Part shown: positions 1 through 46,553 of the stretch, one piece after another
Numbering within the stretch: position 1 is the stretch's first letter
How the letters are laid out: every line of letters begins with the position of its first letter
Origin: Escherichia phage vB_EcoS_IME542
Length of the DNA stretch: 46,553 nt
Strand: one strand, 5' to 3'
Sequence record: MK372342
The notes under the pieces: model-generated
Told to the model about the DNA's origin: nothing
Seen by the model: the letters and a program-made list of their open reading frames with translations, nothing else
The model's database searches: none
Program-made: the position numbers and the translations under genes

Positions 1-434
1 GCATCAGATGAGACCTGAGCACCAATAGCAGTAATTTCTCCAAATTGTGTGTTAACTCGGCTTACATCACTTGAAAATTTATCCTGATCAAAATCCTTAA
101 AAACATCAACTGCTGTTGCGACCTCTGATTCCATTGATTGATAGTAACGGAGAGTTTCAGCAACATCCTGAGCTAAACCCTGAACGGTAATTCCATCGTG
201 AGCAAGAATCGCGTAACCAGTTCCGGCAGGAACGGTATCAGAATTGGGGTTATAAACATTAATCTGAGTATCACTGATAATTTCAGAGATGGTGTAAATT
301 TGTACTGGTTCAGTTTTAAATACGATGGTTGCACCAACTCTAATCAGTGTAAGGGGCGCCTTCCATGTTGTCCCTACGCCAGTCACCTCGCCATTAGCGG
401 CCAGAGACGCTGTTCCTAAGTCATAAATTGCCAT
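1..434 (-). CDS. lateral tail fiber / tailspike, N-terminal part (start codon at 434..432; ORF runs off the window at position 1 and continues in frame at 46553)
   Basis: Hand translation of minus strand from ATG 434: MAIYDLGTASLAANGEVTGVGTTWKAPLTLIRVGATIVFKTEPVQIYTISE..., no stop to position 1; GGAG RBS 10 nt upstream; not in ORF track because it has no stop in window. Confidence 0.7.
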   Translation of the reverse strand, partial: MAIYDLGTASLAANGEVTGVGTTWKAPLTLIRVGATIVFKTEPVQIYTISEIISDTQINVYNPNSDTVPAGTGYAILAHDGITVQGLAQDVAETLRYYQSMESEVATAVDVFKDFDQDKFSSDVSRVNTQFGEITAIGAQVSSD

Positions 435-458
435 TGTGTAAAGTCTCCATTTGTAAAA

Positions 459-473
459 TAGCACTAATTGCTA
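459..473. promoter_or_regulatory. stand-alone copy of palindromic box TAGCA-CTAAT-TGCTA, just downstream of a minus-strand extended -10 (TGcTACAAT, 488..480) for the tail fiber gene
   Basis: Perfect inverted repeat read directly; same box occurs at 15 other intergenic sites. Confidence 0.5.
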
Positions 474-498
474 ATTTGGATTGTAGCATCTTTAAGGC

Positions 499-524
499 AT
501 AAAAAAACCTCCCGAAGGAGGTTA
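499..524 (-). terminator. rho-independent terminator after primase gene
   Basis: Minus strand reads AACCTCC-TTCG-GGAGGTT followed by TTTTTTT; overlaps stop codon. Confidence 0.7.
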
Positions 525-1445
525 ACTATTCAATAAATCACTCGCTTTATATATCTTCTTCCTGATACCGCTCTTGAATGAGTATTCATCATTTGGTATT
601 ACCACGTCAACGTTCCTGTCATCCGCAACGCAAAGCAATTCCCTATCAAGCTTGCATGCCACTCTCAGCTTGTAGTTTCTAAGCGCATAAGCAACCATCT
701 CCATGTTGTAGCTAGAGTGGCAAACAAGCACACAGCGTTTGCCAGTAGCAAGATGAACGCGAACACCATCAATCCAATTATCGACCAGATAAGCGTACTC
801 ATCATCTTTAAAGGTGCCAATAACAGCAATAGACTGGCGAGTATAATCTTTTGCAGCATAACTAACACCCCCTTCTTCATTGATAAACATTACATTGCAC
901 ATTTCTTCTGATATGCCGTCACTATAAGCCATAAAGCACGGCACTGCGTGTATTAGTTCGCCTGATTTTGTCCTGCCAGCATCAAAACCAAACTCGCTAT
1001 AAATACCCTCGTATATGCTGAGTGGAGTAGATTCTACTCTCTCAGTCCTTTCCATTATCTCCAGGCATCTTTCGTGATCAATCTGTGCGCCCATTTTGTA
1101 GAGCTGGGTTCTTGATGCTTGCTTGTTTGCTTTAACTATAACCTCAATTGGTGTTAAGTTCAGCCAGTCACCAAGCAAATTTACTGAATCGGCGAAGGAC
1201 GATCCAGTGCACTTCATGACCCATCCTATACCGGAGTCACTTCCGCATTTCGAACAAACTGCCGCGCCATTTCCTTTTTCACTGCCTATTTCGTCGGTAA
1301 ATCTGAATCTGTCAGTGCCAAAGCAGTATGGGCATGGTCCGTGCTTCTTACTTAGGTGTCTATCATTCCAACCAAGTTCCTTTGCATAAAATGATTTCCA
1401 CAATCCGGCCATCTTAGGTATAACTTCATTCTTATCGTAATTCAT
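522..1445 (-). CDS. DNA primase (zinc-ribbon, phage/plasmid primase type)
   Basis: N-terminal CPYCFGTDRFRF...CSKCG zinc-ribbon motif typical of P4/T7-type primase Zn-binding domains; 307 aa. Confidence 0.6.
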   Translation of the reverse strand: MNYDKNEVIPKMAGLWKSFYAKELGWNDRHLSKKHGPCPYCFGTDRFRFTDEIGSEKGNGAAVCSKCGSDSGIGWVMKCTGSSFADSVNLLGDWLNLTPIEVIVKANKQASRTQLYKMGAQIDHERCLEIMERTERVESTPLSIYEGIYSEFGFDAGRTKSGELIHAVPCFMAYSDGISEEMCNVMFINEEGGVSYAAKDYTRQSIAVIGTFKDDEYAYLVDNWIDGVRVHLATGKRCVLVCHSSYNMEMVAYALRNYKLRVACKLDRELLCVADDRNVDVVIPNDEYSFKSGIRKKIYKASDLLNS

Positions 1446-1921
1446 TTGCTTAACCCGTGATTTTCGTGAAAGTTGTATTTTCTCTCTGCTTCAATTCTTA
1501 CTTTATACGCCTGCTCTGGAGTATCGAAGTTCCCAAGGTGTAGATGCTTGCCGTCAACCTTGATGTGAGCCTTAAATTTTCCGTGATTTAGCTTTGCCAC
1601 TCCACAATAACCATTTGTTGATAAAACGCTAAGCTTGCAATTTCTTGAGTTACCTTGATTTGTTGTTACTCTTAGGTTTTCTATTCTGTTATCTAATTTG
1701 TTATGGTTTATATGATCAATGTAGTCGCCATTTTGAAGCTCTCCATTAAACATCTCCCACACAACTCTATGTACATAAGTCCTAAAGCCATTAACAGACA
1801 CTTTGTAATAGCCAGATGTAGATAGTGAGTTGCACTCATCGCCAACCTTAACACGTCTTGCAGTGCTAATCTTCCAATGCAATTTGCCATCTACATAGTA
1901 AAAATAATCATGCCAGTTCAT
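1442..1921 (-). CDS. HNH homing endonuclease (HNH + AP2-like C-terminus), paralog 1 of 5
   Basis: MNWHDYFYY...DHINHNKLDNRIENLRV HNH motif; shares N- and C-terminal motifs with ORFs at 20312, 32960, 42296, 43536. Confidence 0.85.
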   Translation of the reverse strand: MNWHDYFYYVDGKLHWKISTARRVKVGDECNSLSTSGYYKVSVNGFRTYVHRVVWEMFNGELQNGDYIDHINHNKLDNRIENLRVTTNQGNSRNCKLSVLSTNGYCGVAKLNHGKFKAHIKVDGKHLHLGNFDTPEQAYKVRIEAERKYNFHENHGLSK

Positions 1922-1936
1922 TTTCTTCTCTCCAAT

Positions 1937-1966
1937 AAAAAAGGATGTACCGATTATGGCACATCC
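1937..1966 (-). terminator. terminator hairpin after HTH gene whose loop carries an extended -10-like TGcCATAAT for the downstream HNH gene
   Basis: Minus strand: GGATGT-gccataatcggt-ACATCC then TTTTTTATT. Confidence 0.5.
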
Positions 1967-1972
1967 AATTCC

Positions 1973-2446
1973 TTACTCTTTAGCTTTTCGTGCTGCTTCG
2001 TTGGCGGCTTTAATTTTTCGCCACGAACGACACTCTGGCTTAGTGGCCAGTTCAGCCTCTGTAACCACGCGCAGCATGTGACGCTTTTTGCAGCGCAGAG
2101 TTAGCGGCTTGCCATTGCCGTCGAATTGCAGGTCTGGTCGGCAGAATGTGGCTCGAAAGCCTTCTCCATTTCGCTTGTAGTAGTTGTGTGAAAGCTGAGC
2201 TCCACGTGCCGATATCATTCCGCGCTTAAACCATTCTTCTACAGCCTGCGGTGTCACCTTTAGCTGCTTTGCGATATTCGCCTTTGTGCCGAAGAAATCA
2301 AGAACAATCTCCAGTCGCGCGCGTAGCCCGGCTCTTACTTCATCTTTTAAAACGTAGTAACCCGATGGTCGTTTTCGTTGTTTTTTGTCTTCAGTGCGGA
2401 CAGTTCCGTTATTGCCGTTAATGGTTCGCTTATCAACTGCATTCAT
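1973..2446 (-). CDS. HTH DNA-binding protein (candidate transcription regulator)
   Basis: 157 aa, basic; helix-turn-helix-like segment ANIAKQLKVTPQAVEEWFKRG; GAGGTGA RBS. Confidence 0.45.
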   Translation of the reverse strand: MNAVDKRTINGNNGTVRTEDKKQRKRPSGYYVLKDEVRAGLRARLEIVLDFFGTKANIAKQLKVTPQAVEEWFKRGMISARGAQLSHNYYKRNGEGFRATFCRPDLQFDGNGKPLTLRCKKRHMLRVVTEAELATKPECRSWRKIKAANEAARKAKE

Positions 2447-2459
2447 TTAATCACCTCAA

Positions 2460-2501
2460 TAGCATTTTTTGTTAAACAATAGGTTCGATAATTGCTATTA
2501 T
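2460..2501 (+). promoter_or_regulatory. promoter for helicase operon: degenerate TAGCA box plus extended -10 TGcTATTAT (2493..2501); overlaps a divergent minus-strand -10
   Basis: TAGCAttttttGTTAA then TGCTATTAT read directly; divergent intergenic region 2447..2542. Confidence 0.5.
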
Positions 2502-2542
2502 ACAGCAATGCAACGAACTAACAAACAGCTAGGATATTTAAA

Positions 2543-4537
2543 ATGCTTCCAGTAGAGCGCTTAGTAGCCAACTTTGATCAAGAGAAGATTAAGCAGATTC
2601 AGAAGGATTATCAGTTTGGAGAAATCACGCCATACCCATTCCAGTGCGTGACATTCGACCAAATAGGTAAGCACATCGCTAAGTACGAAGCGCCATTCAT
2701 AGCAGACCTGTCGGTATCGGCAGGTAAGACAATCATTCTTGCCATGATTGGTAAACGCATGGAGCAGCTTGGCCTTCCTTACATGGTGCTTTCTCGCCAG
2801 TCAGAAATCATCAGCCAGAATGCTGAAGAACTCCGTAACTTCGGTATCCGTAATAGCGTATATTGCGCTGGCCTTAACGTTAAATCTGTTTACTACCCAA
2901 CTATAGTGGCAAGTGAAGGAACGGCGGCAAACGGCTTGTTCAAGGGGCTTGGTGACTATGTTCCGGCAGTTATCGCTATTGATGAGTGTCACATGCTAAA
3001 TCATATGGATATTGTCGAAGCCGAAGAGAACGAGGAAACGTTTGAGCAGATGAGCACCGCAAAAGGTGAGATGGTTTTCAAGGATGGTGAATACACGGGG
3101 TTAACTGGTACAGGTCGTTCGCAATACACTTTAATCATTACAGAGATGAAACGCCGTTGCCGTGAGAAATACAAGCGAGAACTACGTATCTTTGGTCTCA
3201 CTGGTAGCCCATACCGTGATAACAATCATATCGTGGTAAGTAATCCTAACATTCGAGGATTTTGGCGTAAGACGGTTATGCAGGTTCCAACCAATTACCT
3301 GGTGGATTTGGGTTTTGTTGTCCCAACTGTTTACGGTGAGGTTGGTGATTTGGGTTATGATCTTGCTGAATTTGCGCCAGATGGTGATGATGGAATCAAA
3401 GACTTCAGTAAGAAAGAAATGGATGCGATGCAGGAAAAAATTCATCAAAACCAGTCCATGACGCAAAAGATTATGCAGTTCGCAGCCAAGTTTATGGAAA
3501 CTCGTAACGCAGCGCTAGTAACTTGTTCAGGCAAGCGGCATTGCGAGGAGGCAGCCGCGGCGCTTCCTGATGGCGTAACCTGGGCTATAGTAACTGACTC
3601 TACTGGTGAGAAAAAACGTCGTGAGATTCTTTCTGACGCAGCTGAAGGTAAGTATAAATTCATCTTTCAGATTGGTTGTCTCACAACCGGCGTGAACGTC
3701 CCGCCATGGGATACGTCAATAATTCTTCGGAAGGTTGGAAGCATCACGTTATTGATTCAACTTTTGGGGCGAGGTATGCGGATTCTTAAGAAGAAGCATA
3801 AGGAAATGGGAATGGTTAAGGATGATCACGTGGTGCTGGACTTCGCTGGTACTCTTGATGATATGGCAGAATTGTACTTTGACCCAATTATAGAGGAGGT
3901 GCAAGACCAGAAATTCAAGTCTTCTAGTAAAGGTGGTGACGAGCCAAGGGTATGTCCAGCTTGTAGCTATGAGAACTCGCCATTTGCTCGTCGTTGTAAT
4001 AATGTTATCGAAGGTAAAAGGTGTGAGCACTTTTTTCAGTTTCGTACCTGTGATGATATTGAAGACACGCAGACAAAAGTTACTATTAAGAAAGGTTGTG
4101 GTGAGAAGAATGATATTGCTGCTAAAAACTGCCGTTGCTGCGGAGAAATGCTTATTGACCCTAACGCAAAGCTGTCTGGAAAGATGTATCGACAAGGGGA
4201 TTGGTTGAGAGTTTACGGATTCAGTATTGGGTTAACTAAAAACCAAAACGGGATCGTTGCTCGCTATGAAATCATGGCTCACAGCGGTGACAGGTTTGTT
4301 GCTTACGAAACTTTCTTTCCAGAGAGTGATCATCGCGTTTGCTCTGTGAAGTGGAAGGCGTTTTGCCAAACTCACATCGCTAACAAAACAGAAGCATTTC
4401 GCATCGGGAGACTGCGTAATGCAAGAATGATTATGACTAACGCAAGTCAATTTCGTGAGCCTTTGCGGGTGACTCATAGAAAAAATCAGAAAGGTCAGGA
4501 TATCATTGCAAACAAATCTTTTACTATGGAGGATTGA
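2543..4537 (+). CDS. SF2 (DExH-type) helicase with C-terminal zinc-ribbon region
   Basis: Walker A VSAGKT, motif II IDECH, C-terminal CPACSY...CRCCG cysteine pairs; 664 aa. Confidence 0.7.
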   Translation: MLPVERLVANFDQEKIKQIQKDYQFGEITPYPFQCVTFDQIGKHIAKYEAPFIADLSVSAGKTIILAMIGKRMEQLGLPYMVLSRQSEIISQNAEELRNFGIRNSVYCAGLNVKSVYYPTIVASEGTAANGLFKGLGDYVPAVIAIDECHMLNHMDIVEAEENEETFEQMSTAKGEMVFKDGEYTGLTGTGRSQYTLIITEMKRRCREKYKRELRIFGLTGSPYRDNNHIVVSNPNIRGFWRKTVMQVPTNYLVDLGFVVPTVYGEVGDLGYDLAEFAPDGDDGIKDFSKKEMDAMQEKIHQNQSMTQKIMQFAAKFMETRNAALVTCSGKRHCEEAAAALPDGVTWAIVTDSTGEKKRREILSDAAEGKYKFIFQIGCLTTGVNVPPWDTSIILRKVGSITLLIQLLGRGMRILKKKHKEMGMVKDDHVVLDFAGTLDDMAELYFDPIIEEVQDQKFKSSSKGGDEPRVCPACSYENSPFARRCNNVIEGKRCEHFFQFRTCDDIEDTQTKVTIKKGCGEKNDIAAKNCRCCGEMLIDPNAKLSGKMYRQGDWLRVYGFSIGLTKNQNGIVARYEIMAHSGDRFVAYETFFPESDHRVCSVKWKAFCQTHIANKTEAFRIGRLRNARMIMTNASQFREPLRVTHRKNQKGQDIIANKSFTMED

Positions 4538-4773
4538 TTATGAGTGCATTAGCTTTAGCTATAAAGGAAATGATTGAAGAAGACATAAAGAAAAGAAACT
4601 ATGAGACTATAATGTCCGTCTCTGATAATGTTTTTGAACATATACTATATCATGGGGTAACGAGCGAGGATTCCTGTTGTGCAGGTATGGTGTACAATGG
4701 CATTTACCTTAGTGAGCATGAAATAATCTCAGCTTACTTTTCTAGAAATCAAGATGCGGAACCATTATTTTGA
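4534..4773 (+). CDS. hypothetical protein
   Basis: 79 aa ORF, ATGA start/stop overlap with helicase gene. Confidence 0.4.
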   Translation: MIMSALALAIKEMIEEDIKKRNYETIMSVSDNVFEHILYHGVTSEDSCCAGMVYNGIYLSEHEIISAYFSRNQDAEPLF

Positions 4774-5189
4774 AAATCACAGATAAAGAAGATTACATTG
4801 AGTTTTACCCTGGTGCTGTAAAGTCATGCCCAAAGGAGGACGACGAACAGATCTTTTGCTCTGATTGGGTTAAGTATCATTACCCTCAGATTGTTTACTG
4901 GCACACAGTTAATGAAGGGATGAAATCAATTGGGTCAGCAAGGAAGGATGCAGCTAAAGGGCTCCTTAAGGGCGTATCAGACTGCTTATTCCTGATACCT
5001 GAATCACTTCGCGGAAAGTACCCTTTCGGAGCCATAGAGCTAAAGAGGGCTGGCAAAACCCAGGCTAGCACAGTCAGCGACGAACAAAAGTCTTTCCTTA
5101 AAAGCGTAAGAGAATCAGGTGGTTTCTCCGCTGTAGCCTATGGGCGCGAAGGTTTTCTTGCAGCATTCAAAGAAATGATTTCAAAATAG
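4770..5189 (+). CDS. VRR-NUC / PD-(D/E)XK-like nuclease
   Basis: D-x(n)-E-L-K arrangement (DCLFL...GAIELKRAGK); 139 aa; stop TAG lies inside the TAGCA box. Confidence 0.5.
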   Translation: MKITDKEDYIEFYPGAVKSCPKEDDEQIFCSDWVKYHYPQIVYWHTVNEGMKSIGSARKDAAKGLLKGVSDCLFLIPESLRGKYPFGAIELKRAGKTQASTVSDEQKSFLKSVRESGGFSAVAYGREGFLAAFKEMISK

Positions 5190-5247
5190 CACGAATTGCT
5201 AAAGACGAATTGGTGAGTTGGTGTATTATCAACTCATCGAAACGAAA
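5187..5247 (+). promoter_or_regulatory. boxed promoter element: TAGCAcgaatTGCTA, TGTATTAT -10, CATCGAAACGAAA leader
   Basis: Read directly; shares architecture with 14 other copies. Confidence 0.55.
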
Positions 5248-5267
5248 CAAGCAAAGAGAGAAAGAAA

Positions 5268-5462
5268 ATGGCTACTATCTATACTGGCAAAATGTACGAA
5301 TCACGCAAAACTGGTTATGTGTACGAGTTGGTTATCACTGAAGGCGGTTATGTGCTTGATGATAATTGTGGTTACTCATTCGAAGTTAGCCCAACCTACA
5401 AAGATGATTTAGAAACTGTTAAAAACGCATTCGGCGAAAAATTTGATGAGGTATCAGAATAA
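5268..5462 (+). CDS. hypothetical protein
   Basis: 64 aa, purine-rich RBS, downstream of boxed promoter. Confidence 0.5.
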   Translation: MATIYTGKMYESRKTGYVYELVITEGGYVLDDNCGYSFEVSPTYKDDLETVKNAFGEKFDEVSE

Positions 5463-5683
5463 TGGCTATCTTTACTTTTGAAAATCAATGGGAAGTGTTT
5501 AAGTTAATGGCAGTTCATGAGCTAAAGAAATCTGGTTATAACAAAAACCCATGGGACTTAGCACTTTGTCTTGATATGAGCTTTGAAGAAGATTATTTAA
5601 ATACCGATATTGATACATGGCGTGACCGTATAATTGCTGATATCGAAGAAATGAAAAAGGATTGCCTGGAGGATTTTGAGTGA
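5462..5683 (+). CDS. hypothetical acidic protein
   Basis: 73 aa ORF, start overlaps previous stop. Confidence 0.45.
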   Translation: MAIFTFENQWEVFKLMAVHELKKSGYNKNPWDLALCLDMSFEEDYLNTDIDTWRDRIIADIEEMKKDCLEDFE

Positions 5684-5808
5684 TGAAAATAGTAGACAAA
5701 GAGATGTTCGAGATTGCACAGGTTTACGCAAGTGACGCTGTTAAGACTCGATCAGAGTATTGCTGGATGTGCGCTCGAGAATACTTAAAAATGGCTTACG
5801 GCCTATGA
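5683..5808 (+). CDS. hypothetical small protein (41 aa)
   Basis: Hand-translated MKIVDKEMFEIAQVYASDAVKTRSEYCWMCAREYLKMAYGL; GGAGGA RBS; below ORF-track length cutoff. Confidence 0.35.
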   Translation: MKIVDKEMFEIAQVYASDAVKTRSEYCWMCAREYLKMAYGL

Positions 5809-6047
5809 TAGTTGAAACCGGACGCGCCGCTGTATGGGCGCACTGTGGAGAGGCGGGTTTGCAAGATGACATCAAGAAAATATCTAAATACTTCGATATT
5901 CAAGAAATCAGCGTTGTGTACGGCGGTAAATTTTCATATATACAAGATCGTCCAAGGAAATATGTGAGAGTTAAGCCTGGTGTGAGTATTGATGTTAACG
6001 ATTTCCTGAAATCTCAGGGATGCAAATTTAAGATAACGAAGGTTTAA
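5805..6047 (+). CDS. hypothetical protein (ATG 5805 preferred over track TTG 5760)
   Basis: ATGA overlap with preceding small ORF; 80 aa. Confidence 0.45.
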   Translation: MIVETGRAAVWAHCGEAGLQDDIKKISKYFDIQEISVVYGGKFSYIQDRPRKYVRVKPGVSIDVNDFLKSQGCKFKITKV

Positions 6048-6049
6048 AT

Positions 6050-6301
6050 ATGTTAGGTTTAGATTTTCAGCCAGAGCATTACGATTTAGTACATGGGCAA
6101 AGTGGAGCAAAGTTCAGAGCGATACCTATTGCTGACTGGTTTCCTCCTGATTATGTGGATGTGAACGCAAAAACTAAAGACGGAAAGTGGGTGCAGATTT
6201 ACTATTCTCCAGCTTGTGGAAACCTTTGCATGACTGACTTAGATCAGAAATTAGCAATTAGTGCTGAGATGATTGATTATTGGTTAAAAGAGGTTGAATG
6301 A
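6050..6301 (+). CDS. hypothetical protein
   Basis: 83 aa ORF, 2 nt after previous stop. Confidence 0.45.
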   Translation: MLGLDFQPEHYDLVHGQSGAKFRAIPIADWFPPDYVDVNAKTKDGKWVQIYYSPACGNLCMTDLDQKLAISAEMIDYWLKEVE

Positions 6302-6383
6302 GAGCACTAACACTAGTAGCATTAACACCACTGTTTAGCTTTATTATCTTATACTTTATCGTAATGAATTAAGGAACTTAAAA

Positions 6384-7514
6384 ATGGCAACTGCAAAAAT
6401 AACCAACGAACAGCTTCGTGAAGAACTAGCGAGCGGCATGACTAACAAAGCAATAGCAGAGAAGTACGGTATGAATATTCGCAATGTTGAATTGCGTCGT
6501 AGTAAGCTAGCTAAGGCTGGAGATGGGCACGGTAGAGATGTAAGCAACCTTATTCCTCAAGGTTATGCAGTTAAGGGTGTATCAAGTCTTATTGGTGCTG
6601 ATGGTGAGATTAAGCAGCAGTGGGTTAAGTCTGACATCGACAAAGAGAAGCAAGAAGAGATGATGTTTCAGGCTATTGAAGCGCTTACTGATGAATTGCC
6701 GCGCGAGAAGCCTAGAGCATTAAGAGTTGGTTTGTGGGAAGACACTTTAAGTCTTTATCCTGTTTTTGATATGCACATTGGAGCAATGGCGCACCATGCA
6801 GAATGCGGGGAGAATTACAGTACTGAAATCGCAGAGCGTGTCCTTAATGATTATTTTGATTACGCTGTTGCTAAGGCTCCTTGTTCTAAGAAAGCAGTAT
6901 TGCTGATTGGTGGCGACTTCCTCCACTCAGATGGATTGGAAGCTGTTACGCCTACTAGTCATCATGTGCTGGACCAGGATAGCCGATACCATAAGCTTGT
7001 TTACGTAGCGGTTCGAGCGACTCGGCGAGCAATTAGCCGGATGCTTGATAAGCATAAAGAAGTTGAAGTTCAGATTATTCCAGGTAACCACGACCTTTCG
7101 GGTATGATTTGGTTGCGTGCAGCAATGGCGGCATTCTATATGGATGAGCCAAGGGTAAATGTTGATGCTTCACCTGCTGCGTTGCACGTAACTCAGTTTG
7201 GCAAGACGCTTCTTGGATACTGTCATGGTCATGAGCTTCGCAAGCCAGATACTCGCTTATCAACTTTGGCACGTGACCACCGCAAGGCGTTTGGTGAATC
7301 AGAATATGTTTATACCCATTCGGGCCATTATCACCATCAAACGATTACAGAAGGTAACTTGGGTATTGATGAGTCTCATGGTCAGCTTGGTGCGAAAGAT
7401 GCTTACAGCGCAAACGGTGGTTATCGCTCTTATCGCCAGGCGTCTGTAATAATCTACAGCCCTAAATTCGGCGAGATTGGTCGATTCACTTGTCGCCCAG
7501 AAATGTTTAGCTAA
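6384..7514 (+). CDS. calcineurin-like metallophosphoesterase with N-terminal HTH-like domain
   Basis: Motifs DMHIG, GGDFLHSDG, IPGNHDL, GHYHH; N-terminal MTNKAIAEKYGMNIRNVELRRSKL. Confidence 0.6.
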   Translation: MATAKITNEQLREELASGMTNKAIAEKYGMNIRNVELRRSKLAKAGDGHGRDVSNLIPQGYAVKGVSSLIGADGEIKQQWVKSDIDKEKQEEMMFQAIEALTDELPREKPRALRVGLWEDTLSLYPVFDMHIGAMAHHAECGENYSTEIAERVLNDYFDYAVAKAPCSKKAVLLIGGDFLHSDGLEAVTPTSHHVLDQDSRYHKLVYVAVRATRRAISRMLDKHKEVEVQIIPGNHDLSGMIWLRAAMAAFYMDEPRVNVDASPAALHVTQFGKTLLGYCHGHELRKPDTRLSTLARDHRKAFGESEYVYTHSGHYHHQTITEGNLGIDESHGQLGAKDAYSANGGYRSYRQASVIIYSPKFGEIGRFTCRPEMFS

Positions 7515-7572
7515 TAGCACTTTTTGCATAACCAATGCCGTAGAAATGCGGCATAATCACCGCATCGAAACT
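7515..7572 (+). promoter_or_regulatory. boxed promoter element (TAGCActtttTGCAT, hairpin TGCCG/CGGCA, CATAAT, CATCGAAAC)
   Basis: Read directly. Confidence 0.5.
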
Positions 7573-7598
7573 AGATAAACTAAACGAGTAAACACAAA

Positions 7599-7775
7599 AT
7601 GACTAAAATGATTTATTGCACCAAAAACAATTCCAAGACCCTGCCATTTACAGTCAACCAGCCGTACAATGCAGAGTACCAAGGTGACGGATATTACAAG
7701 ATTTACGGCGACGATATGACGTGGATTTTAGCGCCGATTGATGGTTCGTTAGTTGAATTTATTATCGCAGATTAA
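7599..7775 (+). CDS. hypothetical small protein (58 aa)
   Basis: Hand-translated MTKMIYCTKNNSKTLPFTVNQPYNAEYQGDGYYKIYGDDMTWILAPIDGSLVEFIIAD; follows boxed promoter. Confidence 0.4.
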   Translation: MTKMIYCTKNNSKTLPFTVNQPYNAEYQGDGYYKIYGDDMTWILAPIDGSLVEFIIAD

Positions 7776-7797
7776 CACATCAAAAACATAGATTTGC

Positions 7798-7828
7798 AAG
7801 CGGGGGGCCTTTTGGCTCCCCTTTTTTG
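7798..7828 (+). terminator. rho-independent terminator
   Basis: GC-rich hairpin GGGGGGCC-tttt-GGCTCCCC followed by TTTTTTGTG. Confidence 0.6.
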
Positions 7829-7903
7829 TGCTTACAATCCACACTTGCCTACTGTATTATATTTACACTATCTATTGACAAATTAGGATTTAAAGGTGAT
7901 CAC

Positions 7904-8119
7904 GTGAGGGAAGTAATTAACGCCGCTACGGCATCAACAGGTGGGGCGGCTGTAACTGGCGCCGCAACTGGTCAAATGACAATCGCAATAATCAGCCTTA
8001 TAGCTCTTGTTGTTTTCGGGTTGTGGGGAGCTTACTGGAAGTTTAAGGATAGCCAGGCAATCAGGAAGGCGCTGGAGTCAGGAGATTTAAAAAAAGCTAT
8101 CAATATTAGGAGTAAGTAA
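7904..8119 (+). CDS. holin, pinholin-like (GTG start at 7904; ATG at 7976 is an alternative)
   Basis: Gly/Ala-rich weakly hydrophobic segment then TM helix MTIAIISLIALVVFGLWGAYW and charged C-terminus; immediately upstream of SAR endolysin; track start TTG 7826 lies inside the terminator. Confidence 0.55.
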   Translation: MREVINAATASTGGAAVTGAATGQMTIAIISLIALVVFGLWGAYWKFKDSQAIRKALESGDLKKAINIRSK

Positions 8120-8604
8120 TGAAGCAGAAGCTGGCAATTAGTGCAGCGACGGCAGCGGCAATATACATAGCAGCGCCGATTATTGAGCTTGTAGAGGGCG
8201 TTGAGTACAAGCCTTACATGGACATTGCAGGAATCCCTACGGTCTGTGCTGGCATTACTGGCCCTGATGTTGTATGGGGTAAGAGGTACAGTAACAGGGA
8301 GTGCCGGAATCTGCTTGAGAAGCACATTCAGATTCATGGGAAGTATGTTCAGGATGCGGTGACATACCCTATCTCTCCAGAAACAAGAGCGGCATTAATC
8401 AGTTTTAGTTATAACGTTGGCGGCTCTGCAATGAGGAAGTCCACGGCAGTAAGGTTTATTAACCAAGGTAAGATTGAGGAGGGTTGCAAGGCTCTCGGGA
8501 TGTGGAACAAGATAACCAAGAATGGTAAGAAGGTTGTCGTCAAGGGGCTCGTGAACAGGCGCAACGAGGAAATAAAATTATGCTTAAGTGGGGTTGGAAA
8601 ATGA
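8119..8604 (+). CDS. SAR endolysin (T4-lysozyme-like muramidase with N-terminal signal-anchor-release domain)
   Basis: N-terminal hydrophobic ISAATAAAIYIAAPII followed by E-x8-D-x5-T catalytic spacing (ELVEGVEYKPYMDIAGIPT). Confidence 0.8.
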   Translation: MKQKLAISAATAAAIYIAAPIIELVEGVEYKPYMDIAGIPTVCAGITGPDVVWGKRYSNRECRNLLEKHIQIHGKYVQDAVTYPISPETRAALISFSYNVGGSAMRKSTAVRFINQGKIEEGCKALGMWNKITKNGKKVVVKGLVNRRNEEIKLCLSGVGK

Positions 8605-8993
8605 AGGTTGTATTAATTGCTGCGGTGATTCTGCTTTCTGGTTGTTCGGCAACATCTGCGCTGACCGGGTTAATTGGTAGTAAACCAGAGATTAGTGCTC
8701 AGGCAGGTGCGGAGAACAATAAGGTTGGAGTTGGTTTAACGAGCAAGGTTGACTCCAGTAGCTCCAGTGAATCCACGGTTAAAGATTCCAAGGTTGGGTC
8801 GCTGGATAGCTCTAGCGGGAAAAAGACTTCTGACAACTCGATTAAGGCCTCAACAATCACTGCTGAGAAGATTGAAATCACCAACAATGATTCATCTGGA
8901 ATTTATGAATTACTGGCATTAATTGGGTTCCCTCTGTTAATTGTTTTTAATGGCTGCTATGTACTTTATAGAGCAAACAAAAAAGCCCCGTAA
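8601..8993 (+). CDS. unimolecular spanin (N-terminal lipoprotein signal plus C-terminal TM helix)
   Basis: MKVVLIAAVILLSGC lipobox and C-terminal LLALIGFPLLIVFNGCYVLY; ATGA overlap with endolysin stop; architecture of the phage T1 u-spanin. Confidence 0.7.
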   Translation: MKVVLIAAVILLSGCSATSALTGLIGSKPEISAQAGAENNKVGVGLTSKVDSSSSSESTVKDSKVGSLDSSSGKKTSDNSIKASTITAEKIEITNNDSSGIYELLALIGFPLLIVFNGCYVLYRANKKAP

Positions 8994-9008
8994 TGGGGCT
9001 ATTTTTAT
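8975..9008. terminator. bidirectional terminator between convergent spanin and minus-strand genes
   Basis: GCCCC-gtaat-GGGGC flanked by A-run and T-run. Confidence 0.6.
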
Positions 9009-9340
9009 GCAAATAATTCTTCGTCATTCATGTTTGCTATTTTCATCATCTCATTCACATAGGCACTAGACTTACCTTCAAAGCTCATAAATTCAAACTG
9101 GAATGGCCTTTTGCTCGAGCCTTTAGACCAGTACACACCATTAACTCCATCAAGATACCCAGCCGTAAGCATTCTCGCCATAAACTCCTTCGAGCAACTC
9201 GATGCAAAATATCTTTCATCAACCCCCGCAGCTTTAGCAATCCTTGCACAATCCTTGTGCTTGTAGATGAATCTTGCGAGGTGTTGGCGGTTGAAGTTTT
9301 TGCATCCTTCGCAGAACCTGTACACGTCGAGAAGAAACAT
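9005..9340 (-). CDS. hypothetical protein
   Basis: 111 aa ORF, last gene of minus-strand early block. Confidence 0.45.
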   Translation of the reverse strand: MFLLDVYRFCEGCKNFNRQHLARFIYKHKDCARIAKAAGVDERYFASSCSKEFMARMLTAGYLDGVNGVYWSKGSSKRPFQFEFMSFEGKSSAYVNEMMKIANMNDEELFA

Positions 9341-9343
9341 AGG

Positions 9344-10927
9344 TTACCCCAGCAGTCTTGGATTGATGTAAATTTTATCACCAATCAGGCACGTATAGTT
9401 TTTTTCGTCCAGCATCGGAATCAAATGGTCCTTAATACGAGTCATGATTCCAGCTTGAGCTTCAAAAGGTTTAACCTTTCGCGCAGCTTCATACAATGAG
9501 CGAACACCAACGACACCCTTACCATTTTTTCCTTGCTTAATCAGAATATCAACCAGCTTATTCATCTCAGCATTATCACCGGCGTGACCAGCGGCACTAG
9601 CGGATGACAAATAAGTCTTGCTTAGTTCGTTAAAAATCATAACCGCCTCCTGCATTGTCTCAAGCTCAATCTCCCTGGACTTCTGGGGGCTCGACCCTGC
9701 TGGTGCGAACCAGTTACGAATAACGTGCAGCACAGAGGCGATACGAATTGCTTGCTTATCAAACTTACCTAGAGCGCCACGTAACATTGTGTGAGAGTAC
9801 TTACCACCATCACCAAGGTGCGGTTCCATTTCCTGACGCGCGCGGTTCAGGTAACACATTGAAGAGGCACTTACAGTTAGTTTCACTTCGACTTCACTCA
9901 TAATCTCATGAACGAGACGGAAGTAATCAGCCTTCAGCCCACCGTCAATAGCCTCATATGTTGAGTCACCATTCTCGTCAACAAACACGCGGTCTCCAAG
10001 GAATGACTTCTCACGCACAAGCAAGAAACGTTCTGACACACCGATACCACGCGCACCAGCATTCATGATCGCGTTGATGGTCTCATCCTGTGCGATAACA
10101 GAGATGCAGCCCATAGCGACAAAGCTCATGTTATTTTCAGCGTTCGCACGCGCAATAGAAACGTTACCAGCATCCCATGCTTTCAGCACAAGCTCGCTGT
10201 TCGTTTTCTTTGAGCCATCACCATAGGTCATGCCAAGTAGTGAGTTTACGCTCGTTGCCTCATCAGAGATTACTGCGAAGTTGCCCTGTCGGTTGTTTAT
10301 TCGCGCAAGACCTTCCGGCGTGGTGTCGGATACGGGGAAAACGATATCGCACAGCTTTTCCAGCTTCTCTTCTAAATCTTCTTTTTCCTCAAAAAGTGAA
10401 GCCATCTCTGACGGAGATTTTTCCTGCTTCATCTCTTTGGATAATGCAGATAGTTTGGCAATAATCTTTTTGCGCTCGCGCTTTCGCACTTCATTAATCC
10501 GCTCAGTCTCAGCAATCATTGGGGCAATTGAAAGCGAGTTAATTGCTGATTTACCAGTTGATGGTGGCTGGCTTGTTACGACGTAGAGCGCGGTTGGCTG
10601 CTGATTTCCGTGATACTCAACAGTAAATCGACCAAGCATGGCGGCAGAAATGCACCCCAGAAAGTGCATATAAGCTGAAGACTCAGGGAATTGAACCGAA
10701 CGAGCAATGTTAGCTGATAACTTGCCCACAACATCAATATCATTACCTAGTGAGATTACAGGGTACTTATCATTTGCAGCATCAATCTCGACCGGAGCCT
10801 TCCAGAATGATTGGGACTGTCGATAACCATTAGCATTAATAGCCACGCGAAGCGGTGGAAGGTTGTCGGTCGCAGCAATTGCCATAACCTGCTCAACAGA
10901 TAGTTTATCTTCGTTGAAATCAAACAT
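9344..10927 (-). CDS. P-loop NTPase, putative replication-associated ATPase (deviant Walker A QPPSTGKS)
   Basis: Walker A-like PPSTGKSA and Walker B-like AVISDEAT; ATG 10927 with GGAG RBS preferred over track GTG 10969; 527 aa. Confidence 0.5.
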   Translation of the reverse strand: MFDFNEDKLSVEQVMAIAATDNLPPLRVAINANGYRQSQSFWKAPVEIDAANDKYPVISLGNDIDVVGKLSANIARSVQFPESSAYMHFLGCISAAMLGRFTVEYHGNQQPTALYVVTSQPPSTGKSAINSLSIAPMIAETERINEVRKRERKKIIAKLSALSKEMKQEKSPSEMASLFEEKEDLEEKLEKLCDIVFPVSDTTPEGLARINNRQGNFAVISDEATSVNSLLGMTYGDGSKKTNSELVLKAWDAGNVSIARANAENNMSFVAMGCISVIAQDETINAIMNAGARGIGVSERFLLVREKSFLGDRVFVDENGDSTYEAIDGGLKADYFRLVHEIMSEVEVKLTVSASSMCYLNRARQEMEPHLGDGGKYSHTMLRGALGKFDKQAIRIASVLHVIRNWFAPAGSSPQKSREIELETMQEAVMIFNELSKTYLSSASAAGHAGDNAEMNKLVDILIKQGKNGKGVVGVRSLYEAARKVKPFEAQAGIMTRIKDHLIPMLDEKNYTCLIGDKIYINPRLLG

Positions 10928-10939
10928 CTTAATACTCCA

Positions 10940-11000
10940 TCTCGTTAATATGCGGGCATTATATAACACCCGCTCAGTATGTCTTTATCTTTTAGTGCTA
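10940..11000 (-). promoter_or_regulatory. boxed promoter element (degenerate box, -10 TATAAT within hairpin loop GCGGG/CCCGC)
   Basis: Minus strand reads TAGCACTAAAAGATA ... GAGCGGG-tgttatataat-GCCCGC ... AACGAGATGGAG. Confidence 0.45.
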
Positions 11001-11354
11001 TTATGAGTATTTTGCTTCAAACCTGTAGTCGCCACAGATAGTAACAAATCCAACATCCTCATCCCTATATAGCTGCCAGGCGGTTCCTTCTTTGTCATAG
11101 ATATATCCAGCGCGCTGACCAAGTCCAGCATGGATATCAACTTGATATCGCTTTCCTTCAGTGAAGTATTTGCGAATAGATGAGTGATGGTTAACCTTTG
11201 TACAATATAGAGTCTTGGTCTTGATGTATTTTCCGCGCTCTGTAAGATTCTGCCATTTTCCATTAACCTTAATCTGCTCTACACCATCTTTAACGCGGGC
11301 CTTGAACAAATTGTTATCGCTTGATACCCAGTTTTTTGTAATCGTAGTAGTCAT
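11001..11354 (-). CDS. hypothetical protein
   Basis: 117 aa ORF. Confidence 0.45.
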   Translation of the reverse strand: MTTTITKNWVSSDNNLFKARVKDGVEQIKVNGKWQNLTERGKYIKTKTLYCTKVNHHSSIRKYFTEGKRYQVDIHAGLGQRAGYIYDKEGTAWQLYRDEDVGFVTICGDYRFEAKYS

Positions 11355-11580
11355 TTTAAGCCCTCTCTTTCGTTTTCCACATGAATTTGTTAGGTACTGA
11401 TTTGCGCACGATGCGCACGACTATCTTATCTGTCTTTTGTACCAGTCCGTAAATCTTGCCATCAAGTGACGCGCGGTACACTGCCTCTTCCATTGCGTCA
11501 CAAAAGTTGTCGAACATTAGTGAGCCTTACAGTTGCTAGAAAATTTAGCACCAGCAAACTTTGAAGGGCCGCGGTTAGCG

Positions 11581-11691
11581 TTAATTGCTTCGTAAGTTTT
11601 TTTTAGTGTCGCGAGCATCAATCACTTCAACAACCATCATGGCAACCATCGGGAAAACTACTGCGATAACCATCATAGTTAAAATAATCAT
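11581..11691 (-). CDS. hypothetical small membrane peptide (36 aa)
   Basis: Hand-translated MIILTMMVIAVVFPMVAMMVVEVIDARDTKKNLRSN; AAAGG RBS; directly downstream of boxed promoter. Confidence 0.35.
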   Translation of the reverse strand: MIILTMMVIAVVFPMVAMMVVEVIDARDTKKNLRSN

Positions 11692-11699
11692 TTTCTTTA

Positions 11700-11770
11700 C
11701 CTTTCGTTGTTTCGTTTCGATGGAAAGATAATACCGCATCCTTGCGATTTCGTTTTAGCAATTCGTGCTA
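11700..11770 (-). promoter_or_regulatory. boxed promoter element (perfect TAGCAcgaatTGCTA, hairpin CGCA-agga-TGCG, TATTAT, CATCGAAACGAAA)
   Basis: Read directly on minus strand. Confidence 0.55.
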
Positions 11771-11916
11771 TTTCTTGCCTTTTCTATCGCCTTGAGCATA
11801 ATCTCGTGGCTTTCCAGCAAGTCCTCACGAAACCAGTCACCACAAGGCCAGCCCTTTCCGCTATAGGCGCTGATGACCTCAAGATCGAAATAATTTATCT
11901 CAGATGGTAGTAGCAT
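11755..11916 (-). CDS. hypothetical small protein (53 aa) whose C-terminus NSTNC-stop is encoded by the palindromic box
   Basis: Hand-translated MLLPSEINYFDLEVISAYSGKGWPCGDWFREDLLESHEIMLKAIEKARNSTNC; GGAGG RBS. Confidence 0.35.
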   Translation of the reverse strand: MLLPSEINYFDLEVISAYSGKGWPCGDWFREDLLESHEIMLKAIEKARNSTNC

Positions 11917-11919
11917 TAT

Positions 11920-12108
11920 TTAGGCCTCCATAATGTATTCAAACTCTGATGTAAACAATGGAAGTTCCCTTCCTGACGTAGTTTTAATACTAACCTCACC
12001 GGACTCATACTGGCGCATAACTTCGTAAACACCTCCAATCTCGACTTCGTAGAAATCTTTCTCATACTTGCCGTGTTTCGTTGCAAAGCTGATTAATTTA
12101 ATTTTCAT
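11920..12108 (-). CDS. hypothetical protein
   Basis: 62 aa ORF. Confidence 0.45.
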   Translation of the reverse strand: MKIKLISFATKHGKYEKDFYEVEIGGVYEVMRQYESGEVSIKTTSGRELPLFTSEFEYIMEA

Positions 12109-12347
12109 TATTTCACCTCATCAAACGTTGCGATTCCAGGAATAAACATACCAAGATTCCAGCCAGCGATAGCAATCCATCCAGAATCGTGCTTGTGAGG
12201 TCTCTCAGCGCCATTAATAACCCATTCGTTCGGGATTGTCTTACCTTTAATAATTAGCGGCTCGGCGTCGTATACAGAGCCTTTAACGAATGGAGTTAAT
12301 ACTTTCTTGTCGGCGCTGGTAATGCAATTGGTGCAGCGAATTTTCAT
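12108..12347 (-). CDS. hypothetical protein
   Basis: 79 aa ORF, start/stop overlap with 11920..12108. Confidence 0.45.
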   Translation of the reverse strand: MKIRCTNCITSADKKVLTPFVKGSVYDAEPLIIKGKTIPNEWVINGAERPHKHDSGWIAIAGWNLGMFIPGIATFDEVK

Positions 12348-12591
12348 ATTTCAATCCTCAAATAAATGGTAAACACTCGACGCATCCAAGTCCATCGCAG
12401 CACAGGAATTCATCATCTGACTGGAATTGCTTAGCTAAATTAATATCCAACTTTCCGCGCACCACAAGGTCGGTGTAATCCTCGTTAAGCCCAATCAGTG
12501 CGCATTCGTGGCGTAACTTATCTTTATAAATATTTATATCTGTACCCTCATTTGGTTTGTACCGGATGTCGTCCGGCGGCGATATAATTTA

Positions 12592-12831
12592 TTAGTGCTG
12601 CTTTGCTGTGTAAAACTTCCAGTCATCCTGGACTTCAATCAATGTACCTTTGGCGATCATTGAGTTGAGGCTATCTTCAGTAAGGAGAGTTCTCAACCAG
12701 GTGTATTTGTTGCCTACTCGAACATTGCCACAGTTATTAAACACGCTACCGTTTACCAACATCATCTCAACGCCTTTTGAGCCAGGCTTAGTGAAGAGAC
12801 GTTTTTCTGTTTTAGTGGTCTGAATGCTCAT
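12592..12831 (-). CDS. hypothetical protein (ATG 12831; track ORF extended to 13020 through the promoter element)
   Basis: MSIQTTKTEKRLF... starts 10 nt after GGAGA RBS downstream of boxed promoter. Confidence 0.5.
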   Translation of the reverse strand: MSIQTTKTEKRLFTKPGSKGVEMMLVNGSVFNNCGNVRVGNKYTWLRTLLTEDSLNSMIAKGTLIEVQDDWKFYTAKQH

Positions 12832-12843
12832 TTTTTTATCTCC

Positions 12844-12914
12844 GGTGTGTTCGTTTCGTTTCGATGAAGTAACTATACGCCATCCTTGGCATTGAGGTTT
12901 AGCAATTCGTGCTA
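12844..12914 (-). promoter_or_regulatory. boxed promoter element (perfect box, hairpin GCCA-agga-TGGC, TATAGT, CATCGAAACGAAACGAA)
   Basis: Read directly on minus strand. Confidence 0.55.
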
Positions 12915-13204
12915 TTGCGTTCGATGTATGCATTAATTTCTTCAGAAGTTTCCATTGCGGAGCGGAAAGCGCCTTTTGCGTGGCGAGCATCACGGAATGA
13001 CTGGAAGAATTTACGAGCAACGTTTGCGAACATCGCGCCAGTTATACGAGCATCACCGAAATTAGTTTCGATTGAGTTACTGATGCCATCACGGAACTCA
13101 TTCTCAGTCATGAACATTTCAGCAATTTCAGCGGTGGCGAAAAGGTCTGCCAGTGATTGCATATTTTCGTGGTCAGCTTTAGTGAAAAGGTTCATGTTAA
13201 TCAT
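12899..13204 (-). CDS. hypothetical protein; C-terminus NSTNC-stop encoded by the palindromic box
   Basis: 101 aa; GGAGA RBS; first gene of minus-strand early block. Confidence 0.5.
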   Translation of the reverse strand: MINMNLFTKADHENMQSLADLFATAEIAEMFMTENEFRDGISNSIETNFGDARITGAMFANVARKFFQSFRDARHAKGAFRSAMETSEEINAYIERNSTNC

Positions 13205-13221
13205 TTTCGTGTCTCCGTGAG

Positions 13222-13285
13222 TTCTTCGTTTCGATGGAGTAATAATAGCAAATCACTCCTGATTGGTCATTAGCAAAAAGTGCTA
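13222..13285 (-). promoter_or_regulatory. boxed promoter element (perfect box TAGCActttttGCTA, hairpin AATCA/TGATT, extended -10 TGcTATTAT, CATCGAAACGAAG)
   Basis: Read directly on minus strand. Confidence 0.55.
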
Positions 13286-13305
13286 TTCGTTGGATTTATT
13301 GATTC

Positions 13306-13400
13306 TTGCAGATATTGCAATGATTCACCTCATTATTGCACATATAGCAATATTGTATCTGATGCAATGATGTTTTTGATTGTTGCGAATTTAGCAATTA
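13306..13400. repeat. cluster of short WWGCAAT motifs (ATTGCAAT, ATAGCAAT, GATGCAAT, TTAGCAAT, TTGCAC, TTGCGAAT) in divergent control region
   Basis: At least six copies within ~100 bp read directly; ATTGCAAT is itself palindromic. Confidence 0.45.
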
Positions 13401-13549
13401 TTTGTGTGGGAGTGAATGAATAGAGGAAGGACTACCATACAAGTTGATTTTGATTCTGGCTGAGCCATTTTGGATGTACACGTTACCGAAGTTATGTTGT
13501 GTAGATGCACCCACCCTCCGTAGGAATGCTGTACGCCTATAACGCGCAA

Positions 13550-13635
13550 TTACGCAATGGTTACATAATAATATCTATATATATCAACCTTTTACTTTAT
13601 TATTATTATTATTATTATATATATGTATATCTTGT
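13550..13635 (+). repeat. copy A of ~85 bp direct repeat with (TTA)7 microsatellite in divergent non-coding region
   Basis: TTACGCAATGGTTACATAATAATATCTATATATATCAACCTTTTACT(TTA)n... nearly identical to 40753..40835. Confidence 0.7.
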
Positions 13636-13800
13636 ATATCTGTCATATGGGGAGGGTCGATAGTTTTTTATGAAAATGACTATATTTATCTATATTAATA
13701 TATATAGGTATACCCCCGACATTTCCGCGGAAATTCATACACACGACATTTACACCGCTTCTGGCGCGGCTCTCAGAGTGGTTTGGCGTATCTGGCTGAA

Positions 13801-13846
13801 AATAACATGAGATAACACTTGATAACATGTAGATGTGTGATACTAT
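13801..13846 (+). promoter_or_regulatory. candidate early promoter: three phased 10-bp repeats (AATAACATGA GATAACACTT GATAACATGT), -35 TTGATA, 16 nt spacer, extended -10 TGaTACTAT
   Basis: Read directly; about 40 nt upstream of RBS AGGAG and start 13889. Confidence 0.5.
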
Positions 13847-13888
13847 GGATGCATCTTAACGAAGAGCAACCAATCAGGAGTAATAAGA

Positions 13889-14407
13889 ATGTCAGAACGT
13901 AAAGAAGCAGTAAGTCTTGGTGAAGTAGCTCGCTACATGGCGACTCAGGCTTTAAATAGCGACACGAAATCATTTGCAGTACCAGTGCGTATGATTGTTC
14001 GCCAGGTGTACGGGCTTAGCAAGGAGGAAATTAGCAAGGTTTATGATGAAGACCTTAAGCCGGATGGTAAGTACAATCTCAATAAGCTGAAGTCCTCATA
14101 CGTTTCAAACACAGTAAGTCGCATGCCTGAAATTAAGGCTGCAAACGTCAGGTCCATGTTCTCGATAAAGGATATGGAGTTTAATGGTGAGGAGGTTCGT
14201 TCTGCGGTAATCTCGCTTGTTCCTGGTGCAATCAATCATGGCTCACGAAGCAAAGCAGGGGAAGAGAGGGAGGCGGCTATCATTGAGAAGTTCAAGAAGC
14301 GACTTCTTGCAGTTACTCCGAGCGTAATCCACCTGAAAGGCGAGGAGCTTAATGGCGCAATGTTCGCACTAACCGCTTACCAGGAACTTATCAAGGAGAC
14401 CAAATAA
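13889..14407 (+). CDS. hypothetical early protein (first gene of plus-strand early operon)
   Basis: 172 aa; AGGAG RBS 8 nt upstream. Confidence 0.55.
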   Translation: MSERKEAVSLGEVARYMATQALNSDTKSFAVPVRMIVRQVYGLSKEEISKVYDEDLKPDGKYNLNKLKSSYVSNTVSRMPEIKAANVRSMFSIKDMEFNGEEVRSAVISLVPGAINHGSRSKAGEEREAAIIEKFKKRLLAVTPSVIHLKGEELNGAMFALTAYQELIKETK

Positions 14408-14941
14408 TGGGAATGTTTGATTTCAATGATGTGAAGCTAAGTGGCGAGGAAATCGTAAGAATTGCGCAGCGTGATGGTTACTCAATTCTTCGCGTGGCAA
14501 TCAGTAATAACTGATATCGGCAAACTCAGCGCTTCTGGGGTCGCCCTGATGCATCGTCAATCTACAAAGGTAGCGAGCATGCGGTTCTTGTTAATCTAAT
14601 TAGGAAAATGGGAAGAAACGGGAAAAGGGGTGCTTGGTGTTAGGTCATTATACGAAGGCCTCAGGAAATCAAAACCAGTTGATTCACGTAATGTCAGACT
14701 AATGGCGAGGCTTCAGGAGGGACTTATCCCAGACCTAGAGAAGATGAATCTCGTCTGCATGATTGGTGATAAGATTTATGTTCACCCTGCAATCCTTGAT
14801 GAGTGTTGGGAACCTAACTTCAAAGTATACGAAGGTGAGCATCCTAGTAGACTACCATACCACTTGCGTTACAGTGAGGAGGAGGTTGAGATGGCTATGA
14901 AGTTCTATCGGAAAGCTAAATTACTCCTGACTGGGAAATAG
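14407..14941 (+). pseudogene. disrupted, internally deleted paralogue of the P-loop ATPase gene (9344..10927): N-terminal and C-terminal homology only, in-frame TGA and a frameshift
   Basis: MGMFDFNDVKLSGEEIVRIAQRDGYSILRVAISNN-stop-YRQTQRFWGRP matches ATPase N-terminus MFDFNEDKLSVEQVMAIAATDNLPPLRVAINANGYRQSQSFWKAP; GVRSLYEGLRKSKP...LVCMIGDKIYVHP matches ATPase C-terminus GVRSLYEAARKVKP...YTCLIGDKIYINP. Confidence 0.5.
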
Positions 14942-15000
14942 CACTTTTTGCCTAACGTAATAATGCCAAGGATGGCATAATCATCTCATCGAAACGAGAG
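14939..15000 (+). promoter_or_regulatory. boxed promoter element (box TAGCActtttTGCCT, hairpin GCCA-agga-TGGC, extended -10 TGgCATAAT, CATCGAAACGAGAG)
   Basis: Read directly. Confidence 0.55.
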
Positions 15001-15018
15001 ATGCAAAGGAAAAATAAA

Positions 15019-15237
15019 ATGAACAAGACAATCACACTGCAATGCATTAAGACAAATAACCCAGAATTTATTAAAGTTCACAAATATTTAGCAACCCTGG
15101 TAGACGGTAAAACATGGGCAGTTAAAGGTGGCTTCCAGGATTACAAATTCCCACTTGAGCACATACCTGGCGGAAACCTTGGTTTTGTTAGTAGCTGCCG
15201 CTCAGTTAAGTTCGTTTTTGAAGTGGTAATGAAATAG
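15019..15237 (+). CDS. hypothetical protein (second ATG with AAAGGA RBS preferred)
   Basis: 72 aa; stop TAG inside next box. Confidence 0.45.
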   Translation: MNKTITLQCIKTNNPEFIKVHKYLATLVDGKTWAVKGGFQDYKFPLEHIPGGNLGFVSSCRSVKFVFEVVMK

Positions 15238-15262
15238 CACTTTTCATCCTGACTGGTATAAT
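15235..15262 (+). promoter_or_regulatory. boxed promoter element, short form (TAGCA half-box, extended -10 TGgTATAAT)
   Basis: Read directly. Confidence 0.45.
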
Positions 15263-15334
15263 CCCCGCATAAACCACACGAAAGGAATTTGATTGACCAT
15301 ATACGAACACAAATTCAGCAGCAGGGGTATTGAT

Positions 15335-15418
15335 ATGCTCCTGCACTATTTAGACGAAAAATACGCAAAGCTCATGCTTAAGACGCATGGCGGCACAATA
15401 ACGAGGGTTGAGATATGA
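15335..15418 (+). CDS. hypothetical small protein (27 aa)
   Basis: MLLHYLDEKYAKLMLKTHGGTITRVEI; AGGGG RBS; ATGA overlap with next gene. Confidence 0.3.
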   Translation: MLLHYLDEKYAKLMLKTHGGTITRVEI

Positions 15419-15675
15419 GTAACTACGATCGAGAAATTATTGGGATTGATGGAACTGTGACAAAAGTAGATGTTTATCGTGTTCTTGATGCGTTCGGTGT
15501 ATCGGACCCGGCCACGCAGCATGCGATAAAGAAGATGCTTTGCACTGGCTTGCGTGGCCACAAGGATTACCTGACTGACCTTAATGACTCAATTGAATCA
15601 TTGCAGAAGGCTAAAGAGCTTTACGGTCAGAGAGTGATTAACGAGTCGGCCAAACCAAAACTTAATGTTAAATAG
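15415..15675 (+). CDS. hypothetical protein
   Basis: 86 aa ORF. Confidence 0.5.
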   Translation: MSNYDREIIGIDGTVTKVDVYRVLDAFGVSDPATQHAIKKMLCTGLRGHKDYLTDLNDSIESLQKAKELYGQRVINESAKPKLNVK

Positions 15676-15734
15676 CACTTTTTGTTAAAACTCCAGGGAA
15701 GGAGTTTGGCATAATAGCTTCATCGAAACGAGAG
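15673..15734 (+). promoter_or_regulatory. boxed promoter element (box, hairpin AAACTCC-agggaa-GGAGTTT, extended -10 TGgCATAAT, CATCGAAACGAGAG)
   Basis: Read directly. Confidence 0.55.
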
Positions 15735-15745
15735 AGGGATTCAAG

Positions 15746-15826
15746 ATGTACTACGACGTTATCGCTGTTTGCCTGGTTGGTATTGTGGCTATTGTTGCCA
15801 TTGTTAAGATTACGGAGAAGAATTAA
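15746..15826 (+). CDS. hypothetical small membrane peptide (26 aa)
   Basis: MYYDVIAVCLVGIVAIVAIVKITEKN, single TM helix. Confidence 0.35.
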   Translation: MYYDVIAVCLVGIVAIVAIVKITEKN

Positions 15827-15957
15827 TGCACAATCAATTGATGATGGGTGATGTTTTATATCAAACAATGCCATGGCTAATCTGGTCACTTGGATTTATG
15901 ATTGTGTATATGATTGCATCCTTCGCGGATGACGATAAAGAGGAGATTAAAGAATGA
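15826..15957 (+). CDS. hypothetical small membrane protein (43 aa)
   Basis: MHNQLMMGDVLYQTMPWLIWSLGFMIVYMIASFADDDKEEIKE, TM helix plus acidic tail; start overlaps previous stop. Confidence 0.35.
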   Translation: MHNQLMMGDVLYQTMPWLIWSLGFMIVYMIASFADDDKEEIKE

Positions 15958-16181
15958 TTACGATTAACCTGTCAGAGACAGATGCAGCAATTCTTAAGTC
16001 GATAATTAACTCACCAAAAGATACAAGGAGTTTTGCTGTAATGCGTGTGGCTAAAGAGGTTTGCACTCAGATTAACAATCAGCAATTCGATGTAAGCGAC
16101 TTCGAGTCATCTCGCCAGTACGAGTCACTAAGCGTCAACGCTGCATACTTGGCTAACTGGGATAAGGAAACAAAGAAATGA
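15954..16181 (+). CDS. hypothetical protein
   Basis: 75 aa ORF, ATGA overlap. Confidence 0.45.
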   Translation: MITINLSETDAAILKSIINSPKDTRSFAVMRVAKEVCTQINNQQFDVSDFESSRQYESLSVNAAYLANWDKETKK

Positions 16182-16315
16182 TTTACGTTCATACGTACTA
16201 CACGGGAAAATTTAACAGCGTTAAGCACGTTAGAGTGCACGATAGCTACGAGAGCGCAAAGGCGCAATGGCTGGTTCTTGGCGGTGACATTAATTCATAT
16301 AAAATCGCTGAATAG
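16178..16315 (+). CDS. hypothetical small protein (45 aa)
   Basis: MIYVHTYYTGKFNSVKHVRVHDSYESAKAQWLVLGGDINSYKIAE; stop TAG inside box. Confidence 0.35.
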   Translation: MIYVHTYYTGKFNSVKHVRVHDSYESAKAQWLVLGGDINSYKIAE

Positions 16316-16374
16316 CACTAATTGATAAAACAGGGTTGGGGTAATTTGGTATAGTTACCCTATCAAACGAGATG
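16313..16374 (+). promoter_or_regulatory. boxed promoter element (box TAGCActaatTGATA, hairpin GGGTAA/TTACCC, extended -10 TGgTATAGT)
   Basis: Read directly. Confidence 0.5.
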
Positions 16375-16385
16375 AGGTGACACAT

Positions 16386-16565
16386 ATGAGATTCCAACAG
16401 AGCGAACCTAAGCTTCAGGCCAACCACTTCGATGGCTACGCAACATTCATCATTGCACAGGCTTGCGGAATGCGTGAAGACCCACAGGTTCACACAATTC
16501 ATTTAACTGAAGAGCAGGCTCGAGAGTTGGCTTACGAAATTCTTGAGCAATTGAATCGAATTTAA
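16386..16565 (+). CDS. hypothetical protein (ATG 16386 with GAGGTGA RBS)
   Basis: 59 aa. Confidence 0.45.
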   Translation: MRFQQSEPKLQANHFDGYATFIIAQACGMREDPQVHTIHLTEEQARELAYEILEQLNRI

Positions 16566-16614
16566 CGCATCTAAAACGCATTCTAACGAACGATAATTTA
16601 AGGCATACGATTAG

Positions 16615-16770
16615 ATGGATAACTACGAATTACCAAGCCAGTGGGCAAAGAGAAAGATGGATGAGGCTAGGAATGGAGATATTGCTATGATGTACTTTGA
16701 GCCAATGAATCTATGGAAGGAGCGCGAGGATAAGATGGGACTTACAGCAGAGAAAAAAGAGCAAGAATAG
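16615..16770 (+). CDS. hypothetical small protein (51 aa)
   Basis: MDNYELPSQWAKRKMDEARNGDIAMMYFEPMNLWKEREDKMGLTAEKKEQE; weak RBS. Confidence 0.3.
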   Translation: MDNYELPSQWAKRKMDEARNGDIAMMYFEPMNLWKEREDKMGLTAEKKEQE

Positions 16771-16831
16771 CTAAACGCATTCGCCATGGACGGCATATAA
16801 TTACCTTATCAACACAATGAGAGATTGAGAG

Positions 16832-17020
16832 ATGAGTTATTCAAAGATTTATGTAGTCTATGGGTATAATATAGGTGACGAAGATTCTATAAGCGTCATC
16901 GCATTCCCGACGAGGTGTGACGCTGAATCATTCGTAAATTCAATGAACTGTAATGATAAGATGGCGTTTGATGAATACGATTTCGAAGAGATTGATTTTG
17001 CTGATACAACGAGAGGTTAA
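16832..17020 (+). CDS. hypothetical protein
   Basis: 62 aa ORF with GAGAG RBS. Confidence 0.45.
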   Translation: MSYSKIYVVYGYNIGDEDSISVIAFPTRCDAESFVNSMNCNDKMAFDEYDFEEIDFADTTRG

Positions 17021-17023
17021 ATA

Positions 17024-17260
17024 ATGTTCGGATTAGAAGACGCATACTTTAACGCAGTTAAGCGCCAGGCTGACAAGCTGAACGATGAGTACGGCAAACT
17101 GGGAGCAAAGAAGAAGGATGATAAAGTTGTTGCTGCACTTATAACCCAGATCTGGGGGCCCGTATCAACACTAATCGCGAGGGATAAGTTTGTATGGATT
17201 GCGGGTTATAGAAAAGGTCGTGTTGGTCATGATGAGAATGGGAATAGCCTTTATGAGTAA
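17024..17260 (+). CDS. hypothetical protein
   Basis: 78 aa ORF, 3 nt after previous stop. Confidence 0.45.
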   Translation: MFGLEDAYFNAVKRQADKLNDEYGKLGAKKKDDKVVAALITQIWGPVSTLIARDKFVWIAGYRKGRVGHDENGNSLYE

Positions 17261-17665
17261 GTTAGATAAAGCATTTTTTAGATTTGCTTTTTGTCTAGTG
17301 GTTGCATACAGCATCGGCGCTGTTGTGTTCGTGGTTATGTTATGAGCGAGTTAACAATCTGGTTTATCGAAGGGCTGGTTGCTTGAGATTATTTTTAATC
17401 GTTTAAATGAGGATTGTTAAAAAGATCTTGCATCTCTGAGCGGAAGCATCTAATATTAACCACGTAGACAAACGAGGCCACCAAGTGGCAACGGCGCACG
17501 GAGCGCAACTACTAAGTCCGTCGCTCATTAGGTAGCGTATGCGGCACATTAAACCCTCAAGGGGCTTGTAAGACCTAGCGCAAATAGGCAGTTAAATCGG
17601 TCGTAGCAGGCGACGCTGGAGCCGTAACCAGTAATCTTCATCTAGCAAGTCTAGCTAAAGATTAT

Positions 17666-17740
17666 GCTCTGTTAGCTTAATGGAGAAAGCCGCAGCCTTC
17701 TAAGCTGTTGATGGTGGTTCAACTCCACCACGGAGCGCCA
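17666..17740 (+). tRNA. tRNA-Arg (anticodon UCU), CCA encoded
   Basis: Hand-folded cloverleaf: acceptor GCTCTGT/ACGGAGC, D-arm GCTT-AATGGAGA-AAGC, anticodon stem GCAGC/GCTGT with loop CTTCTAA, T-arm GGTGG-TTCAACT-CCACC, discriminator G, CCA. Confidence 0.7.
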
Positions 17741-17759
17741 AATTCAAGGAGCACTATCA

Positions 17760-17942
17760 ATGTGGGATGTGAAGTTATCTATTCGTTTAATGGGTCGCAG
17801 TTGCAAGAATTGCACTCAAGAATACATCGCGTCAGTTGCCGCAATCAGCGCTGAGGATGCGGTAGCGAAAGTAAAGGAGATGTCGGGCGCTGACCCTGAC
17901 ACTCATAAATTCCTAGTATCTTACGTTCGTGAGCGAAAATAA
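17760..17942 (+). CDS. hypothetical protein
   Basis: 60 aa; AAGGAG RBS; followed by terminator. Confidence 0.45.
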   Translation: MWDVKLSIRLMGRSCKNCTQEYIASVAAISAEDAVAKVKEMSGADPDTHKFLVSYVRERK

Positions 17943-17986
17943 AAAGTGTTATACCCTCGTTTAAGTTTCATCTCTCTCGTTGTTTT

Positions 17987-18011
17987 AGCCCTCGCTTGAG
18001 GGCTTTTTTTC
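17987..18011 (+). terminator. rho-independent terminator
   Basis: AGCCCTC-gctt-GAGGGCT followed by TTTTTTT. Confidence 0.75.
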
Positions 18012-18021
18012 GTCTGCAATA

Positions 18022-18030
18022 TGCTATAAT
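18022..18030 (+). promoter_or_regulatory. extended -10 promoter element TGcTATAAT for the packaging/structural operon
   Basis: Perfect TGnTATAAT immediately after the terminator; no upstream TAGCA box. Confidence 0.45.
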
Positions 18031-18053
18031 CTATCCTGAACAGAGGAGGATTT

Positions 18054-18155
18054 ATGAGTAATATTATTGCTACAATTATCTTTGGTGCCACTTTGCCTTT
18101 CATTTGTTCTAGGTGTGGTATGGTTACTAACTTTACTAGGATTCTAATAACATGA
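18054..18155 (+). CDS. hypothetical small membrane peptide (33 aa)
   Basis: MSNIIATIIFGATLPFICSRCGMVTNFTRILIT; strong GAGGAGG RBS; ATGA overlap with next gene. Confidence 0.4.
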   Translation: MSNIIATIIFGATLPFICSRCGMVTNFTRILIT

Positions 18156-18658
18156 GCAAAGTAGCGTTAAAGATGGGCGAGGGGAATTTCAAGGCGCTCT
18201 ACAACAAGAAGTATGGCGATATTGCTATGGTGGCAATCAATCGCAAGTACACGCCAGAAGAGGTGTTTGATTTCGCGGTGAGATACTTCTCATGGGCTGA
18301 GAGTGAGGCAATCAAAGCTATTGAGACGGCGGCTTTCCGGGGAGTTGTTAGTGAAAACCTTGTACATAAGCCGAGAGTATTCACATTAACCGGCCTGGCG
18401 CTATTCATGGGTGTCAATATCAATAGATTCGCCAGCTGGCGTACTGAGGCTGGTTACTCTGACGTGATGGAATTTATTGATAACGTAATCTACGAGCAAA
18501 AATATCAGCTTGGCGTTGCGGGTATCATCAACCCCACAATCGTTGGTAAAGAGCTAGGGATTGATAAGCCGCAGGAGATTACCATTAGCAACAACTCCAC
18601 AGCTAACGACGTTGATAGCATGAAGGAAGCGCTGGAGTCTGTGATTAGCAAGCTGTAA
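18152..18658 (+). CDS. terminase small subunit (putative)
   Basis: 168 aa gene immediately upstream of terminase large subunit; call is positional. Confidence 0.5.
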   Translation: MSKVALKMGEGNFKALYNKKYGDIAMVAINRKYTPEEVFDFAVRYFSWAESEAIKAIETAAFRGVVSENLVHKPRVFTLTGLALFMGVNINRFASWRTEAGYSDVMEFIDNVIYEQKYQLGVAGIINPTIVGKELGIDKPQEITISNNSTANDVDSMKEALESVISKL

Positions 18659-18676
18659 CAATACGAGGGTATAACA

Positions 18677-20251
18677 ATGACTGATGTTTTAGTTTGGGAG
18701 GAACTATCCCAATCAGAGAAACAGGCGATTAAGCTACTATCCACCCACAACTTCGAAACATTCCTTCGTGTGTGGTTCAGCATCACGCAAGGGCAGAAGT
18801 ATATAATGAACTGGCATCATAGATACCTATGCAGGATTGTTGATGAGATTATTAGCGGAGAGCGAAAGGATACAATCATAAATGTATCACCTGGCGCCGG
18901 AAAAACCGAAATCACGTCCATTCACTTTCCTGTTTATAGTTACCTCAAGCTACCAAAAGTTCGTAACCTTAGCCTGTCATTCTCTGATAGCCTGGTCAAG
19001 CGAAACTCTAAGCGAGTTAGGGACCTTATTAAATCAATGGAGTTCCAGGAGTTATTCCCAAGCAGGTTCGGTACGTGTAAGGATGACGAGATTCAGGTGC
19101 TTGATGAATCAGGAAAGGTTAGATTTGAGTCAATATCAAAGGCTATTGGAGGGCAAATAACCGGATCGAGAGGTGGTTACATTACGGATACTTATAGCGG
19201 CTGCCTGATGCTGGATGACGTTGATAAAGTTGATGACATGCTTAGCAAGGTGAGGCGTGAAGCAGTACATATGCTTCTAAAGAACACAATTCGCTCTCGT
19301 CGGGCAAGTTCGGTAAAAGGAAAAGCAACACCAATTATATCAATACAGCAGCGATTGCATGTGAACGATAGCTCGTGGTTCATGGCTGAATCTGGGGGTA
19401 TGGGTATAGATTTCGATGTTGTGAAGATTCCAGCGATAGTTACTGAGGATTACATCGACACGCTCCCTGACTGGCTAAAGCCACACTTCGAGGCTGATGT
19501 TCTATCTAGCGAGTACATCGAGCGAGATGGGGTTAAATACTACAGCTACTACCCACAGAAGGAATCCATTCATGATTTAATGGCAATGCAGGACGCGGAC
19601 CCATATACGTTCGCAAGCCAATATATGCAAAGCCCAATAGCTCTCGGTGGCAACATGATTGATACGGATTGGTTTATTCGTTACGGTGGGGATTTGCGAG
19701 CGCCATTAAAGTATGACTACCGATTCATCACTGCGGATACCGCGCTCACGACTAAGTCGTACAGTGACTTTAGCGTGTTCCAGTTGTGGGGCGTTAAGGA
19801 TAGAAAGCTATACCTTCTTGATATGGTTAGGGGTAAGTATGAGGCACCGGAACTCGAGGCAACACTATTGGACTTTGAGGCCAAAGCAAGAGCCACTAGT
19901 CGAGAGGAGGGGATACTTCGCAAGGTAATAATCGAGAAGAAAGCGTCAGGTATCGGCTTAATTCAATCTGCAAGTAGGGTTATGCGCACACCGATTGAGC
20001 CATTTATACCAGATACAGACAAGGTAACTCGCGTACTTTCTGCCATGCCTCAGATTAAGGCTGGCAATGTCATGATACCAGAGTCAGCGCCGTGGATGAG
20101 TGCACTCATCTCTGAGTTTTCAGCATTTACAGCAGACCTATCTCACCGCCATGATGACATTGTAGACACAACAACCATGGCAATAAACTGTGAGCTAAAT
20201 TTAGCCGACGATGCAAAACTAAGAATGCTGCGCCTTGCTGGGATTAAGTAG
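18677..20251 (+). CDS. terminase large subunit
   Basis: 524 aa; Walker A-like VSPGAGKTE, Walker B-like CLMLDDVDK; position before portal. Confidence 0.8.
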   Translation: MTDVLVWEELSQSEKQAIKLLSTHNFETFLRVWFSITQGQKYIMNWHHRYLCRIVDEIISGERKDTIINVSPGAGKTEITSIHFPVYSYLKLPKVRNLSLSFSDSLVKRNSKRVRDLIKSMEFQELFPSRFGTCKDDEIQVLDESGKVRFESISKAIGGQITGSRGGYITDTYSGCLMLDDVDKVDDMLSKVRREAVHMLLKNTIRSRRASSVKGKATPIISIQQRLHVNDSSWFMAESGGMGIDFDVVKIPAIVTEDYIDTLPDWLKPHFEADVLSSEYIERDGVKYYSYYPQKESIHDLMAMQDADPYTFASQYMQSPIALGGNMIDTDWFIRYGGDLRAPLKYDYRFITADTALTTKSYSDFSVFQLWGVKDRKLYLLDMVRGKYEAPELEATLLDFEAKARATSREEGILRKVIIEKKASGIGLIQSASRVMRTPIEPFIPDTDKVTRVLSAMPQIKAGNVMIPESAPWMSALISEFSAFTADLSHRHDDIVDTTTMAINCELNLADDAKLRMLRLAGIK

Positions 20252-20294
20252 CACTTTTTGTTAAAAGAATAACTCAAGGATGAGTTATCATAAT
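20249..20294 (+). promoter_or_regulatory. boxed promoter element in front of HNH gene (box TAGCActttttGTTA, hairpin ATAACTCA-agga-TGAGTTAT, CATAAT)
   Basis: Read directly; terminase stop TAG is the first three bases of the box. Confidence 0.5.
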
Positions 20295-20311
20295 AAAAAT
20301 AAGGAGGGAAA

Positions 20312-20836
20312 ATGATTAAGCGAACTGAAATTTACGATATAGCAATAGATTATCTTACATACGACGGTGTTAATGTTTTATGGAAGAAGAAGATAAAAAA
20401 GAGTAAGTACTACCCTGGAGATGTTGCTGGAACAATTGACTTTCAGGGGTATATTAGGGTTGCTCTATTCAGAAAACCAGTAATGGCGCACAGGTTCGCT
20501 TGGGAGTTTATTAATGGACCAATACCTGACGGTATGCAAGTTGACCATATAAACCACAACAGGTCCGATAATAGAATTGAGAACTTAAGGTTAGTCACCC
20601 ATCATGAGAACTCAGTAAACATAAAGATGCCGAAGAACAACACATCTGGTCACATTGGCGTTCACTACAATAAAAACAGGGGGACCTGGCAAGCTTCGAT
20701 AGGTGGGCGCAACAAAGAAACTCATGAGCATCTTGGGTGTTTTCACAACAGGGAGGACGCAATAAAGGCAAGAAAGATAGCTGAGATTAGGCTTGGTTAT
20801 CACAAAAACCATGGCAAGACAGATGATGAAATCTGA
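20312..20836 (+). CDS. HNH homing endonuclease, paralog 2 of 5 (between terminase and portal)
   Basis: VDHINHNRSDNRIENLRLVT HNH motif, C-terminal GYHKNHGK. Confidence 0.85.
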   Translation: MIKRTEIYDIAIDYLTYDGVNVLWKKKIKKSKYYPGDVAGTIDFQGYIRVALFRKPVMAHRFAWEFINGPIPDGMQVDHINHNRSDNRIENLRLVTHHENSVNIKMPKNNTSGHIGVHYNKNRGTWQASIGGRNKETHEHLGCFHNREDAIKARKIAEIRLGYHKNHGKTDDEI

Positions 20837-20844
20837 GTTACAAT

Positions 20845-20868
20845 AGCCCCACATGGGGCTTTTTTTAT
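20845..20868 (+). terminator. rho-independent terminator
   Basis: AGCCCC-acat-GGGGCT followed by TTTTTTT. Confidence 0.7.
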
Positions 20869-20880
20869 TGGAGAAATGCA

Positions 20881-22137
20881 ATGGTAAAAACAGACAGCTA
20901 CGCCAATATCTTTCTTGGCGGCAGTGATGGTAGTGAGATTTACGGAAGTTTACAGAATCAAGCGCCTACAATTCTGGCTTCGCTTTATGCGGATAATGCA
21001 ATTGTGCGTCGAATTATTGACACAATCCCAGAGACGGCACTAGCAGCAGGATTCCACATTGACGGTATTGATGACGAACCCGCATTCTGGTCTCGCTGGG
21101 ACGATTTGGAGATGACGCAGAATATTAACGACGCTTGGTCGTGGGCCAGATTATTCGGCGGTTCTGCCATTGTAGCTATCGTTAAGGACAATAGAGCGCT
21201 AACAAGTCCGGTCAGAGAAGGTTCTGAGCTTGAAACTGTTCGCGTTTACGACCGTACGCAGGTAAAAGTACAGACTCGCGAAGAGAATCCGCGCAACGCA
21301 CGTTTCGGTAAGCCGCTAACCTATCGCATCACTACTAACGAGAGTGAAATGTTCTACGACGTACACTACAGCCGCATTCATATCATCGATGGTGAGCGAA
21401 TCCCTAACGTAATGCGTAGGCAGAATGATGGCTGGGGTCGTAGCGTTCTATCCAGTGACATTCTTGACTCAATCAAGGATTACACTAACTGCGAGCGACT
21501 CGCCACGCAATTACTTAGACGTAAACAGCAGGCAGTGTGGAAAGCGAAAGGGCTGGCTGAGTTATGTGATGATAGCGAGGGGTTTGGCGCTGCAAGATTA
21601 CGACTAGCGCAGGTTGACAATAATAGCGGCGTTGGTCAGGCAATTGGTATTGATGCCGAATCTGAAGAGTATAGCGTTCTCAACTCTGATATTGGCGGTA
21701 TTGATGCGTTCCTGGATAAGAAGTTTGACAGAATCGTTGCTCTGAGCGGCATTCATGAAATCATCCTGAAGAACAAGAACGTTGGTGGCTTATCATCCAG
21801 CCAGAATACGGCGCTTGAGACATTCCACAAGTTGATTGACCGTAAGCGCAACGCTGAACTACTGCCAATTCTTGAGTTCTTAATCCCGTTCATCGTAAAC
21901 GCAGAAGAATGGTCAGTTGAGTTTAACCCTCTAGCCCAGGAATCAAGCAAGGACAAGGCAGAAGTTTTGGAGAAGAACGTAAACAGCATCGCAGCACTAA
22001 TTGCATCTGGCGCTATGGATACCAATGAGGCACGTGATACACTACGAGCTATCGCACCAGAGATTAAGATTGGTGATAATGATATTCAGTTCGAGCAATC
22101 GGATTTAATTACAGAGACGGAGGTTGTAATTGCGTAA
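20881..22137 (+). CDS. portal protein (putative)
   Basis: 418 aa gene directly after terminase module; call is positional and by size. Confidence 0.6.
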   Translation: MVKTDSYANIFLGGSDGSEIYGSLQNQAPTILASLYADNAIVRRIIDTIPETALAAGFHIDGIDDEPAFWSRWDDLEMTQNINDAWSWARLFGGSAIVAIVKDNRALTSPVREGSELETVRVYDRTQVKVQTREENPRNARFGKPLTYRITTNESEMFYDVHYSRIHIIDGERIPNVMRRQNDGWGRSVLSSDILDSIKDYTNCERLATQLLRRKQQAVWKAKGLAELCDDSEGFGAARLRLAQVDNNSGVGQAIGIDAESEEYSVLNSDIGGIDAFLDKKFDRIVALSGIHEIILKNKNVGGLSSSQNTALETFHKLIDRKRNAELLPILEFLIPFIVNAEEWSVEFNPLAQESSKDKAEVLEKNVNSIAALIASGAMDTNEARDTLRAIAPEIKIGDNDIQFEQSDLITETEVVIA

Positions 22138-22202
22138 ATTAACTGGTTTCGGAGAGGGGTAATGAATGATGAGTTTGATGGATTTTAGTGAGGATAATTG
22201 GG

Positions 22203-23312
22203 ATGTGTAAAATACGCTATGACAGTGCAAAGGTGAAGGCTCGATTTGATGAAAACGGCTTTCTTGTTGATACCCCGATTGTTGCGCGCGTCGGGGTGCA
22301 AACTTACTACCTTCCAGACGGTACGGAACGCAGAGAATTTAGGCCAGCCTCAGAGGTATTTAAACCTGATTCTCTGGCTAGTTATCAAGGTAAGCCAATT
22401 ACATTGGGTCATGTGTTTGTTAACTCAGAGAATGCTAAAGAGGTTGTTGTAGGTGCTGTATCTGGCGCAGCTATGCGTGAAGACTCGAATGTTATTGTTC
22501 CTTTAACTGTTTACGACAAGGAATCAATTGAGAAGGCTAAATCTGGCGAGGCTGGTGAGTTATCAGTAGGATACTCCACTGTTGATATTGATTCGAAAGG
22601 TTGGGGTAGCAATGAAACTGGTGAGTATAAGCTAGATGGGGAGTACCAATCACAAGGTGAAATCCCTTCTGACTGGGTTAGATTCGATGCTCTGCAAACT
22701 GAAATCAAAGTAAACCACGTCGCACTTGTCTATCATGGTCGCGCGGGGGTAGCCAAACTTAATTTTGACGCTCAACAGGAAAACCCGTATACTGACAGCG
22801 TTGATTCTATTAAAGAGGACGTAAAAGAAATGGTTAAGATTAAACTAGACGGCGCTCAGGAGTTTGAAATTGCTCCCGAAGTCGCCGCTCACATTGAAGC
22901 AGTTAAAGCTGACTCCGCAAAAGAGAAAGCAAAAGCTGACGCGCTGGAAGCTGAGCGTGATGCACTTAAGGCTAAAGTTGATGCAATGCCAGCAGAAATC
23001 GAGAAAGCAGTTGCTAAAGCGAAATCAGACGCAGACGCGCTCGCAACTCTGGTTGCTGTTGCTGCTGAAGCTGGTGTTAAAGCTGATGGTCTGGATGCTA
23101 AAGGCATCAAAGTAGCTTACGTTAAAGAAGTCTCAGGTCTGGATGTTTCTGAGAAGTCTGACGCGTATATCGACGCGGCGTTCGACATTGCCAAGGAATC
23201 TGATAAAATGGCTGAAGTTCGCAAGGCTACCACAGCTTCCGATAAATCTGACGGCAAAGATGATGTGAAGGTTCTTAACCCTCGCGCTCGTCTGGCTAAA
23301 ATTAAAAAATAA
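22203..23312 (+). CDS. head morphogenesis protein: putative prohead protease/scaffold with Ala/Lys/Glu-rich coiled-coil C-terminus
   Basis: C-terminal AKEKAKADALEAERDALKAKVDAMPAEIEKAVAKAK... repeats; position between portal and capsid genes; ATG 22203 with GAGGA RBS. Confidence 0.5.
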   Translation: MCKIRYDSAKVKARFDENGFLVDTPIVARVGVQTYYLPDGTERREFRPASEVFKPDSLASYQGKPITLGHVFVNSENAKEVVVGAVSGAAMREDSNVIVPLTVYDKESIEKAKSGEAGELSVGYSTVDIDSKGWGSNETGEYKLDGEYQSQGEIPSDWVRFDALQTEIKVNHVALVYHGRAGVAKLNFDAQQENPYTDSVDSIKEDVKEMVKIKLDGAQEFEIAPEVAAHIEAVKADSAKEKAKADALEAERDALKAKVDAMPAEIEKAVAKAKSDADALATLVAVAAEAGVKADGLDAKGIKVAYVKEVSGLDVSEKSDAYIDAAFDIAKESDKMAEVRKATTASDKSDGKDDVKVLNPRARLAKIKK

Positions 23313-23322
23313 GGAGTCCTAA

Positions 23323-23793
23323 ATGGCAATTCGTTCTGTAGCTCTGGCAGGTATGGTAGCTGATACTTCCCTGTATAATATCGATGGCGCTTGTGTAGTT
23401 GGTGGCACTGCTCCAATCAATGTCGGTGTGGCTGTTAAAGTTTACCCAGCACCACTAATCGATGGTCACAAAGTTGTGGTCGCTACTGGCATCGCAGCTA
23501 ACCAGGCTGTCGGCGTAGTTGTTAACTCTCATTACGAGACTCCAGACGGCACCGCTAAAGCGAAGGAAGCCGTTAACGTAATGACTGATGGTAGAATTTG
23601 GATGCGCACCACCCTTACAAGAGCGCCAACATTTGGTGCTCCTGTACTGGTAAGCGCTACTGGCGTTGTAGGCGATTCTGGTGCAGCAACTGGCTGGACC
23701 TTCGCTGGCGGCTTCATTCCTAACACTGGCACTAAGCCGCAAGACCTTAGCGTAGATGGCGCTTTGGTTGAGGTTCAGGTTAAACAGAAGTAA
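23323..23793 (+). CDS. putative capsid decoration or other abundant head protein
   Basis: 156 aa; strong RBS TAAGGAG; Gly/Ala/Val-rich; followed by strong terminator. Confidence 0.35.
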   Translation: MAIRSVALAGMVADTSLYNIDGACVVGGTAPINVGVAVKVYPAPLIDGHKVVVATGIAANQAVGVVVNSHYETPDGTAKAKEAVNVMTDGRIWMRTTLTRAPTFGAPVLVSATGVVGDSGAATGWTFAGGFIPNTGTKPQDLSVDGALVEVQVKQK

Positions 23794-23810
23794 GATTATC
23801 CTTAATTAAA

Positions 23811-23837
23811 TAAGCCTCCTTCGGGAGGTTTTTTTAT
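23811..23837 (+). terminator. rho-independent terminator
   Basis: AAGCCTCC-ttcg-GGAGGTT followed by TTTTTTT. Confidence 0.75.
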
Positions 23838-24119
23838 GCTTAAAATCTGTTAACATCAACTCTCTTAAACAATTTCAGGAGTAACAAAATTAGCCTCATT
23901 GAATTAGTAAGGGAAAATATTCGCAATGGCGCAGTTAACATTAAAGGTGTTGAACTATCTAATGAGTTCTCTGTCTTTAAGGAGATTCGACCAGCCACAT
24001 CAATTGCGTCACCGCAAACAATCACTGCAAGGGATGAAACAAAGCTAAGATTTACTAACTACGGGTTTGCGACTGTTGCCAGCTCCTACACAGGAACTGC
24101 GCCAAGTAACGGCATTCAA

Positions 24120-25163
24120 ATGAAAGTCGAGTTTATGACAGATAGTCAACTTTTTGAGATTAAAACTATTGGTTCAATTGCCACATACTCAATCTTTGTT
24201 GATGGAAAGCTCTGCAATGCTGACGCAATCACTACCGCAAACGGAGAGGCTGTTAGCTGGATTCAGGTAAAGGCTAACGATGGAGTAATTCGAAAGGTAA
24301 GGCACGTTGAGATTTATGGCATAAACACAGCGCTTGGTGCAATCCAGGCAAACACGGAAGACACATTCTCTTCGGATATCAGCTCTGAGCGGCCATTAAT
24401 TTATCAGATGGGTGATAGTTACACTTATGGTACTGGTGCTGCATACCCAACTCAGGCTTATGTATCATCCCCAGCAATCAATGACTTTTATGCATATAGT
24501 CGCGCCCTAGGATTTGACGGAATTGCTGAATGGATCGGAGGTAGTGGGTGGAACAGTACTGGCGGTCAGTATCCAGCAACAAGGGTATCAACCAGGCTTG
24601 CTAATATTAACAGAAAACCATCTGCGATTGTTTTCGCTCTTGGTTACAATGACGCTGCCGCAATTAACTCTGGTACAAACAAAGAAAAGCTAGTAACCAG
24701 CATGATTGAAGCGGTATCGGCAGCCAAGGCCGCTCACCCAAATGTTCCAATCGTTGTAGTAAGCCCCGCCACTCCGAAGGGAATTACATCAAACATTCAG
24801 ACTGTTTATGACCTGGTTAAGGGTTTCTGCTCTAAGAATGGTATCGAGCTGCTCGAGGTTAGTAATGCGGTAACTAACGCCAATTCTGTTGTTTACACTG
24901 GCACGGATAACGTTCACCCTAACGGTCTTGGGCACCAACATCGTGGCTTGGAGATTGCAAGGTACGTCAAAAGGGTTGCTTTGTCTGGCGGCAGCCTTGT
25001 TCCGAAATTTACCTCTGGATATATTGTTAACTTTATCGAGAGAAACGGATTTTCTGTTGAAGTTAAATCGGAAACTGTTCAAGCTGAATCTCTTGAGGCT
25101 GCACAAAATATCATCAAGTCACGAGCTGAAGCTAACGGCTCTATAATGATTGAAATCGTTTAA
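24120..25163 (+). CDS. SGNH/GDSL-family hydrolase (esterase) with N-terminal non-catalytic domain
   Basis: Block I YQMGDSYTYG, block III LGYNDA, block V DNVHPN; in-frame stop-free extension upstream to 23844 without ATG/GTG/TTG. Confidence 0.7.
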   Translation: MKVEFMTDSQLFEIKTIGSIATYSIFVDGKLCNADAITTANGEAVSWIQVKANDGVIRKVRHVEIYGINTALGAIQANTEDTFSSDISSERPLIYQMGDSYTYGTGAAYPTQAYVSSPAINDFYAYSRALGFDGIAEWIGGSGWNSTGGQYPATRVSTRLANINRKPSAIVFALGYNDAAAINSGTNKEKLVTSMIEAVSAAKAAHPNVPIVVVSPATPKGITSNIQTVYDLVKGFCSKNGIELLEVSNAVTNANSVVYTGTDNVHPNGLGHQHRGLEIARYVKRVALSGGSLVPKFTSGYIVNFIERNGFSVEVKSETVQAESLEAAQNIIKSRAEANGSIMIEIV

Positions 25164-25254
25164 CTTAAGCGCCTCATGGACGAGGCTATTGCTACACCTG
25201 AAAACTAGTGTATAATTGACTTGTACATACCTAACTGAAAAGGAATAAACAAGA

Positions 25255-26199
25255 ATGGCCATTAAATTTGATGCAGAACAAGCAAAAATCACCGCTCACC
25301 TCGAGCAAATGGGCGTAGATAAAGCAGATGCTGCTGGTATCTGGACTGTTAAACAGCTGACCGCATCACTGAATCGCGCTTACGAACAAGAATACGCAGA
25401 CAACTCAGTTGTTAATATCTTTCCTGTAACCAACGAAATTCCGGGTCACGCGAAATACTTCGAATACCCTGAGTTTGATGGCGTTGGTATTGCTCAGATT
25501 ATCGCTGATTACTCAGATGACCTGCCGCTTGTTGATGCTTTTATGACCGAGAAGCAAGGTAAAGTTTTCCGTTTTGGTAACGCGTTCCTGATTTCCACCG
25601 ACGAAATCAAAGCCGGTGCCGCAACTGGTCAGTCACTGTCAACTCGCAAACAGGCTCTGGCTTTCGAAGCTCACGATAACCTGCTTGATAAGCTGGTATG
25701 GCAGGGCTCTGCCCCGCACGGCATCGTAAGCGTGTTTGACCAGCCGAATATTAACAACGTAGTTGCAACTCCTAACTGGAGCGTCCCACAGAACGCAGTT
25801 AACGACGTTACCGCAATGATTGATGCTGTAGAAACCAGCACCCAGGGCTTCCACCATGTAACTGATATTCTGCTGCCAGCTTCCGCTCGCCGTGTAATGC
25901 AAACGCTGGTTGCTAATACAACCCTGAGCTATGGTGAGTTGTTTACTCGTAACAACCCAGGTGTAACCCTGCGCTTTATGCAGTTCCTGGACAACTACGA
26001 TGGCGCAGGCGGTAAAGCTGCACTGGCGTTTGAAAAGGATCCGCTCAACATGAGCATCGAGATTCCGGAAGCGACGAACGTGCTACCTGGTCAACCTAAG
26101 GATTTGCATTTTAAATATCCTGTAACTTCCAAGGCAACTGGCTTGATTGTATACCGCCCTCTGACAATGGCAGTAATCAAAGGCATCACCTTCGCTTAA
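25255..26199 (+). CDS. major capsid protein (putative)
   Basis: 314 aa; position in head module; GGAATAAAC RBS; strong terminator after; call not motif-based. Confidence 0.65.
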   Translation: MAIKFDAEQAKITAHLEQMGVDKADAAGIWTVKQLTASLNRAYEQEYADNSVVNIFPVTNEIPGHAKYFEYPEFDGVGIAQIIADYSDDLPLVDAFMTEKQGKVFRFGNAFLISTDEIKAGAATGQSLSTRKQALAFEAHDNLLDKLVWQGSAPHGIVSVFDQPNINNVVATPNWSVPQNAVNDVTAMIDAVETSTQGFHHVTDILLPASARRVMQTLVANTTLSYGELFTRNNPGVTLRFMQFLDNYDGAGGKAALAFEKDPLNMSIEIPEATNVLPGQPKDLHFKYPVTSKATGLIVYRPLTMAVIKGITFA

Positions 26200-26204
26200 T
26201 AAAT

Positions 26205-26228
26205 TGCCCTCTCAGGAGGGCTTTTTTA
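26205..26228 (+). terminator. rho-independent terminator
   Basis: GCCCTC-tcag-GAGGGC followed by TTTTTT. Confidence 0.75.
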
Positions 26229-26291
26229 CGTCTGTACCAAATGGAATTGTTGGGTTATAATCACCAAATCAGATAAACAAAGGAGAAAGTA

Positions 26292-26537
26292 ATGATTAAG
26301 TTAGAACACAGTGGCGCGTGCATGATTGTTTACAAGGGTGATAAATACTTACCAGGCGACACAATTGAAGCAAATGAACTTTGTGACGGACTGAAGCGTC
26401 TGATTGCTGAAGGCAAACTCACCATTGAAGGTGACTACAAGGCAACAAAAGAAGTGGCACAAGAAATCAACAGTAAGAAAAAGCGAAAAGAACCGAAGAC
26501 CATTGACGAGGCTCAGACTGGTCAGGAATATAAATAA
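26292..26537 (+). CDS. hypothetical protein
   Basis: 81 aa; AAGGAG RBS. Confidence 0.45.
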   Translation: MIKLEHSGACMIVYKGDKYLPGDTIEANELCDGLKRLIAEGKLTIEGDYKATKEVAQEINSKKKRKEPKTIDEAQTGQEYK

Positions 26538-26578
26538 CCAAATGGGCGCTTCGGCGTCCGTTTTTGTATGGGGGTTTT

Positions 26579-26971
26579 ATGAACGAACAAGCACTAGTCT
26601 TTATGAGATCGTTAGTTCCTGCTTTGCGTAACGTGCCGGATGAAACTCTGGACGTATGGCTTGAACTGGCAAAGCTATACATCTGCGCCAGTAAGTTTGG
26701 TGATGATGCTTACAAGGCTTTGGCGCTATACACTTTACACATAGCCTTTCTTGATGGTGCACTTAAGCAGAATGAGTCACTAGATGATTATGGCAAGAAG
26801 GTAGCCAGTTACTCCCTGAGCGGTGAATTCTCTATTAGCTACGAATCAAGCTCTCAAACCCAATCATCACTAACAGCTACTCCATGGGGTCGTCTTTATT
26901 GGAATCTCCTTCGCAAGAAAGGTGGCGGCTTTGGTTTAATTTCGTCCTCTGGGCGTGGGTGCGGTTGCTGA
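26579..26971 (+). CDS. putative head-tail connector/adaptor protein
   Basis: Positional; ATG 26579 preferred over track start 26564. Confidence 0.4.
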   Translation: MNEQALVFMRSLVPALRNVPDETLDVWLELAKLYICASKFGDDAYKALALYTLHIAFLDGALKQNESLDDYGKKVASYSLSGEFSISYESSSQTQSSLTATPWGRLYWNLLRKKGGGFGLISSSGRGCGC

Positions 26972-27342
26972 TGAATTATTCTCAAGTAGAATCATTAATG
27001 CGCACGGGAATAAATATCTTTAGCGATGGCGATGGCACTTTCACCATGAAAACAGGTAAGGGCGGCGTTGAGATTGTTGATGGTGTTGAGGTTCCGGTAT
27101 CTGGTGGCGTTGCTTTGATTAAGGGTTTAGTAAGGGAGATTAAGAATAGGGATATTGATGGAGAATATATCCAGTTTGGCGACAAGCGTGGAATCTTCAC
27201 TTCTGAAGTTCCTATCCTGCAAGGCTATAAGATTATCGTAGATAGTGAAACTTACGTAGTGGTTGACCCAAGACCAGTTAAACCAACGGGTACTGTAGTG
27301 GCTTACAGACCCATCCTTAGGAGGATTGCTACTTATGGATAA
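26971..27342 (+). CDS. putative head-tail joining (neck) protein
   Basis: Positional; ATG 26971 overlaps preceding stop (TGATG). Confidence 0.4.
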   Translation: MNYSQVESLMRTGINIFSDGDGTFTMKTGKGGVEIVDGVEVPVSGGVALIKGLVREIKNRDIDGEYIQFGDKRGIFTSEVPILQGYKIIVDSETYVVVDPRPVKPTGTVVAYRPILRRIATYG

Positions 27343-27772
27343 CAATGTTGGTGGCTTAGCCACCTTCACCAACTCTATTAATAATTGGATTTCAAGGGCT
27401 GATGATGGCTTCTCGGACATTGTTTCCGGAACTGTAATTAAAGCGGCAAATGCTATTGTTGATTTGTCTCCTGTAGATACTGGTAGGTTCAAAGCAAACT
27501 GGCAAATCACCGCCAACTCACCAGCCCAGCAATCATTAAATGATTATGACAAATCAGGAAATGAAACTAAGGCTTCATTAGCCAGGCAGGCGAGGGCAGT
27601 TGCTAACTCCAGTGCCACAAAAGTTATCTACATCACCAACCGCCTTGATTATGCGTCTGGCCTTGAATACGGGTCATCAAGGCAAGCGCCAGCGGGTGTT
27701 CTTGGCGTTGTTAATATCAGGCTTGGCAGGTATTTTGAAGAGGCAGTAGCTGAAGCTAGGAGTAAGCGATAA
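27335..27772 (+). CDS. tail completion / neck protein, HK97 gp10-like
   Basis: Motifs VDTGRFKANWQ and YASGLEYGSS; AGGAGG RBS before ATG 27335. Confidence 0.55.
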   Translation: MDNNVGGLATFTNSINNWISRADDGFSDIVSGTVIKAANAIVDLSPVDTGRFKANWQITANSPAQQSLNDYDKSGNETKASLARQARAVANSSATKVIYITNRLDYASGLEYGSSRQAPAGVLGVVNIRLGRYFEEAVAEARSKR

Positions 27773-28170
27773 TGCAATATGAATTATCTTTAGCATCAAG
27801 AAGGTTTGTAACTGATTTAGTAAAAACATTACCAGTCAGATATCCAATTGCTTACGAAAATGTAGCTTTCTCCCCACCAAATAATGGTGGAATGTGGTTC
27901 AAGTATGACTACACAGAAGCTGATACTGTAACATACGGGATAAGCAGAAAGTGTAAATATTATGTGGGCATGGTTCAAGTGTCAATCTTCTTCTCACCTG
28001 GAGATGGTATCGATACCGCAAGGAGAATTGCTAATCAATTGGCAGAATCAATGACTGATGGTACAATGCTTGACACAGGCTACATTTATGAGGGTGGAGT
28101 AGTTCACCCAGTAGTGAAGTCACAATCTGGCTGGTTCATTCCAGTTCGTTTCTATGTTCGTCTAGACTAA
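27772..28170 (+). CDS. putative tail terminator / minor tail protein
   Basis: Positional, upstream of major tail protein. Confidence 0.4.
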   Translation: MQYELSLASRRFVTDLVKTLPVRYPIAYENVAFSPPNNGGMWFKYDYTEADTVTYGISRKCKYYVGMVQVSIFFSPGDGIDTARRIANQLAESMTDGTMLDTGYIYEGGVVHPVVKSQSGWFIPVRFYVRLD

Positions 28171-28181
28171 AAGGAAAATAT

Positions 28182-28838
28182 ATGGCCCATCTTAGTAACG
28201 GCACTCAGGTCTTCGTAGAAGGCACCAGGGGAGCTACTATCGACGTAACCGCGATTTCCAACGCCGTTACTCCTGTTTTAACTTTATCCAGCGTTGAAGA
28301 TATTGCTCGCGGTGATTACCTTCTGTTTACCAGCTCAGCTTCAACCCTGCTGGCTGACAAGCAAGTTCGCGTTACCGCAGTATCTGGTTCAACTGTAACC
28401 GTTGAAGGTATTGATACCTCCAACACCACCAAGTTCCCGGCCGGTTTAACTGGCGAAGTGGTTAAGATTCTTAGCTGGTTTGAGGTTCCTTGTGTTCAGG
28501 ACGTATCCACTGACGGTGGTGAACAGCAGTTCGTTAACTTCCAGTGTTTGTCCGATGACCGTGAACAGCAGATTCCAACCTATAAGTCTGCTGTAACTAA
28601 CACCTACACGTTCGCGCACGAATACACCAACCCTGTATATCCGGTTCTGCGTAACTACGATGAGTCTGGCCAGGTTGTTGCGATTCGTCTGTTCGTACCT
28701 CGAGCTAGCGAAATGCGCTTGCAGTCCGGCACTATCGCTTTCAACGACACCCCTACCATTGGTGTTAACGAAATCGAAACGGTATCCATCGCAGTATCAA
28801 TTCGTGGTCGCCTGTCCTCTGTGGCAGCTGAAGTTTAA
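28182..28838 (+). CDS. major tail protein (putative)
   Basis: 218 aa; AAGGAAAA RBS; followed by strong terminator; precedes chaperone and tape measure genes. Confidence 0.6.
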   Translation: MAHLSNGTQVFVEGTRGATIDVTAISNAVTPVLTLSSVEDIARGDYLLFTSSASTLLADKQVRVTAVSGSTVTVEGIDTSNTTKFPAGLTGEVVKILSWFEVPCVQDVSTDGGEQQFVNFQCLSDDREQQIPTYKSAVTNTYTFAHEYTNPVYPVLRNYDESGQVVAIRLFVPRASEMRLQSGTIAFNDTPTIGVNEIETVSIAVSIRGRLSSVAAEV

Positions 28839-28844
28839 AACACA

Positions 28845-28868
28845 AACCCTCTTCGGAGGGTTTTTTAT
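28845..28868 (+). terminator. rho-independent terminator
   Basis: AACCCTC-ttcg-GAGGGTT followed by TTTTTT. Confidence 0.75.
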
Positions 28869-28872
28869 TGCA

Positions 28873-28933
28873 TAGCACTTTTTGCTAAAGCACTTATTCA
28901 GCTTTACTGTATAGTTATCTCATCGAAACGAAA
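28873..28933 (+). promoter_or_regulatory. boxed promoter element (perfect box TAGCActttttGCTA, hairpin AAAGC/GCTTT, TATAGT, CATCGAAACGAAA)
   Basis: Read directly. Confidence 0.55.
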
Positions 28934-28948
28934 TGAGAGATTAAAGAA

Positions 28949-29197
28949 ATGAATAACGTTAAAAACATCATCAAACTTGCTGCAGTTCTTGTTGCTTTTT
29001 ATGCAGTAGTTCAGATTGTTAACCCAACTGGTGAGGCTGATGCCAATAGCAAGGCAAACAAATATACCGTTGAGTTCGCTAAAGCTGAGCGAGCATGTCA
29101 GGAGCTTGTGGGTAGTAAAGTTGACCAAATCATGAAATATGGCAAAGAGGTCTGCAAGGACTCAGCTGCTAAGATTGCAAAAGAAAACACTAAGTAA
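28949..29197 (+). CDS. small secreted or membrane-anchored protein (possible moron)
   Basis: N-terminal hydrophobic IIKLAAVLVAFYAVVQIV; own boxed promoter; inserted between major tail and chaperone genes. Confidence 0.45.
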   Translation: MNNVKNIIKLAAVLVAFYAVVQIVNPTGEADANSKANKYTVEFAKAERACQELVGSKVDQIMKYGKEVCKDSAAKIAKENTK

Positions 29198-29236
29198 TAG
29201 AATACATACTCACAAACAATAAGAGGATTAACTAAG

Positions 29237-29551
29237 ATGGCTAAGTTCAAACTTTCACTGGCAGCACTCCCTGACTTCAAGCTTCCGGTAAAATTCAAGC
29301 TGGCTAACGACCAGGATGTAGAGGTTATCTTTACAGTCAAGCATAAGAAAACATCTGAGCTTCAGGAGCTTTTGCAGAAAGAAGACTTGAGTACTAAAGA
29401 ATTGATTATGGCAATCGCCTCTGATTGGGATTTGGAAGAAGAATACAACGAGGATAACGTTAATGAGTTCTCCGACCTGTTCCCAGCGTCAACGGTTGCA
29501 CTGACTACCGCTTACATGCAGGCACTGGCAGGCCAGCGGGTAAAAAACTAA
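29237..29551 (+). CDS. tail assembly chaperone (lambda gpG-like)
   Basis: 104 aa acidic protein immediately upstream of tape measure gene; ends at slippery heptamer. Confidence 0.6.
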   Translation: MAKFKLSLAALPDFKLPVKFKLANDQDVEVIFTVKHKKTSELQELLQKEDLSTKELIMAIASDWDLEEEYNEDNVNEFSDLFPASTVALTTAYMQALAGQRVKN

Positions 29552-29871
29552 AGAGGGCGGTGTATCTACAGTACCAGTCAGATCCAACTGATGCCGAACT
29601 GGAAGCTATTGGGATGCGCCGCTCTGATTACGAAGATGAAGAGCCTGAAGTTTTACACTTCGACGACAACATGATGAAGGCTTGGGACATTTATTGTTCA
29701 ATGGCCACGCAATGGAGGGTTGGAGCTAACGGAGCTACAGGGTTAGATTACAACGTGCTAAATTTCCTCTTTAGAGTGTATAATGTCTCAGAAGAAGAAT
29801 TGGTGCTCAGTGATTTACGCATCCTTGAAGCTAAGGCTCTCGAGATGATGGATAATCTGAGAAAAAAATAA
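29542..29871 (+). CDS. gpT-like extension reached by programmed -1 frameshift at A_AAA_AAC (29542..29548), giving a G-T fusion
   Basis: Downstream ORF is in the -1 frame and open from the heptamer; zero-frame stop TAA immediately follows the heptamer. Confidence 0.6.
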   Translation, partial: KKLKRAVYLQYQSDPTDAELEAIGMRRSDYEDEEPEVLHFDDNMMKAWDIYCSMATQWRVGANGATGLDYNVLNFLFRVYNVSEEELVLSDLRILEAKALEMMDNLRKK

Positions 29872-29906
29872 CCCGCTTCGGCGGGTTTTCTATTATGGAG
29901 GCTTAG

Positions 29907-32888
29907 ATGGCAACAAATGAATTAGCCGGAATCACACTAGCCGTAGACGTCTCGCAGGTAGACAGAGGTACACAGTCCCTGCGGAAGTTCAGGCAGGCAA
30001 ACCAGCAGGCCGCTTCCGGCATTAGTGAGTTCGTCAACGCCGAGCAGGTTGCAAAGAATCAAGCCAGAGACACAGCTCGCGCACTGGCTGAACGGCAATC
30101 ATCTTTGGCTAAATTGCAAACGGCTATTGACCCAACTGCGGCAAAGTTCCGTAAACTCCAGGAGGCTGCTGTAGGTCTTGATAAGGCTTTCGCGGCTGGA
30201 GTAGTTCCTGATGAGGAGTTTTTCCGCTTAGGTGAGGCGCTTGAAACGCAGAACGCAAAACTTGCTCGTTCACGTGCGGCACTAACTGAAGAGGGTAGAG
30301 CGGCGGCGCAAGCTGCAAAGGATAAGGCAAAGGCAAAGGCTGAAGCGGATAGATTCATTGCATCACTTGAGCGTCAGGCTCAGGCGGCAACATTGACGCG
30401 AGAGGAGTACCTAAAGTTACAAGCGGCCCAGCTTGGCGTAAGTTCTCAGGCGGCGCCTATTATTGACAGAATCGCCGATGCATCACGGAAGGCAAACACC
30501 CAGCTAATTGCTCAGAGCAAGGCCTTTCAACGCTCTGGCTTAAGCGCAGGTCAATACAAGGCTGCAATCTCTCAATTGCCAGCGCAGATTACAGATATTG
30601 GGACATCACTTGCTGGCGGCATTCCGATTTGGCTTATTGCAATTCAGCAAGGTGGACAAATTAAGGATGCATTTGGAGGTATTGGTAACACATTTAGTTT
30701 TGCGCTTGCTGCTTTAAACCCGTTCAACGTAGCAGTTGGGGTTCTCGGTGGCGCGCTTGTTGCTTTAGGCGTCGGTGCTGCGCAGGCTGAAAGTGAATTC
30801 AGGGCGTTAAACTCCGCCATTGCGTTCTCAAACAACTCCACAATCGCATCAATCTCGCAGGTTAGAGAGTTGGTTAGCTCTGTTTCTGATGCCACTGGTG
30901 CAACCAGAGGACTTGTGACTAGCATCGCAACAAGCCTTGTTGAGCAAGGAAACCTTACGCTAACGCAGATTGACAAGATTACTAAATCAACAGCCAGATG
31001 GGCTCAGTTGACAGGTAAGGATGCAAAGGAAATTACTGGTTACTATAACCAGATTGCGAGCGACCCAATTCAAGGACTTGCTGATTTAGACAAGAGGTTT
31101 AACTTCCTTACACAGGGGCAGTTAACAACAATTGAAAGATTGAGAGAGACTAGGGGTGAGGTTGAAGCCGTAACTGCTGCTATTGATATATTTAGCAAAT
31201 CACAAGAGGCAAACCTTAACGATATTGCAGCCCAGCTTACTCCTCTTGAATTGGCCTGGAATGACTTCAGGAAGTACATATCTGATGTATGGGATGCAAT
31301 TAGTCGCAGAACGGTTGGGGCGCTAAACCTGTTTGTTGACGTAATCGCCGGAACAATTGAGCAAATTAGGGTCTTCATCAACCAGGGTGATGTGCTGATT
31401 GGTGAATTCGTAATTAGCGCAACACAGGCACTGCAGAACATCCCCGGCCTTGATGGTGTTGGTGATGATGTTGTCAAGGGACAGCAGAAGATTATCGATG
31501 CCGCTAAGAAGCAAAACATTGAGCTAGAGAAGTCTATCAAGGAGCGCGATGCCAGAATCAGAGAAGGAGAACTTGGCTACGTTACTCGCAGAGAAAATCA
31601 GAATACCAATGAGCAGTCAGGCACGGATGAGGAGTTTGCAAAAAGGAAGAAAGCGCTTCAGGATGAACTTGATGCGATCAAGAAGAGCAGGAAAGAAGAA
31701 AATGGTAGGGTTAAAGAGCAAAGAGACCTTACAATTGGTTACGAATCTGGCGTACTTGCACTACAGGCACAACTCAAGGTGCTTCAGGAAAACAGGGATA
31801 TTGGCGCAGTAATAAGCAATGAGCGCAAGCAGTATCTTCAGGAGGTTGCAAAATTCCAGATTCTTGAGCAAAGGCAGCGTGATGGCTCAATAAAAAAAGA
31901 GCAAGCAAGACTTATTCTCGAGAAAGATAAAGTTCTGGAACTAGCAAGGCAGAAAGCTGAACTTGGCGATCAGATTGTTTTGCAGGAAAGAGCTAATAAG
32001 TTAGCTGAGGATAACAGGAAGAAGATTCTTCAGATCAACAACGAAGCAAATAACATTGGTTTTGGCGCCGGATTATCATCTCGTGAGCAGCAGAGAGCCA
32101 GAGAGATTCAGTCGCTTCAGTCCAATCAGTTAAACAAAGGTGGCTCTGTAGATGACACTGATTTTCAGGCTTTACTCGAAGCAAGGCGTAATTTCTATGC
32201 TCAAGAGGATGCGCTACGTGAAAACTGGCTTGCTGGCGTGAATCAATCCTTTGCTAACTGGGCTGAAAGCGCTACAGATGCTTTCTCAATTGCCGGAAGT
32301 TTAACCACTAAGGTATTTGAAGGCATTACTGACCAGATTACTGACCTTGTAACCACTGGAGAAACAAACTTCAGGGAGTTTACTGTAAACATACTCAAGC
32401 AGATTGCAAGAATTGCAACTCAGCTTCTTATTGTTAAGGCTATCGAGTCTAGCTTAAGTAGCTTTGGTGGTACTGGTGGCGCGATTGGGTCTATCGCATC
32501 TGCGATTGGCGGTGGCTTTGCTAGCGGCGGTTACACTGGAGACGGTGGAAAATATCAACCAGCAGGCACTGTACATAAGGGGGAGTTTGTATTCACAAAA
32601 GAAGCAACAAGCAGGATTGGTGTTAAAAACCTTTACGCATTGATGAGAGGTTACGCAAATGGCGGTGTTGTAGGCGGGCCTTCGGGCTATGCAAATGGCG
32701 GCTTGGTTTCTGGTGGTGCAGATGTTAATGTTAGCGGAATAACCGTTAACGTTAATAGTGGGATTGGAAGCGACCCGGAACAGGCCAAGGCGCTGCAAAA
32801 TGGCGTTAAGGCAATTGTAGCAGAAGAGATTGCTCAGTCTTTCCAGCAGGGCGGCAGAGCATTTGCTTATTTGAGAGGTTTCAACTAA
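29907..32888 (+). CDS. tail tape measure protein
   Basis: 993 aa, long alpha-helical Ala/Gln/Glu-rich N-terminal half, Gly-rich C-terminus; position after G/GT. Confidence 0.85.
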   Translation: MATNELAGITLAVDVSQVDRGTQSLRKFRQANQQAASGISEFVNAEQVAKNQARDTARALAERQSSLAKLQTAIDPTAAKFRKLQEAAVGLDKAFAAGVVPDEEFFRLGEALETQNAKLARSRAALTEEGRAAAQAAKDKAKAKAEADRFIASLERQAQAATLTREEYLKLQAAQLGVSSQAAPIIDRIADASRKANTQLIAQSKAFQRSGLSAGQYKAAISQLPAQITDIGTSLAGGIPIWLIAIQQGGQIKDAFGGIGNTFSFALAALNPFNVAVGVLGGALVALGVGAAQAESEFRALNSAIAFSNNSTIASISQVRELVSSVSDATGATRGLVTSIATSLVEQGNLTLTQIDKITKSTARWAQLTGKDAKEITGYYNQIASDPIQGLADLDKRFNFLTQGQLTTIERLRETRGEVEAVTAAIDIFSKSQEANLNDIAAQLTPLELAWNDFRKYISDVWDAISRRTVGALNLFVDVIAGTIEQIRVFINQGDVLIGEFVISATQALQNIPGLDGVGDDVVKGQQKIIDAAKKQNIELEKSIKERDARIREGELGYVTRRENQNTNEQSGTDEEFAKRKKALQDELDAIKKSRKEENGRVKEQRDLTIGYESGVLALQAQLKVLQENRDIGAVISNERKQYLQEVAKFQILEQRQRDGSIKKEQARLILEKDKVLELARQKAELGDQIVLQERANKLAEDNRKKILQINNEANNIGFGAGLSSREQQRAREIQSLQSNQLNKGGSVDDTDFQALLEARRNFYAQEDALRENWLAGVNQSFANWAESATDAFSIAGSLTTKVFEGITDQITDLVTTGETNFREFTVNILKQIARIATQLLIVKAIESSLSSFGGTGGAIGSIASAIGGGFASGGYTGDGGKYQPAGTVHKGEFVFTKEATSRIGVKNLYALMRGYANGGVVGGPSGYANGGLVSGGADVNVSGITVNVNSGIGSDPEQAKALQNGVKAIVAEEIAQSFQQGGRAFAYLRGFN

Positions 32889-32931
32889 TAGCACAAAATG
32901 GTAAAGCCAAAAGGATTTGGCTTGCTATAAT
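32889..32931 (+). promoter_or_regulatory. boxed promoter element in front of HNH gene (box TAGCAcaaaaTGGTA, hairpin AGCCAAA-agga-TTTGGCT, extended -10 TGcTATAAT)
   Basis: Read directly. Confidence 0.55.
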
Positions 32932-32959
32932 CAACTCATTAAAATCATAAGGAGATAAA

Positions 32960-33430
32960 ATGAACTGGAATGATATTTTTGATTATAGAAATGGCGTTCT
33001 TTATTGGAAGATAAAGCCAGCAATACAATACAATATTGGCGATGTTGCTGGTTTCTTTTGTGAAAAGAGAGGTTACATAATCGTTCAATACAAGCGTGTA
33101 AAGGTAATGGCCCATAGGGTTGTATGGGAAATGTTTAATGGAAGAATAGCTGATGACATGGAAATTGATCACATTGACCACTCTAGAAAAAACAACAACA
33201 TATCAAACATAAGACTGGTAACGAAGAGTGATAACATGAAAAACAAAAGCATGTACTCATCAAATAAAACTGGCGTTGTCGTGGTTAGTTACTGCAAAAC
33301 AAAGAAAAAATTTATATCAAAGATAGGTAAGAGAATTCTATTAACAACAAGCAATTTTGAAGAGGCTGTAAAAGCGAGAAAAAGCGCAGAGATAGCCCTT
33401 AATTATCACAAAAATCACGGGGGTAAATAA
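32960..33430 (+). CDS. HNH homing endonuclease, paralog 3 of 5 (between tape measure and gpM-like gene)
   Basis: MNWNDIFDYRNGVLYWKIK..., EIDHIDHSRKNNNISNIRLVT, C-terminal NYHKNHGGK; AT-rich codon usage. Confidence 0.85.
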   Translation: MNWNDIFDYRNGVLYWKIKPAIQYNIGDVAGFFCEKRGYIIVQYKRVKVMAHRVVWEMFNGRIADDMEIDHIDHSRKNNNISNIRLVTKSDNMKNKSMYSSNKTGVVVVSYCKTKKKFISKIGKRILLTTSNFEEAVKARKSAEIALNYHKNHGGK

Positions 33431-33431
33431 T

Positions 33432-33782
33432 ATGGCTCTAGATACGTTTAATTTTTGCACTCAGATTCAAAATGGAGGCGCGACATTCTCTAACACCAAT
33501 AACGTGCGTATTGTTAGCTTTGGCAATGGTTATGAACAAAGAGGGACGGGAGGATACCGCAGCAATAAGCGCAGCTACCAGATGACTTACACAAACAAGA
33601 ACTGGCGTGAGGTTATGGATTTCTGTTTCAATCACATCATCACACCATTCTTCTGGAGAACACCGCAAGGCGATACTTCTATGTTTGTTATTCAGCAAGA
33701 TAGCATCAGTGTAACGCCATTAAGTAGCGAAGTTCAGACTGTAAGCATGCAATTCGTGGAAGTCTTTAGCTCAATGCGTTAA
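33432..33782 (+). CDS. minor tail protein, lambda gpM-like
   Basis: 116 aa; segments SFGNGYEQR and FFWRTP parallel lambda gpM. Confidence 0.55.
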   Translation: MALDTFNFCTQIQNGGATFSNTNNVRIVSFGNGYEQRGTGGYRSNKRSYQMTYTNKNWREVMDFCFNHIITPFFWRTPQGDTSMFVIQQDSISVTPLSSEVQTVSMQFVEVFSSMR

Positions 33783-33786
33783 ACTA

Positions 33787-33810
33787 AGCCCCATTAGGGG
33801 CTTTTTTTAT
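33787..33810 (+). terminator. rho-independent terminator-like hairpin
   Basis: AGCCCC-atta-GGGGCT followed by TTTTTTT. Confidence 0.6.
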
Positions 33811-33821
33811 TGGAGAAAATC

Positions 33822-34577
33822 ATGTTAAGTCCAAAGTTTGAAAATCAGTTGCAAAGCCTTTTCCCTGGCGAGATTGTGACACTAATCCAGGTTGATGGGA
33901 CGGCATTTGGTAGTCTCGTTTATAATTTCCACAATGAAAACATCTCATACACGCCAGAGGAAATCATGCTGGCCCAAATGAACGGAGAGCCACTGCCAGA
34001 GAAGACAATTACCTTCCGCGGTGAAGAGTATGGGCCCCGACCATTTGGTATCTCGGGTATCAATATGACTTCTGACGGCAAGGCAAACAAGGTTACTCTG
34101 ACAGTATCAAACGTAGACCAGCGCATTAGCGCATTGATTCGTGAATACAATGGTCTAGTTAAGGCTAAGGTTACTATCTGGATTACTACGCGCGATAACA
34201 TCAATGAAGACGGAAGCATCGCTGATGGGGACTATCGACGATTCGTTTACTTCATTGAGCGACCAAAGCAGGTTGACTACAAGACTGCCTCGTTTGAGCT
34301 AAGTAGCCCAATGGATATGGATGGAATTTACATTCCAGCGCGACTTGTTCAGTCAGTTTGCTATTGGGCTTCTCGTGGCTGGTATCGTAGCGGCAATGGT
34401 TGCGCCTATGCTGGAAACCGATACTTTGATAAAGATGATAACCCAGTTAGTGATCCCTCATTAGACTTCTGCTCCGGAACGGTAAACAGTTGCAAAATTA
34501 GATTTGGCGCTAACAATCAATTGGATTTCGGCGGTTGTGCGGCAGCAAGCCTTCAGGCAAAGTCCAATCAGAACTAA
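33822..34577 (+). CDS. minor tail protein, lambda gpL-like (C-terminal Cys cluster)
   Basis: C-terminal cysteines CYWAS...CAYAG...CSG...CKI; GGAG RBS before ATG 33822. Confidence 0.65.
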   Translation: MLSPKFENQLQSLFPGEIVTLIQVDGTAFGSLVYNFHNENISYTPEEIMLAQMNGEPLPEKTITFRGEEYGPRPFGISGINMTSDGKANKVTLTVSNVDQRISALIREYNGLVKAKVTIWITTRDNINEDGSIADGDYRRFVYFIERPKQVDYKTASFELSSPMDMDGIYIPARLVQSVCYWASRGWYRSGNGCAYAGNRYFDKDDNPVSDPSLDFCSGTVNSCKIRFGANNQLDFGGCAAASLQAKSNQN

Positions 34578-34590
34578 GAGGGATTTATTA

Positions 34591-35349
34591 ATGTTAAGTT
34601 CAAAGGTTAAACTGGAAATTTTCCAGCACGCAAAGGAAGTTTACCCGCATGAGTGCTGTGGAGTTGTTACGCAGAAGGGTCGTGCGCAGAAGTATCATAG
34701 AATAACCAATGTCAGCAAAGACCCTGAAAATGAGTTTGTACTTGATTCAAATGAGTATGCCGACATTGCATTTAATCTGGTTGATAACGAGTCAATTGTT
34801 TACGTAGTTCACTCCCACACTGGTGATGGTGCGACAACAAGACCTAGCCCAGCGGATATCTGTAGCTGCAACGAGTGCGAGATCCCTTATGTTATCGTCA
34901 GTATTCCAGAAGGAGACATGAGGATACTTGAACCATCAACAATGCCACTAATTGGTCGACCGTGGGGTTTGGGTAGCTTTGATTGCTGGGAGTTAGTCAT
35001 GGGATTTCACAAAAAATACAGCGTCAAACTAAACGACTACCGAGTTAATTACCCGTGGTGGGAGAAGAGGTACGGGGAAAATATCTATGACGACAACTGG
35101 GTTAAGGAAGGTTTTGAGCTAGTAAAAACTTCAGATATTCCAATTGGCTCAATGATCATGATGCAAGTGCAAAGCGAGGTTACTAACCACGCAGGAATCT
35201 ACATTGGCAACAACAGATTCATACATCACCTTTATGGTAAAATGAGTTCTGTAGATATTTATTCCGATTACTGGCGCGAGCGAACTGTTCGCATTGTTCG
35301 CCATAAGGATTTACCAGAGGATGTAATTTATGACCCAGAAACTGATTGA
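34591..35349 (+). CDS. tail assembly protein, lambda gpK-like (JAB/MPN metalloprotease-like plus NlpC/P60-like domains)
   Basis: HSHTGDGATTRPSPAD (H-x-H...S..D) and later Cys (FDCWELV) and His (NHAGIYI); ATG 34591 preferred. Confidence 0.7.
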   Translation: MLSSKVKLEIFQHAKEVYPHECCGVVTQKGRAQKYHRITNVSKDPENEFVLDSNEYADIAFNLVDNESIVYVVHSHTGDGATTRPSPADICSCNECEIPYVIVSIPEGDMRILEPSTMPLIGRPWGLGSFDCWELVMGFHKKYSVKLNDYRVNYPWWEKRYGENIYDDNWVKEGFELVKTSDIPIGSMIMMQVQSEVTNHAGIYIGNNRFIHHLYGKMSSVDIYSDYWRERTVRIVRHKDLPEDVIYDPETD

Positions 35350-35902
35350 TATTAAGTTAGGCCTATCTCTAGGTCGCAAGTTTGGCAAGGTTCACCAAAT
35401 GGCAGTAAACAGTGTGCCTGAGGCAATGAGGGCGCTTTGTTCTCAGATTCCAGCCTTCAAGGAGTTCATGAATAGCCATGTGGGGCAAAACACCAGGTAT
35501 GCAATTTTTGTGGATGGTAGAAATGTTAATGAGCATAGAGTTGCTGATTTTAGCGCCGTTCAGGAGATACGCATTCTTCCAGTTCCGCAGGGTCGTAAGT
35601 CTGGTGGGTTATTTCAGACAATACTAGGTGCCGCGCTTATTACAGTTGGCATCTTCACTGGGCAGGTTTACTTGATTGGCGCTGGTGTTTCTCTGGCTGC
35701 TGGCGGCATTGCCCAGCTTCTTTCACCTCAAGCTACCGGATTAAAAGACCAAAGTAACCAGACAAGCAATAGAGCTTCTTACGCATTCGGCTCTGCTGTA
35801 AACACGGTAGCGGCTGGTTATCCAGTTTGCCTTCCATATGGTTATAGAACGGTTGGCGGCTCCGTGTTTAGTGCGGGAAGCTATTCTGAAGACAATGCTT
35901 AA
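35330..35902 (+). CDS. tail assembly protein, lambda gpI-like
   Basis: 190 aa with C-terminal hydrophobic segment; between K-like and J-like genes. Confidence 0.55.
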   Translation: MTQKLIDIKLGLSLGRKFGKVHQMAVNSVPEAMRALCSQIPAFKEFMNSHVGQNTRYAIFVDGRNVNEHRVADFSAVQEIRILPVPQGRKSGGLFQTILGAALITVGIFTGQVYLIGAGVSLAAGGIAQLLSPQATGLKDQSNQTSNRASYAFGSAVNTVAAGYPVCLPYGYRTVGGSVFSAGSYSEDNA

Positions 35903-35908
35903 ATATCA

Positions 35909-35933
35909 TACCCGCCTAGTGCGGGTTTTTTAT
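35909..35933 (+). terminator. rho-independent terminator-like hairpin
   Basis: CCCGC-ctagt-GCGGG followed by TTTTTT. Confidence 0.6.
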
Positions 35934-35943
35934 TTAGTGTAGA

Positions 35944-38900
35944 ATGGCACAAATGATCAAAACAAACATGAGGCTTTGTGATATGGCTGAAGAAATTAAG
36001 ATTTATGGTGCCAAAGGCGGTAGCCAGAAGCAGCATCAACCAGTGGAGCAGGAAGATAACCTAATTTCACTTAACAAGGTTAAGGTATTACTTGCGGTTG
36101 CTGACGGAGAGGTGGACCCTAACTTCTCATTGAAGGATTTATACCTTGCTGATGTTCCAGTGCAAAATCAGAATGGCACCTACAACTATGAAGGTGTTCG
36201 CGCCGAGTTTCGCGCTGGTACGCAATATCAGGACTATATCGCTGGGCTTGACGGTGCGAACTCAGAGATTCAGGCTTCCAGGGAAATTACGAACGATACC
36301 CCGTACATCATTGCGGTTAATAACAGCCAGCTTTCGGCGATTCGAGTTAAACTCTTTTGGCCTCGACTGATCAAACAAGAAAGTAACGGAGACCTGAATG
36401 GCACAACTTGCGAGTATGCAATTGACTTGTCAGTTAATGGTGGGGCATATCAGCAATATACTCGCGGAGTTGCAAACGGGAAAACAACAACTGGTTACGA
36501 CCGTAGCATACGTGTAAACCTTCCCGCTGAATTTGATAGTGCGCTGGTTCGCATCCGTAAGATTACAGCAGACTCAACAAGTAGCACGCTGGTTAATGGA
36601 ATGCAGATTACAACCTATCAGGAAGTAATTGACGCTAAATTCCGCTATCCGCTTACTGCTCTGGTTTACGTTGAGTTCGGCTCTGACCTGTTCCCTAACG
36701 GAATCCCAACAATCTCTATCAAGAAGCGATGGAAGTTAATTCAGGTCCCAACAAACTATAACCCTGAAAGCAGAACTTACAGCGGCACATGGAATGGTTT
36801 ATTTAAAATGGCGTGGTCAAATAACCCAGCATGGGTTCTTTATGACTTAGTGACAAACCGCAGATATGGACTTGACCAGCGAGAGTTAGGTGTAGAGATT
36901 GATAAGTGGGGCTTGTATGAAGCTGCACAATTCTGCGACCAGATGGTTCCAGATGGTAAAGGTGGAATGGAACCTCGTTATCTTTGCGATATGGTTGTAC
37001 AGAATAAGGTTGAGGCATACACACTAATTCGTGATGTCTGCTCAATATTCCGCGGCCTGACATTCTATGATGGCGAAAAGATTGGCATCGTAGTTGATAA
37101 GCCTCGCAATCCATCTTACATCTTCACGAACGATAACGTTGTAAATGGATTATTCAGCCGCACATTCGCTAGCGAAAAGAGTCTTTACACTACTGCGAAC
37201 GTACAGTTTGATGATGTGGAGAATAACTATCAGCAAGATGTAGAGCCGGTATTTGAATTAGAGGCAACCCGCCGCTTTGGATTTAACCCTGTTGATTTAA
37301 CTGCTATTGGCTGCACTCGCAGAAGTGAAGCAAACAGGCGCGGAAGATGGCTTCTAAAAACCAACCTGAGAAGCGAAACTATCAGCTTCACAACTGGGTT
37401 AGAAGGTATGATTCCGATGATTGGCGAGGTTATTGCGGTTAATGACGCAGCATGGTCGAGCAACTATCAGTTAAACCTTTCTGGTCGAATCGAATCTGTG
37501 CAAGGATTGCAGGTTTTTACTCCGTTTAAAGTTGATGCAGCACCTGGTGACAGAATCCTGCTTAACAAACCGGACGGTAGCCCAGAGGCTAGAACTATCG
37601 CAAGCGTATCTGAAGATGGTAGAACTATTAACCTGAACACGGCGTTCAGTTTTGTAGCTCAGCAAGATACTGTTTTCGCAATCGACAAGGACAATCTGGC
37701 ACTTCAGCAATATGTTGTGACTGGTATTCAAAAAGCAGATACTGATGGTCAGGACTCGTTCCAGTACACAATTACTGCTGTTGAGTACGACCCGAACAAA
37801 TATGACGAGATTGACTACGGAGTTAACATTATAGACCGCCCTACTTCAATTGTAGAACCTGACAGATTGTCGCCACCTGAGAACTTAACAGTATCAAGCT
37901 ACAGCAAGGTTGTTCAGGGTTTATCGGTTGAGACGATGGTAATAGGGTGGGACAAAGCGCCATACGCTAAAACATACAATGTTCAGTGGAGGAAAGAGAA
38001 TGGTAACTGGATTAACGTACCCAGAACAGCTAGCACAGAAGTTGATATTGAAGGTATTTACGCAGGAATCTATGACGTTAGGGTTCGCAGCGTATCAGAT
38101 ACTGAAAACGTCTCTGCCTGGTCTGATATTGTAACTGTATCGCTAACTGGCAAGATTGGTCGCCCATCTGCGCCAACCGTTATTACTGCTTCAACTGATG
38201 AGGTGTTTGGCATTCGTGTTAAATGGGGATTCCCTGAAGGCTCAGGCGACACAGCTTACACTGAACTTCAGCAAGTTGCTGATAACGGTGACGGTACTTA
38301 CAACCCTGATAACGCGAGCTTGCTGACGCTGCTTCCTTATCCAGCCTATGAATACTGGCACACGCCAATTCAGCCAGGCAAGGTTATCTGGTATCGTGCA
38401 AGATTAATTGACAGAATCGGCAACACCTCTGACTGGTCTGATTTCGCTAGAGGTATGAGCACTGACGATGCCAACATTATCAACGAATATATCAAAGTTG
38501 ACATTGAAGGTTCGGAAGGATTCAAATATCTCGAACAGAATGCGATTCAAAAGAATCAGGACATTCAGAATCAGGCTGAGGCAATCATCGAGAACGCATT
38601 AGCAAATGACACTGATGTTCGCCGCATGACAAAGGAGAATGGTGCCAGAAAGGCTGAATACGTTCAGGCGGTGAATCTTATTGCTGATGAAACTCAGGCG
38701 CGCGTAGAGGCTCTCACGCAGCTTAAAGCGCAGATTGATGGTGAGGTTGTAGCTTCCATAACTGAGGTTCAGACGGCACTAGCCACCGAAACAGAAGCAA
38801 GGACCACTGCCGATACTGCTTTGAGAGCTCAGCTTGGAGATACTCAGGCTGCACTTAATGAAAAACTTGACTCATGGGTTGATGCGGAATCCGCTGGCGC

Positions 38901-39372
38901 TCAGTACGGTGTTAAGTTAGGTCTAAAATATAATGGGGTTGAGTATAGCGCAGGGATGAGCATGGAGCTTGTTGGCAGTGGTACTGGCGTTAAGAGTCAG
39001 TTCATCTTTGACGCAAACAGATTCGCTATCAGTAACGGGATTGGATCTGGTTCCGGTCAGTGGTCATTGCCTTTTGTTGTTGAGAGCAACCAGGTGTTCA
39101 TCCAGAGCGCCGTGATCAAGGATGGATCAATCACTAATGCCAAGATTGGTAACAGAATTCAATCAAATAACTACGTTCAAGGAAGTCAGGGGTGGGCTAT
39201 TGATAAATCTGGTTTTGCTGAACTAAGTAATGCCACCGTTAGAGGAAGCCTTTACGCTAACAATGGTAACTTCGCGTTTAACGGAACAGGCAACACTGTT
39301 CAGATTAACGGTAACGGAATCACTGTTAACCTACCAGGTGGAGGAATGGTTGTAGTTGGAGTATGGAGTTAA
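35944..39372 (+). CDS. central tail fiber / host specificity protein, lambda gpJ-like
   Basis: 1142 aa; recognisable gpJ segments (SGTWNGLFKMAWSNNPAWVLYDLVTNRRYG, IDKWGLYEAAQFCDQMVPDGKGGMEPRY, RRGRWLLKTNL). Confidence 0.85.
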   Translation: MAQMIKTNMRLCDMAEEIKIYGAKGGSQKQHQPVEQEDNLISLNKVKVLLAVADGEVDPNFSLKDLYLADVPVQNQNGTYNYEGVRAEFRAGTQYQDYIAGLDGANSEIQASREITNDTPYIIAVNNSQLSAIRVKLFWPRLIKQESNGDLNGTTCEYAIDLSVNGGAYQQYTRGVANGKTTTGYDRSIRVNLPAEFDSALVRIRKITADSTSSTLVNGMQITTYQEVIDAKFRYPLTALVYVEFGSDLFPNGIPTISIKKRWKLIQVPTNYNPESRTYSGTWNGLFKMAWSNNPAWVLYDLVTNRRYGLDQRELGVEIDKWGLYEAAQFCDQMVPDGKGGMEPRYLCDMVVQNKVEAYTLIRDVCSIFRGLTFYDGEKIGIVVDKPRNPSYIFTNDNVVNGLFSRTFASEKSLYTTANVQFDDVENNYQQDVEPVFELEATRRFGFNPVDLTAIGCTRRSEANRRGRWLLKTNLRSETISFTTGLEGMIPMIGEVIAVNDAAWSSNYQLNLSGRIESVQGLQVFTPFKVDAAPGDRILLNKPDGSPEARTIASVSEDGRTINLNTAFSFVAQQDTVFAIDKDNLALQQYVVTGIQKADTDGQDSFQYTITAVEYDPNKYDEIDYGVNIIDRPTSIVEPDRLSPPENLTVSSYSKVVQGLSVETMVIGWDKAPYAKTYNVQWRKENGNWINVPRTASTEVDIEGIYAGIYDVRVRSVSDTENVSAWSDIVTVSLTGKIGRPSAPTVITASTDEVFGIRVKWGFPEGSGDTAYTELQQVADNGDGTYNPDNASLLTLLPYPAYEYWHTPIQPGKVIWYRARLIDRIGNTSDWSDFARGMSTDDANIINEYIKVDIEGSEGFKYLEQNAIQKNQDIQNQAEAIIENALANDTDVRRMTKENGARKAEYVQAVNLIADETQARVEALTQLKAQIDGEVVASITEVQTALATETEARTTADTALRAQLGDTQAALNEKLDSWVDAESAGAQYGVKLGLKYNGVEYSAGMSMELVGSGTGVKSQFIFDANRFAISNGIGSGSGQWSLPFVVESNQVFIQSAVIKDGSITNAKIGNRIQSNNYVQGSQGWAIDKSGFAELSNATVRGSLYANNGNFAFNGTGNTVQINGNGITVNLPGGGMVVVGVWS

Positions 39373-39377
39373 AATAT

Positions 39378-39400
39378 AGCCCCCTTCTGGGGGCTTTTTT
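39378..39400. terminator. terminator hairpin between convergent J gene and minus-strand RBP gene
   Basis: AGCCCCC-ttct-GGGGGCT followed by TTTTTT. Confidence 0.65.
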
Positions 39401-40370
39401 AGTACATGTTTGGTATGTACGGTAACCGCATTGAGATGTTGGTGTTGAATGGGAACCGCGCGCCAGACTGCGTTGAGTAGTTACCATAAACACTTCCTTT
39501 ATGCGCCCTAACCTGACCATTTGACATTGCAACGCCCTTGTATCTAAGGTTGTTGTATCTACCAGTAACCTCAACCATCGCGCCGCACCTTAGTATTGGG
39601 AAAAACCCATTACCTATTGATTGGTATGAGTTGGAAAGCTGGAGGAATCCACTTAGTACAAAAGGTCGCTTGACGCTGGAAAACACTATCTGGCCAGAGG
39701 CGTTTGACATTGTTAAACCAGGCCCTGCGGTTGGTGCTGTATTGTTGAATATAACAAGATCGATAGTTACTGATGCTGATACATTATCAATTCCTGTGTA
39801 GGTATTGTTTCTACATAGTATTCTTTTCCCGTCAAACTCAAGGGTGACATTTGGGTTATTCCACCTTCCAAACGGTATTCCAGTCATCGGGAGTGTATAG
39901 CTTCCATTCACAGTCACAGTTCCGACATACTGAGCAGTCAGGAGTCTACTGTTTGATGTTATTGCAGTGAAGTTAGTCGAATCACTGACAAATATCCCCT
40001 CACTGCCTGGTGATTCACCAAGAACCTCAAAACCTTGCGCACCAAATCCAATCAAACGTCCTGATGAGCCGTTAAAGTTACCTATACTTATCCTTCCAGT
40101 TGAGTTATTGACCCTGGAAAATCCATTCATGAAATAAACCTCAGGTATGAAGTTGAAGTCATAAACGTCAATAGCCTTTGTCGGCAATATGAAGGCCTCA
40201 GATCCTTGAGTCATTGTTAGTCCGAAGTCTCTAGTGCCATTGGCGGAATTAAACGTGGAGTTACTGCTAAGGCTTCCTGTTACTGATGGCGCTCTTAAAC
40301 CTGCAGTTATCTCCATTCTCGGTCTTCCGTCATTCAAGTCTATCAAGATACCCTGAGGCATTATTTCCAC
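39399..40370 (-). CDS. putative receptor-binding protein (antisense, downstream of J)
   Basis: 323 aa Asn/Ser/Thr/Gly-rich protein; co-transcribed with upstream lipoprotein gene; call is by position and composition. Confidence 0.45.
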
Positions 40371-40591
40371 TCCTTGGTGCCATGATCTTTAACTGATCCA
40401 GAGAAGTTTTTGATACCATCCCAGCGGATATCTGTTTCACCTGAAGCTACAACTACACCTCCTTTCCATTTAGCAACACATGAGCCGTTAACTTCAGTCG
40501 CGCACCAACCGTCAGGTCGGGGTCCGGAAGAACAACCTACAGTCATGATTACTGCTGCCGCGATTATTGCTGATTTGATGAAGTTAGTCAT
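40361..40591 (-). CDS. small lipoprotein, candidate superinfection-exclusion (Cor/Llp-like) protein
   Basis: [22 protein letters not shown] signal peptide with lipobox; 76 aa; AAGGA RBS; boxed promoter upstream. Confidence 0.5.
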
Positions 40592-40609
40592 TTTGTATTC
40601 CTTAGTGAG

Positions 40610-40675
40610 TGTGTTTCGTTTCGATGGAGTAACTATAGCAAAGGATGATTACGGAGTCTTTAGCTATTCGTGCTA
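40610..40675 (-). promoter_or_regulatory. boxed promoter element (box TAGCAcgaatAGCTA, extended -10 TGcTATAGT, CATCGAAACGAAACAC)
   Basis: Read directly on minus strand. Confidence 0.55.
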
Positions 40676-40752
40676 TTGTATACGCGTAACCGATGTAACT
40701 CGGTGTATACAATCTCGTCCGCGGAAAATGGTATACGCGCTGTTACGCCTAG

Positions 40753-40835
40753 TTACGCATTAGTTACATTAAAATATCTATATATATCAACCTTTTACTC
40801 TTATTATTATTATTATTATATATTACTGTGTATAT
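40753..40835 (+). repeat. copy B of ~85 bp direct repeat with (TTA)5, in second divergent non-coding region; flanked by GTATAC-containing repeats
   Basis: TTACGCATTAGTTACATTAAAATATCTATATATATCAACCTTTTACTC(TTA)n; matches 13550..13635. Confidence 0.7.
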
Positions 40836-40986
40836 CATGTAACTACTTCTATAGAGTGTTCCGGTTATAATTTTAATATCATGTGGATTTATACAGTATT
40901 GCGCGGCAGCTATACCGATGCACCCTTAGCGAGAAACGGTATACACGATATACACACTAGTTACATTAAGCTATATCTGGGCCGAG

Positions 40987-41334
40987 ATGCCAGAAAGCGT
41001 AACCATTGGCAATGTCTACACGAAATTACAAGGATTCACGCGTAAGTATGAGTCAACGATTGGCAAAACCAATTGGACTAGCTACCGTGCCGAATATATA
41101 GTTAACCCATCGAAAGCAAACAACCAGAGAGATAGAGAAATGACCTACTACATTATCAAAGAGAAAAACAACGCACTGTTCGGCGATTGCTACTTTGGTG
41201 GCCCTGCTGGATACACAACGGATAAAAACGAGGCTGACAGATTCGAGACCAAAGAAGAAGCCCGCGATGTTCTGACCGGGTGCTTCACTGAAGAAGATTT
41301 GAAATCTGTTAAGGTAGTTAAGGTTAAGGAATAA
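40987..41334 (+). CDS. hypothetical protein (alternative start ATG 41140 with purine-rich RBS)
   Basis: 115 aa ORF; no good RBS at 40987. Confidence 0.4.
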   Translation: MPESVTIGNVYTKLQGFTRKYESTIGKTNWTSYRAEYIVNPSKANNQRDREMTYYIIKEKNNALFGDCYFGGPAGYTTDKNEADRFETKEEARDVLTGCFTEEDLKSVKVVKVKE

Positions 41335-41337
41335 AAT

Positions 41338-42309
41338 ATGGGCTTTAAAGTTTTTACGCGAGAGGAGTTAAGCAGCGAGTCTTACCACTCTGAGACTGAT
41401 CACATCTCTGGCAGTTCACTTGTCGAGATTATCCAGGGTTCTCCAGCTAAGTGGAAGTTCAAGCAGCGAAACAATGATAGTAAGGCGCTTAAGTTTGGCA
41501 CTTTATCTCACTGTATGATTCTAGAACAAGATGTGTTCGATAAAGAGTACTTGCGAGCAACCGACCTTGATGCGATTGATGGTTTAATTACAAGTCAGAC
41601 AGCATTATCGGCAGCACTTAAAAAAGTTGGTGTAGCTGGCACGTCAGGGAAGGGGTATAGCGAGCTTGTAGAGATGATGTATCGCTCTGGTGAGGATTGG
41701 AGTGTTAAATGGTTAATTGAGCAGCAGGAGAGCGCCCAAGCGCTTGTGGAGGGTAAGGAGCTGGTTAGCGCAGCAGACTATGACGAAGTGGTCGCCATGC
41801 GTGAGGTTCTTTGCAATATTCCGGCATATAATAAAATCGTGAATAGCGAAACGGCGCAGAAAGAGTTATCAATATTTGGTGAGATTCTCGGTGTAGGAGT
41901 GAAGATTCGAATAGACCACGTAGATGTAATTGATGGAGTTGTATGCATTACAGACCTGAAGACGACAGCCAGCGCATCACCTCAGGAGTTTGGGAGGCTT
42001 GCATTCAAGCACGGGTATCTCGCAAAAATGGCCCTTCAGCACGATGTTTTCGTCAGGGCTTTTAACGAGAAAAGAAGAACAAAAGTAAGGTTACTTGCAA
42101 TCGAGAAAGAGGCACCTTACTTACCAATGCTTTACAATATTACAGAAGAGCAACTGAAGGTTGGTCGTAGAATGTATCTAGAGGCCCTTGCAACTTACAA
42201 GAAGTGCAAAGAGAATGATGTGTGGCCCGGATATGCGATGGGTGCAACAGAGATTGATTTAGATGTACCTGAGTGGGATATGAGGAAATACAGAGATGAA
42301 CTGGTCTGA
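41338..42309 (+). CDS. recombination exonuclease, PD-(D/E)XK type (putative)
   Basis: IDHVDVIDGVVCITDLKTT resembles D...(D/E)xK nuclease core; located next to Erf-like and SSB genes. Confidence 0.5.
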   Translation: MGFKVFTREELSSESYHSETDHISGSSLVEIIQGSPAKWKFKQRNNDSKALKFGTLSHCMILEQDVFDKEYLRATDLDAIDGLITSQTALSAALKKVGVAGTSGKGYSELVEMMYRSGEDWSVKWLIEQQESAQALVEGKELVSAADYDEVVAMREVLCNIPAYNKIVNSETAQKELSIFGEILGVGVKIRIDHVDVIDGVVCITDLKTTASASPQEFGRLAFKHGYLAKMALQHDVFVRAFNEKRRTKVRLLAIEKEAPYLPMLYNITEEQLKVGRRMYLEALATYKKCKENDVWPGYAMGATEIDLDVPEWDMRKYRDELV

Positions 42310-42787
42310 AATTTTTGATTACGATGGGGTTAATTTGATATGGAAGATAATGAGCGGAACTAGAGGTTGCATTGGTAAAGTTGCTGGAAATGTAAGTAAG
42401 ACTAACGGTTATGTAAGGTTGAGGTACGATGGCAGGGAGCACAAGGTTCACAGAATTATATTGGATATCGTAAATGGTAAAATACCTAGTGGTTTATTTG
42501 TTGATCACATAAATCACATTAGAAATGATAACAGGATTGAGAACTTGCGATTGGTGAATAGGCAAGGAAATGCCATGAATCAGTCATTGAGAAAAACAAA
42601 CAAAACCGGAGTTCTGGGTGTTAGTTGGGTGCCAAGGCTATCAAAATATGTAGCAAGAATGGGTGTGGATGGTTACGAGTATCACATTGGGTGTTTTGAC
42701 TCAATCGAGGAAGCCGCTAGAGCAAGAAAAAGCGAAGAGGTTAAGTTGGGATTTCATAGAAATCACGGAAATAGCACAAATTGCTAA
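42296..42787 (+). CDS. HNH homing endonuclease, paralog 4 of 5
   Basis: MNWSEIFDYDGVNLIWKIM..., VDHINHIRNDNRIENLRLVN, C-terminal GFHRNHGN; overlaps end of exonuclease gene by 14 nt. Confidence 0.85.
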   Translation: MNWSEIFDYDGVNLIWKIMSGTRGCIGKVAGNVSKTNGYVRLRYDGREHKVHRIILDIVNGKIPSGLFVDHINHIRNDNRIENLRLVNRQGNAMNQSLRKTNKTGVLGVSWVPRLSKYVARMGVDGYEYHIGCFDSIEEAARARKSEEVKLGFHRNHGNSTNC

Positions 42788-42843
42788 AACAACAATGGAT
42801 AGCTCAGGTATAGTTATCCCATCAAAAACGAACGAGGTTAAAG

Positions 42844-43494
42844 ATGCAAATTTCAGAATCATGCAAATCAATTTTAAACGCGCTACACACTGCAAAAGCA
42901 ATGTTTGCAAAGGCTGAGCGCTCTAAGCAGAACTCGCACCTTAAAAACAAGTATGCAACCTTAGATGATGTTTTAGCAGCCGTTGAGCCTGGTTTGGATG
43001 AGTGTGGTTTGGTTATGTTTCAAAGCGTCCTAGATGACGAGCAAACTAATAGAATGAAGGTTGAGACAAAGCTATTTCATGCTGAGTCAGGAGAGTGGGT
43101 TAGCTTCTTAATGATTGTCCCAATCAGCAAGAATGACGCTCAAGGTTACGGCTCTGCTCTTACATATGCTAGACGCTACGGCATTACAGCAGCTTTAGGT
43201 CTTAGTCAGGCAGATGACGATGGCAATCTCGCAGCTAAAGGTGTTAAAGACTTCAAGCGCGAGCTAGAGAAGTGCAACACGCTTGATGAGTTACGTAAAG
43301 TCTGGAAAGAGGCCAAGCAATCACTAGACGCGGCGGGATGGAAGGTTTTCGAACCTCACATTATCGAGCGCAAGGCAGAGATTGAAGCCAATGCAGCAAC
43401 TGGATTCAACCCAGCAACACCAAAGAAAGTTGCAGAAAAAAGTGGTGCTGACGAAAAGGTTGAAGTAGAATCACAACAAATCGACACATTCTAA
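42844..43494 (+). CDS. erf: Erf-like single-strand annealing protein
   Basis: KNKYATLDDVL and GYGSALTYARRYGITAALGL parallel P22 Erf KYKYRSCEDIL and GATSSYARKYCLNGLFGI. Confidence 0.65.
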   Translation: MQISESCKSILNALHTAKAMFAKAERSKQNSHLKNKYATLDDVLAAVEPGLDECGLVMFQSVLDDEQTNRMKVETKLFHAESGEWVSFLMIVPISKNDAQGYGSALTYARRYGITAALGLSQADDDGNLAAKGVKDFKRELEKCNTLDELRKVWKEAKQSLDAAGWKVFEPHIIERKAEIEANAATGFNPATPKKVAEKSGADEKVEVESQQIDTF

Positions 43495-43535
43495 ATAAAA
43501 CGGGGCTTATGCCCCAACAAAACAGAGAGAAAAGA

Positions 43536-44048
43536 ATGAATGGTAAGAATTTGAGCTTTGAATACTTATCTAAGTTATTCAAAATAGATTCAGATGGAAA
43601 CCTTTGCAGGAGATTCGCGGTAAAAAAGGCTAAGGCCGGATTAGTTGTAGGAAAGCCGGATCATCTTGGTTATATGTCAATATACCAAGACAATAAAAGA
43701 CTAAAAGTGCATCGCATTGCATATTGCGTTAACTCTGGAGAGGATTTGCTAGGTAGCTTTGAGATTGATCATATTGATGGTAATCCATCAAACAACAACG
43801 TTGCAAATTTAAGGAAATGCAATAGGGTAGAAAACCAACAAAACAGTGGTGCCAATAAAAATAATTCACTTGGATATAAAGGTGTTTGCTTACACAAGAA
43901 AACAGGAAAGTACTTCGGTAGATGGATGTACAATAGAAAGTTTTACTCAACAAAGTATCACCTGCTACCTATAGATGCGTACAATGAGTTGTTGGATATA
44001 AAATCAAAGTTTAAATCCGAATTTATAAACGGAGAGGAAATGAAATGA
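43536..44048 (+). CDS. HNH homing endonuclease, paralog 5 of 5 (divergent)
   Basis: EIDHIDGNPSNNNVANLRKCNRVEN; ATG 43536 with purine-rich RBS preferred over track 43509. Confidence 0.75.
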   Translation: MNGKNLSFEYLSKLFKIDSDGNLCRRFAVKKAKAGLVVGKPDHLGYMSIYQDNKRLKVHRIAYCVNSGEDLLGSFEIDHIDGNPSNNNVANLRKCNRVENQQNSGANKNNSLGYKGVCLHKKTGKYFGRWMYNRKFYSTKYHLLPIDAYNELLDIKSKFKSEFINGEEMK

Positions 44049-44473
44049 GTCACGTAATTACCGGTACAATTCGCCGCCAGCCATTCACAAAAGAAGGCAG
44101 CAATTCAAATGGTTTATGGAAAATGTATGCTATAGACTTGTCAGAAAGATATAAGAACAAAGATAATGAAACTTGCTGGAACAATTACAGGGCTGTATTC
44201 TTTGCAAAAGAATCAATGCTTGCATGGTATGACGAGGCATTTCAGGAAGGAAAGATTGTTAGCGTAAGTTGCGAAACGTTGGCTGTTGATGTTCGTGATA
44301 AGGATGGAAAGACTTACGTAACAATCAACATGAATAACCCGCGACTTGAGTTTAGTCAGCGTGGTGATTCAGCACCACAACAACAACATCAACAGCAACA
44401 GCAGCCGCAACAGCAGCAGCAGCAAAAACAACCACAGCAGAATCAGACTTTTGAAGATGATATTCCATTTTGA
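44045..44473 (+). CDS. ssb: single-stranded DNA-binding protein with Gln-rich linker and acidic DDIPF tail
   Basis: C-terminal ...FEDDIPF matches the conserved SSB tail (E. coli SSB ends DDDIPF); poly-Q linker. Confidence 0.75.
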   Translation: MSHVITGTIRRQPFTKEGSNSNGLWKMYAIDLSERYKNKDNETCWNNYRAVFFAKESMLAWYDEAFQEGKIVSVSCETLAVDVRDKDGKTYVTINMNNPRLEFSQRGDSAPQQQHQQQQQPQQQQQQKQPQQNQTFEDDIPF

Positions 44474-44477
44474 TAGT

Positions 44478-44507
44478 AAAAACCCCGCATAGGCGGGGTT
44501 TTTTTAT
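44478..44507. terminator. bidirectional rho-independent terminator between convergent ssb and tailspike genes
   Basis: A-run, CCCCGC-atag-GCGGGG, T-run. Confidence 0.75.
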
Positions 44508-44509
44508 TG

Positions 44510-46553
44510 TTAAAAGTTTCTATATACCTCAGTCCACCCCTCTGGCTCTATTAACTCAACCATAATAATGTGTCTAGTTGATTTCAAGGCCACGTCTACT
44601 CCTCCTTTCATATAAAAACTTGAACTAGATTTTAATGTCAAAGTGTTTGATGCAGAAGCTGATGAACTCCTTATTTGTATTTGCATCCCGGCTTCCTCAG
44701 TGTAGCCAGTTATTCCATCTACACTAGAGCTTGCACTATGAGTTAATCTATATTTATTACCGGGATTTGTATTAAATTGTATCTTCTGGTTACTTCCCGA
44801 AACGGTCACATTAACGACAGGATTAATTAATACTCTCGCTAACTGCTTAGTAAACTCAGTTCGACCAACCCCAGAGTTTGGCATTACGGAGTTCCCAATA
44901 TCAAGGTCTGTAGTTCGCGTTGTGTAGTTACGAAGAGCAGTGGTGTTAACTGCAATGTTTTCCACCCACTGGTTACTACCGCCGCCCGCCTCAATATCTA
45001 CCCCACCTGTTTGCGTGGTGTTAAGAAGATAAAACATATTAGAAAAACTAGCATCTTGGCTTCCACATGTATTACCAATAACGCGACATGATGAAAGGCT
45101 GCCTTGTATAAAGAATGCAGCTAAAGGGATGCTTCCGACAGTAATCCAGTCTTCCATGTTGTAATCGTCACTACCATTGAACCCAGCATCAACATGATTA
45201 TCCCTAATGATCATGTTAGGGTTGTTGTTTGTTCCAGAATAATGCCCAATAAAAAACCCACCACGACGTATCCTATTGCCATGACACAACACATGACCTG
45301 CATTTGAACCACCAGTAATTCGAATTCGCCCGTACTCAATTGCGTTATCGCGAATTGTGATTGATGCGGTCGTCAAGTTTGACGCAACAGTTTGCAGTGT
45401 TACACCGCCTCTTATCGTGGCTGTTCCTTCGTACAATGGCTCACACTCGTAAGGGTTGGTTACTGGGATAACTCCAGCACTGCGGAATGTATTGTCATGG
45501 ATTTCCACATACTGCATATTCTGGCCTGACGAGTTTGGTTCTAGATCTATTTCTCCGTAAATAATATTGTCATGTACTTTCAGGCCTACGACGTCGATAA
45601 CAGCCATTGCCAAACGGGATCGTGTGCCGCCACCTGATGCGTCCCAGGATCGAATGCCGTTGCCGTAACGCTCCTTAAGTATGCAATTCCTTACTGTTAC
45701 ATCTCTAGAGAATTTTCCTGTTATTGCGCCATTCTCAAGATCTCCACCAAAATAGATGCAGTCACCGTAGAAGTTATCAATGTAAACATTATCGAAAATG
45801 ACGCTCTTGCATTTATAACCCAACGCGAATGCCTGGTCTCTTTCTCGAGAGGGCGAAGTAGCACCGCCACCGTAACCTATCACCTTCATATTTCGGATGA
45901 TAACGTTGTTCGCAGCATAAAGCCCGAACAATCTTCCAATATCATCGCAATAGAGTTCGGTTGAGAATCCATCCCCCTCAATAATTACATTCTTTAAACC
46001 TGCACCCTCAACACCTAAAGTAACAGCTACGCCACCTGGCTTGTATGTGTTTAGACGCTTAAATCTAAACTTCCCTGACGGGAATCTTAATGTCACATTA
46101 CCTCCGTTGGAAATAACATCATTGATTGCTTCCTGAAGTGCAGTGACGTTATTTGTTCCGTTAGATACGCCAGTGGTGGGATCAAAGTCACCAACAAGAC
46201 CGTAATCTGTAACAAGGTTAATAACTGTATTCTGGTAAAAATCAGCAATCGTAGTCGATAAGTTTGATGTAAGACCGCCCCTTTTCAAATTAATGAGTTC
46301 ACCTCCTCTCTCGGACAAATCATTAATTATTTTTGAGTCAGTCTCATCCCTGGAGTAAACATCAAGGTTCTGCCTTGCTAGTGGCTTGTCAGTTAAGTCT
46401 GATAGCGCCAAGTCTTTTCTTAATAGGTTCTGTATGTCAAGTGACGCCGCATAATCTGCCGCCTCCCGCGCTGATGCAGCTGCCGCATCTTTGTCAGCGG
46501 ATGCGCTGGTTGCACTTGCTGCCGCTGCATTCTTATCGGTGGTCACTTTGGCG
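44510..46553 (-). CDS. lateral tail fiber / tailspike, C-terminal part with predicted beta-helix (pectate-lyase-like) glycan-depolymerase domain; 5' end continues across window edge to 434..1
   Basis: Frame is open to position 46553 (track start 46546 is an internal GTG); Ala-rich N-proximal segment with KPLARQNLDVY; recurring beta-strand motifs (VIIRNM, VTVRNC, ITIRDN, MIIRDN). Confidence 0.75.
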   Translation of the reverse strand, partial: AKVTTDKNAAAASATSASADKDAAAASAREAADYAASLDIQNLLRKDLALSDLTDKPLARQNLDVYSRDETDSKIINDLSERGGELINLKRGGLTSNLSTTIADFYQNTVINLVTDYGLVGDFDPTTGVSNGTNNVTALQEAINDVISNGGNVTLRFPSGKFRFKRLNTYKPGGVAVTLGVEGAGLKNVIIEGDGFSTELYCDDIGRLFGLYAANNVIIRNMKVIGYGGGATSPSRERDQAFALGYKCKSVIFDNVYIDNFYGDCIYFGGDLENGAITGKFSRDVTVRNCILKERYGNGIRSWDASGGGTRSRLAMAVIDVVGLKVHDNIIYGEIDLEPNSSGQNMQYVEIHDNTFRSAGVIPVTNPYECEPLYEGTATIRGGVTLQTVASNLTTASITIRDNAIEYGRIRITGGSNAGHVLCHGNRIRRGGFFIGHYSGTNNNPNMIIRDNHVDAGFNGSDDYNMEDWITVGSIPLAAFFIQGSLSSCRVIGNTCGSQDASFSNMFYLLNTTQTGGVDIEAGGGSNQWVENIAVNTTALRNYTTRTTDLDIGNSVMPNSGVGRTEFTKQLARVLINPVVNVTVSGSNQKIQFNTNPGNKYRLTHSASSSVDGITGYTEEAGMQIQIRSSSASASNTLTLKSSSSFYMKGGVDVALKSTRHIIMVELIEPEGWTEVYRNF

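Follow-up and report, generated by a model that had tools for sequence, protein, structure and literature searches.

Why do so many genes of Escherichia phage vB_EcoS_IME542 end on copies of one short palindromic repeat? The question is raised by the 46,553 nucleotides of sequence record MK372342 (the window), in which the earlier note had read the coupling of gene ends to this box as a mark of junctions where gene cassettes are exchanged. Our analysis indicates that the box, a 21-nt repeat of T1-like phages already described in the literature, belongs, as a DNA-level element, to a promoter that recurs about 18 times in a T1-like genome, and that it is not a gene-ending signal. The overlap of stop codons with the box is very probably, for the most part, a by-product of this promoter box, and we lean slightly towards the joint reading in which the box is a promoter element, the stops are its by-products and a host MarA/SoxS/Rob-type activator is involved.

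Anatomy and abundance of the box

The box is a TAGCA-N5-TGCTA palindrome with 5-bp arms and half-sites 10 bp apart, of which the window holds 18 copies. Its motif TAGCACNNNNNG occurs 17 times in the window against 5.1 ± 2.1 times in shuffled sequences, with 0 of 100 shuffles reaching 17, so the box is not a chance motif. The repeat was further confirmed in T1, Rtp, 12210I, RobRod40, G8, KP36 and more than 118 IMG/VR stretches. Its conservation is asymmetric: G3 is near-invariant while the palindromic partner at position 13 is nearly free, and conservation extends to A(-1) and AAA(15-17) on the flanks, which do not form part of a palindrome.

The box is set in a promoter of constant layout, in which A-TAGCAC-NNN-TTG-N-TAAA is followed by an 18-bp spacer, a -10 hexamer and a conserved start region (CATCGAAACGA). 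The hexamers are TATAGT, TATAAT, TATTAT or CATAAT, often directly preceded by TG, as illustrated by TATTAT 18 bp downstream of box 5186..5205 (+) with its leader CATCGAAACGA at 5235, and by CATAAT at 14976..14981 and 15710..15715, with leaders at 14987..14997 and 15721..15731, behind boxes 14938..14957 (+) and 15672..15691 (+), respectively. Across six genomes, a -10-like hexamer stands exactly at position 38 in 89 of 117 boxes, and TG occupies -15/-14 in 31 of these 89 promoters, the transcription start site being placed from the -10 hexamer. A -35 element is absent (taking the best of three spacer lengths, matches average 2.7/6), and sigma-70 consensus promoters are not enriched (40 vs 42.7 expected). 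The spacer usually contains a hairpin whose sequence varies; folding energy 3' of the box averages -8.9 kcal/mol against -3.6 kcal/mol for shuffles, with stems that differ between promoters. The next start codon follows some 70-89 nt past the box (70-89 nt in 70 junctions). Box 458..477 (+), which lies between the primase and tail-fibre genes and is kept in all relatives, overlaps the tail-fibre transcript start region on the gene strand.

Gene ends on the box

A co-directional upstream gene is present at 14 of the 18 boxes in the window, and in 13 of these 14 its stop codon lies at -3 to +13 from the T of TAGCAC (0 six times, -3 three times, +13 three times and +9 once, the exception being at -37). 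As first described from the sequence, the TAG of the box is itself the stop at six sites: gene 4770..5189 (TAG 5187..5189, in box 5186..5205), gene 14630..14941 (TAG 14939..14941), gene 15001..15237 (TAG 15235..15237, in box 15234..15253 (+), whose 3' half is degenerate, TAGCACTTTTCATCC), gene 15415..15675 (TAG 15673..15675), gene 16178..16315 (TAG 16313..16315, in box 16312..16331 (+)) and the large terminase gene 18677..20251, which ends in box 20248..20267 (+). Equally borne out were the three genes whose TAA directly precedes a box, at offset -3: the DNA-repair-exonuclease homologue 6384..7514 (box 7514..7533 (+)), gene 11001..11354(-) (box 10982..11001 (-), T at 11000) and the tape-measure gene 29907..32888. 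The degenerate box 16758..16777 (+) (GAGCAAGAATAGCTAAAC; T at 16759) contains the stop of gene 16615..16770, offset +9. The rule-breaker is box 28872..28891 (+) (T at 28873), where the major tail gene 28182..28838 ends 37 nt short of it and a terminator-like hairpin lies between. TAG stops are mostly box TAGs, in the window (6/7) as in T1 (5/6).

Similar distributions were observed in five relatives including T1 and Rtp, where, by the depositors' CDS annotation, a stop falls within -5..+13 at 60 of the 78 boxes with an upstream same-strand CDS (0 in 30, -4, as TAA-A-TAGCAC, in 15, -3 in 5 and +13 in 7). Collapsing orthologues leaves 59 junctions, 48 of them within -5..+13, with unequal frame use (30:9:11, chi-square p = 3e-4) and, where the box TAG is the stop, a last sense codon of AAA in 14/23 and GAA in 5/23. 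This frame bias is explained by the by-product reading only qualitatively.

The three stops at +13 belong to genes that are translated through the box. Minus-strand genes 11755..11916 (box 11752..11771, T at 11770; TAA 11757..11755) and 12899..13204 (box 12896..12915, T at 12914) cross it in frame +1 and end in RNSTNC and ERNSTNC, respectively, at the TAA of TGCTAA, as the earlier note had seen. The proteins with this pentapeptide number three and not two, however, since the HNH endonuclease encoded at 42296..42787 (+), by a gene inserted ahead of the resident box 42771..42790 (T at 42772), ends inside that box in GNSTNC and had been missed. Whether the tail is conserved elsewhere could be answered in the negative: more distant homologues lack it and carry HAKQ, SESK, HNAN or AKK instead, meeting the box in another frame or having none. 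A 101-aa protein thus ends in YIER plus NSTNC in the window and BEK2, plus HAKQ in SLUR29, plus SESK in BEK6 and plus HNAN in Rogue1, which has no box there, while a 53-aa protein ends in KAIEKA plus RNSTNC in Braunvirinae and in KAIAKA plus AKK in Rogue1, whose gene stops at the box TAG. Seven unrelated protein clusters end at the box TAA at +13, and their C-terminal residues are what frame +1 of the box encodes, NSTNC or a variant. We read the NSTNC tails as by-products of box translation.

The same holds for the TAG, which is kept at 18/20 boxes without a co-directional upstream CDS compared with 64/69 of those with a stop in or at the box. Two such sites in the window are box 13267..13286 (-) (T at 13285), the first leftward box, which has no co-directional upstream gene, yet retains its TAG and drives gene 12899..13204(-), and box 40657..40676 (-) (T at 40675), which drives gene 40361..40591(-). 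Conservation is somewhat lower (13/19) where the upstream stop is further away, and on this ground stop function may make a minor contribution to keeping the TAG. Because one frame of the box contains TAG and another TAA, and the genome is tightly packed, upstream reading frames would have been trimmed or extended until they ended on or against it, as the distribution of stops suggests. A gene arriving in frame 0 would use the box TAG, usually behind a box-imposed AAA or GAA codon, one in frame +1 would read N-S-T-x-C and stop at TGCTAA, and one in frame +2 would place its own TAA at -4.

Cassette boundaries and recombination

The proposal that boxes mark cassette junctions stood in part: homology breakpoints are about ten-fold enriched at boxes over random positions, but among gene boundaries, those with a box are breakpoints no more often than those without. 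In the comparison that the note had called for, relatives were found to carry different genes between conserved boxes. Gene 15019..15237, between the boxes with T at 14939 and 15235, is missing in 5/5 relatives, with homology resuming no more than 8 nt from the boxes, and segment 14939..15243 is replaced in all relatives. HNH endonuclease genes are prominent among these differences: at a site that has a single box in the window, Rtp and 12210I, T1 and G8 carry an HNH cassette with a box at either end, and the window genes 20312..20836 and 32960..33430 each possess their own box exactly at the upstream stop codon. The inserted cassette headed by box 20248..20267 is missing in 12210I, and the unit 32888..33430 (+), consisting of box, promoter and HNH gene, is inserted right behind the TAA of the tape-measure gene, at a site that is a 28-nt box-less spacer in relatives. 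Box-first units of promoter plus gene, notably those with HNH genes, are also acquired and lost whole, a process that creates further box-bounded cassettes without causing the stop overlap.

A stronger version would make the boxes recombination junctions similar to the promoter-early stem-loop (PeSL) cassettes of T4-type phages, with box-to-box exchange shuffling promoter-gene modules and crossover within the box explaining the gene ends. The box-bounded HNH cassettes and segment 14939..15243 favour it, as do the 101-aa gene found behind three different promoters, G8 and window promoters whose 89% identity reaches as far as 20 nt into genes that differ, the RecE-like and Erf-like recombination proteins encoded by the phage, and the hairpin 3' of the box, which recalls PeSL (promoter plus stem-loop; PMC2839356). 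Of 111 breakpoint clusters, 14 fall between -12 and +20 relative to the start of a box against a random mean of 1.4 and maximum of 7 (2000 trials), an enrichment that is partly built in, since BLAST alignments end at any conserved motif beside non-homologous DNA wherever the crossover was. Breakpoints fall at gene boundaries generally, at 12/17 box-bearing and 36/53 box-less ones (Fisher p = 1.0), and many indels, such as the single-gene differences 4540..4773, 11920..12108 and 43509..44048, have no box at either end. Moreover, a TAG kept at boxes with nothing to terminate, together with variable tails, means that the coupling of stop and box needs no recombination, and we consider this version unlikely.

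Candidate activators and known systems

With the box read as a promoter element, the question of what acts through it was addressed by comparison with the published marbox/soxbox consensus AYNGCACNNWNNRYYAAAYN (PMC2064960). The box fits this 20-bp MarA/SoxS/Rob consensus at 13/14 specified positions (the equivalent at 5186..5205 being ATAGCACGAATTGCTAAAGA, and box 12896..12915 a perfect match), and each phage genome holds 11-21 sites with no more than one mismatch, where shuffled versions have about 1; Klebsiella phage KP36 has 13. Compared with the marRAB marbox ATGCCACGTTTTGCTAAATC, 16/20 positions are identical, and the asymmetric conservation of G3 and position 13 resembles that of a marbox. 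The box lies in forward orientation to the -10 of a promoter without -35, and its distance of 18 bp from the -10 is identical to that in E. coli micF (ACAGCACTGAATGTCAAAAC, 18 bp, TAGAAT). This fit of the T1-like repeat, read from sequence, is new here. Since sequence, orientation and -10 distance match class II marbox promoters such as micF, recruitment of a host activator appears the most likely mechanism: the box would be a candidate activator site centred near -41, through which a host MarA/SoxS/Rob-type protein, with Rob made constitutively, would recruit host RNA polymerase. We judge that such an activator acts through the box with a probability just short of even. In unstressed cells Rob is kept largely in an inactive state and little MarA or SoxS is present, which would make the host a weak driver of a lytic programme. 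The activation reported for MarA and RamA amounts to only about 2- to 4-fold (PMC8811837). Three positions left free by the marbox hardly vary in the phage box (A in TAG and both T in TTG), and at consensus position 19 (Y) the phage copies mostly have A or G, suggesting that something beyond a generic marbox constrains its sequence. A tblastn search of the phages returned no MarA homologue (all E > 1). A conserved phage gene for a Cro-like helix-turn-helix protein adjoins a box, which counts against the host-activator reading.

This 157-aa protein (gene 1973..2446 (-)) competes with the host activators as the candidate that binds the box, and the palindrome would then be its operator, through which it would activate or silence the repeated promoters in a manner comparable to the stoperators of mycobacteriophage L5. 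The spacing of the 5-bp arms suits such a site, two bases that a marbox does not require, namely A in TAG and a T in TTG, complete the palindrome, and a stoperator-like or enhancer-binding role is raised for the repeat in the transcriptional section of the phage TLS paper (PMC11447400). T1, Rtp, KP36 and all relatives share the regulator, next to a box in its own leader region; in the window this is a variant box (TAGCAT, 2459..2478 (+)) within the 5' leader region, in the divergent region between the regulator and helicase genes. Its Pfam P22_Cro match (E = 4e-6) is weak, however, scoring 26.9 against a family cut-off of 30.2, the conservation described above is not that of a symmetric site, and promoter-linked copies share one orientation and one fixed -10 distance, neither of which a symmetric dimer site needs. 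Early promoters dependent on a phage-made protein could also not express the first genes, and the operator reading is accordingly doubtful. Direct contact with the alpha subunit of host RNA polymerase, as at an UP element and without any activator, is compatible with a box at about -50 to -31 amid A/T-rich flanks and spacer and is an option suggested in the same TLS section (PMC11447400), but the most conserved bases contain G/C (GCAC, TTG), unlike A-tract UP elements, and the marbox match is far more specific, making it highly improbable. Coupling at the RNA level, in which the box hairpin of read-through transcripts, alone or with the next stem-loop, would let translation ending inside it control termination, processing or stability of the upstream mRNA, draws on the stable hairpins 3' of the box, of which some were annotated as terminators in T1 and one is terminator-like in the window, and on the idea that a ribosome halting at the box TAG would not cover the hairpin. 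It is very unlikely, since the box stem is only 5 bp, free variation at position 13 shows that pairing is not maintained, the TAG persists even without an upstream reading frame, stops occur at four different offsets, and many hairpins span the -10 with no U-run after them.

Among known systems, L5 stoperators are, like the box, short asymmetric sites that recur many times in short intergenic spaces and follow the direction of transcription, but they are bound by a temperate-phage repressor and block elongation, whereas T1-like phages are virulent, with no repressor or integrase annotated, and the box stands at a fixed, activator-like distance from the -10. T4-type PeSL, which are mobile regulatory cassettes (Arbiol et al. 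2010, PMC2839356), likewise pair a stem-loop with a short repeated promoter, lie amid small early genes that are non-essential and occupy the most variable genome parts, with some insertions or replacements bounded by repeats; in contrast, PeSL promoters are strong sigma-70 consensus promoters and box promoters have no -35, and box-bearing boundaries are not preferred here over other gene boundaries. Class II MarA/SoxS/Rob (RamA) promoters such as micF resemble the box promoters in consensus, forward orientation, 18-bp distance, centre near -41, lack of a -35 hexamer and canonical -10, but the phage sites are candidates, present in 11-21 copies on a virulent phage ahead of most early and middle transcription units instead of a stress regulon, with three extra invariant positions. 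Finally, the 21-nt intergenic direct repeat aaATAGCACnnnTTGnTAAAA of phage TLS, reported also in T1, Rtp and Rogue1, is this box, with the same sequence, orientation with transcription, distance of about 76 nt before start codons, roughly 18 copies per genome and spacer groups GAA, TTT and AAA/TAA. The abstract and Transcriptional elements section of the TLS paper call the repeats intergenic, whereas the box here overlaps upstream stop codons, and mention neither this overlap nor the fixed -10, conserved start region or hairpin (PMC11447400). That section lists the function of the repeat as open, between stoperator, enhancer site and UP element (PMC11447400), and the marbox match offers a testable answer to its role in T1-like phages.

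The box as a promoter element at gene ends

The observation that upstream genes terminate within or at the box, the repeated TAGCAC...TGCTAA promoter element, was confirmed and extended. The box is the TLS-type 21-nt direct repeat of T1-like phages, consensus aaATAGCACnnnTTGnTAAAA, with 16 copies carrying at most two mismatches and two further degenerate copies in the window. Fourteen of these 18 boxes have a co-directional upstream gene, whose stop codon is the box TAG itself (6 of 14), a TAA abutting the 5' side of the box (3 of 14) or the TAA of TGCTAA, 13 nt into the box (3 of 14); one other stop lies within a degenerate box and one lies 37 nt before the box. The earlier note, which had placed the stops of upstream genes in the box, was right in every ORF coordinate, and the arrangement is family-wide. 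By the depositors' own annotation of five relatives (T1, Rtp, 12210I, RobRod40, and G8), the stop lies at -5 to +13, counted from the T of TAGCAC, in 60 of 78 junctions and, with orthologues collapsed, in 48 of 59. A fourth and common arrangement that the earlier note did not list is TAA-A-TAGCAC, with the stop 4 nt ahead of the box. Where the box TAG serves as the stop, AAA or GAA is the last codon in 19 of 23 cases, so that the box, through its conserved A-rich 5' flank, also dictates the final residue. Box TAGs account for the majority of all TAG stops in these genomes, and TAGCACNNNNNG occurs 17 times in the window, compared with 5.1 +/- 2.1 in shuffles. For annotation, this means that ORFs running into a box are real and that the promoter element dictates their last residues.

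The window is a complete, circularly permuted T1-like siphophage genome of 46.5 kb, with 82-83% nucleotide identity to Veterinaerplatzvirus (Drexlerviridae, Braunvirinae) across 50-70% of its length, and it is syntenic with Rtp and, more distantly, with T1. The overlap of stops and boxes is located in two clusters of small early genes transcribed divergently. Between the two lies a 600-bp AT-rich non-coding region (13290..13880) in which TTA and TA repeats occur alongside several copies of TTGCAAT/ATTGCA. Rtp has its genome ends here, the homologous sequence passing at window 13345/13346 from Rtp 46219 to Rtp 1, and the region is probably a pac or terminal region. The rightward cluster is headed by a box-less sigma-70-like promoter (TTGATA-16 bp-TACTAT, with TG before the -10, 13819..13846). 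The sole tRNA gene, as in the relatives, is tRNA-Arg(TCT) at 17666..17740.

According to the 2024 TLS genome paper, phage TLS carries 18 intergenic copies of the repeat about 76 nt ahead of start codons, the repeat is also found in T1, Rtp, and Rogue1, and its function is counted among the open questions on T1-like phages (PMC11447400); no mention of it appears in the T1-like phage paper of Niu et al. (2014). The box is oriented with transcription, and the next annotated start follows it by 70-89 nt at 70 junctions in the five relatives and by 62-84 nt for most copies in the window. An alignment of 89 copies from six genomes gave the order box, 18 bp, -10 hexamer at position 38, and then CATCGAAACGA at the expected start. 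The -10 reads TATAGT, TATAAT, TATTAT, or CATAAT and is preceded by TG in 31 of 89 copies. The box promoters lack a -35 hexamer, the best match averaging 2.7 of 6 across three spacer lengths. Nor does the genome show an excess of sigma-70 consensus promoters, in agreement with the TLS authors, who reported only three (PMC11447400). Our literature search returned no transcriptome or start-site study of Drexlerviridae and nothing on Drexlerviridae promoters with a palindrome.

The 18 bp after the box usually form a hairpin (mean of -8.9 kcal/mol, versus -3.6 for shuffles). These hairpins, for example at 11733..11748(-), 14963..14976(+), and 5213..5237(+), have stems that vary between promoters; in one class the hairpin directly precedes the -10 and A(A/C/T)GGAT recurs as its loop, in the second the -10 itself sits within the loop and the 3' arm reaches the start site, and some were labelled terminators by the T1 annotators. 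The 11-mer CATCGAAACGA at the inferred transcription start, 48-49 nt past the T of TAGCAC, has window copies at 5235, 7563, 11722(-), 12866(-), 13236(-), 14987, 15721, 28921, and 40626(-), is also kept in T1, Rtp, and the Klebsiella phage KP36, and could serve as a signal in the 5' leader or as an initial transcribed sequence. Two longest-ORF starts fall inside the promoter or leader, an ATG in the hairpin at 11739(-) and an ATG right after the leader at 15001(+); because a ribosome-binding site accompanies 11686(-) and 15019(+) instead, automatic annotation will tend to over-extend both genes. Inserted cassettes have removed the promoter and first codons of the 12210I gp53 homologue at 12358..12600(-), which is left without an in-frame ATG, GTG, or TTG start; it may be either a pseudogene or a gene under translational coupling, and the gene upstream of it ends CAGCACTAATAA, resembling the 5' half of a decayed box.

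Stop codons and C-terminal tails as by-products of the box

Two tests, one of TAG retention and one of tail variability, show that the stop overlap is a by-product of the box and not its function. For the former, sites were gathered with a pattern that does not require the TAG, and the TAG was found to be kept at 64 of 69 boxes that contain or adjoin the stop of a gene and at 18 of 20 boxes without a co-directional upstream gene. The TAG is thus retained at boxes with nothing to terminate and therefore belongs to the DNA motif, which argues against selection for the TAG as a stop.

The box-encoded C-terminal pentapeptide NSTNC, which the earlier note had assigned to two proteins, does end both, and the HNH endonuclease 42296..42787 is a third that it had missed. 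The tail is not conserved among the homologues compared, being replaced in SLUR29, BEK6, and Rogue1. The 101-aa protein (12899..13204(-)) ends YIER-NSTNC in the window and BEK2, YIER-HAKQ in SLUR29 and YIAR-SESK in BEK6, both of which place a TAA of their own 4 nt ahead of a box, and YIER-HNAN in Rogue1, where no box follows the gene. Similarly, the 53-aa protein (11755..11916(-)) ends KAIEKA-RNSTNC in Braunvirinae, and its Rogue1 counterpart ends KAIAKA-AKK and takes the box TAG as its stop.

Both the stop codons and the NSTNC tails are explained by compaction against the promoter element. Two frames find a stop within the box, and the third requires its own TAA at -4; ORFs would end where their frame first meets a stop because a packed genome leaves no spacer. 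Frame use at the box is 30:9:11 (p = 3e-4), and the excess of frame 0 would fit with this frame costing no extra residues.

Correspondence of the box with class II marboxes

The published MarA/SoxS/Rob consensus is AYNGCACNNWNNRYYAAAYN (PMC2064960), and the box agrees with it at 13 of the 14 positions that it specifies. Allowing no more than one mismatch to this consensus, sites number 11 in the window, versus 0.9 in shuffles, 14-21 per relative, and 13 in KP36. The box is identical to the marRAB marbox at 16 of 20 positions, and its conservation is asymmetric, as in the marbox, with GCAC and AAA strong and position 14 weak. These similarities extend to geometry: all promoter-linked boxes are in the forward orientation (GCAC distal and AAA proximal to the -10), as in micF, and the box lies 18 bp from the -10 at 8 of the 11 sites in the window and at 76% of 117 boxes, the same 18 bp that we measured for the class II promoter micF of E. 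coli. With the start inferred from sequence, the centre of the site is near -41 and overlaps the -35 region; class II promoters are described in the literature as having a forward site centred near -41, no recognisable -35, and a canonical -10. The box thus matches a class II marbox in both sequence and geometry, and a host activator would be predicted to bind it and drive these promoters.

Against this reading, three consensus-free positions are invariant in the phage box, position 19 does not fit, and the reported activation by MarA/SoxS/Rob is modest. Moreover, the phages encode a conserved Cro-like helix-turn-helix protein (1973..2446(-)) whose gene adjoins a box, and this protein may be the true ligand or an additional one. 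A MarA-like protein encoded by the phages themselves was rejected, since tblastn for a MarA homologue in phages, within its limited sensitivity, returned only noise. Literature searches found no paper tying MarA/SoxS/Rob to T1-like phages and nothing on a marbox in a phage.

Several other identities were considered for the box. A sigma-54 promoter (TGGCAC-N5-TTGC) was rejected because the box has AG for GG and only 3 nt between CAC and TTG, 2 bp too few. An IHF site (WATCAANNNNTTR) was also rejected, as the box differs from it by one in spacing and has two mismatches in the core. TTGCTA as a -35 would leave a 22-bp spacer to the -10. A palindromic dimer operator is disfavoured by the unequal conservation of G3 (~1.8 bits) and its partner position 13 (~0.6 bits) and by flanks that are also asymmetric in conservation; an RNA hairpin formed by the box was rejected as position 13 is freely variable.

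The box at 458..477, which every relative retains, covers in reverse orientation the region where the tail-fibre transcript starts. In the stretch that it forms with 480..520, it directly follows both a strong terminator and a -10 extended by TG (TGcTACAAT), and its position is repressor-like rather than activator-like. A good sigma-70 promoter (TTGTTA-16 bp-TATAAT, 2524..2497(-)) serves the Cro-like regulator gene, and between this promoter and the ribosome-binding site, in 2447..2543, lies a variant box, kept as TAGCAT in five relatives and KP36; autoregulation is possible.

Although the repeat had been reported in the family before, its overlap with gene ends and its class II marbox identity appear to be undescribed. 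Tentatively, and at somewhat less than an even chance, we propose that most transcription units of the virulent, enterobacterial Drexlerviridae would be wired to MarA/SoxS/Rob (RamA in Klebsiella) through 11-21 near-consensus class II marboxes per genome, in packing so close that the same 20 bp also give the stop of the preceding gene and sometimes its last residues. This proposal makes the function of the repeat, a question raised in the TLS paper, directly testable. If true, phage gene expression would respond to bile salts, oxidative stress, and antibiotics, and the T1-like phage programme would be coupled to the stress and antibiotic-response regulators of the host. T1-like phages are common fermentation contaminants and phage-therapy candidates, and such a coupling would bear on phage-antibiotic interactions and on the engineering of resistant production strains.

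Boxes and the boundaries of exchanged genes

The earlier note had further proposed that the box marks junctions at which gene cassettes are exchanged, an interpretation that is partly supported: some replaced segments are bounded by boxes, but box boundaries are no likelier breakpoints than box-less ones. Gene content between boxes does differ among relatives, as gene 15019..15237, between boxes 14939 and 15235, is present only in the window, and homology to all Braunvirinae relatives restarts 8 nt into box 15235. Likewise, T1 and G8 share an HNH cassette that runs from box to box where the window has a single box, two of the five window HNH genes have their own box promoter, and one of these two takes the place of a 28-nt spacer right after the tape-measure stop codon. 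Breakpoint clusters fall at boxes in 14 of 111 cases, versus 1.4 at random positions, an approximately ten-fold enrichment to be read with the caveat that BLAST alignments end at any conserved motif adjoining unrelated DNA. When boundaries are compared with one another, a breakpoint is found at 12 of 17 box-bearing and 36 of 53 box-less boundaries (Fisher p = 1.0), and several single-gene indels occur without a box. Breakpoints sit at gene boundaries in general, and the gene content of the early arms is mosaic, gene by gene.

The window contains five HNH_3 endonuclease genes (1442..1921(-), 20312..20836, 32960..33430, 42296..42787, and 43509..44048), inserted at gene boundaries and each missing from at least one close relative; the copy at 32960 is homologous to Rtp40, which occupies a different locus in Rtp.

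Because breakpoints lie at gene boundaries generally, indels occur without boxes, and BLAST alignments end at motifs, the comparison with the promoter-early stem-loop (PeSL) elements of T4-type phages is apt in form only. Both systems place a repeated promoter and stem-loop amid small variable genes (PMC2839356), whereas the PeSL carries a strong sigma-70 consensus promoter with both -35 and -10, and the box promoters have the -10 without a -35.

Follow-up and report, generated by a model that had tools for sequence, protein, structure and literature searches.

Bacillus phage SPP1, a virulent pac-type siphophage, has two origins, oriL and oriR, that lie far apart and place initiator boxes beside an AT-rich region; one copy sits in a cluster of replication and recombination genes, and both the initiator G38P and its boxes have been defined biochemically. 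Iteron-type theta origins, including lambda ori, pSC101 and R6K gamma, set replicon-specific words beside an AT-rich unwinding element, sometimes together with a site for IHF, and these words vary from one replicon to a related one, each set matching its own initiator. In the core origins of SV40 and papillomaviruses, inverted words flank an AT tract, and the AAA+ helicase carries its own DNA-binding domain. T1 is a classic T phage, yet no one has located where its replication origin lies. The genome papers of TLS and SU57 sought a replication origin and found none, and our literature search, which sought transcript maps and mapped origins of T1-like phages, returned nothing. Here we analyse the complete genome of the Rtp/T1-like phage vB_EcoS_IME542 (Drexlerviridae; MK372342), a window of 46,553 nucleotides to which all positions refer, and describe a pair of AT-rich modules that are, at present, the strongest candidates for the origins from which T1-like phages replicate.

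The IME542 genome is collinear with those of Rtp and T1. Region A is a 684-bp non-coding gap, bounded on the left by a minus-strand gene that ends at 13204 and on the right by the DUF7174 gene, which starts at 13889. Region B is a non-coding divergent gap upstream of the recombination genes, its right end being set at 41139 because the downstream gene starts at ATG 41140. The initial annotation had described a gene-free region of about 600 bp between opposed early blocks and a single other large divergent gap, and both statements are borne out; the third divergent junction in the genome (2446/2543) spans only 96 bp. Small open reading frames (ORFs) inside region A are not conserved, the minus-strand ORF that relatives show there is interrupted by stops in IME542, TR1 and MSK, and no codon periodicity was found in the variable alignment columns of the region. 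Rfam and tRNA scans gave no match in region A or region B, the only match in the genome being a tRNA-Arg at 17666. We read region A as a composite cis-acting hub in which outward promoters and a likely packaging (pac) region are combined with an AT-rich module, the module being the new part (Table 1).

Table 1. Sequence features of regions A and B and genes for candidate word-reading proteins in IME542
Feature	Position	Strand	Details
Region A	13205-13888		non-coding gap
Leftward promoter of minus-strand operon, region A	13226..13290	-	21-nt repeat 13270-13290; -35 13265-13270; TG-extended -10 TATTAT 13242-13247; leader CATCGAAACGA 13226-13236
TTGCA/GCAAT block	13293..13405	+	seven words, proposed pac recognition part; region A only
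Cut block	13406..13470	+	published packaging termini of relatives land here; conserved
TG(T/A)TTTTGATT, two copies	13371, 13445		flank the cut block
Phased words beside AT core A	13527..13567	+	four helically phased words: GTACGCC, TAACGCG, TTACGCA, GTTACAT
AT-rich core, module A	13568..13645	+	least stable duplex of the genome (z=5.4 and 5.0); in order, 27-nt identical stretch (13570-13596), (TTA)7 (13597-13617), TATATA, GTATATC twice (13625, 13634)
IHF-consensus match TATCAACCTTTTA	13582-13594; 40785-40797		in module A; in module B
Variable right part of region A	13646..13800	not assigned	mean identity 51% among 12 phages
ATAC(C/A)C(C/A)CGACATTT, two copies	13710, 13737		within variable right part
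12-bp palindrome TTTCCGCGGAAA	13722-13733		within variable right part
ATAACA words and rightward promoter, region A	13802..13846	+	ATAACA at 13802, 13812, 13822 (spacing exactly 10 bp), overlapped by TTGATA (13819-13824), 16 bp, TG, TACTAT (13841-13846); predicted to serve plus-strand operon from 13889
Region B	40592-41139		non-coding divergent gap
Leftward promoter of lipoprotein operon, region B	40616..40678	-	21-nt repeat 40659-40678; -10 TATAGT (minus strand) 40632-40637; leader CATCGAAACGA 40616-40626
Left word arrays, module B	40678..40769	mixed	first array GTATACGC(+), GTTACGC(-), AGTTACAT(-), GTATACAC(-), then TCCGCGGAAA; second array phased, all +: GTATACGC, GTTACGC, GTTACGC, AGTTACAT; 88-91% conserved in 9 phages
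AT-rich core, module B	40770..40846	+	ranks second in the genome for low duplex stability (z=5.0 and 4.8); (TTA)6 at 40801-40818; inverted words GTGTATAT (minus strand ATATACAC, 40828) and ATGTAACT (minus strand AGTTACAT, 40837)
Right word cluster, module B	40939..41003	mixed	GTATACAC, ATATACAC, AGTTACAT (+), GTTACGC (-); 89% conserved
Rightward promoter and leader, region B	41051..41139	+	TGGACT-17-TATAGT 41074-41102; leader CATCGAAAG
Cro-like helix-turn-helix protein	1973..2446	-	T1 gp23 / Rtp52 homologue; between primase and helicase genes
DUF3987 protein	9344..10969	-	T1 gp9 / Rtp67 homologue; AAA+ core, MCM-like fold matches, C-terminal winged helix

About 110 bp of region A (13527-13645) is repeated in region B at 40730-40846. 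This is the segment that the initial annotation had measured at about 85 bp and described as recurring almost exactly at 40753..40835. Self-comparison upholds both the recurrence and the claim that it is not due to chance (BLASTN E ~1e-25; z=17.6 in a block-shuffle control), but over those earlier coordinates 75 of 88 columns agree (85% identity), identity falls to 80% over the longer extent, the exact core spans 27 nucleotides, AATATCTATATATATCAACCTTTTACT (13570-13596 in A, 40773-40799 in B), and 'almost exact' is therefore an overstatement. Outside the ~110 bp the flanks of A and B show no significant likeness (z=1.7 and -0.5). A composite motif flanking both cores, TCCGCGGAAA followed after 3-5 nucleotides by TATAC(A/G)C, was rejected as its overall counts are at chance, exact copies of TCCGCGGAAA standing out only at 13722/13724 and 40718; owing to these counts and to the unlike flanks, the idea of a 250-bp unit was dropped. 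The core of module B is 97-100% conserved in 9 phages, above the neighbouring DNA. The (TTA)7 run had been called a microsatellite and is present as described, but it is not a freely varying one: 33 distinct copies carry between 4 and 7 units, and compensating (TA)n keeps the total length of the AT tract. Each core also holds one match to the IHF consensus, which offers a weak lead only, as the genome has 5 such matches against 3.5 expected (no enrichment) and the match is altered in 4 of 12 region A copies, missing in TR1 and not kept in T1. Neither region A nor region B contains a DnaA box.

Duplex stability was calculated by the nearest-neighbour method across the whole genome, in segments of 60 and 100 bp, for IME542, Rtp, JulesPiccard, TR1, T1, TLS and KP36. 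In 7 of 7 genomes the two least stable segments are the AT cores of A and B (z=4.3-6.0; 13564-13623 and 40765-40824 in IME542, with z=5.4 and 5.0), and the next weakest segment reaches z=2.8-3.8, or 4.8 in KP36 with the 60-bp window. A low-stability AT segment, as expected of an iteron/DUE-type origin, is thus found in both modules. ATATATA heptamers are nearly restricted to the two regions, which hold 14 of 16 copies in IME542 and 18 of 20 in T1. GC skew merely tracks gene direction and gives no origin signal. AT-richness is usual in long non-coding DNA anyway, a point against reading these segments as origins.

In seven genomes that represent five lineages, including Braunvirinae, Tunavirinae, Tempevirinae and Webervirus, both copies sit at a constant pair of syntenic positions; the region A copy occurs in Rogunavirinae and Nouzillyvirus phages as well, and the region B unit is present in 133 phage records. 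In KP36 the recE operon is rearranged, yet the module remains upstream of recE with its relative orientation unchanged. When E. coli genomes and plasmids were searched for satellites or plasmids with the module or the pac block, no match was obtained, and protein-anchored locus searches in IMG/VR returned few or no loci. Public records leave the modules unannotated or show just hypothetical-protein ORFs or in-silico promoter features. Within a genome, A and B are more alike than either is to its counterparts in other subfamilies: A against B is the top-scoring pair within each of four lineages (z=17.6, 7.7, 8.7 and 29.9), and cross-lineage module pairs score between z=-0.4 and 6.1. Inside each genome, A and B thus show concerted evolution.

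Short words surround the cores with the same geometry in both copies, four words 9-11 bp apart standing at one edge and inverted words at the other. The (T/A)AC triplets of the module A words (TAC, AAC, TAC, TAC) start at 13532, 13541, 13551 and 13562, and module B repeats the phased array with TAC in all four positions (40734, 40744, 40754 and 40765). Region B alone accounts for 4 of the 5 genome copies of AGTTACAT, 6 of 9 for RTATACRC and 4 of 12 for GTTACGC. Other lineages concentrate words of their own in A and B combined: GTAAGAT in KP36 (13 of 19 genome copies; p ~1e-17), GTGTAAC in T1 (4 of 5) and GTGAACA in TLS (4 of 8). Replicon-specific short words thus adjoin the AT segment as in iteron/DUE-type origins, with the proviso that they were picked by eye ahead of counting, so that p-values are optimistic. 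When words were sought across lineages, in seven word-by-genome combinations out of a larger possible number, A and B held zero copies each time. TLS has E. coli B as its host, close relatives of IME542 infect E. coli, and T1 is a coliphage, its record itself naming no host. Since the words differ between lineages though the hosts are E. coli, their reader should be phage-encoded.

Two phage proteins are candidates for this reader. The DUF3987 protein combines an AAA+ ATPase core, whose structural match to MCM is modest (TM ~0.33), with a winged helix at about residues 455-541, itself a generic fold. Its winged helix and N-terminal domain are more divergent between lineages than the ATPase core and nearly identical among phages with the same words. 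Sequence searches of this protein and of the primase against the PDB found nothing. Comparison of the DUF3987 protein with P4 alpha revealed no sequence similarity and no specific match to the origin-binding domain of P4 alpha; the phage primase and P4 alpha have a zinc-ribbon domain in common (E=2e-11), the sole part that matches. The alternative candidate is the Cro-like helix-turn-helix (HTH) protein of 157 aa, which may act as an operator binder or as an initiator; it is conserved, and its recognition helix differs between lineages.

Regions A and B are each bordered on either side by a conserved sigma-70-type promoter that points outward. The leftward promoters include a 21-nt intergenic repeat whose consensus, aaATAGCACnnnTTGnTAAAA, was described for TLS (PMC11447400). 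In both regions the repeat lies on the minus strand, upstream of genes in the direction of transcription; the copy in region A is 91% conserved in 12 phages, and at least 10 further places in the genome carry the repeat. At the right edge of region A, three phased 10-bp repeats had been reported over a -35/extended -10 promoter, and this reading is confirmed: the sequence is of the sigma-70 extended -10 kind (13819-13846), and its -35 and TGnTAnnAT are kept in 12 phages despite variable surroundings, the same 12 phages splitting into two sequence types over the variable part to the left. Where IME542 has the ATAACA words, T1 and TLS each show three analogous ones (GATTAACAC; GTGAACA/GGAACA). 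The operon to the right of region B comprises a gene for a 64-aa product that matches phrog_5247 end to end and the genes for exonuclease VIII, Erf and SSB. The earlier label of an early control hub therefore suits the edges of region A, but its central ~500 bp is not promoter DNA.

The left half of region A is likely to be the pac region, a role that the initial annotation did not recognize; this assignment is made because the packaging termini of relatives map beside the GCAAT words, and the position is transferred from them by homology. PhageTerm analyses placed the termini of MSK and TR1 at 36,862 and 3,615, with one single start each (PMC10450929, PMC8421802). Alignment carries these two termini, which are those of relatives only, to 13435 (MSK) and 13427 (TR1). 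The T1 record begins within the syntenic gap, its 2.8-kb terminal repeat coming first, and the Rtp record is cut at the position equivalent to 13346; both open inside or beside the equivalent GCAAT block. An exact placing of T1 position 1 on IME542 was rejected because the alignment locks onto the 21-nt repeat, and the position is therefore assignable to the same block only. On one side of the gap are early genes transcribed leftward, and on the other is the rightward operon leading towards the terminase genes, in synteny with T1, Rtp, TLS and KP36. Seven TTGCA/GCAAT words lie within a 93-bp span (starts at 13306, 13315, 13336, 13345, 13362, 13383 and 13392). Strict WWGCAAT sites stand at 13315, 13345, 13362 and 13392, the first being palindromic and hence also matched on the minus strand at 13314, and the variant words are TTGCAGA (13306), TTGCACA (13336) and TTGCGAA (13383). 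With 67 strict matches in 46.5 kb, about 0.1 would be expected over the span. An earlier count of about six WWGCAAT motifs at 13306..13400 was thus right about the cluster but not about the number, which is four strict sites, or seven words with variants. The block has a mean pairwise identity of 88% in 12 phages from three taxa, above the flanking leaders, and together with the cut block it forms the best conserved part of region A (77-91% identity). Both blocks are non-coding; a coding role for the GCAAT block was rejected, the minus-strand ORF being interrupted in several phages and codon periodicity absent. Region B has neither block. The seven words would presumably be bound by a small terminase of P22 gp3 type, the first packaging cut being made a few tens of bp rightward of the words, in the direction that packaging then takes.

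We propose, at a probability of roughly 40%, that both modules are paralogous elements of replication-origin type bound by a phage protein, region A being a composite in which such an element is joined to pac and outward promoters. The module measures at least ~120 bp and consists of four phased words of the TTACGC/GTTACAT type, a TA/(TTA)n tract of 60-80 bp and, beyond it, oppositely oriented words. In this reading the words flanking the tract would be recognized by a sequence-specific protein of the phage, which would melt the AT-rich DNA between them, after which the phage helicase and primase would be loaded and a host polymerase would carry out synthesis; the best candidate for the binder is the MCM-like AAA+ protein with its C-terminal winged helix, and the Cro-like HTH protein is the alternative. 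The candidate origin suggested previously for the whole of region A is plausible for the shared module and is strengthened by its weakest duplex, iteron-like flanking words, family-wide pairing and concerted evolution; the left half probably holds pac. More tentatively still, the modules may form a family-wide system of two origins, or of an origin and an enhancer, read by the MCM-like AAA+/winged-helix protein. That protein would recognize the lineage-specific, oppositely oriented words, assemble at the two weakest duplexes and open the DNA; one copy would be linked with packaging and its site, its partner with the operon for recombination, and the pair would be kept matched in each genome.

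The main rival, possible in our view but unlikely, is a transcriptional or architectural role at the early operons, in which arrays of regulator operators around bent or meltable AT DNA would serve the early-to-late switching of the DUF7174 and recE-erf-ssb operons and the modules would not be origins. Both copies lie upstream of an operon in the same relative direction, the AT core preceding the early promoter by 190-300 bp in every case read (IME542, TLS and KP36), and this position, together with the movement of the module with recE in KP36, suits a regulatory element equally well. The conserved HTH regulator with its varying recognition helix, and the three further phased words that overlap the rightward region A promoter itself, also agree with such control. 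However, operators 200-300 bp away and numbering as many as 13 (KP36) within several hundred bp go beyond the usual needs of a promoter, as do the two extreme melting minima of the genome, and TR1 has region B words identical to those of IME542 but an HTH recognition helix that differs at three positions. Candidate promoters inside the cores were rejected for lack of conservation, the GTTACA-17-TATAAT of B reading TATATA in most other B copies. This also weighs against the improbable view that short non-coding RNAs, such as a primer or a regulatory transcript, are encoded by the AT cores or start from promoters in them. The promoter-like hexamers that each core contains (GTTACA-17-TATAAT, on the minus strand in B, agrees at 10 of 12 positions) and the in-silico 'promoter' features at the cores in public records would accord with such transcripts, but the promoter-like matches of region A are at chance (6 found, 4.9 expected), no terminator-like sites were found in regions A and B, no Rfam family matches, and any RNA would be nearly pure A/U.

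Slightly more improbable again is that the module forms part of the packaging signal, as a pacR- or cosB-like site for small terminase or IHF, with region B a secondary or pseudo pac. Module A does lie ~100-200 bp inside the first packaged end; the cosB of lambda contains an IHF site, to which the IHF-consensus match of module A would correspond, and SPP1 pac is flanked by AT-rich bent DNA. Region B, however, is without the word block and the cut block, the termini of MSK and TR1 each have one start, and it is the B copy that is better conserved (97-100%) and that accompanies recE, not the terminase genes. We give the least credence of all to a functionless selfish or accidental duplication, whether MITE-like or a gene-conversion tract: two similar copies per genome, homogenized relative to other lineages, are what it would leave, but it sits poorly with the constancy of the two syntenic places across seven genomes and five lineages, with the 133 records that carry the region B unit, with a B core more conserved than adjoining DNA and with its absence from E. 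coli genomes and plasmids. A MITE-like mobile element was rejected, as no bounding terminal inverted repeats were found and the module keeps one syntenic location throughout the genomes examined, separately for each copy.

A simple rule finds the modules in any genome of the Drexlerviridae: they are the two points at which duplex stability is lowest overall. The pair supplies two precise, conserved and unannotated targets per genome, with more than 130 public phage records carrying them, and the lineage-specific words and the two candidate binding proteins make the origin question directly testable. The analysis also fixes the likely pac region of IME542 and flags spurious ORF calls in public records.

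The putative pac region resembles the headful pac regions of T1, P22, SPP1 and P1 in having words beside the cut and a small terminase of the P22 gp3 family; unlike that of P22, it lies in an intergenic hub 4.7 kb upstream of the small-terminase gene and not inside the gene, and its words are putative. The 21-nt repeats known from TLS belong in IME542 to the flanking promoters and not to the AT-rich module. The ori and crr of P4 are two cis regions ~4.8 kb apart that carry a common type 1 repeat, GGTGAACAG, in both orientations around AT-rich DNA, and A and B are likewise two separated cis regions with the same repeats. The TLS words (GTGAACA) resemble the P4 repeat, but in regions A and B of IME542 the type 1 repeat TGTTCACC is not found, GTGAACA having zero copies there, and the modules are 27 kb apart one way and 19 kb the other. 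With iteron origins the modules have in common several replicon-specific short words next to an AT-rich element; they differ in that the words are just 6-8 bp long and flank the AT tract left and right with their orientation reversed, and in the absence of DnaA boxes. Inverted words around an AT tract recall SV40 and papillomavirus origins and would fit an MCM-like AAA+/winged-helix protein, although the fold match is to MCM/Orc-type proteins at low TM (~0.33) and not to SF3 helicases, making this an analogy only. The likeness to SPP1 oriL and oriR lies in two distant origin-type copies, each with boxes and AT-rich DNA, one of them near recombination genes. There is no sequence similarity between the two systems, the SPP1 initiator and boxes are known from biochemistry whereas those of the IME542 modules are putative, and the T1-like phages differ in placing one copy beside pac and in conserving the arrangement across the whole family.

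The two large divergent non-coding gaps of this genome, regions A and B, each contain one copy of an AT-rich module flanked by short repeated words, and sequence comparison identifies the two copies as a conserved, unannotated, family-wide element pair. The initial annotation had described a gene-free region of ~600 bp between divergent gene blocks, which we find to span 684 bp, and it correctly recognized region B as the sole other large divergent gap. The (TTA)7 tract is present, with a (TTA)6 partner in region B, as are the three phased 10-bp repeats overlapping the region A promoter, whose ATAACA words are spaced by exactly 10 bp. The ~85-bp repeat reported to link the gaps is real and beyond chance (BLASTN E ~1e-25; z = 17.6 versus shuffles preserving local composition), but it is not almost exact: identity is 85% over the segment originally delimited and 80% over the full module copies, with an exact 27-nt core. 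A larger, 250-bp shared unit was unsupported outside ~110 bp.

Both copies follow the same grammar of four successive parts. Region B carries further clusters of module words on both sides, accounting for 4 of the 5 genomic copies of AGTTACAT, 6 of 9 for RTATACRC and 4 of 12 for GTTACGC. Its core is 97–100% conserved among nine phages, and the region-B unit is present in 133 phage records, which hold there only unannotated sequence or hypothetical-protein ORFs, in-silico promoter calls and flanking-gene ends. In a set of 33 distinct copies, drawn from genomes, viral contigs and metagenomes, the number of (TTA) units varies, a point the initial annotation had proposed to check, from 4 to 7 in region-A copies and from 4 to 6 in region-B copies (5 units in 16 of 18). 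Total tract length is nonetheless held by (TA)n, with shorter (TTA)n offset by longer (TA)n and the B-copy tract kept within ~25–28 bp; constraint appears to act on how long and how AT-rich the tract is rather than on the trinucleotide as such.

The window is a complete, circularly permuted T1-like siphophage genome (Drexlerviridae), closest to the Rtp group (Braunvirinae). Its gene order is that of Rtp and T1, and its ends join as in Rtp, from tail fibre to primase. Region B is 98.8% identical to TR1 and 86–90% identical to many other phages, Rtp and JulesPiccard among them; the best database identity for region A is 81%, and an 11-kb stretch is best matched at ~84% identity across 63% of its length. 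A tRNA-Arg (anticodon TCT) is encoded here as in relatives. Four HNH_3 genes, likely homing endonucleases, are spread over the replication, head, tail and recombination modules, and a 62-nt repeat is common to three of them.

A nearest-neighbour stability scan of seven genomes, the window, Rtp, JulesPiccard, TR1, T1 (Tunavirinae), TLS (Tempevirinae) and KP36 (Webervirus), found regions A and B to hold, at both the 60- and the 100-bp window, the two genome-wide stability minima in all seven (z = 4.3–6.0); the next least stable segment reached z = 2.8–3.8, except in KP36 at the 60-bp window (4.8). ATATATA 7-mers are nearly confined to the two regions (2.6% of the genome). In sequence, the modules of T1, TLS and KP36 resemble that of the window weakly at best, and each of these phages has its own paralogous module common to A and B. 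The within-genome pair is always top-scoring (z = 17.6, 7.7, 8.7 and 29.9; cross-lineage pairs, −0.4 to 6.1), indicating that the two copies are kept matched in each genome. Each lineage also has its own words, enriched in A and B relative to the genome: GTAAGAT in KP36 (13/19; p ~1e-17, optimistic because words were chosen by eye), GTGAACA in TLS (4/8), GTGTAAC (4/5) and GATTAAC (6/17) in T1, and GTTACAT and GTATAC in the window (5/9 each). Seven cross-lineage combinations were tested, and in none did the regions of the other lineage contain the word. TLS infects E. coli B and close relatives of the window infect E. coli; T1 is a classic coliphage, and the host field of its record is empty. 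Different words in phages with E. coli hosts are not explicable by a host factor, and the protein that reads them should therefore be phage-encoded. Relative to T1 and Rtp, KP36 has the recE-erf-ssb operon and its upstream AT module on the opposite strand and at the opposite side of the tail-fibre gene; even so, this second module still directly precedes recE, in unchanged relative orientation.

Features discussed in the text (window positions unless another phage is named)
Feature	Position	Strand	Detail
Region A	13205-13888		
Region B	40592-41139		
Module copy A	13527-13645		Left words GTACGCC, TAACGCG, TTACGCA, GTTACAT (9-11 bp spacing); TA-rich core with TATCAACCTTTTA; (TTA)n then TATATA; opposite-strand GTATATC x2
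Module copy B	40730-40846		Left words GTATACGC, GTTACGC, GTTACGC, AGTTACAT (9-11 bp spacing); core and (TTA)n-TATATA as in A; opposite-strand ATATACAC + AGTTACAT
(TTA)7	13597-13617		Region A
(TTA)6	40801-40818		Region B
ATAACA repeats	13802, 13812, 13822		
Region A rightward promoter	13819-13846		TTGATA-16-TG-TACTAT
Region B rightward promoter	41074-41102		Standard type
CGATTGGCAAAACCAATTGG	41050-41075		Invariant palindromic word
Region A right half	13646-13800		Two sequence types
21-nt-repeat promoter design	455-474, 2455-2477, 5183-5250, 7503-7595, 14927-15019, 15661-15735, 16308-16330, 20244-20266, 28868-28953, 42768-42836		
21-nt-repeat promoter design	11701-11773, 12828-12917	-	
MSK packaging start	13435		MSK 36,862 (forward)
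TR1 packaging start	13427		TR1 3,615
Rtp record cut	13346		Equivalent position
DUF3987 gene	9344-10969	-	T1 gp9 homologue
HNH_3 gene	1442-1921	-	
HNH_3 genes	20312-20836, 32960-33430, 42296-42787		
62-nt repeat	20753, 33359, 42707		
tRNA-Arg	17666-17740		
recE-erf-ssb operon, differing placement	KP36 29509-35008; T1 29623-34881		
GATC clusters	T1 48780-48836, 1-80; TLS 49850-49902		
Annotated small ORFs or upstream starts	TR1 3595-3744; RobRod40 968-1558; Rtp rtp46 28260-28658		Probably spurious

Both regions carry a minus-strand promoter of a family type, composed of the 21-nt repeat aaATAGCACnnnTTGnTAA, a −10 and the conserved leader CATCGAAACGA. In TLS the repeat has been described as intergenic, with its function given as unknown (PMC11447400). 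The design, with a TATAGT-like −10 and an invariant leader, recurs in a dozen or more copies genome-wide, and the transcribed leader word is seemingly undiscussed in the TLS description. Region A's rightward promoter differs in being of the extended −10 type; across 12 phages its −35 and TGnTAnnAT hold their positions amid changing surroundings. The rightward promoter of region B, together with a full-length PHROG match, places the start of the downstream gene at ATG 41140; CGATTGGCAAAACCAATTGG lies directly upstream of its −35, where other promoters have the 21-nt repeat. The right half of region A, compared over the same columns in 11 relatives, exists as two unrelated types, one with the palindrome TTTCCGCGGAAA (window, Rtp, ES, G8) and one with repeated TTCCTACA..TGTAGGAA words (JulesPiccard, TR1, Msk, Sd1 and others), and resembles a regulatory cassette that has been exchanged.

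By positions transferred from relatives, the pac region likely corresponds to the left half of region A. The SU57 paper locates pac of T1-like phages in this untranslated region, and published PhageTerm packaging starts of MSK and TR1 (PMC10450929, PMC8421802) were transferred by a 12-phage alignment. The T1 record begins in the syntenic gap, with a 2.8-kb terminal repeat annotated from position 1, and the small terminase belongs to the P22 gp3 family. The best-conserved part of region A starts with the 21-nt repeat, includes the GCAAT words and ends at the cut site (pairwise identity 77–91% versus ~50% in the neighbouring spacer). The cluster initially described as six WWGCAAT motifs is real, but strict matches occupy four distinct sites, one palindromic, and seven TTGCA/GCAAT words within 93 bp are counted only with close variants; from their position and conservation, these words most likely serve as the recognition element of pac. 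No coding potential was found in the GCAAT block: a minus-strand ORF that some relatives have is interrupted in TR1, Msk and the window, and codon periodicity is lacking at variable alignment columns. ORFs annotated within regions A and B in public records are probably spurious, as their reading frames are unconserved. GATC sites cluster in pac-proximal DNA of T1 and TLS, which both encode a Dam methylase, and number zero in the window's pac block (13290–13470), a difference that may mean that methylation controls packaging in only some of the lineages. The initial view of region A as a candidate origin or early control hub is partly supported and can be extended to a promoter–pac–module–promoter hub.

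Two phage proteins are leads as readers of the words. The DUF3987 'helicase' has a confident AlphaFold model (pLDDT 87, pTM 0.85) with a C-terminal winged helix and an AAA+ core whose best solved-structure matches are MCM2–7 and archaeal MCM subunits (E down to 8e-6, TM ~0.33). Identity between lineages is 35–64% for the winged helix and N-terminal domain and 63–77% for the ATPase core; among Braunvirinae, which have the same words, the first two are 89–99% identical. The GTG start listed for the gene is probably incorrect, as homologues begin 14 codons downstream. A second candidate is a 157-aa Cro-like HTH protein, encoded between the primase and helicase genes, whose recognition helix differs between lineages and, despite identical region-B words, between TR1 and the window. 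PDB sequence searches with the DUF3987 protein and the primase found nothing.

Replication initiation is the most likely role of the module pair, with a probability of about 0.4. DnaA boxes were searched for in the regions and none found, GC skew gave no origin signal, an IHF-consensus match in the module was without statistical support, and no origin or transcript mapping for T1-like phages came up in the literature searched; the TLS and SU57 papers themselves looked for an origin and report none. The main rival, which we consider rather unlikely, is an operator or architectural element serving the two early operons; in its favour, the module holds a constant position 190–300 bp upstream of a promoter and is linked to recE. 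Less likely are an accessory role in packaging, the GCAAT words and the cut block being absent from region B; a small-RNA or core-promoter role, an Rfam scan of the regions giving no match; and a functionless repeat, E. coli genomes and plasmids giving no match to the element.

Replication-origin function is directly testable on the module pair. The architecture of the pair matches that of iteron/DUE origins in several respects: replicon-specific, phased words in both orientations surround the weakest duplex of the genome, the module exists in two matched copies, and the phage encodes an initiator-like AAA+ and winged-helix protein and a primase, without a polymerase gene. Two origin copies have precedents in oriL/oriR of SPP1 and in ori/crr of P4.

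What the first reader, a model, noticed from the sequence alone, without database searches (positions are those of the whole stretch)
14407..14941. Disrupted, internally deleted inverted paralogue of the P-loop ATPase gene
The segment encodes, on the plus strand, clear homologues of only the first ~60 and last ~85 residues of the 527-aa ATPase encoded on the minus strand at 9344..10927. The N-terminal part is interrupted by an in-frame TGA (RVAISNN-TGA-YRQTQRFW against RVAINANGYRQSQSFW), the C-terminal part is in another frame, and the ~400-residue ATPase core is missing. Amino-acid identity is only ~50-60 percent, so this is an old duplicate. It may be a decaying pseudogene, or the expressed terminal domains could act as a regulator of the full-length ATPase.
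Basis: seen in the sequence. Interest (0 to 1): 0.6.

Follow-up and report, generated by a model that had tools for sequence, protein, structure and literature searches.

The report
Broken copy of helicase-ends mini-gene
This stretch is a recently inactivated copy of a small, conserved phage gene whose protein consists of just the two end domains of the phage's own replication helicase; the broken copy is ordinary, but the gene family behind it has no known function and is lost repeatedly.

Summary
Window 14407..14941 (+) matches only the first ~45 and last ~75 residues of the 527-aa DUF3987 helicase at 9344..10927 (-) (tblastn E=3e-10 and 3e-15). It has an in-frame TGA at 14512-14514 and a +1 frame change near 14620-14630.

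The missing ATPase core is not decay. Related Braunvirinae (T1-like) phages carry an intact ~175-aa gene at the same position, directly after the DUF7174 gene. This family is phrog_7327. At least 113 intact protein clusters exist, and pairwise dN/dS is 0.09-0.38.

The intact protein has three parts:
- an N-terminal three-helix domain and a winged-helix domain, both paralogous to the helicase ends;
- a tail helix found only in this family.

The window copy has two lesions of its own: GGG->TGA at an invariant Gly, and one extra base in a G/A run. It is the only broken gene among 60 compared with phage TR1. BFVD lists 35-aa and 103-aa "uncharacterized proteins" of phage vB_EcoS_IME542 that match the two ORFs, so the window is probably that phage.

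Four other lineages carry independent stop codons and two have deleted the gene. Verdict: a pseudogene of a dispensable accessory gene. The family's function as a mimic of the helicase ends is inferred only.

The parts
14407..14941 (+). Whole inactivated gene, an orthologue of the ~175-aa phrog_7327 family. With the TGA read as X and one base removed it gives a 177-aa protein.
   Evidence: The repaired translation aligns end to end with intact P0114 (178 aa) at 78.5% identity. DNA alignment with three intact orthologues.
14407..14514 (+). N-terminal ORF of 35 codons plus TGA. Its ATG overlaps the TAA of the upstream gene (TAATG), and AAGGAG lies 8 nt upstream.
   Evidence: BFVD holds a 35-aa IME542 protein that is 97% identical to P0114 over 35 residues.
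14512..14514 (+). In-frame TGA replacing an invariant glycine (Gly36). All three aligned intact orthologues have GGG here.
   Evidence: G36 invariant in 36 sequences; 98% Gly in 113 sequences.
14515..14619 (+). Continuation in frame +1 (codons 37-71): the end of the N domain, the linker and the first helix of the winged-helix domain.
14620..14630 (+). The run GGGAAAAGGGG, which holds one extra base compared with intact orthologues (AAC-GGA-AAA-GGA-GTG or CAC-GGG-AAA-GGT-GTG). It shifts the frame by +1, and frame +1 then ends at TAG 14641-14643.
14630..14941 (+). C-terminal ORF in frame +2: 103 codons, GTG start with no properly spaced ribosome-binding site. It encodes most of the winged-helix domain plus the family-specific tail.
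   Evidence: phrog_7327 E=9e-33 and phrog_2373 (helicase) E=3e-5. BFVD holds a 103-aa IME542 protein.
14798..14938 (+). Tail (EPNFKVYEGEHPSRLPYHLRYSEEEVEMAMKFYRKAKLLLTGK) with no counterpart in the helicase. Its terminal helix is conserved across the short family.
13889..14407 (+). DUF7174 gene (172 aa), the upstream partner gene. It ends within a few bases of the start of the short gene in every locus examined.
   Evidence: Pfam E=1.3e-50. A DUF7174 homologue ends 0-8 nt before the short gene in 18 of 18 loci. It is retained where the short gene is deleted.
9344..10927 (-). Full-length paralogue: the 527-aa DUF3987 helicase (phrog_2373), an MCM-like AAA+ core flanked by the same N-terminal three-helix domain and C-terminal winged helix.
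   Evidence: Pfam PF13148 E=1.4e-39. PHROG E=2e-252. AF2 pLDDT 88, pTM 0.86. Foldseek best hits are MCM subunits, E=5e-5.
13819..13846 (+). Promoter-like site (TTGATA, 16 nt, TG, TACTAT) in front of the DUF7174 and short-gene pair.
   Evidence: Consensus scan only. The number of sites is not above the shuffled expectation.

Best explanation
The segment is a recently inactivated copy (pseudogene) of a conserved accessory early gene of Braunvirinae (T1-like) phages, family phrog_7327.

The intact gene encodes a ~175-aa protein with three parts: (i) an N-terminal three-helix domain and (ii) a winged-helix domain, both paralogous to the two ends of the phage's own MCM-like DUF3987 helicase, and (iii) a family-specific tail helix. 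The absent ATPase core is the ancestral, selected architecture, not decay.

This window is probably phage vB_EcoS_IME542. Here two lineage-specific lesions abolish the full-length product: GGG->TGA at the invariant Gly36, and one extra base in the G/A run at codons 72-75. What remains translatable is a 35-aa peptide coupled to the DUF7174 gene. A 103-aa winged-helix-plus-tail fragment could be made at best inefficiently, from a GTG without a usable ribosome-binding site.

Shown: the homology, the lesions, the conservation of intact orthologues and the recurrent loss in other phages.

Inferred: the intact protein acts by mimicking the helicase's terminal domains. It would occupy whatever DNA site or protein partner those domains contact and so modulate helicase loading or activity. 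It is dispensable for growth on laboratory hosts.
For: Homology: E=3e-10 and 3e-15; reciprocal PHROG hits; hhalign 99.5%.

Intact orthologues: ~175-aa ORFs at the same position in TR1, RobRod40, BEK6 and JeanPiccard, in metagenomic contigs with the same gene order and in further viral contigs. 113 intact 172-179-aa protein clusters.

Selection: pairwise dN/dS is 0.09-0.38.

Lesions: both are absent from all three aligned intact orthologues, and the TGA replaces an invariant Gly.

Data quality: it is the only gene split or interrupted among 60 genes shared with TR1, so the assembly is not generally error-ridden.

Structure: the short-protein model and the helicase model show the same helix/strand order at both ends. 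The helicase resembles MCM. A DUF3987 protein was shown experimentally to be a 5'-3' helicase with an N-terminal PriCT domain and a small C-terminal domain flanking the DUF3987 core (PMC11724360).

Dispensability: independent stop codons in EC3a, DTL, the vB_EcoS-12210 group and OzMSK. Deletion down to the last ~32 codons in AN_ECEAS and vB_Ec-G8. Frameshifted fragments in metagenomes.

Public record: 35-aa and 103-aa IME542 proteins exist in BFVD.
Against: No read-level data are available, so a sequencing error cannot be excluded for the 1-nt insertion, which lies in a homopolymer run. The window's branch shows no measurable relaxation of selection: dN/dS to its nearest relatives is 0.13-0.15, and the relative-rate comparison is confounded by mosaicism and by dS near 1. 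This means the lesions are young or undetectable as decay. Expression of the fragments was not tested. The proposed function of the intact family rests only on domain paralogy, and no interaction or DNA-binding data exist. The short protein does not co-vary with the helicase of its own genome.
Confidence: 0.82

Rival explanations
1. Sequencing or assembly artefact: the real phage has an intact 177-aa gene, and the TGA and the extra base are errors in the deposited sequence.
For: The frame change is a single extra base inside GGGAAAAGGGG, a typical homopolymer error site. Removing one base and changing one codon restores a full-length protein 78.5% identical to an intact relative. dN/dS shows no sign of long neutral evolution.
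Against: TGA differs from the GGG of all three aligned orthologues at two positions, which is not a typical sequencing error. No other gene among 60 compared with TR1 is interrupted. Real, independent disruptions of this same gene occur in at least four other phage lineages, one of them represented by 43 separately deposited genomes.
Confidence: 0.09
2. The locus is still functional. Either it works as a split gene (a 35-aa N peptide plus a 103-aa winged-helix/tail protein acting separately), or it is recoded by TGA read-through plus a +1 ribosomal slip at AAA-AGG, which would restore exactly ...NGKGVLGV...
For: The N-terminal ORF keeps a good ribosome-binding site and translational coupling. 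A +1 slip of tRNA-Lys on A-AAA-AGG, with a rare AGG codon in the A site, would regenerate the consensus sequence. The downstream sequence is still well conserved. Stop codons in other phages fall near codons 36-40 and near codon 141, which might leave usable domains.
Against: Neither lesion is present in any orthologue, so there is no conserved recoding signal. Two independent low-efficiency events would both be needed. The TGA is followed by T, which by general knowledge of E. coli termination is not a leaky context. The GTG at 14630 has its G-rich stretch immediately adjacent, with no spacer. The conserved internal Met68 lies upstream of the frameshift and now leads to an 11-codon dead end.
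Confidence: 0.06
3. One reading: a duplicated copy of the full ATPase gene that is decaying, with the ~400-residue internal deletion as one of the decay steps.
For: The paralogy with both helicase ends is real. The short family must originally have arisen from a helicase copy by loss of the core.
Against: The core-less form is intact, about 175 aa, under purifying selection and syntenic in many phages. It has also gained its own conserved tail. The deletion therefore predates the family's diversification and is not part of this copy's decay.
Confidence: 0.03

Closest known systems
phrog_7327 (uncharacterised PHROG family; e.g. TR1 UVD31736.1, JeanPiccard Bas02_0063, IME253 gp21, ESCO41 gp02)
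   Same: Collinear over the whole length (78.5% identity to the nearest intact member after repair). Same position directly after the DUF7174 gene, and the same three-part architecture.
   Different: The window copy has a stop at codon 36 and a +1 frameshift at codons 72-75, so it cannot produce the family's full-length protein.
DUF3987 (PF13148) helicases, e.g. the window's own 527-aa protein and the characterised PriCT-DUF3987 helicase AgaPH (PMC11724360)
   Same: The N-terminal three-helix domain and the C-terminal small winged-helix domain are homologous. AgaPH also has an N-terminal (PriCT) domain and a small C-terminal domain flanking the core.
   Different: There is no Walker A/B ATPase core and no Pfam DUF3987 match. 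There is an extra tail helix. The short family also evolves much faster: 34-80% identity among phages whose helicases are 87-97% identical.
MCM helicases with C-terminal winged-helix domains
   Same: The full-length paralogue's best structural matches are MCM subunits. The short protein's central domain has the H-strand-H-H-strand-strand order of a winged helix, and its weak Foldseek hits are winged-helix domains, including the MCM8 WH. From general knowledge, MCM winged-helix domains mediate loader contacts and auto-regulation.
   Different: Similarity is at fold level only (TM about 0.35; E>=0.05 for the short protein). No loader or origin is known for these phages.
Truncated paralogues or isoforms that titrate a full-length protein (plant microProteins, papillomavirus E8^E2 / E2-TR, Tn5 inhibitor protein). 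This comparison rests on my own knowledge.
   Same: A small protein keeps only the interaction or DNA-binding modules of a larger enzyme encoded in the same genome.
   Different: In the named cases the mechanism is demonstrated; here it is only inferred. This protein combines both termini and adds a new tail, and it is a separate, diverged gene on the opposite strand rather than an isoform.

Membership tests
phrog_7327 short helicase-ends family | Significant profile match | tested here: met
   The 103-aa ORF scores E=9e-33 over profile positions 74-179, and intact TR1 scores E=4e-68. tblastn with P0114 covers residues 1-73 and 67-177.
phrog_7327 short helicase-ends family | Position immediately downstream of the DUF7174 gene, with overlapping or abutting stop and start | tested here: met
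   TAATG overlap at 14405-14409. The same arrangement is seen in 18 of 18 loci.
phrog_7327 short helicase-ends family | Uninterrupted ORF of ~172-179 codons | tested here: not met
   TGA at codon 36 and a +1 frameshift at 14620-14630. The window therefore holds a pseudogene member, not a functional one.
DUF3987 (PF13148) helicase | Pfam DUF3987 domain with the Walker A/B ATPase core | tested here: not met
   No Pfam hit for the segment. Only helicase residues 1-45 and 453-526 have counterparts.
DUF3987 (PF13148) helicase | Homology to the terminal domains of the helicase | tested here: met
   E=3e-10 and 3e-15; hhalign 99.5%, E=2.6e-22.
Pseudogene | Disabling lesions that are absent from intact orthologues | tested here: met
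   Both lesions are unique to the window among the aligned orthologues.
Pseudogene | Relaxed selection on the lineage | tested here: inconclusive
   dN/dS to the nearest relatives is 0.13-0.15. The relative-rate comparison is confounded. The window deviates at 11 of 93 highly conserved columns against a mean of 3.4, but about half of these are shared with its clade.
Pseudogene | No full-length product made | not testable with these tools
   Needs proteomics or ribosome profiling of infected cells.
Programmed recoding site (read-through or +1 frameshift) | The recoding signal is conserved in orthologues | tested here: not met
   Orthologues have a sense codon and an uninterrupted frame at both sites.
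Winged-helix domain | H-strand-H-H-strand-strand topology and structural matches to known winged helices | tested here: inconclusive
   The topology is present in a model with pLDDT 81. The Foldseek PDB hits are winged-helix domains (MukE, Scc1-C, cullin WHB, MCM8 WH) but only at E=0.05-2.

The most novel reading that the evidence does not exclude
The intact family (phrog_7327) could be a microprotein-like mimic of the two ends of the phage's MCM-like helicase. It might titrate a loader, primase or origin contact and so time replication. Alternatively it might act as a decoy for a host defence that senses the helicase termini. Its fast evolution and repeated loss in cultured phages would then reflect a conditional cost. 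The window's 35-aa and 103-aa remnants might retain part of that activity.
Probability: 0.25. Interest if true: 0.6.

Novelty: new member of a known kind. Interest (0 to 1): 0.33.

Why it matters
For this window, the result corrects the annotation. The two small "uncharacterized proteins" of 35 and 103 aa are fragments of one inactivated gene, not genes in their own right.

More broadly, it identifies an uncharacterised family conserved in the phage subfamily Braunvirinae as an ends-only paralogue of the replicative DUF3987 (MCM-like) helicase. The gene is always paired with DUF7174, evolves much faster than the helicase and is repeatedly knocked out or deleted in isolates. This gives a concrete, testable handle on how these T1-like phages regulate or protect their helicase. 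These phages include frequent contaminants of fermentations and members of the BASEL collection. The result also flags the gene as non-essential for engineering.

Tried and rejected
1. Internal start at the conserved Met68. The Arg66 codon is AGG in 11 of 11 sequences, giving AGGAAAATG. I rejected this as evidence, because AGG is used commonly in these phages, the spacing is too short, and in the window the frameshift lies just downstream anyway.

2. Co-variation or gene conversion between each short protein and the helicase of its own genome. There was no signal: identity to the own helicase was about the same as to other helicases. phiEB49 has a more helicase-like winged helix (70%), but not specifically like its own helicase.

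3. Branch-specific relaxation of selection in the window. The result was inconclusive, because dS is about 1 and the region is mosaic.

4. Exact-sequence look-up of the 103-aa ORF in public assemblies found nothing. A scan of viral contigs with it found only distant relatives.

5. Searches that returned nothing useful:
   - PADLOC, NCBIfam and Pfam gave no hits for the short protein or for DUF7174 beyond the DUF name.
   - A PDB sequence search with the helicase gave nothing significant.
   - Literature searches for DUF7174 found no papers. The DUF3987 and IME542 papers that were read do not discuss the short gene, and the search on Drexlerviridae escape mutants returned nothing that looked relevant from titles and abstracts.
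   - NC_048208 could not be fetched because it is not in the collection.

6. TGA decoded as Gly under an alternative genetic code. I rejected this: the other genes of the window translate normally with table 11, and the other disrupted copies use TAA, TAG or TGA at different positions.

Full report
**1.

The 541-codon stop-to-stop ORF at 9344..10969 (-) contains the 527-aa protein starting at 10927. This is a DUF3987 protein (Pfam PF13148, E=1.4e-39; phrog_2373 "DNA helicase", E=2e-252).

A tblastn of this protein against the whole window gives exactly two further significant hits:
- Helicase residues 1-45 match 14413..14547 in frame +1 (56% identity, E=3e-10). The TGA at 14512-14514 lies opposite a glycine.
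- The last 74 residues match 14573..14797 in frame +2 (48% identity, E=3e-15).

Nothing else in the window scores better than E=0.5.

**2. What the window is**

The window is an E. coli siphophage of Drexlerviridae, subfamily Braunvirinae. It is a mosaic relative of phage TR1. Many proteins are 99-100% identical to TR1 and the helicase is 96.96% identical, but the DUF7174 protein is only 42% identical.

Three lines of evidence point to phage vB_EcoS_IME542 or a near-identical phage:
- The TR1 paper names vB_EcoS_IME542 (NC_048208) as TR1's closest relative.
- That paper lists 96.96% and 91.89% identity for TR1 ORF18 and ORF19 against IME542. These are exactly my values for the window.
- BFVD holds two IME542 "uncharacterized proteins" of 35 and 103 aa that match the short-protein model. 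These are exactly the lengths of the window's two ORFs.

The deposited genome therefore carries the same two lesions, annotated as two separate genes.

**3. The missing core is not decay**

TR1, RobRod40, BEK6 and JeanPiccard have one uninterrupted ORF of 174-176 codons at the same position, directly after the DUF7174 gene. The two nearest relatives are metagenomic contigs with the same gene order, from the helicase through to DUF7174 and the short gene. They have intact 178-aa and 176-aa genes.

A search of 5.8 billion proteins returned 267 hits. Of the 120 listed, 113 are 172-179 aa long. The family is phrog_7327, of unknown function. It has no Pfam, NCBIfam or PADLOC model. An exhaustive profile search of 1.8 billion cluster representatives found only 46 proteins, so the family is narrow.

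In the INPHARED phage collection, 107 of 271 matching records have a near-full-length copy. The remaining records, from other Drexlerviridae, match only through their helicase. A DUF7174 homologue ends 0-8 nt before the short gene in 18 of 18 loci. Pairwise dN/dS across twelve copies is 0.09-0.38. The core-less protein is thus a conserved, selected gene in its own right.

**4. Anatomy of the intact protein**

An AlphaFold2 model of the closest intact homologue (pLDDT 81, pTM 0.68) shows three parts:
- three short helices at residues 13-43;
- a helix-strand-helix-helix-strand-strand unit at residues 57-125, which is winged-helix topology;
- a disordered linker followed by a terminal helix at residues 157-174.

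The helicase model (pLDDT 88, pTM 0.86) has the same three helices at residues 11-41 and the same unit at residues 451-521, flanking an AAA+ core. Its best PDB matches are MCM subunits (E=5e-5, TM about 0.35). hhalign puts the winged-helix blocks of the two families together at 99.5% probability.

PDB hits of the short model are winged-helix domains, but only at E>=0.05. A DUF3987 protein has been shown experimentally to be a 5'-3' helicase with an N-terminal PriCT domain and a small C-terminal domain flanking the DUF3987 core (PMC11724360).

The tail (14798..14938 in the window) has no helicase counterpart. Its final helix is conserved even in distant members of the short family.

**5. The lesions in this copy**

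I aligned the window with three intact orthologues.
- At 14512-14514 the window reads TGA where all three read GGG. This glycine is invariant in 36 aligned sequences and 98% conserved in 113.
- In GGGAAAAGGGG (14620-14630) the window has one base more than any orthologue. This moves the reading frame by +1, and frame +1 then ends at TAG 14641-14643.

Reading the TGA as X and removing one base gives a 177-aa protein that aligns end to end with intact P0114 at 78.5% identity.

Of 60 genes shared with TR1, this is the only one that is split or interrupted. Two other apparent stops are natural C-termini where the alignment ran on past the end. General sequencing noise is therefore unlikely, and TGA differs from GGG at two positions.

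Selection analysis cannot date the lesions. dN/dS to the nearest relatives is 0.13-0.15 at dS of about 0.9-1.1. The window deviates at 11 of 93 strongly conserved columns, against a mean of 3.4 in intact sequences, but about half of these deviations are shared with its clade.

**6. What can still be made**

The 35-codon N-terminal ORF keeps AAGGAG at an 8-nt spacing, and its ATG overlaps the DUF7174 stop codon, so it is probably translated.

The 103-codon ORF starts at a GTG with the G-run directly abutting it. The conserved internal Met68 lies upstream of the frameshift and now leads to an 11-codon dead end.

A +1 slip on A-AAA-AGG would regenerate the consensus sequence NGKGVLGV. No orthologue carries either lesion, however, so there is no sign of programmed recoding.

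**7. Recurrent loss**

Independent lesions occur in other phages:

| Phage | Lesion |
|---|---|
| EC3a | TAA at codon 37 |
| DTL | TAG at codon 141 |
| vB_EcoS-12210 group (43 deposited genomes) | TGA at codon 141 |
| OzMSK | two stops |
| AN_ECEAS, vB_Ec-G8 | gene deleted down to its last ~32 codons; DUF7174 retained |

Several metagenomic fragments are N-terminal pieces that run into the +1 frame near the TGGGG run at codons 44-45.

Among the roughly 21 distinct phage or contig lineages I inspected at the DNA level, 14 copies were intact, 5 were interrupted (including the window) and 2 were deleted. The gene is clearly dispensable on laboratory hosts.

It also evolves much faster than its parent. 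The short proteins are 34-80% identical among genomes whose helicases are 87-97% identical to the window's.

**8. Mechanism**

Shown: paralogy to both helicase ends, conservation and purifying selection of the intact form, tight pairing with DUF7174, fast evolution, and recurrent loss.

Inferred: the intact protein acts through the two modules it shares with the helicase. It would occupy the DNA site or protein partner that the helicase's N-terminal and winged-helix domains contact, and so modulate helicase loading or activity. Alternatively it could serve as a decoy for something that recognises those ends. I found no co-variation between a short protein and the helicase of its own genome, and no literature on the family.

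For the window copy, the most likely state is simply non-functional.

**9. Verdict**

This is a pseudogene (confidence about 0.82) of a known-but-uncharacterised phage gene family, not a helicase duplicate decaying by internal deletion. Sequencing artefact (about 0.09) and residual or recoded function (about 0.06) remain as rivals.

The window feature itself is ordinary. The family behind it, an ends-only paralogue of an MCM-like phage helicase that is repeatedly lost, is a modestly interesting lead.

Noticed in passing
window 13270-13410 and 13560-13712: The divergent intergenic region between the helicase-side operon and the DUF7174/short-gene operon has two notable features. One is a cluster of TTGCA/TTGCG-N6-9-AGCAAT-like repeats. 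The other is an extremely AT-rich (TAT)n/(TA)n block. In TR1 the homologous spot is annotated as the initial headful packaging (pac) site. The region is a candidate pac site, origin or operator.
   Followed up: no
window 24120-25163 (+): A 347-aa ORF lies between the head decoration/scaffold-like gene (23323-23793) and the major capsid gene (25255-26199). It has no TR1 counterpart. It contains a GDSYTYG motif near residue 97 and a later NVHPN motif, which resemble an SGNH/GDSL hydrolase. That resemblance is recalled from memory and was not tested.
   Followed up: no
window 17666-17740 (+): A single tRNA-Arg(TCT) gene. TR1 is annotated with tRNA-Arg-CCT at the corresponding place. AGG and AGA Arg codons are used heavily in the short gene.
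   Followed up: no
whole window compared with TR1 (L037): The mosaicism is sharp. The primase, SSB, recombinase, exonuclease, tail fibre and distal tail genes are 99-100% identical at protein level to TR1. The terminase, portal, head-tail connector genes and the early region at 13.9-16 kb are only 42-78% identical.
   Followed up: partly
L001 6340 (12210 group), L007 3205 (DTL), L005 1001 (EC3a), L040 (OzMSK), and proteins P0260/P0265/P0272/P0278: Independent disruptions of the short gene seem to cluster at codons ~36-47 (three stops and about four frameshifts, near a TGGGG run) and at codons ~140-142 (three stops), the start of the tail. This could reflect a mutational hot spot, selection for particular truncations, or detection bias.
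   Followed up: partly
protein P0269 (633 aa, from the representative search): The N-domain motif (LT-EE...A...GLP-L/I-R-A-x-S-x-GY-K/R-H-V) occurs five times in tandem in a large, apparently eukaryote-like protein. Each copy is followed by an FATAEEAALTYSR segment reminiscent of AP2-type DNA-binding domains. This hints that the helicase N-domain is a more widely used module.
   Followed up: no
L009 71-595 and 3350-3658; L013 2595-3092: The closest relatives carry HNH_3 endonuclease genes inserted next to the helicase and among the small leftward genes. These positions are empty in the window, so homing-endonuclease traffic may contribute to the mosaicism of this region.
   Followed up: no

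Follow-up and report, generated by a model that had tools for sequence, protein, structure and literature searches.

A small-gene array with putative boxed promoter cassettes beside the control region of the T1-like coliphage vB_EcoS_IME542

The window is the whole 46,553-nucleotide genome of Escherichia phage vB_EcoS_IME542 (MK372342), a T1-like phage of the Drexlerviridae, Braunvirinae. Sequence comparison places its relatives in the Braunvirinae, and the phage, with host E. coli Rosetta(DE3), has been assigned to Christensenvirus (PMC10450929). At positions 13889-17386 we find a co-directional array of ~15 small genes on the + strand. Downstream come a tRNA-Arg, a gene of 60 aa and, at 17987-18011, a strong terminator, beyond which the small terminase gene starts at 18152 (Table 1). 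No intrinsic terminators were predicted inside the array. The original prediction had placed about 17 genes between 13889 and 17260; we count 14 ORFs in that interval, two of them fragments of one gene, and the array runs on past 17260 to include a membrane peptide of 30 aa (17253-17345) and a conserved micropeptide in truncated form (17342-17386). The predicted ORFs themselves (13889-14407, 15746-15826, 15826-15957 and others) are present on the + strand with Shine-Dalgarno-like sequences, as are start/stop overlaps (ATGA at 15415, 15954, 16178 and 17342; TAATG at 14407 and 15826). Both peptides described as having a single transmembrane span carry a strongly hydrophobic 17-residue stretch (maximum Kyte-Doolittle 3.0 and 2.0).

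Table 1. Features of the rightward small-gene array and its flanks in vB_EcoS_IME542.
Feature	Position	Strand	Details
Divergent control region between leftward and rightward small-gene arrays	13205..13888	.	sequence reading
P1, canonical sigma-70 promoter without box	13819..13846	+	TTGATA, 16 nt, TG-n-TACTAT
g01, 172 aa, Pfam DUF7174	13889..14407	+	171.5 bits vs cut-off 27
g02, pseudogene, phrog_7327	14407..14941	+	ORFs 14407-14514 and 14630-14941 are pieces of one gene
C1 cassette	14937..14999	+	box 14937-14955, includes g02 stop TAG 14939-14941; hairpin ATGCCA/TGGCAT; -10 CATAAT 14976-14981 after TG; leader ATCGAAACGAGA 14988-14999
g03, 72 aa, phrog_27558, accessory	15019..15237	+	alternative start 15001
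C2 cassette, truncated hybrid	15233..15262	+	left half-box AATAGCACTTTT, including g03 stop TAG, fused directly to CATCCTGACTGG; -10 TATAAT, giving a perfect extended -10
g04, 41 aa, TTG start, phrog_12148, core	15293..15418	+	83-95% identity in relatives
g05, 86 aa, core	15415..15675	+	homologous to PHROG family C-termini
C3 cassette	15671..15733	+	box 15671-15689, includes g05 stop TAG; hairpin AACTCC/GGAGTT; -10 CATAAT 15710-15715 after TG; leader 15722-15733
g06, 26-aa single-span hydrophobic peptide, accessory	15746..15826	+	hydropathy
g07, 43-aa peptide, one hydrophobic span, acidic C-terminal tail	15826..15957	+	mobile accessory family
g08, 75 aa, Pfam DUF7180, core	15954..16181	+	84.2 bits vs cut-off 27
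g09, 45 aa, phrog_3955, core	16178..16315	+	homologue rtp9
C4 cassette	16311..16373	+	box 16311-16329, includes g09 stop TAG; -10 TATAGT 16350-16355 flanked by hairpin arms GGGTAA/TTACCC; leader ATCAAACGAGAT
g10, 59 aa, phrog_7411, core	16386..16565	+	84-97% identity in relatives
g11, 51 aa, phrog_1312, core, fast-evolving	16615..16770	+	relatives' homologues carry Pfam DUF8272
C5 cassette, degenerate box AAGAGCAAGAATAGCTAAA	16757..16831	+	includes g11 stop TAG 16768-16770; -10 TATAAT 16796-16801
g12, 62 aa, acidic, pI 4.1, rare accessory	16832..17020	+	unrelated genes fill slot in relatives
g13, 78 aa, phrog_303, core	17024..17260	+	homologue rtp15
g14, 30-aa hydrophobic peptide	17253..17345	+	90-bp insertion between g13 and g15, unique to vB_EcoS_IME542
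g15, 14-codon remnant	17342..17386	+	TGG to TGA at codon 15
tRNA-Arg, anticodon TCT	17666..17740	+	conserved in relatives
g16, 60 aa, phrog_2919, core	17760..17942	+	92-98% identity in relatives
Intrinsic terminator	17987..18011	+	AGCCCTC-GCTT-GAGGGCT + T7; closes rightward array

Features of the control region are three operator-like palindromes (13306-13398), a (TAT)n stretch extremely rich in AT (13560-13720) and a further palindrome, ATTTCCGCGGAAAT (13721-13734). Positions 13266-13673 are conserved 74-82% among relatives, and the Rtp and SU57 sequence records begin in the equivalent of 13205-13888, a candidate origin or genome-end region. P1 precedes the first gene and is followed by a CATC..AACGAAG leader; its position is kept in 10 relatives, and the RobRod40 version reads TTGACT, 17 nt, TATAAT.

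Codon-position substitution bias, measured against 9-11 relatives, shows that coding constraint acts on most of the conserved small ORFs; at codon positions 1/2/3, g05 has 71/43/277 differences and g10 has 42/24/235. That no gene was recognizable by eye agrees with searches of PHROGs, Pfam, NCBIfam and PDB, which returned only families of unknown function. By sequence comparison, g01 belongs to the conserved core of the entire phage family rather than to its accessory genes, and is confined to Drexlerviridae; it encodes a basic protein (pI 9.2) for which fold and family searches gave no match conferring a function. Two lesions disrupt the second gene, an in-frame TGA (14512-14514) and one extra nucleotide in the run GGGAAAAGGGG (~14620-14629). 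Intact homologues of this gene (174-179 aa) are paralogous to the phage DUF3987 helicase, of which they retain 45 aa at the N terminus and 70 aa at the C terminus but not the ATPase core. Among relatives g03 occurs only in SU57 and T145P1. The g05 product is homologous to the last 60-75 aa of six PHROG families (180-250 aa), of which one bears the label 'ATPase'.

None of the membrane peptides g06, g07 and g14 belongs to an annotated family, and their homologues are few. An intact copy of g06, which has no PHROG family, is found at 96% identity in metagenomic contig L010, with three synonymous and two amino-acid changes. The g07 family is intact in RobRod40 (in a different slot), N-truncated in L010 and interrupted by an internal stop in contigs L013 and L015. 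In JulesPiccard, an unrelated 35-aa hydrophobic peptide occupies the g14 slot. The tail of g11 is unlike that of its relatives' homologues, a 47-55 aa core gene that follows g11 in nine relatives is absent from vB_EcoS_IME542, and g15 is the remnant of a core hydrophobic micropeptide family of 20-21 aa (MSELTIWFIAGLITWAYFLIV). Several genes are decaying in this phage. In the Rtp record, rtp9 and rtp15 are annotated as similar to phage T1 gp04 and gp59, respectively.

Comparative genomics shows high variability in accessory genes: the region holds 48 ORF families across 10 genomes, with 11 in at least eight genomes and 24 in one genome only. The 11 core families (DUF7174, DUF7180, the g11 family, i.e. 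DUF8272 in relatives, and others) form a conserved scaffold, with ~37 accessory families. Between the core genes lie variable slots, which vB_EcoS_IME542 fills with three hydrophobic peptides and the acidic 62-aa protein. The small-gene block beside the control region is real, yet ordinary for the T1-like family.

Within the array we located AATAGCAC boxes at 14937, 15233, 15671 and 16311. These are the four boxed promoters of the original prediction, of which the one at 15233 is a truncated hybrid, and a degenerate fifth at 16757 had been missed; five cassettes therefore serve ~15 genes, rather than each gene having its own. The genome contains 20 copies of the full box ATAGCACNNNTTGCTAAA, where 2.3 are expected by chance, and 0 of 100 shuffles reached 20. 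The boxes correspond to the known T1-family repeat aaATAGCACnnnTTGnTAAAA, and boxed promoter cassettes have already been described in that family. The box-to-start distance is 74-81 nt here, compared with ~76 nt upstream of start codons for the published TLS/T1/Rtp repeat (TLS paper). Boxes are also found upstream of replication and late genes and are therefore no marker of an 'early' class. Overall, the ORFs, the overlaps, the four boxes and the promoter-studded organization of the original prediction stand, and its gene count, extent, box per gene and two of its 'genes' do not.

Each cassette is a rigid four-part unit of box, hairpin, -10 and leader. The family-wide box AATAGCACnnnTTGCTAAA doubles as the source of the upstream gene's stop codon, and the TAG stops of g02, g03, g05, g09 and g11 all lie within a box. 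Next come a hairpin whose sequence varies, a -10 hexamer exactly 22 nt past TTGCTA, often with an extended-10 TG and with no -35 hexamer, and the conserved leader ATCGAAACGA(A/G)A ahead of the ribosome-binding site. The 22-nt spacing is seen in 14 of the 17 cassettes of the genome and in 68 of 79 boxes among 12 related loci (23 nt in 9). When 106 distinct cassette instances are chosen by left half-box and -10 alone, conservation emerges in the right half-box, the TG and the leader as well. The cassette hairpins have a mean folding energy of -8.7 kcal/mol (-3.8 for shuffles; z of -2.4 or lower in 11/17), and their arms vary between homologous cassettes with pairing preserved. No clear U-tracts follow the hairpins in vB_EcoS_IME542, so that a terminator role is only hypothetical. 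A generic sigma-70 scan did not call the cassettes as promoters, since they are without a -35.

The cassettes also mark the borders of gene exchange. C2 is the deletion junction of two cassettes whose separation in SU57 and T145P1 is 0.8-1 kb, with fifteen nt gone, among them TTGnTAAA and the left hairpin arm. Homology to 8/9 relatives begins at 15243-15245, and in 6/9 relatives homology ends at 15684-15691. C5 is kept in 9/9 relatives (conserved stretch 16756-16835) and the flanking genes on both sides are not. In these alignments, gene gains and losses are shown to break at cassettes, which act as short homologous joints for gain, loss and swap, resembling the PeSL cassettes of T4-like phages.

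We read 13889-17386 as the rightward arm of a hyperplastic region of small genes in this T1-like coliphage, and give this explanation as a whole, with its array, cassettes and takeover role, a probability of roughly 0.7. Host RNA polymerase would start at P1, the single canonical sigma-70 promoter, and proceed rightward through the packed small genes, tRNA-Arg and the 60-aa gene to the terminator. The five internal cassettes most likely re-initiate transcription.

Unlikely, in our judgement, is that the box is the site of a dimeric class-II-type activator, such that only the box-less P1 fires immediately; the boxed promoters would be turned on afterwards by gp1 (DUF7174), by some other early protein or by a host factor, and the inner array would be delayed-early, not immediate-early. 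The box holds the inverted repeat TAGCA-N5-TGCTA, and its centre falls at ~-42 because the 22-nt spacing is fixed, a class II position as known for CRP, FNR and lambda cI, although this figure is reckoned from a predicted start. The palindrome is asymmetric, however (G4 is 97% conserved, its partner C14 74%), and the conserved C7 and AAA tail fall outside its symmetry. An activator would suit cassettes without a -35 hexamer in an array where P1 alone is clearly canonical and precedes g01 in all relatives, but with G at -14 in ~72% of cassettes, T at -15 in roughly half of them and a -10 near consensus, many could do with neither a -35 nor an activator. The g01 protein is basic and, like the box, Drexlerviridae-restricted, with homologues in several subfamilies including TLS; yet neither family nor fold searches gave it an HTH or other DNA-binding match, and alignment with its homologues in SECphi27, Stevie and several further phages starts only at about residue 56. 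The TLS authors name 'enhancer-binding sequences' among the possibilities.

It is less probable still that the box is a negative 'stoperator'-like element or the site of a host nucleoid protein such as Lrp that damps or times transcription of the array. The stoperator analogy was raised in the TLS paper, and the boxes are co-oriented with transcription and placed at gene ends; the fixed 22-nt phasing to the -10 nevertheless favours a promoter part over a roadblock, and a repressor gene did not turn up in this virulent phage. Both half-sites agree with the E. coli Lrp consensus YAGHAWATTWTDCTR (PMC5554404), with boxes matching 9-13 of 15 positions (mean 11.2) and at least 11 matches at merely ~0.6% of genome positions, but C7, the best-conserved box position, breaks this consensus and no box exceeds 13/15. 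Equally improbable is that the array consists in large part of decaying or non-functional DNA, its very short ORFs being chance or roleless remnants: three inactivating lesions in 3.5 kb (the g02 TGA and frameshift, the g15 TGA), the core gene missing after g11, the deletion scar at C2, the interrupted g07 homologues and a g14 without homologue in any locus searched are set against strong third-position bias and retention of eleven families in at least 8/10 genomes, a 21-aa g15 family intact in 11/11 relatives, the mostly synonymous changes in intact g06, seven homologue clusters for g12 (the one with a contig examined shares its slot), and ribosome-binding sites and translational coupling that are kept.

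Under the preferred reading of a promoter-studded small-gene region, the array would be expressed early, as suggested by its position, its canonical promoter and analogy with T1 and TLS. In phage Rtp, rtp4 is a polynucleotide kinase and, two genes downstream, rtp6 is a homologue of T4 Stp in the slot before g08 where g06 and g07 sit here; Stp, PrrC and EcoprrI have been described (PMC2610378). The arrays of L010 and JulesPiccard encode a kinase (HAD_PNKP Pfam match in L010) and a P-loop NTPase-type protein. The Stp/Pnk association concerns slots, not the genes that fill them in vB_EcoS_IME542. Early host-takeover or counter-defence roles for the array are plausible by analogy, because Stp, polynucleotide kinase and P-loop NTPase genes occupy the same slots in relatives.

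The small-gene array of IME542 is real, but it is ordinary for T1-like phages; the genome has already been sequenced and annotated, and the box motif has already been published. The phages nearest to IME542 in the databases are T1-like siphophages of Drexlerviridae, subfamily Braunvirinae (Rtp, IME253, SU57, RobRod40, JulesPiccard and the Veterinaerplatzvirus group), and a published comparison assigns IME542 itself (NC_048208) to Christensenvirus and gives E. coli Rosetta(DE3) as its host (PMC10450929). Its rightward small genes, denoted g01 to g16, lie between a divergent intergenic region and the small terminase gene; a leftward mirror-image array of small genes starts at the same intergenic region and is followed by the gene of a DUF3987 helicase.

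Rightward ORFs with ribosome-binding sites and stop/start overlaps (ATGA at 15415, 15954, 16178 and 17342; TAATG at 14407 and 15826) were found as described in the original prediction, which placed about 17 separate genes before 17260, each with its own boxed promoter. That inventory needs revision. We count 14 ORFs within 13889-17260, two of which (14407-14514 and 14630-14941) are parts of one broken gene, g02; small genes go on beyond 17260 (g14 and g15), and there are five cassettes for about 15 genes. Since substitutions relative to 9-11 relatives concentrate at third codon positions (counts at positions 1/2/3: g05, 71/43/277; g10, 42/24/235; g16, 28/10/121), with the same bias even in the 14-codon g15 (11/12/30), these ORFs are real coding genes.

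Landmarks, promoter, boxes and terminal micropeptide genes of the array (C1-C5, cassettes; mismatches are to the aaATAGCACnnnTTGnTAAAA consensus)
Feature	Position	Strand	Length	Details
Divergent intergenic region	13205-13888		684 bp	Left landmark of the array
P1, promoter ahead of g01	13819-13846			Box-less, canonical
C1 box	14937			1-2 mismatches; central triplet TTT; 81 nt to ATG
C2 box	15233			Left half only; central triplet TTT; truncated, 59 nt to ATG
C3 box	15671			1-2 mismatches; central triplet TTT; 74 nt to ATG
C4 box	16311			1-2 mismatches; central triplet TAA; 74 nt to ATG
C5 box	16757			3 mismatches; 74 nt to ATG
g14	17253-17345	+	30 aa	90-bp insertion unique to IME542
g15	17342-17386		14 codons	Truncated micropeptide gene
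tRNA-Arg(TCT)	17666-17740			Right landmark
Strong intrinsic terminator, 3' of the 60-aa gene g16	17987-18011			Right landmark
Small terminase gene	starts 18152

Comparison of 10 genomes from g01 to the small terminase gene bears out the expected variability of the accessory genes. Among 48 ORF families, 11 occur in at least eight genomes and 24 in a single genome, counts that come from simple ORF calling, so that part of the singletons may be spurious. The core scaffold consists of g01 (DUF7174), g02 (broken here), g04, g05, g08 (DUF7180), g09, g10, g11, g13, g15 and g16, and the accessory genes in IME542 are g03, g06, g07, g12 and g14. None of the products had been recognisable by eye, and PHROGs, Pfam, NCBIfam and the PDB still give no known function. 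The array proteins match only PHROG families of unknown function and the micropeptides match nothing there; NCBIfam yielded no match for eight proteins in or beside the array, for the helicase or for one protein of the leftward array, and PDB sequence searches with g05 and g13 yielded none. The product of g08 belongs to Pfam DUF7180 (PF23805, 84.2 bits against a gathering cut-off of 27), and a literature search found no paper that mentions DUF7174 or DUF7180. That of g05 is the counterpart of the C-terminal module in six longer PHROG families; we rejected the reading of g05 as a remnant of larger genes in the relatives, as it is unrelated to the P-loop NTPases of JulesPiccard and contig L010 (metagenomic) and to a 247-aa protein of RobRod40. 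The acidic g12 product (pI 4.1) is rare (7 homologue clusters), and in the one contig examined its homologue occupies the same slot, that is, the same variable position between core genes.

Two ORFs, at 15746 and 15826, had been singled out as single-TM peptides. Both have hydrophobic spans, but further such peptides, those of g14 and g15, exist beyond these two. The region's most conserved membrane peptide is the g15 family, which lies just beyond the interval first described and is unannotated in most records. The full-length micropeptide of this family, MSELTIWFIAGLITWAYFLIV, is hydrophobic, measures 20-21 aa and is intact in 11 of the 11 relatives examined; in IME542 a TGG to TGA change truncates it. 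An intact, 96% identical copy of g06 is present in L010, with 3 synonymous and 2 amino-acid changes, and g07 represents a small mobile family, intact in another slot of RobRod40, N-truncated in L010 and interrupted by an internal stop in contigs L013 and L015.

The truncation of g15 (TGA at 17384-17386) is one of three lesions within 3.5 kb in otherwise conserved genes. The other two lie in g02, whose ORFs 14407-14514 and 14630-14941 correspond to positions 1-33 and 74-179 of the same 179-position PHROG family (phrog_7327). Translated alignment with the intact 174-aa gene of RobRod40 places an in-frame TGA (14512-14514) where relatives have Gly, and a 1-nt insertion inside the run GGGAAAAGGGG (~14620-14629). 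The homologue is intact in RobRod40, IME253, SU57, BEK1-1, JulesPiccard, L013 and L015, and aligns at full length in 2862III; G8, T145P1, Rtp and L010 retain only remnants of it. The lesions may reflect relaxed selection under laboratory propagation, given the reported host Rosetta(DE3), and the homopolymer frameshift in g02 could be a sequencing error. We also observed that intact g02 is a paralogue of the DUF3987 helicase encoded by the phage itself (9344-10927, - strand), of which it has only head and tail: the two helicase ends are matched by the N-terminal 45 aa (56% identity) and by a 70-aa stretch (47-60% identity), and the ~400 aa of the ATPase core are absent. The intact product could compete for the partners of the helicase. 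In addition, a 47-55 aa gene found 3' of g11 in 9 of 10 genomes (MSF(I/T)EYxIACERLVF... in G8, RobRod40 and IME253) is absent here. The final 11 codons of g11 (16735-16757 compared) are unlike those of relatives, suggesting that g11 was joined to the fifth cassette by a deletion.

Each cassette of the array consists of a box, a hairpin, a -10 element and a leader. A search with the full box motif, ATAGCACNNNTTGCTAAA, returned 20 copies with at most 3 mismatches on the two strands, against 2.3 expected. The four boxes that had been predicted inside the array are real, but the box at 15233 is a left half only, the scar of a deletion. According to the TLS genome paper (PMC11447400), a 21-nt direct repeat, aaATAGCACnnnTTGnTAAAA, is oriented along transcription ~76 nt 5' of start codons and occurs in T1, Rtp and Rogue1 as well; the paper leaves its function open between a stoperator, an enhancer site and an UP-like element. 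Judged by its sequence, the IME542 box is this published repeat and not a new one. In the small-ORF regions of TLS, T1, Rtp and Rogue1 the same box is intergenic and co-oriented, with triplet subtypes T, G and A; there, too, many small hypothetical ORFs extend from the control region to the small terminase gene and include homologous gene families (equivalents of rtp1, rtp7, rtp9, rtp15 and rtp17). There is no basic difference between these regions and that of IME542, which has the same element and differs in its accessory genes (g06, g07, g12 and g14). Beyond the TLS text, we add that the box is phased to the -10 element at exactly 22 nt and has a stop codon embedded in it, that a covarying hairpin and a conserved leader belong to the unit, and that the cassettes act as indel breakpoints.

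Further cassettes are located at 457, 1997(-), 2458, 5185, 7513, 11002(-), 11772(-), 12916(-), 13287(-), 20247, 28871, 32887, 40677(-) and 42770. On both strands they stand 5' of blocks of replication, lysis, structural and recombination genes, and because of this distribution we regard the cassettes as a genome-wide promoter type and no mark of early genes. All cassettes (17/17) point in the same direction as the gene that follows. The copy at 457 lacks a -10 where the spacing predicts one. Outside the array the central triplet is GAA at 5185, 11772, 12916 and 40677 and AAA at 32887 and 42770, and triplet subtype has no evident link to gene class.

The internal geometry of the cassette is rigid. 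The distance from TTGCTA to the -10 element is 22 nt in 14 of the 17 cassettes in the window and in 68 of 79 boxes from 12 related loci (23 nt in 9). When 106 distinct instances were selected on the left half-box and the -10 alone, the right half-box proved to be 74-95% conserved per position, the -10 was near consensus and read TATA(A/G)T with a G at -14 in 72%, and a downstream leader, C-n-CATC(G/A)AAAC, emerged; no -35 hexamer emerged from these instances, and a generic sigma-70 scan did not call the cassettes. The leader, ATCGAAACGA(A/G)A, starts 7 nt past the -10, and for that reason transcription probably begins at its first A. The TAG within ATAGCAC also ends the gene 5' of the cassette, as a stop codon; this holds for g02, g03, g05 and g09, and likewise for g11 in the degenerate fifth cassette. 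Between box and leader lies a hairpin whose 3' arm overlaps the -10, or whose two arms bracket it, with a mean folding energy of -8.7 kcal/mol against -3.8 for shuffles (z <= -2.4 in 11/17). Homologous cassettes of relatives differ in the sequences of the arms but keep the pairing (AACTCC/GGAGTT, AAACCGC/GCGGTTT, AACCC/GGGTT); a T-rich tail follows the hairpin in some relatives and is absent from the copies in the window. The promoter P1 ahead of g01 reads TTGATA, 16 nt, TG-n-TACTAT here and TTGACT, 17 nt, TATAAT in RobRod40; its position is conserved in 10 relatives, with the same kind of leader 3' of it. Host RNA polymerase would start at P1 and at every cassette.

The main rival to host initiation unaided at the cassettes is that the box is an activator site, with the g01 product, gp1, as the obvious candidate activator. 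Boxed promoters are without a -35, and the inverted repeat TAGCA-N5-TGCTA would centre near -42 (computed from the 22-nt spacing, with the start assumed 7 nt after the -10), a class II position at which a dimer site near -41.5 replaces the -35. Against this, extended -10 elements are frequent, the repeat is asymmetric, and gp1 has no DNA-binding signature. The case for gp1 is that the region's only canonical host-type promoter precedes this family-specific basic protein. We consider it unlikely that the cassette is a distinct activator-dependent promoter class, genome-wide in Drexlerviridae, with gp1 as its missing activator; if it were, gp1 would represent a new family of phage transcription factors driving the switch from immediate-early to delayed expression in T1-like phages. 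Among known sites, the 15-bp E. coli Lrp consensus YAGHAWATTWTDCTR (string as given in PMC5554404) fits in part: the boxes match 9-13 of 15 positions (mean 11.2), and the half-sites agree with it, but neither the conserved C7 nor the central triplet does. A sigma-54 promoter (TGGCAC-N5-TTGC) is rejected, as the box reads TAGCAC-N3-TTGC, with AG for GG and 2 nt too short, and sits 22 nt 5' of a sigma-70-type -10; TTGCTA as an ordinary -35 is rejected too, its spacer being 22 nt in place of 16-18, and a T4 MotA box is ruled out on spacing and sequence by direct reading.

The gp1 protein matches Pfam DUF7174 (PF23796) with 171.5 bits against a gathering cut-off of 27, as do 19 of 19 aligned homologues, and has a pI of 9.2. 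In its predicted model (mean pLDDT 79) the N-terminal part is alpha/beta and includes a long beta-hairpin, and two long helices form the C-terminal part; fold searches returned no informative structural neighbour. All matches are uncharacterised Drexlerviridae proteins, one of them from TLS, and the family is small, its 189 phage records coming almost entirely from coliphages and other enterobacterial phages. A DUF7174 profile search of 1.84 billion representatives gave 43 clusters, of 43-207 aa bar one, and no credible domain fusion among them; the lone exception, a repeat-rich 561-aa protein (P0065), we regard as spurious. A resemblance to the ribosomal S4 domain (uS4) was tried and rejected: a PDB profile match at E=0.005, with a plausible-looking alignment, came from a shallow alignment and was lost (E>1) with a more diverse one, hhalign gave probabilities of 1.4% and 0.2%, and no S4-domain protein was among the matches of the fold searches.

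Comparison with nine relatives revealed that homology blocks begin and end at the cassettes. Blocks shared with 8/9 relatives begin at 15243-15245, just past the second box, and in 6/9 they stop at 15684-15691, within the third. The fifth cassette (16756-16835) is conserved alone in 9/9 relatives, the gene that follows being unrelated in each. The second box combines a left half from the cassette 3' of g03 in SU57/T145P1 with a remainder from the cassette 5' of g04; 15 nt were lost at the junction, and the genes lying between these cassettes in SU57/T145P1, 0.8-1 kb in all, are absent. We infer that the cassettes serve as recombination joints. In this they resemble the PeSL (promoter-early stem-loop) cassettes of T4-like phages (PMC2839356, PMC4122927), which are likewise short repeated composite regulatory cassettes with a stem-loop and a promoter (a predicted one in IME542), sited between small non-essential genes of a hyperplastic region, where insertions, deletions and replacements between related phages start or stop. 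PeSL contain full sigma-70 promoters and proven terminators, whereas the IME542 cassettes have a box instead of a -35 and no clear U-tract. Given the T1-like-specific box motif (PMC11447400), we treat the cassette as an analogue of PeSL in its working and not as a member of the family.

Several observations concern the flanks of the array. Within the divergent intergenic region, TTGCA-N5-TGCAA palindromes that resemble operators (repeat family D1) occur three times, spaced apart, at 13286-13398, and a very AT-rich (TAT)n stretch with a perfect 14-bp palindrome, ATTTCCGCGGAAAT, at 13560-13734; the Rtp and SU57 records begin within the corresponding region. This region is a candidate replication origin, or a genome-end and control region. 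On the right, the 280 nt of non-coding sequence 5' of the tRNA (17387-17665) are 72-89% conserved among relatives, with no Rfam match and folding no better than shuffles (z=-1.3), and a box-like sequence, CTAGCAAGTCTAGCTAAA, occurs at 17642-17659, a few nt 5' of the tRNA, which is the sole Rfam match over 12500-18300. Past the terminator, a perfect extended -10, TGCTATAAT, is positioned at 18022-18030, and a 33-aa hydrophobic ORF without a PHROG match (18054-18155) has a stop that overlaps the start of the small terminase gene (ATGA).

The small genes had been proposed as candidates for host takeover or anti-defence functions. Comparable clusters of small genes, for the most part non-essential and transcribed by the host RNA polymerase, are familiar from other virulent coliphages (T7 class I genes 0.3-1.3, the T5 pre-early region and T4 immediate-early small ORFs); their products include proteins for host shutoff and anti-restriction, and their gene content differs strongly among relatives. 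To our knowledge, no IME542 array gene is homologous to a characterised T7, T5 or T4 early protein. Rtp carries rtp6, which encodes a 30-aa T4 Stp homologue, in the slot that separates the third cassette from the DUF7180 gene, and the polynucleotide kinase gene rtp4 lies two genes 5' of it. The Stp peptide blocks the restriction enzyme EcoprrI and activates PrrC (PMC2610378). Rtp thus has both parts of the T4 Stp/Pnk module; the rtp6 slot is the g06/g07 slot of IME542, so that the slot is shared but not the gene, and the IME542 array has no kinase gene. The core motif of T4 Stp is present in rtp6, whose similarity the Rtp record's own note names, and absent from g06 and g07, which are hydrophobic, membrane-type and without similarity to it. 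Other relatives have a kinase and a P-loop NTPase-type protein within the array. Because Stp, kinase and P-loop NTPase-type genes sit there in relatives, the array slots are used for such functions, and by analogy a role of the IME542 array in host takeover or counter-defence is a reasonable guess.

Its products would act early on the host. Early timing is suggested by the canonical promoter, by the position beside the control region and by analogy with T1 and TLS, where the counterpart regions are labelled 'presumptive early'; a literature search found no transcriptome of any Drexlerviridae phage. T1-like genomes are circularly permuted and therefore have no fixed first-entering end.

T1-like phages commonly contaminate fermentations in laboratories and industry, and they are also phage-therapy candidates; their small-gene regions are almost wholly unannotated. 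The array is no new kind of system; the gain is a precise, testable anatomy of one canonical promoter followed by rigid cassettes, which carry the upstream stop codon and would act as gene-exchange joints. It tells a conserved core scaffold apart from variable slots, one of which demonstrably holds an anti-restriction peptide in Rtp, and leaves a short list for host-takeover and counter-defence screening: g06, g07, g12, g14 and the 21-aa g15 family.

Follow-up and report, generated by a model that had tools for sequence, protein, structure and literature searches.

An ATT triplet at the start position of an SGNH esterase gene in the head module of Escherichia phage vB_EcoS_IME542

The AUU initiator codon of infC is conserved and serves in autoregulation. 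Only infC and pcnB are confirmed as AUU-initiated genes; AUU starts of this type have a low intrinsic efficiency of initiation, and in E. coli reporter assays AUU initiates at about 1-2% of the level of AUG (bioRxiv 10.1101/063800). The gene described herein combines such a triplet with a product of a known kind of phage enzyme. Among its closest known counterparts are the enzymes of CAZy family CE2 (CtCE2 of C. thermocellum, 2WAO; Cellvibrio CjCE2, 2WAA and 2W9X; Butyrivibrio Est2A, 3U37), in which, as in the protein studied here, an N-terminal beta-sandwich is fused to a C-terminal SGNH domain. Among phages, gp63.1 of G7C (PDB 4QNL) is an 847-residue SGNH tail fibre described as an O-antigen deacetylase.

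The phage in question, vB_EcoS_IME542, belongs to the Braunvirinae, genus Christensenvirus, and has Rosetta(DE3) as its host (PMC10450929). T1 itself is described as a notorious contaminant of laboratories (bioRxiv 10.1101/2021.03.08.434280), and T1-like relatives are behind outbreaks in laboratories as well as in fermentations (PMC13035648; PMC10450929). We analysed the whole 46,553-nucleotide stretch of record MK372342, referred to below as the window. Between the cement and major capsid genes lies an esterase gene in which a natural change of the start codon from ATG to ATT persists in a circulating phage lineage. This allele could serve for measurements of AUU initiation in infected cells.

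The esterase gene and the position of its start

The ORF listing of the window gives a 347-aa ORF with an ATG start (24120..25163, plus strand), 100% identical to QAU04418.1/YP_009824917.1 of Escherichia phage vB_EcoS_IME542. The initial annotation had observed that this frame is open far upstream of its ATG and free of any usual start, and the listing and the translation of 23844-25166 bear this out: the frame is open for 92 codons 5' of the ATG, back to 23844 (a TAA occupies 23841-23843), and ATG, GTG and TTG are all absent from this lead, the longest of its kind in the window, where 37 stop-to-stop ORFs reach 150 codons or more. Taken alone, such a stretch is statistically unremarkable. At the codon usage of the phage, 76 codons without ATG, GTG or TTG are expected with P ~0.13, and two ATG-bearing relatives (L008 and L009) likewise have none of these triplets internally between codons 1 and 78. 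It is homology, as read from sequence comparison, that points to a real extension. Another start-free lead, at 9017-9499 (80 codons), runs antisense to real genes and was rejected as noise.

An ATT at 23889 preceded by AGGAG had been proposed as a non-canonical start. Both elements are present (Table 1), and in alignment the ATT stands opposite the ATG of every full-length relative. The homologues of AugustePiccard, Opt-79 and Sd1 align with it from their first residue, so that (I)SLIELVRENI in the window stands opposite MNFLDLVRKQY or MASFLELVRDNI in full-length homologues. The two closest full-length relatives, L008 and L009 (86-87% amino acid identity), share the upstream sequence CAGGAGTAACAAAATG with the window and read ...AACAAAATG in the start region, whereas the window and four other sequences (L004-L007) read CAGGAGTAACAAAATT; they differ solely by G-to-T at the third position of the start codon. 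ATG is found at the same position in L001-L003, L008, L009 and L016, and no full-length database cluster (424-433 aa) lacks a canonical start. Compared with L008 and L009, the Shine-Dalgarno sequence and spacer are unchanged, and no compensating changes occur near the ATT.

Table 1. Coordinates of the esterase gene, its neighbours and the associated signals in the window
Feature	Position	Strand	Evidence and remarks
Portal gene	20881-22137		PF06381
DUF2213 protease/scaffold gene	22188-23312		
Capsid cement/decoration protein gene, 156 aa, upstream neighbour	23323..23793	+	PF22758 Phage_cement, 6e-24; outside cassette
Intrinsic terminator, AAGCCTCC-TTCG-GGAGGTTT with T-run, ending the cement transcript	23812..23836	+	Terminator scan
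Putative extended -10 promoter, TGtTAACAT	23848..23856	+	TG 23848-23849, hexamer 23851-23856
Shine-Dalgarno sequence, AGGAG	23877..23881	+	7-nt spacer to ATT; identical CAGGAGTAACAAA in ATG-bearing L008/L009
ATT, positional homologue of ATG start	23889..23891	+	G-to-T at third base; protein and DNA alignments
Full-length esterase gene	23889..25163	+	424 codons and stop; homologues 424-433 aa; AF2 pLDDT 91.1 over whole length
N-terminal helix and beta-sandwich domain, residues 1-165	23889..24383	+	Residues 1-77 missing in public annotation
Internal ATG (Met78), start in public annotation	24120..24122	+	Invariant internal Met in homologues
SGNH catalytic domain, residues 166-372	24384..25004	+	Ser177 24417-24419, Gly217, Asn254, Asp340, His343 24915-24917
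C-terminal beta-beta-alpha-beta domain, residues 373-424	25005..25160	+	AF2; candidate virion-attachment module
Hairpin GCCTC-ATGGAC-GAGGC, without T-run	25171..25186	+	Conserved
Sigma-70-type promoter TTGCTA-16-TATAAT, for major capsid gene	25189..25216	+	Scan, 10/12 matches; downstream boundary of cassette slot
Major capsid protein gene, downstream neighbour	25255..26199	+	PF09950, 6e-35; context only

The 77 residues that the internal ATG leaves out behave as protein. They share 47-82% identity with full-length homologues, and 82% (L008) to 35% (L016) when this more distant homologue is included, with peptide stretches such as GVELSNEFSVFK, EIRPATSIASPQTITAR and FTNYGFATVASSYTGTAPSNGIQMK among residues 2-77. 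Between the window and L008/L009, dN/dS is 0.07 for codons 2-77 vs 0.06-0.07 for codons 78-424. Because the ATT occupies the homologous position of the relatives' ATG, behind the same Shine-Dalgarno sequence and spacer as in the nearest two, the extension is, on comparative grounds, coding sequence, and the real gene is that at 23889-25163. Gene callers restricted to ATG, GTG and TTG produce the 347-aa ORF as an artefact. Since these callers are blind to an ATT start, the entries in GenBank, RefSeq and UniProt (YP_009824917.1, WP_167124373.1), all of 347 aa, are 77 N-terminal residues short. The RefSeq protein WP_167124373.1 is attributed to a sulfate-reducing bacterium, the assembly of which is contaminated with the present coliphage.

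It could be argued that the 347-residue product of ATG 24120 is real, and is a truncated but active esterase. This ATG is the first canonical start and the one used in public annotation, and the SGNH and C-terminal domains would be complete. On the contrary, no Shine-Dalgarno sequence was found before it when the sequence was read, Met78 is an invariant internal residue, and the upstream codons are conserved as protein with the low dN/dS given above. The AlphaFold2 model of all 424 residues (pLDDT 91.1, pTM 0.86) bears on the same point. Residues 1-77 form one helix and about 5-6 of the 12 strands of the sandwich, with pLDDT of 93-96 at residues 1-60 and of 83 and 77 over residues 61-80, and a protein started at Met78 would therefore miss half of its beta-sandwich domain together with the helix. 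We regard a genuine 347-residue product as highly improbable. RNA folding gave no structure beyond that of shuffled controls at either ATT 23889 or ATG 24120 (z -0.1 to -0.3), and thus offers no structural explanation for the choice of start.

Profile matches, the invariance of the catalytic residues and the fold all confirm that the gene encodes an SGNH/GDSL hydrolase. The initial annotation had recognised the blocks GDSYTYG, GYND and DNVHP and had suggested a profile search and a structure prediction as checks. All three blocks are present, and the protein matches both Lipase_GDSL_2 (PF13472; 52.5 bits vs a cut-off of 32.9, 1.1e-13) and Lipase_GDSL (PF00657; 35.1 bits vs a cut-off of 23.6), the matches being judged against the curated gathering scores of Pfam. 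G175-D176-S177, G217, N254-D255, D340 and H343 are invariant in an alignment of 36 sequences, and the AlphaFold2 model supports the SGNH assignment with the alpha/beta/alpha, flavodoxin-like fold of the superfamily. An N-terminal domain of about 100 residues had been noted as well; such a domain does precede the SGNH domain, but with the extension included its length is about 165 residues. Because a helix and sandwich joined to an SGNH domain make up a CE2-type architecture, the chemistry would most likely be the removal of O-acetyl groups from a polysaccharide.

An accessory cassette in the head module of Drexlerviridae

The order of genes in the head module of this T1-like siphophage is portal, DUF2213 protease/scaffold, cement, esterase and major capsid. 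The neighbours named earlier are thereby identified, the head protein gene at 23323 as that of the cement protein (PF22758) and the downstream gene as that of the major capsid protein (PF09950). The DNA relatives of the window, 80-84% identical to it in the head genes, all belong to the Drexlerviridae and come from E. coli, Shigella and Klebsiella. The place of the enzyme had been called unusual; it is rather a recurrent slot for accessory genes in this family. In the phage collection, the esterase occurs in roughly 7% of the records of related Drexlerviridae. The slot is empty in ACG-M12 and in TR1, a close relative of IME542 that came from BL21(DE3) fermentations and in which the cement and capsid genes are adjacent; it holds only a fibre gene in AN_ECEAS, only the esterase in vB_EcoS_IME542, and both esterase and fibre in AugustePiccard, Sd1, Opt-79, L008, L009, L012 and L016.

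Each part of the slot has its own signals. The strong terminator behind the cement gene is conserved in all relatives, the cassette-less ACG-M12 included. Twelve bases beyond it begins TGtTAACAT, which probably serves as the promoter of the esterase gene: the positions TGnTAnnAT are invariant in a nine-sequence alignment while the flanks vary, and TGgTAATAT occupies the same place in L016, a homologue with only 37% identity. A consensus scan found no -35 element for this promoter. With a terminator before it, a putative extended -10 promoter and a Shine-Dalgarno sequence, the esterase gene appears to be a transcription unit of its own. In relatives, the esterase gene is followed by another terminator, another extended -10 motif and a gene for a collagen-repeat protein; the collagen-repeat protein has a sub-threshold match to the carbohydrate-binding module CBM_5_12. 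In the window, which has no such fibre unit, the stop codon of the esterase joins directly onto the conserved hairpin and the capsid promoter. The hairpin of L008 and L009, GCCGC-ATGGAC-GCGGC, differs from that of the window by a compensatory double change, and the capsid promoter is kept whether or not a relative has the cassette. The esterase thus forms an accessory module that is independently transcribed and independently lost, and together with the collagen-like fibre it makes up a two-gene accessory cassette in the head module of T1-like phages.

The proteins of the Shigella phages Sd1 (HOR98_gp45) and Sf12 (gp58), of Escherichia phage AugustePiccard (bas01_0009), and of Klebsiella phage Opt-79 (OPT79_6) with the near-identical relatives of the latter, are orthologues of the window protein. 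Like it they have three domains and lie in the same slot between cement and capsid genes; they are 428-430 aa long (AugustePiccard 429, Opt-79 428, Sd1 430) and 53-60% identical to it, and their genes share its layout of terminator, extended -10 motif and Shine-Dalgarno sequence. Unlike the window gene, they start with ATG and are followed by the collagen-like fibre gene. No experimental characterisation of these orthologues was found in the literature searched.

Persistence and consequence of the ATT triplet

ATT was found in all five of the sequences read, namely the window and L004-L007, which come from one NCBI bacterial assembly and three Logan runs. Over up to 7 kb, these four show 15-19 SNPs relative to the window, and L006 has a mosaic capsid gene in addition. 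Among the carriers is contig VSMK01000220.1 of a Nitratidesulfovibrio liaohensis genome assembly, where it is evidently a contaminant; an exact-pattern search of GTDB genomes returned this contig only, and the same search gave no match in IMG/VR, JGI metagenomes or complete E. coli genomes. The 347-aa call is more widespread. In the form of P0003, which departs from the window protein at a single residue, it is indexed in 31 blocks of an assembly collection, and the 24 contigs read from these blocks show that at least 24 independent contigs carry it. A search of 5.8 billion protein clusters recovered relatives of 424-433 aa at 49-87% identity and the 347-aa cluster at 100%, but no 424-aa allele above 87% identity. 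An upstream ATG in any of the contigs would have yielded a 424-aa call, and no such call above 87% identity exists. P0016 (354 aa), considered as a second truncated case, was rejected, being simply cut by the end of its contig.

These observations leave hardly any weight for an error of sequencing or assembly in one record. Such an error would fit a single-base difference from the closest ATG-bearing relatives, but not the same base in five sequences that differ elsewhere, nor the number of contigs with the 347-aa call.

Apart from its start codon, the gene is undecayed: every family-invariant residue is retained, and the frame is free of frameshifts and stops. It follows that either the lesion is recent or residual expression still matters, and a very recent lesion and continued function fit the lack of further decay equally well. 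Divergence inside the ATT clade is ~0.25%, with two SNPs in the gene, both nonsynonymous; most SNPs in the neighbouring head genes are nonsynonymous too. With so little divergence and only two SNPs in the gene, the clade has no power to judge relaxed selection, which we nevertheless suppose may be acting.

The reading that we prefer, with a probability of roughly 0.6, is that the ATT marks a knock-down allele, impaired at its start codon, of a glycan esterase that is dispensable and carried in its own cassette. The ancestral ATG would have changed to ATT in the IME542 lineage and in near-identical contaminants of sequencing data sets, and folded, full-length protein could then be obtained only through initiation at AUU 23889. 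If AUU works at 1-2% of AUG here as well, with Shine-Dalgarno sequence and spacer unchanged, output would be reduced about 50- to 100-fold relative to the ATG relatives. The E. coli B and K-12 strains have no O-antigen. For K-12 this is on record (PMC13035648), and Rosetta(DE3), on which IME542 was isolated, is a BL21-derived strain. The knock-down would be tolerated on laboratory E. coli without O-antigen, the isolation and presumed propagation host of the phage, in a lineage that has lost the partner collagen-like fibre gene as well. The earlier suggestion of a start at this ATT is supported, with a qualification: the ATT is homologous to an ATG start, but is better read as a recent lesion than as an evolved, conserved start.

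Two other readings share most of this evidence. The AUU might be a selected, functional attenuator of the infC type, which holds the esterase at a low copy number and possibly responds to IF3. The persistence of the allele in several haplotypes and many samples would agree with this, as would the retention of a strong Shine-Dalgarno sequence at optimal spacing, the intactness of the gene with all its invariant residues, and the lack of an ATG revertant in the databases searched. Yet AUU is limited to one shallow lineage while the other homologues examined use ATG, the start shows no compensating changes, the slot is empty in many relatives, and on a laboratory strain such as the isolation host the phage should manage without a glycan esterase. 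A host without O-antigen, the loss of the fibre and the loss of the cassette in TR1 together favour a tolerated knock-down over a regulatory AUU, and we consider the latter distinctly unlikely. The opposite view, that ATT abolishes expression and the gene is effectively dead, a very young pseudogene heading for deletion, is also unlikely in our estimate, and differs from a knock-down only in degree. It draws on the same 1-2% yield of near-cognate starts in reporters, on the absent fibre partner, on TR1, which is without the whole cassette, and on a host lacking the presumed substrate; but at 1-2% a strongly initiated message would still give some product, and no second lesion is present. A tolerated knock-down hence remains the reading that we adopt.

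Virion attachment and comparison with known systems

Judging from the position of the gene, the fold and the relatives, attachment of the esterase to the virion is plausible, and the C-terminal domain may be the part that mediates it. If so, the Drexlerviridae family could represent catalytic capsid decorations, in which a CE2-type O-acetyl-esterase is anchored to the head via its C-terminal domain beside a collagen-like, carbohydrate-binding head fibre. We offer this picture tentatively and regard it, as a whole, as rather doubtful. Were it true, the esterase would be the enzymatic counterpart of the purely adhesive Hoc-type decorations, and the AUU start of IME542 would leave few copies of it per capsid. 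Alternatively, the protein could stay outside the virion as a soluble enzyme, synthesised during infection and set free when the cell lyses; there it might, for instance, deacetylate glycans of cell debris or of nearby cells, and the head module would be no more than an insertion hotspot. This is possible, with the odds somewhat against it.

An independently transcribed add-on gene is known as a moron, and with its own promoter and terminator the esterase gene would fit this type. For the Drexlerviridae protein, the literature searched contained no proteomic, structural or cryo-EM reports. Pfam gave no Hoc or Ig domain for either the window protein or the 'hoc' product of PG7. The public label 'head decoration' derives from phrog_9703, a profile that is matched (6e-117, profile positions 169-499 of 502) in its esterase part only; the label is an annotation transfer and no evidence for location. 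These points suit a soluble enzyme. What argues against it is that even a homologue of 37% identity (L016) still lies between cement and capsid genes, and that the situation is similar on L032, an unrelated contig where a homologue directly follows a capsid protein of a different family. Moreover, homologous modules are fused to a tail-fibre N-terminal domain (PF08400) in P0021 and lie within a 1360-aa ORF beside collagen-like and tail-type ORFs in L034, and the matches of a viral fold search were mostly tail-fibre and minor-tail proteins with SGNH domains.

The extra C-terminal domain also appears to co-vary with the cement protein. Its identity to the window, with that of the cement protein second, is 79/79% in L008, 42/67% in AugustePiccard, 17/53% in Opt-79, 21/54% in Sd1 and 15/53% in L016. 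The esterase domains rank differently, as residues 78-165 are 76% identical to the window in Opt-79 vs 58% in AugustePiccard, and the SGNH domain is 64% identical in each. That the C-terminal domain tracks the cement protein rather than the esterase domains is suggestive only (n = 5). BLASTP detected no terminal attachment motif common to the esterase, the collagen-like fibre and the 678-aa candidate lateral tail fibre of the window, and the esterase has no similarity to the latter.

Among described phage proteins, those annotated as 'Hoc' or head decoration in T4-like Karamvirus (PG7 CG98_gp006 and CC31; PHROG 9703) are 34-36% identical to the window protein over residues 26-361. They differ from it in being 511 aa long, with a different N-terminal region of 170 residues and no C-terminal domain; matches to these T4-like homologues end at residue 353-363 of the window protein. 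The 'hoc' gene of PG7 adjoins a topoisomerase gene, away from the head genes. PhiPsa374 gp053, an SGNH protein detected in virions, is not counted as a homologue here; it was absent from the tblastn matches.

The likeness to CE2 lies in architecture. Sequence identity is only 14-19%, and the profile search, which among solved structures reached only distant acetyl-esterases, gave a weak, partial match to 2WAO/2WAB (E 8e-5 for 2WAO to ~1e-4, over ~70 positions for 2WAO). Beyond the CE2 plan, the window protein has an extra N-terminal helix and a 52-residue C-terminal domain. In contrast to gp63.1 of G7C, it shows no tail-attachment domain that can be recognised, and its gene belongs to the head module. 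As to the start codon, infC, pcnB and the window gene all have AUU at the start behind a Shine-Dalgarno sequence, and in the window this AUU is functionally spaced and start-homologous, as is characteristic of AUU-initiated genes. It is not conserved among orthologues, since all others examined have ATG; unlike that of infC, the AUU of the window is limited to one shallow lineage, the relatives of which use AUG. Phage SGNH glycan esterases are already known, and what this locus adds to them is a corrected annotation and an unusual start codon rather than a new system.

Variation in the cement gene and the hairpin ahead of the capsid gene

In the cement gene, 11 SNPs in 471 bp separate the window from its near-identical contigs (L004-L007), genomes that are only ~0.25% divergent, and this density is far higher than that of the flanking genes. 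Ten of the 11 SNPs are nonsynonymous, the substitutions being G28D, N33D, Y41D/S, A43E, P74Q, R100K, D118N, S119A and A121V. Such a pattern looks like that of an exposed capsid surface under diversifying selection or laboratory adaptation. In the portal gene, codon 412 (window 22114) is changed from GAG to TAG in two of these contigs (L006 and L007), leaving a portal protein 7 residues shorter at its end.

A hairpin lacking a T-run lies immediately 5' of the capsid-gene promoter. In the closest ATG-bearing relatives (L008 and L009), it reads GCCGC-ATGGAC-GCGGC, and because this compensatory double substitution preserves the stem, a functional RNA or DNA structure (for processing, stability, or weak termination) is suggested.

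Features of the head-module loci and of the Karamvirus homologue
Feature	Locus	Coordinates	Remark
Cement gene	window	23323-23793	
Hairpin GCCTC-ATGGAC-GAGGC	window	25171-25186	
Partner gene	L008	4357-5817	collagen-triple-helix protein
Partner gene	L001	4516-5949	collagen-triple-helix protein
Partner gene	L048	923-2383	collagen-triple-helix protein
Esterase homologue	L032 (IMGVR_UViG_3300035670_000254)	2872-3942	357 aa; directly 3' of major capsid gene
'hoc' gene	L010 (Enterobacter phage PG7)	2437-3972	named hoc/head decoration in Karamvirus phages

The collagen-like partner gene

The slot's partner gene, which is equipped with a terminator and an extended -10 motif of its own, occurs both with and without the esterase gene. 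Its protein gives a weak, sub-threshold CBM_5_12 match. Public names for the gene range from "tail fiber" and "collagen repeat protein" to "DNA polymerase" (Opt-79); in Opt-79, it is annotated as several separate CDS.

Database labels and esterase homologues elsewhere

The deposited Nitratidesulfovibrio liaohensis XJ01 assembly includes, evidently as contamination, a contig (NZ_VSMK01000220.1, 46669 bp; L005/L013) that is nearly identical to this coliphage genome; RefSeq protein WP_167124373.1 is therefore assigned to that bacterium. The "head decoration" label, spread via PHROG 9703, may be unfounded, since the PG7 gene adjoins a topoisomerase gene, no Hoc or Ig domain is detectable in its protein, and only the C-terminal two-thirds, the esterase, is recognizable. 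The L032 homologue, from an unrelated phage contig, follows a Gp13-like major capsid protein (PF20036), and is an independent placement of such an esterase in a head module.
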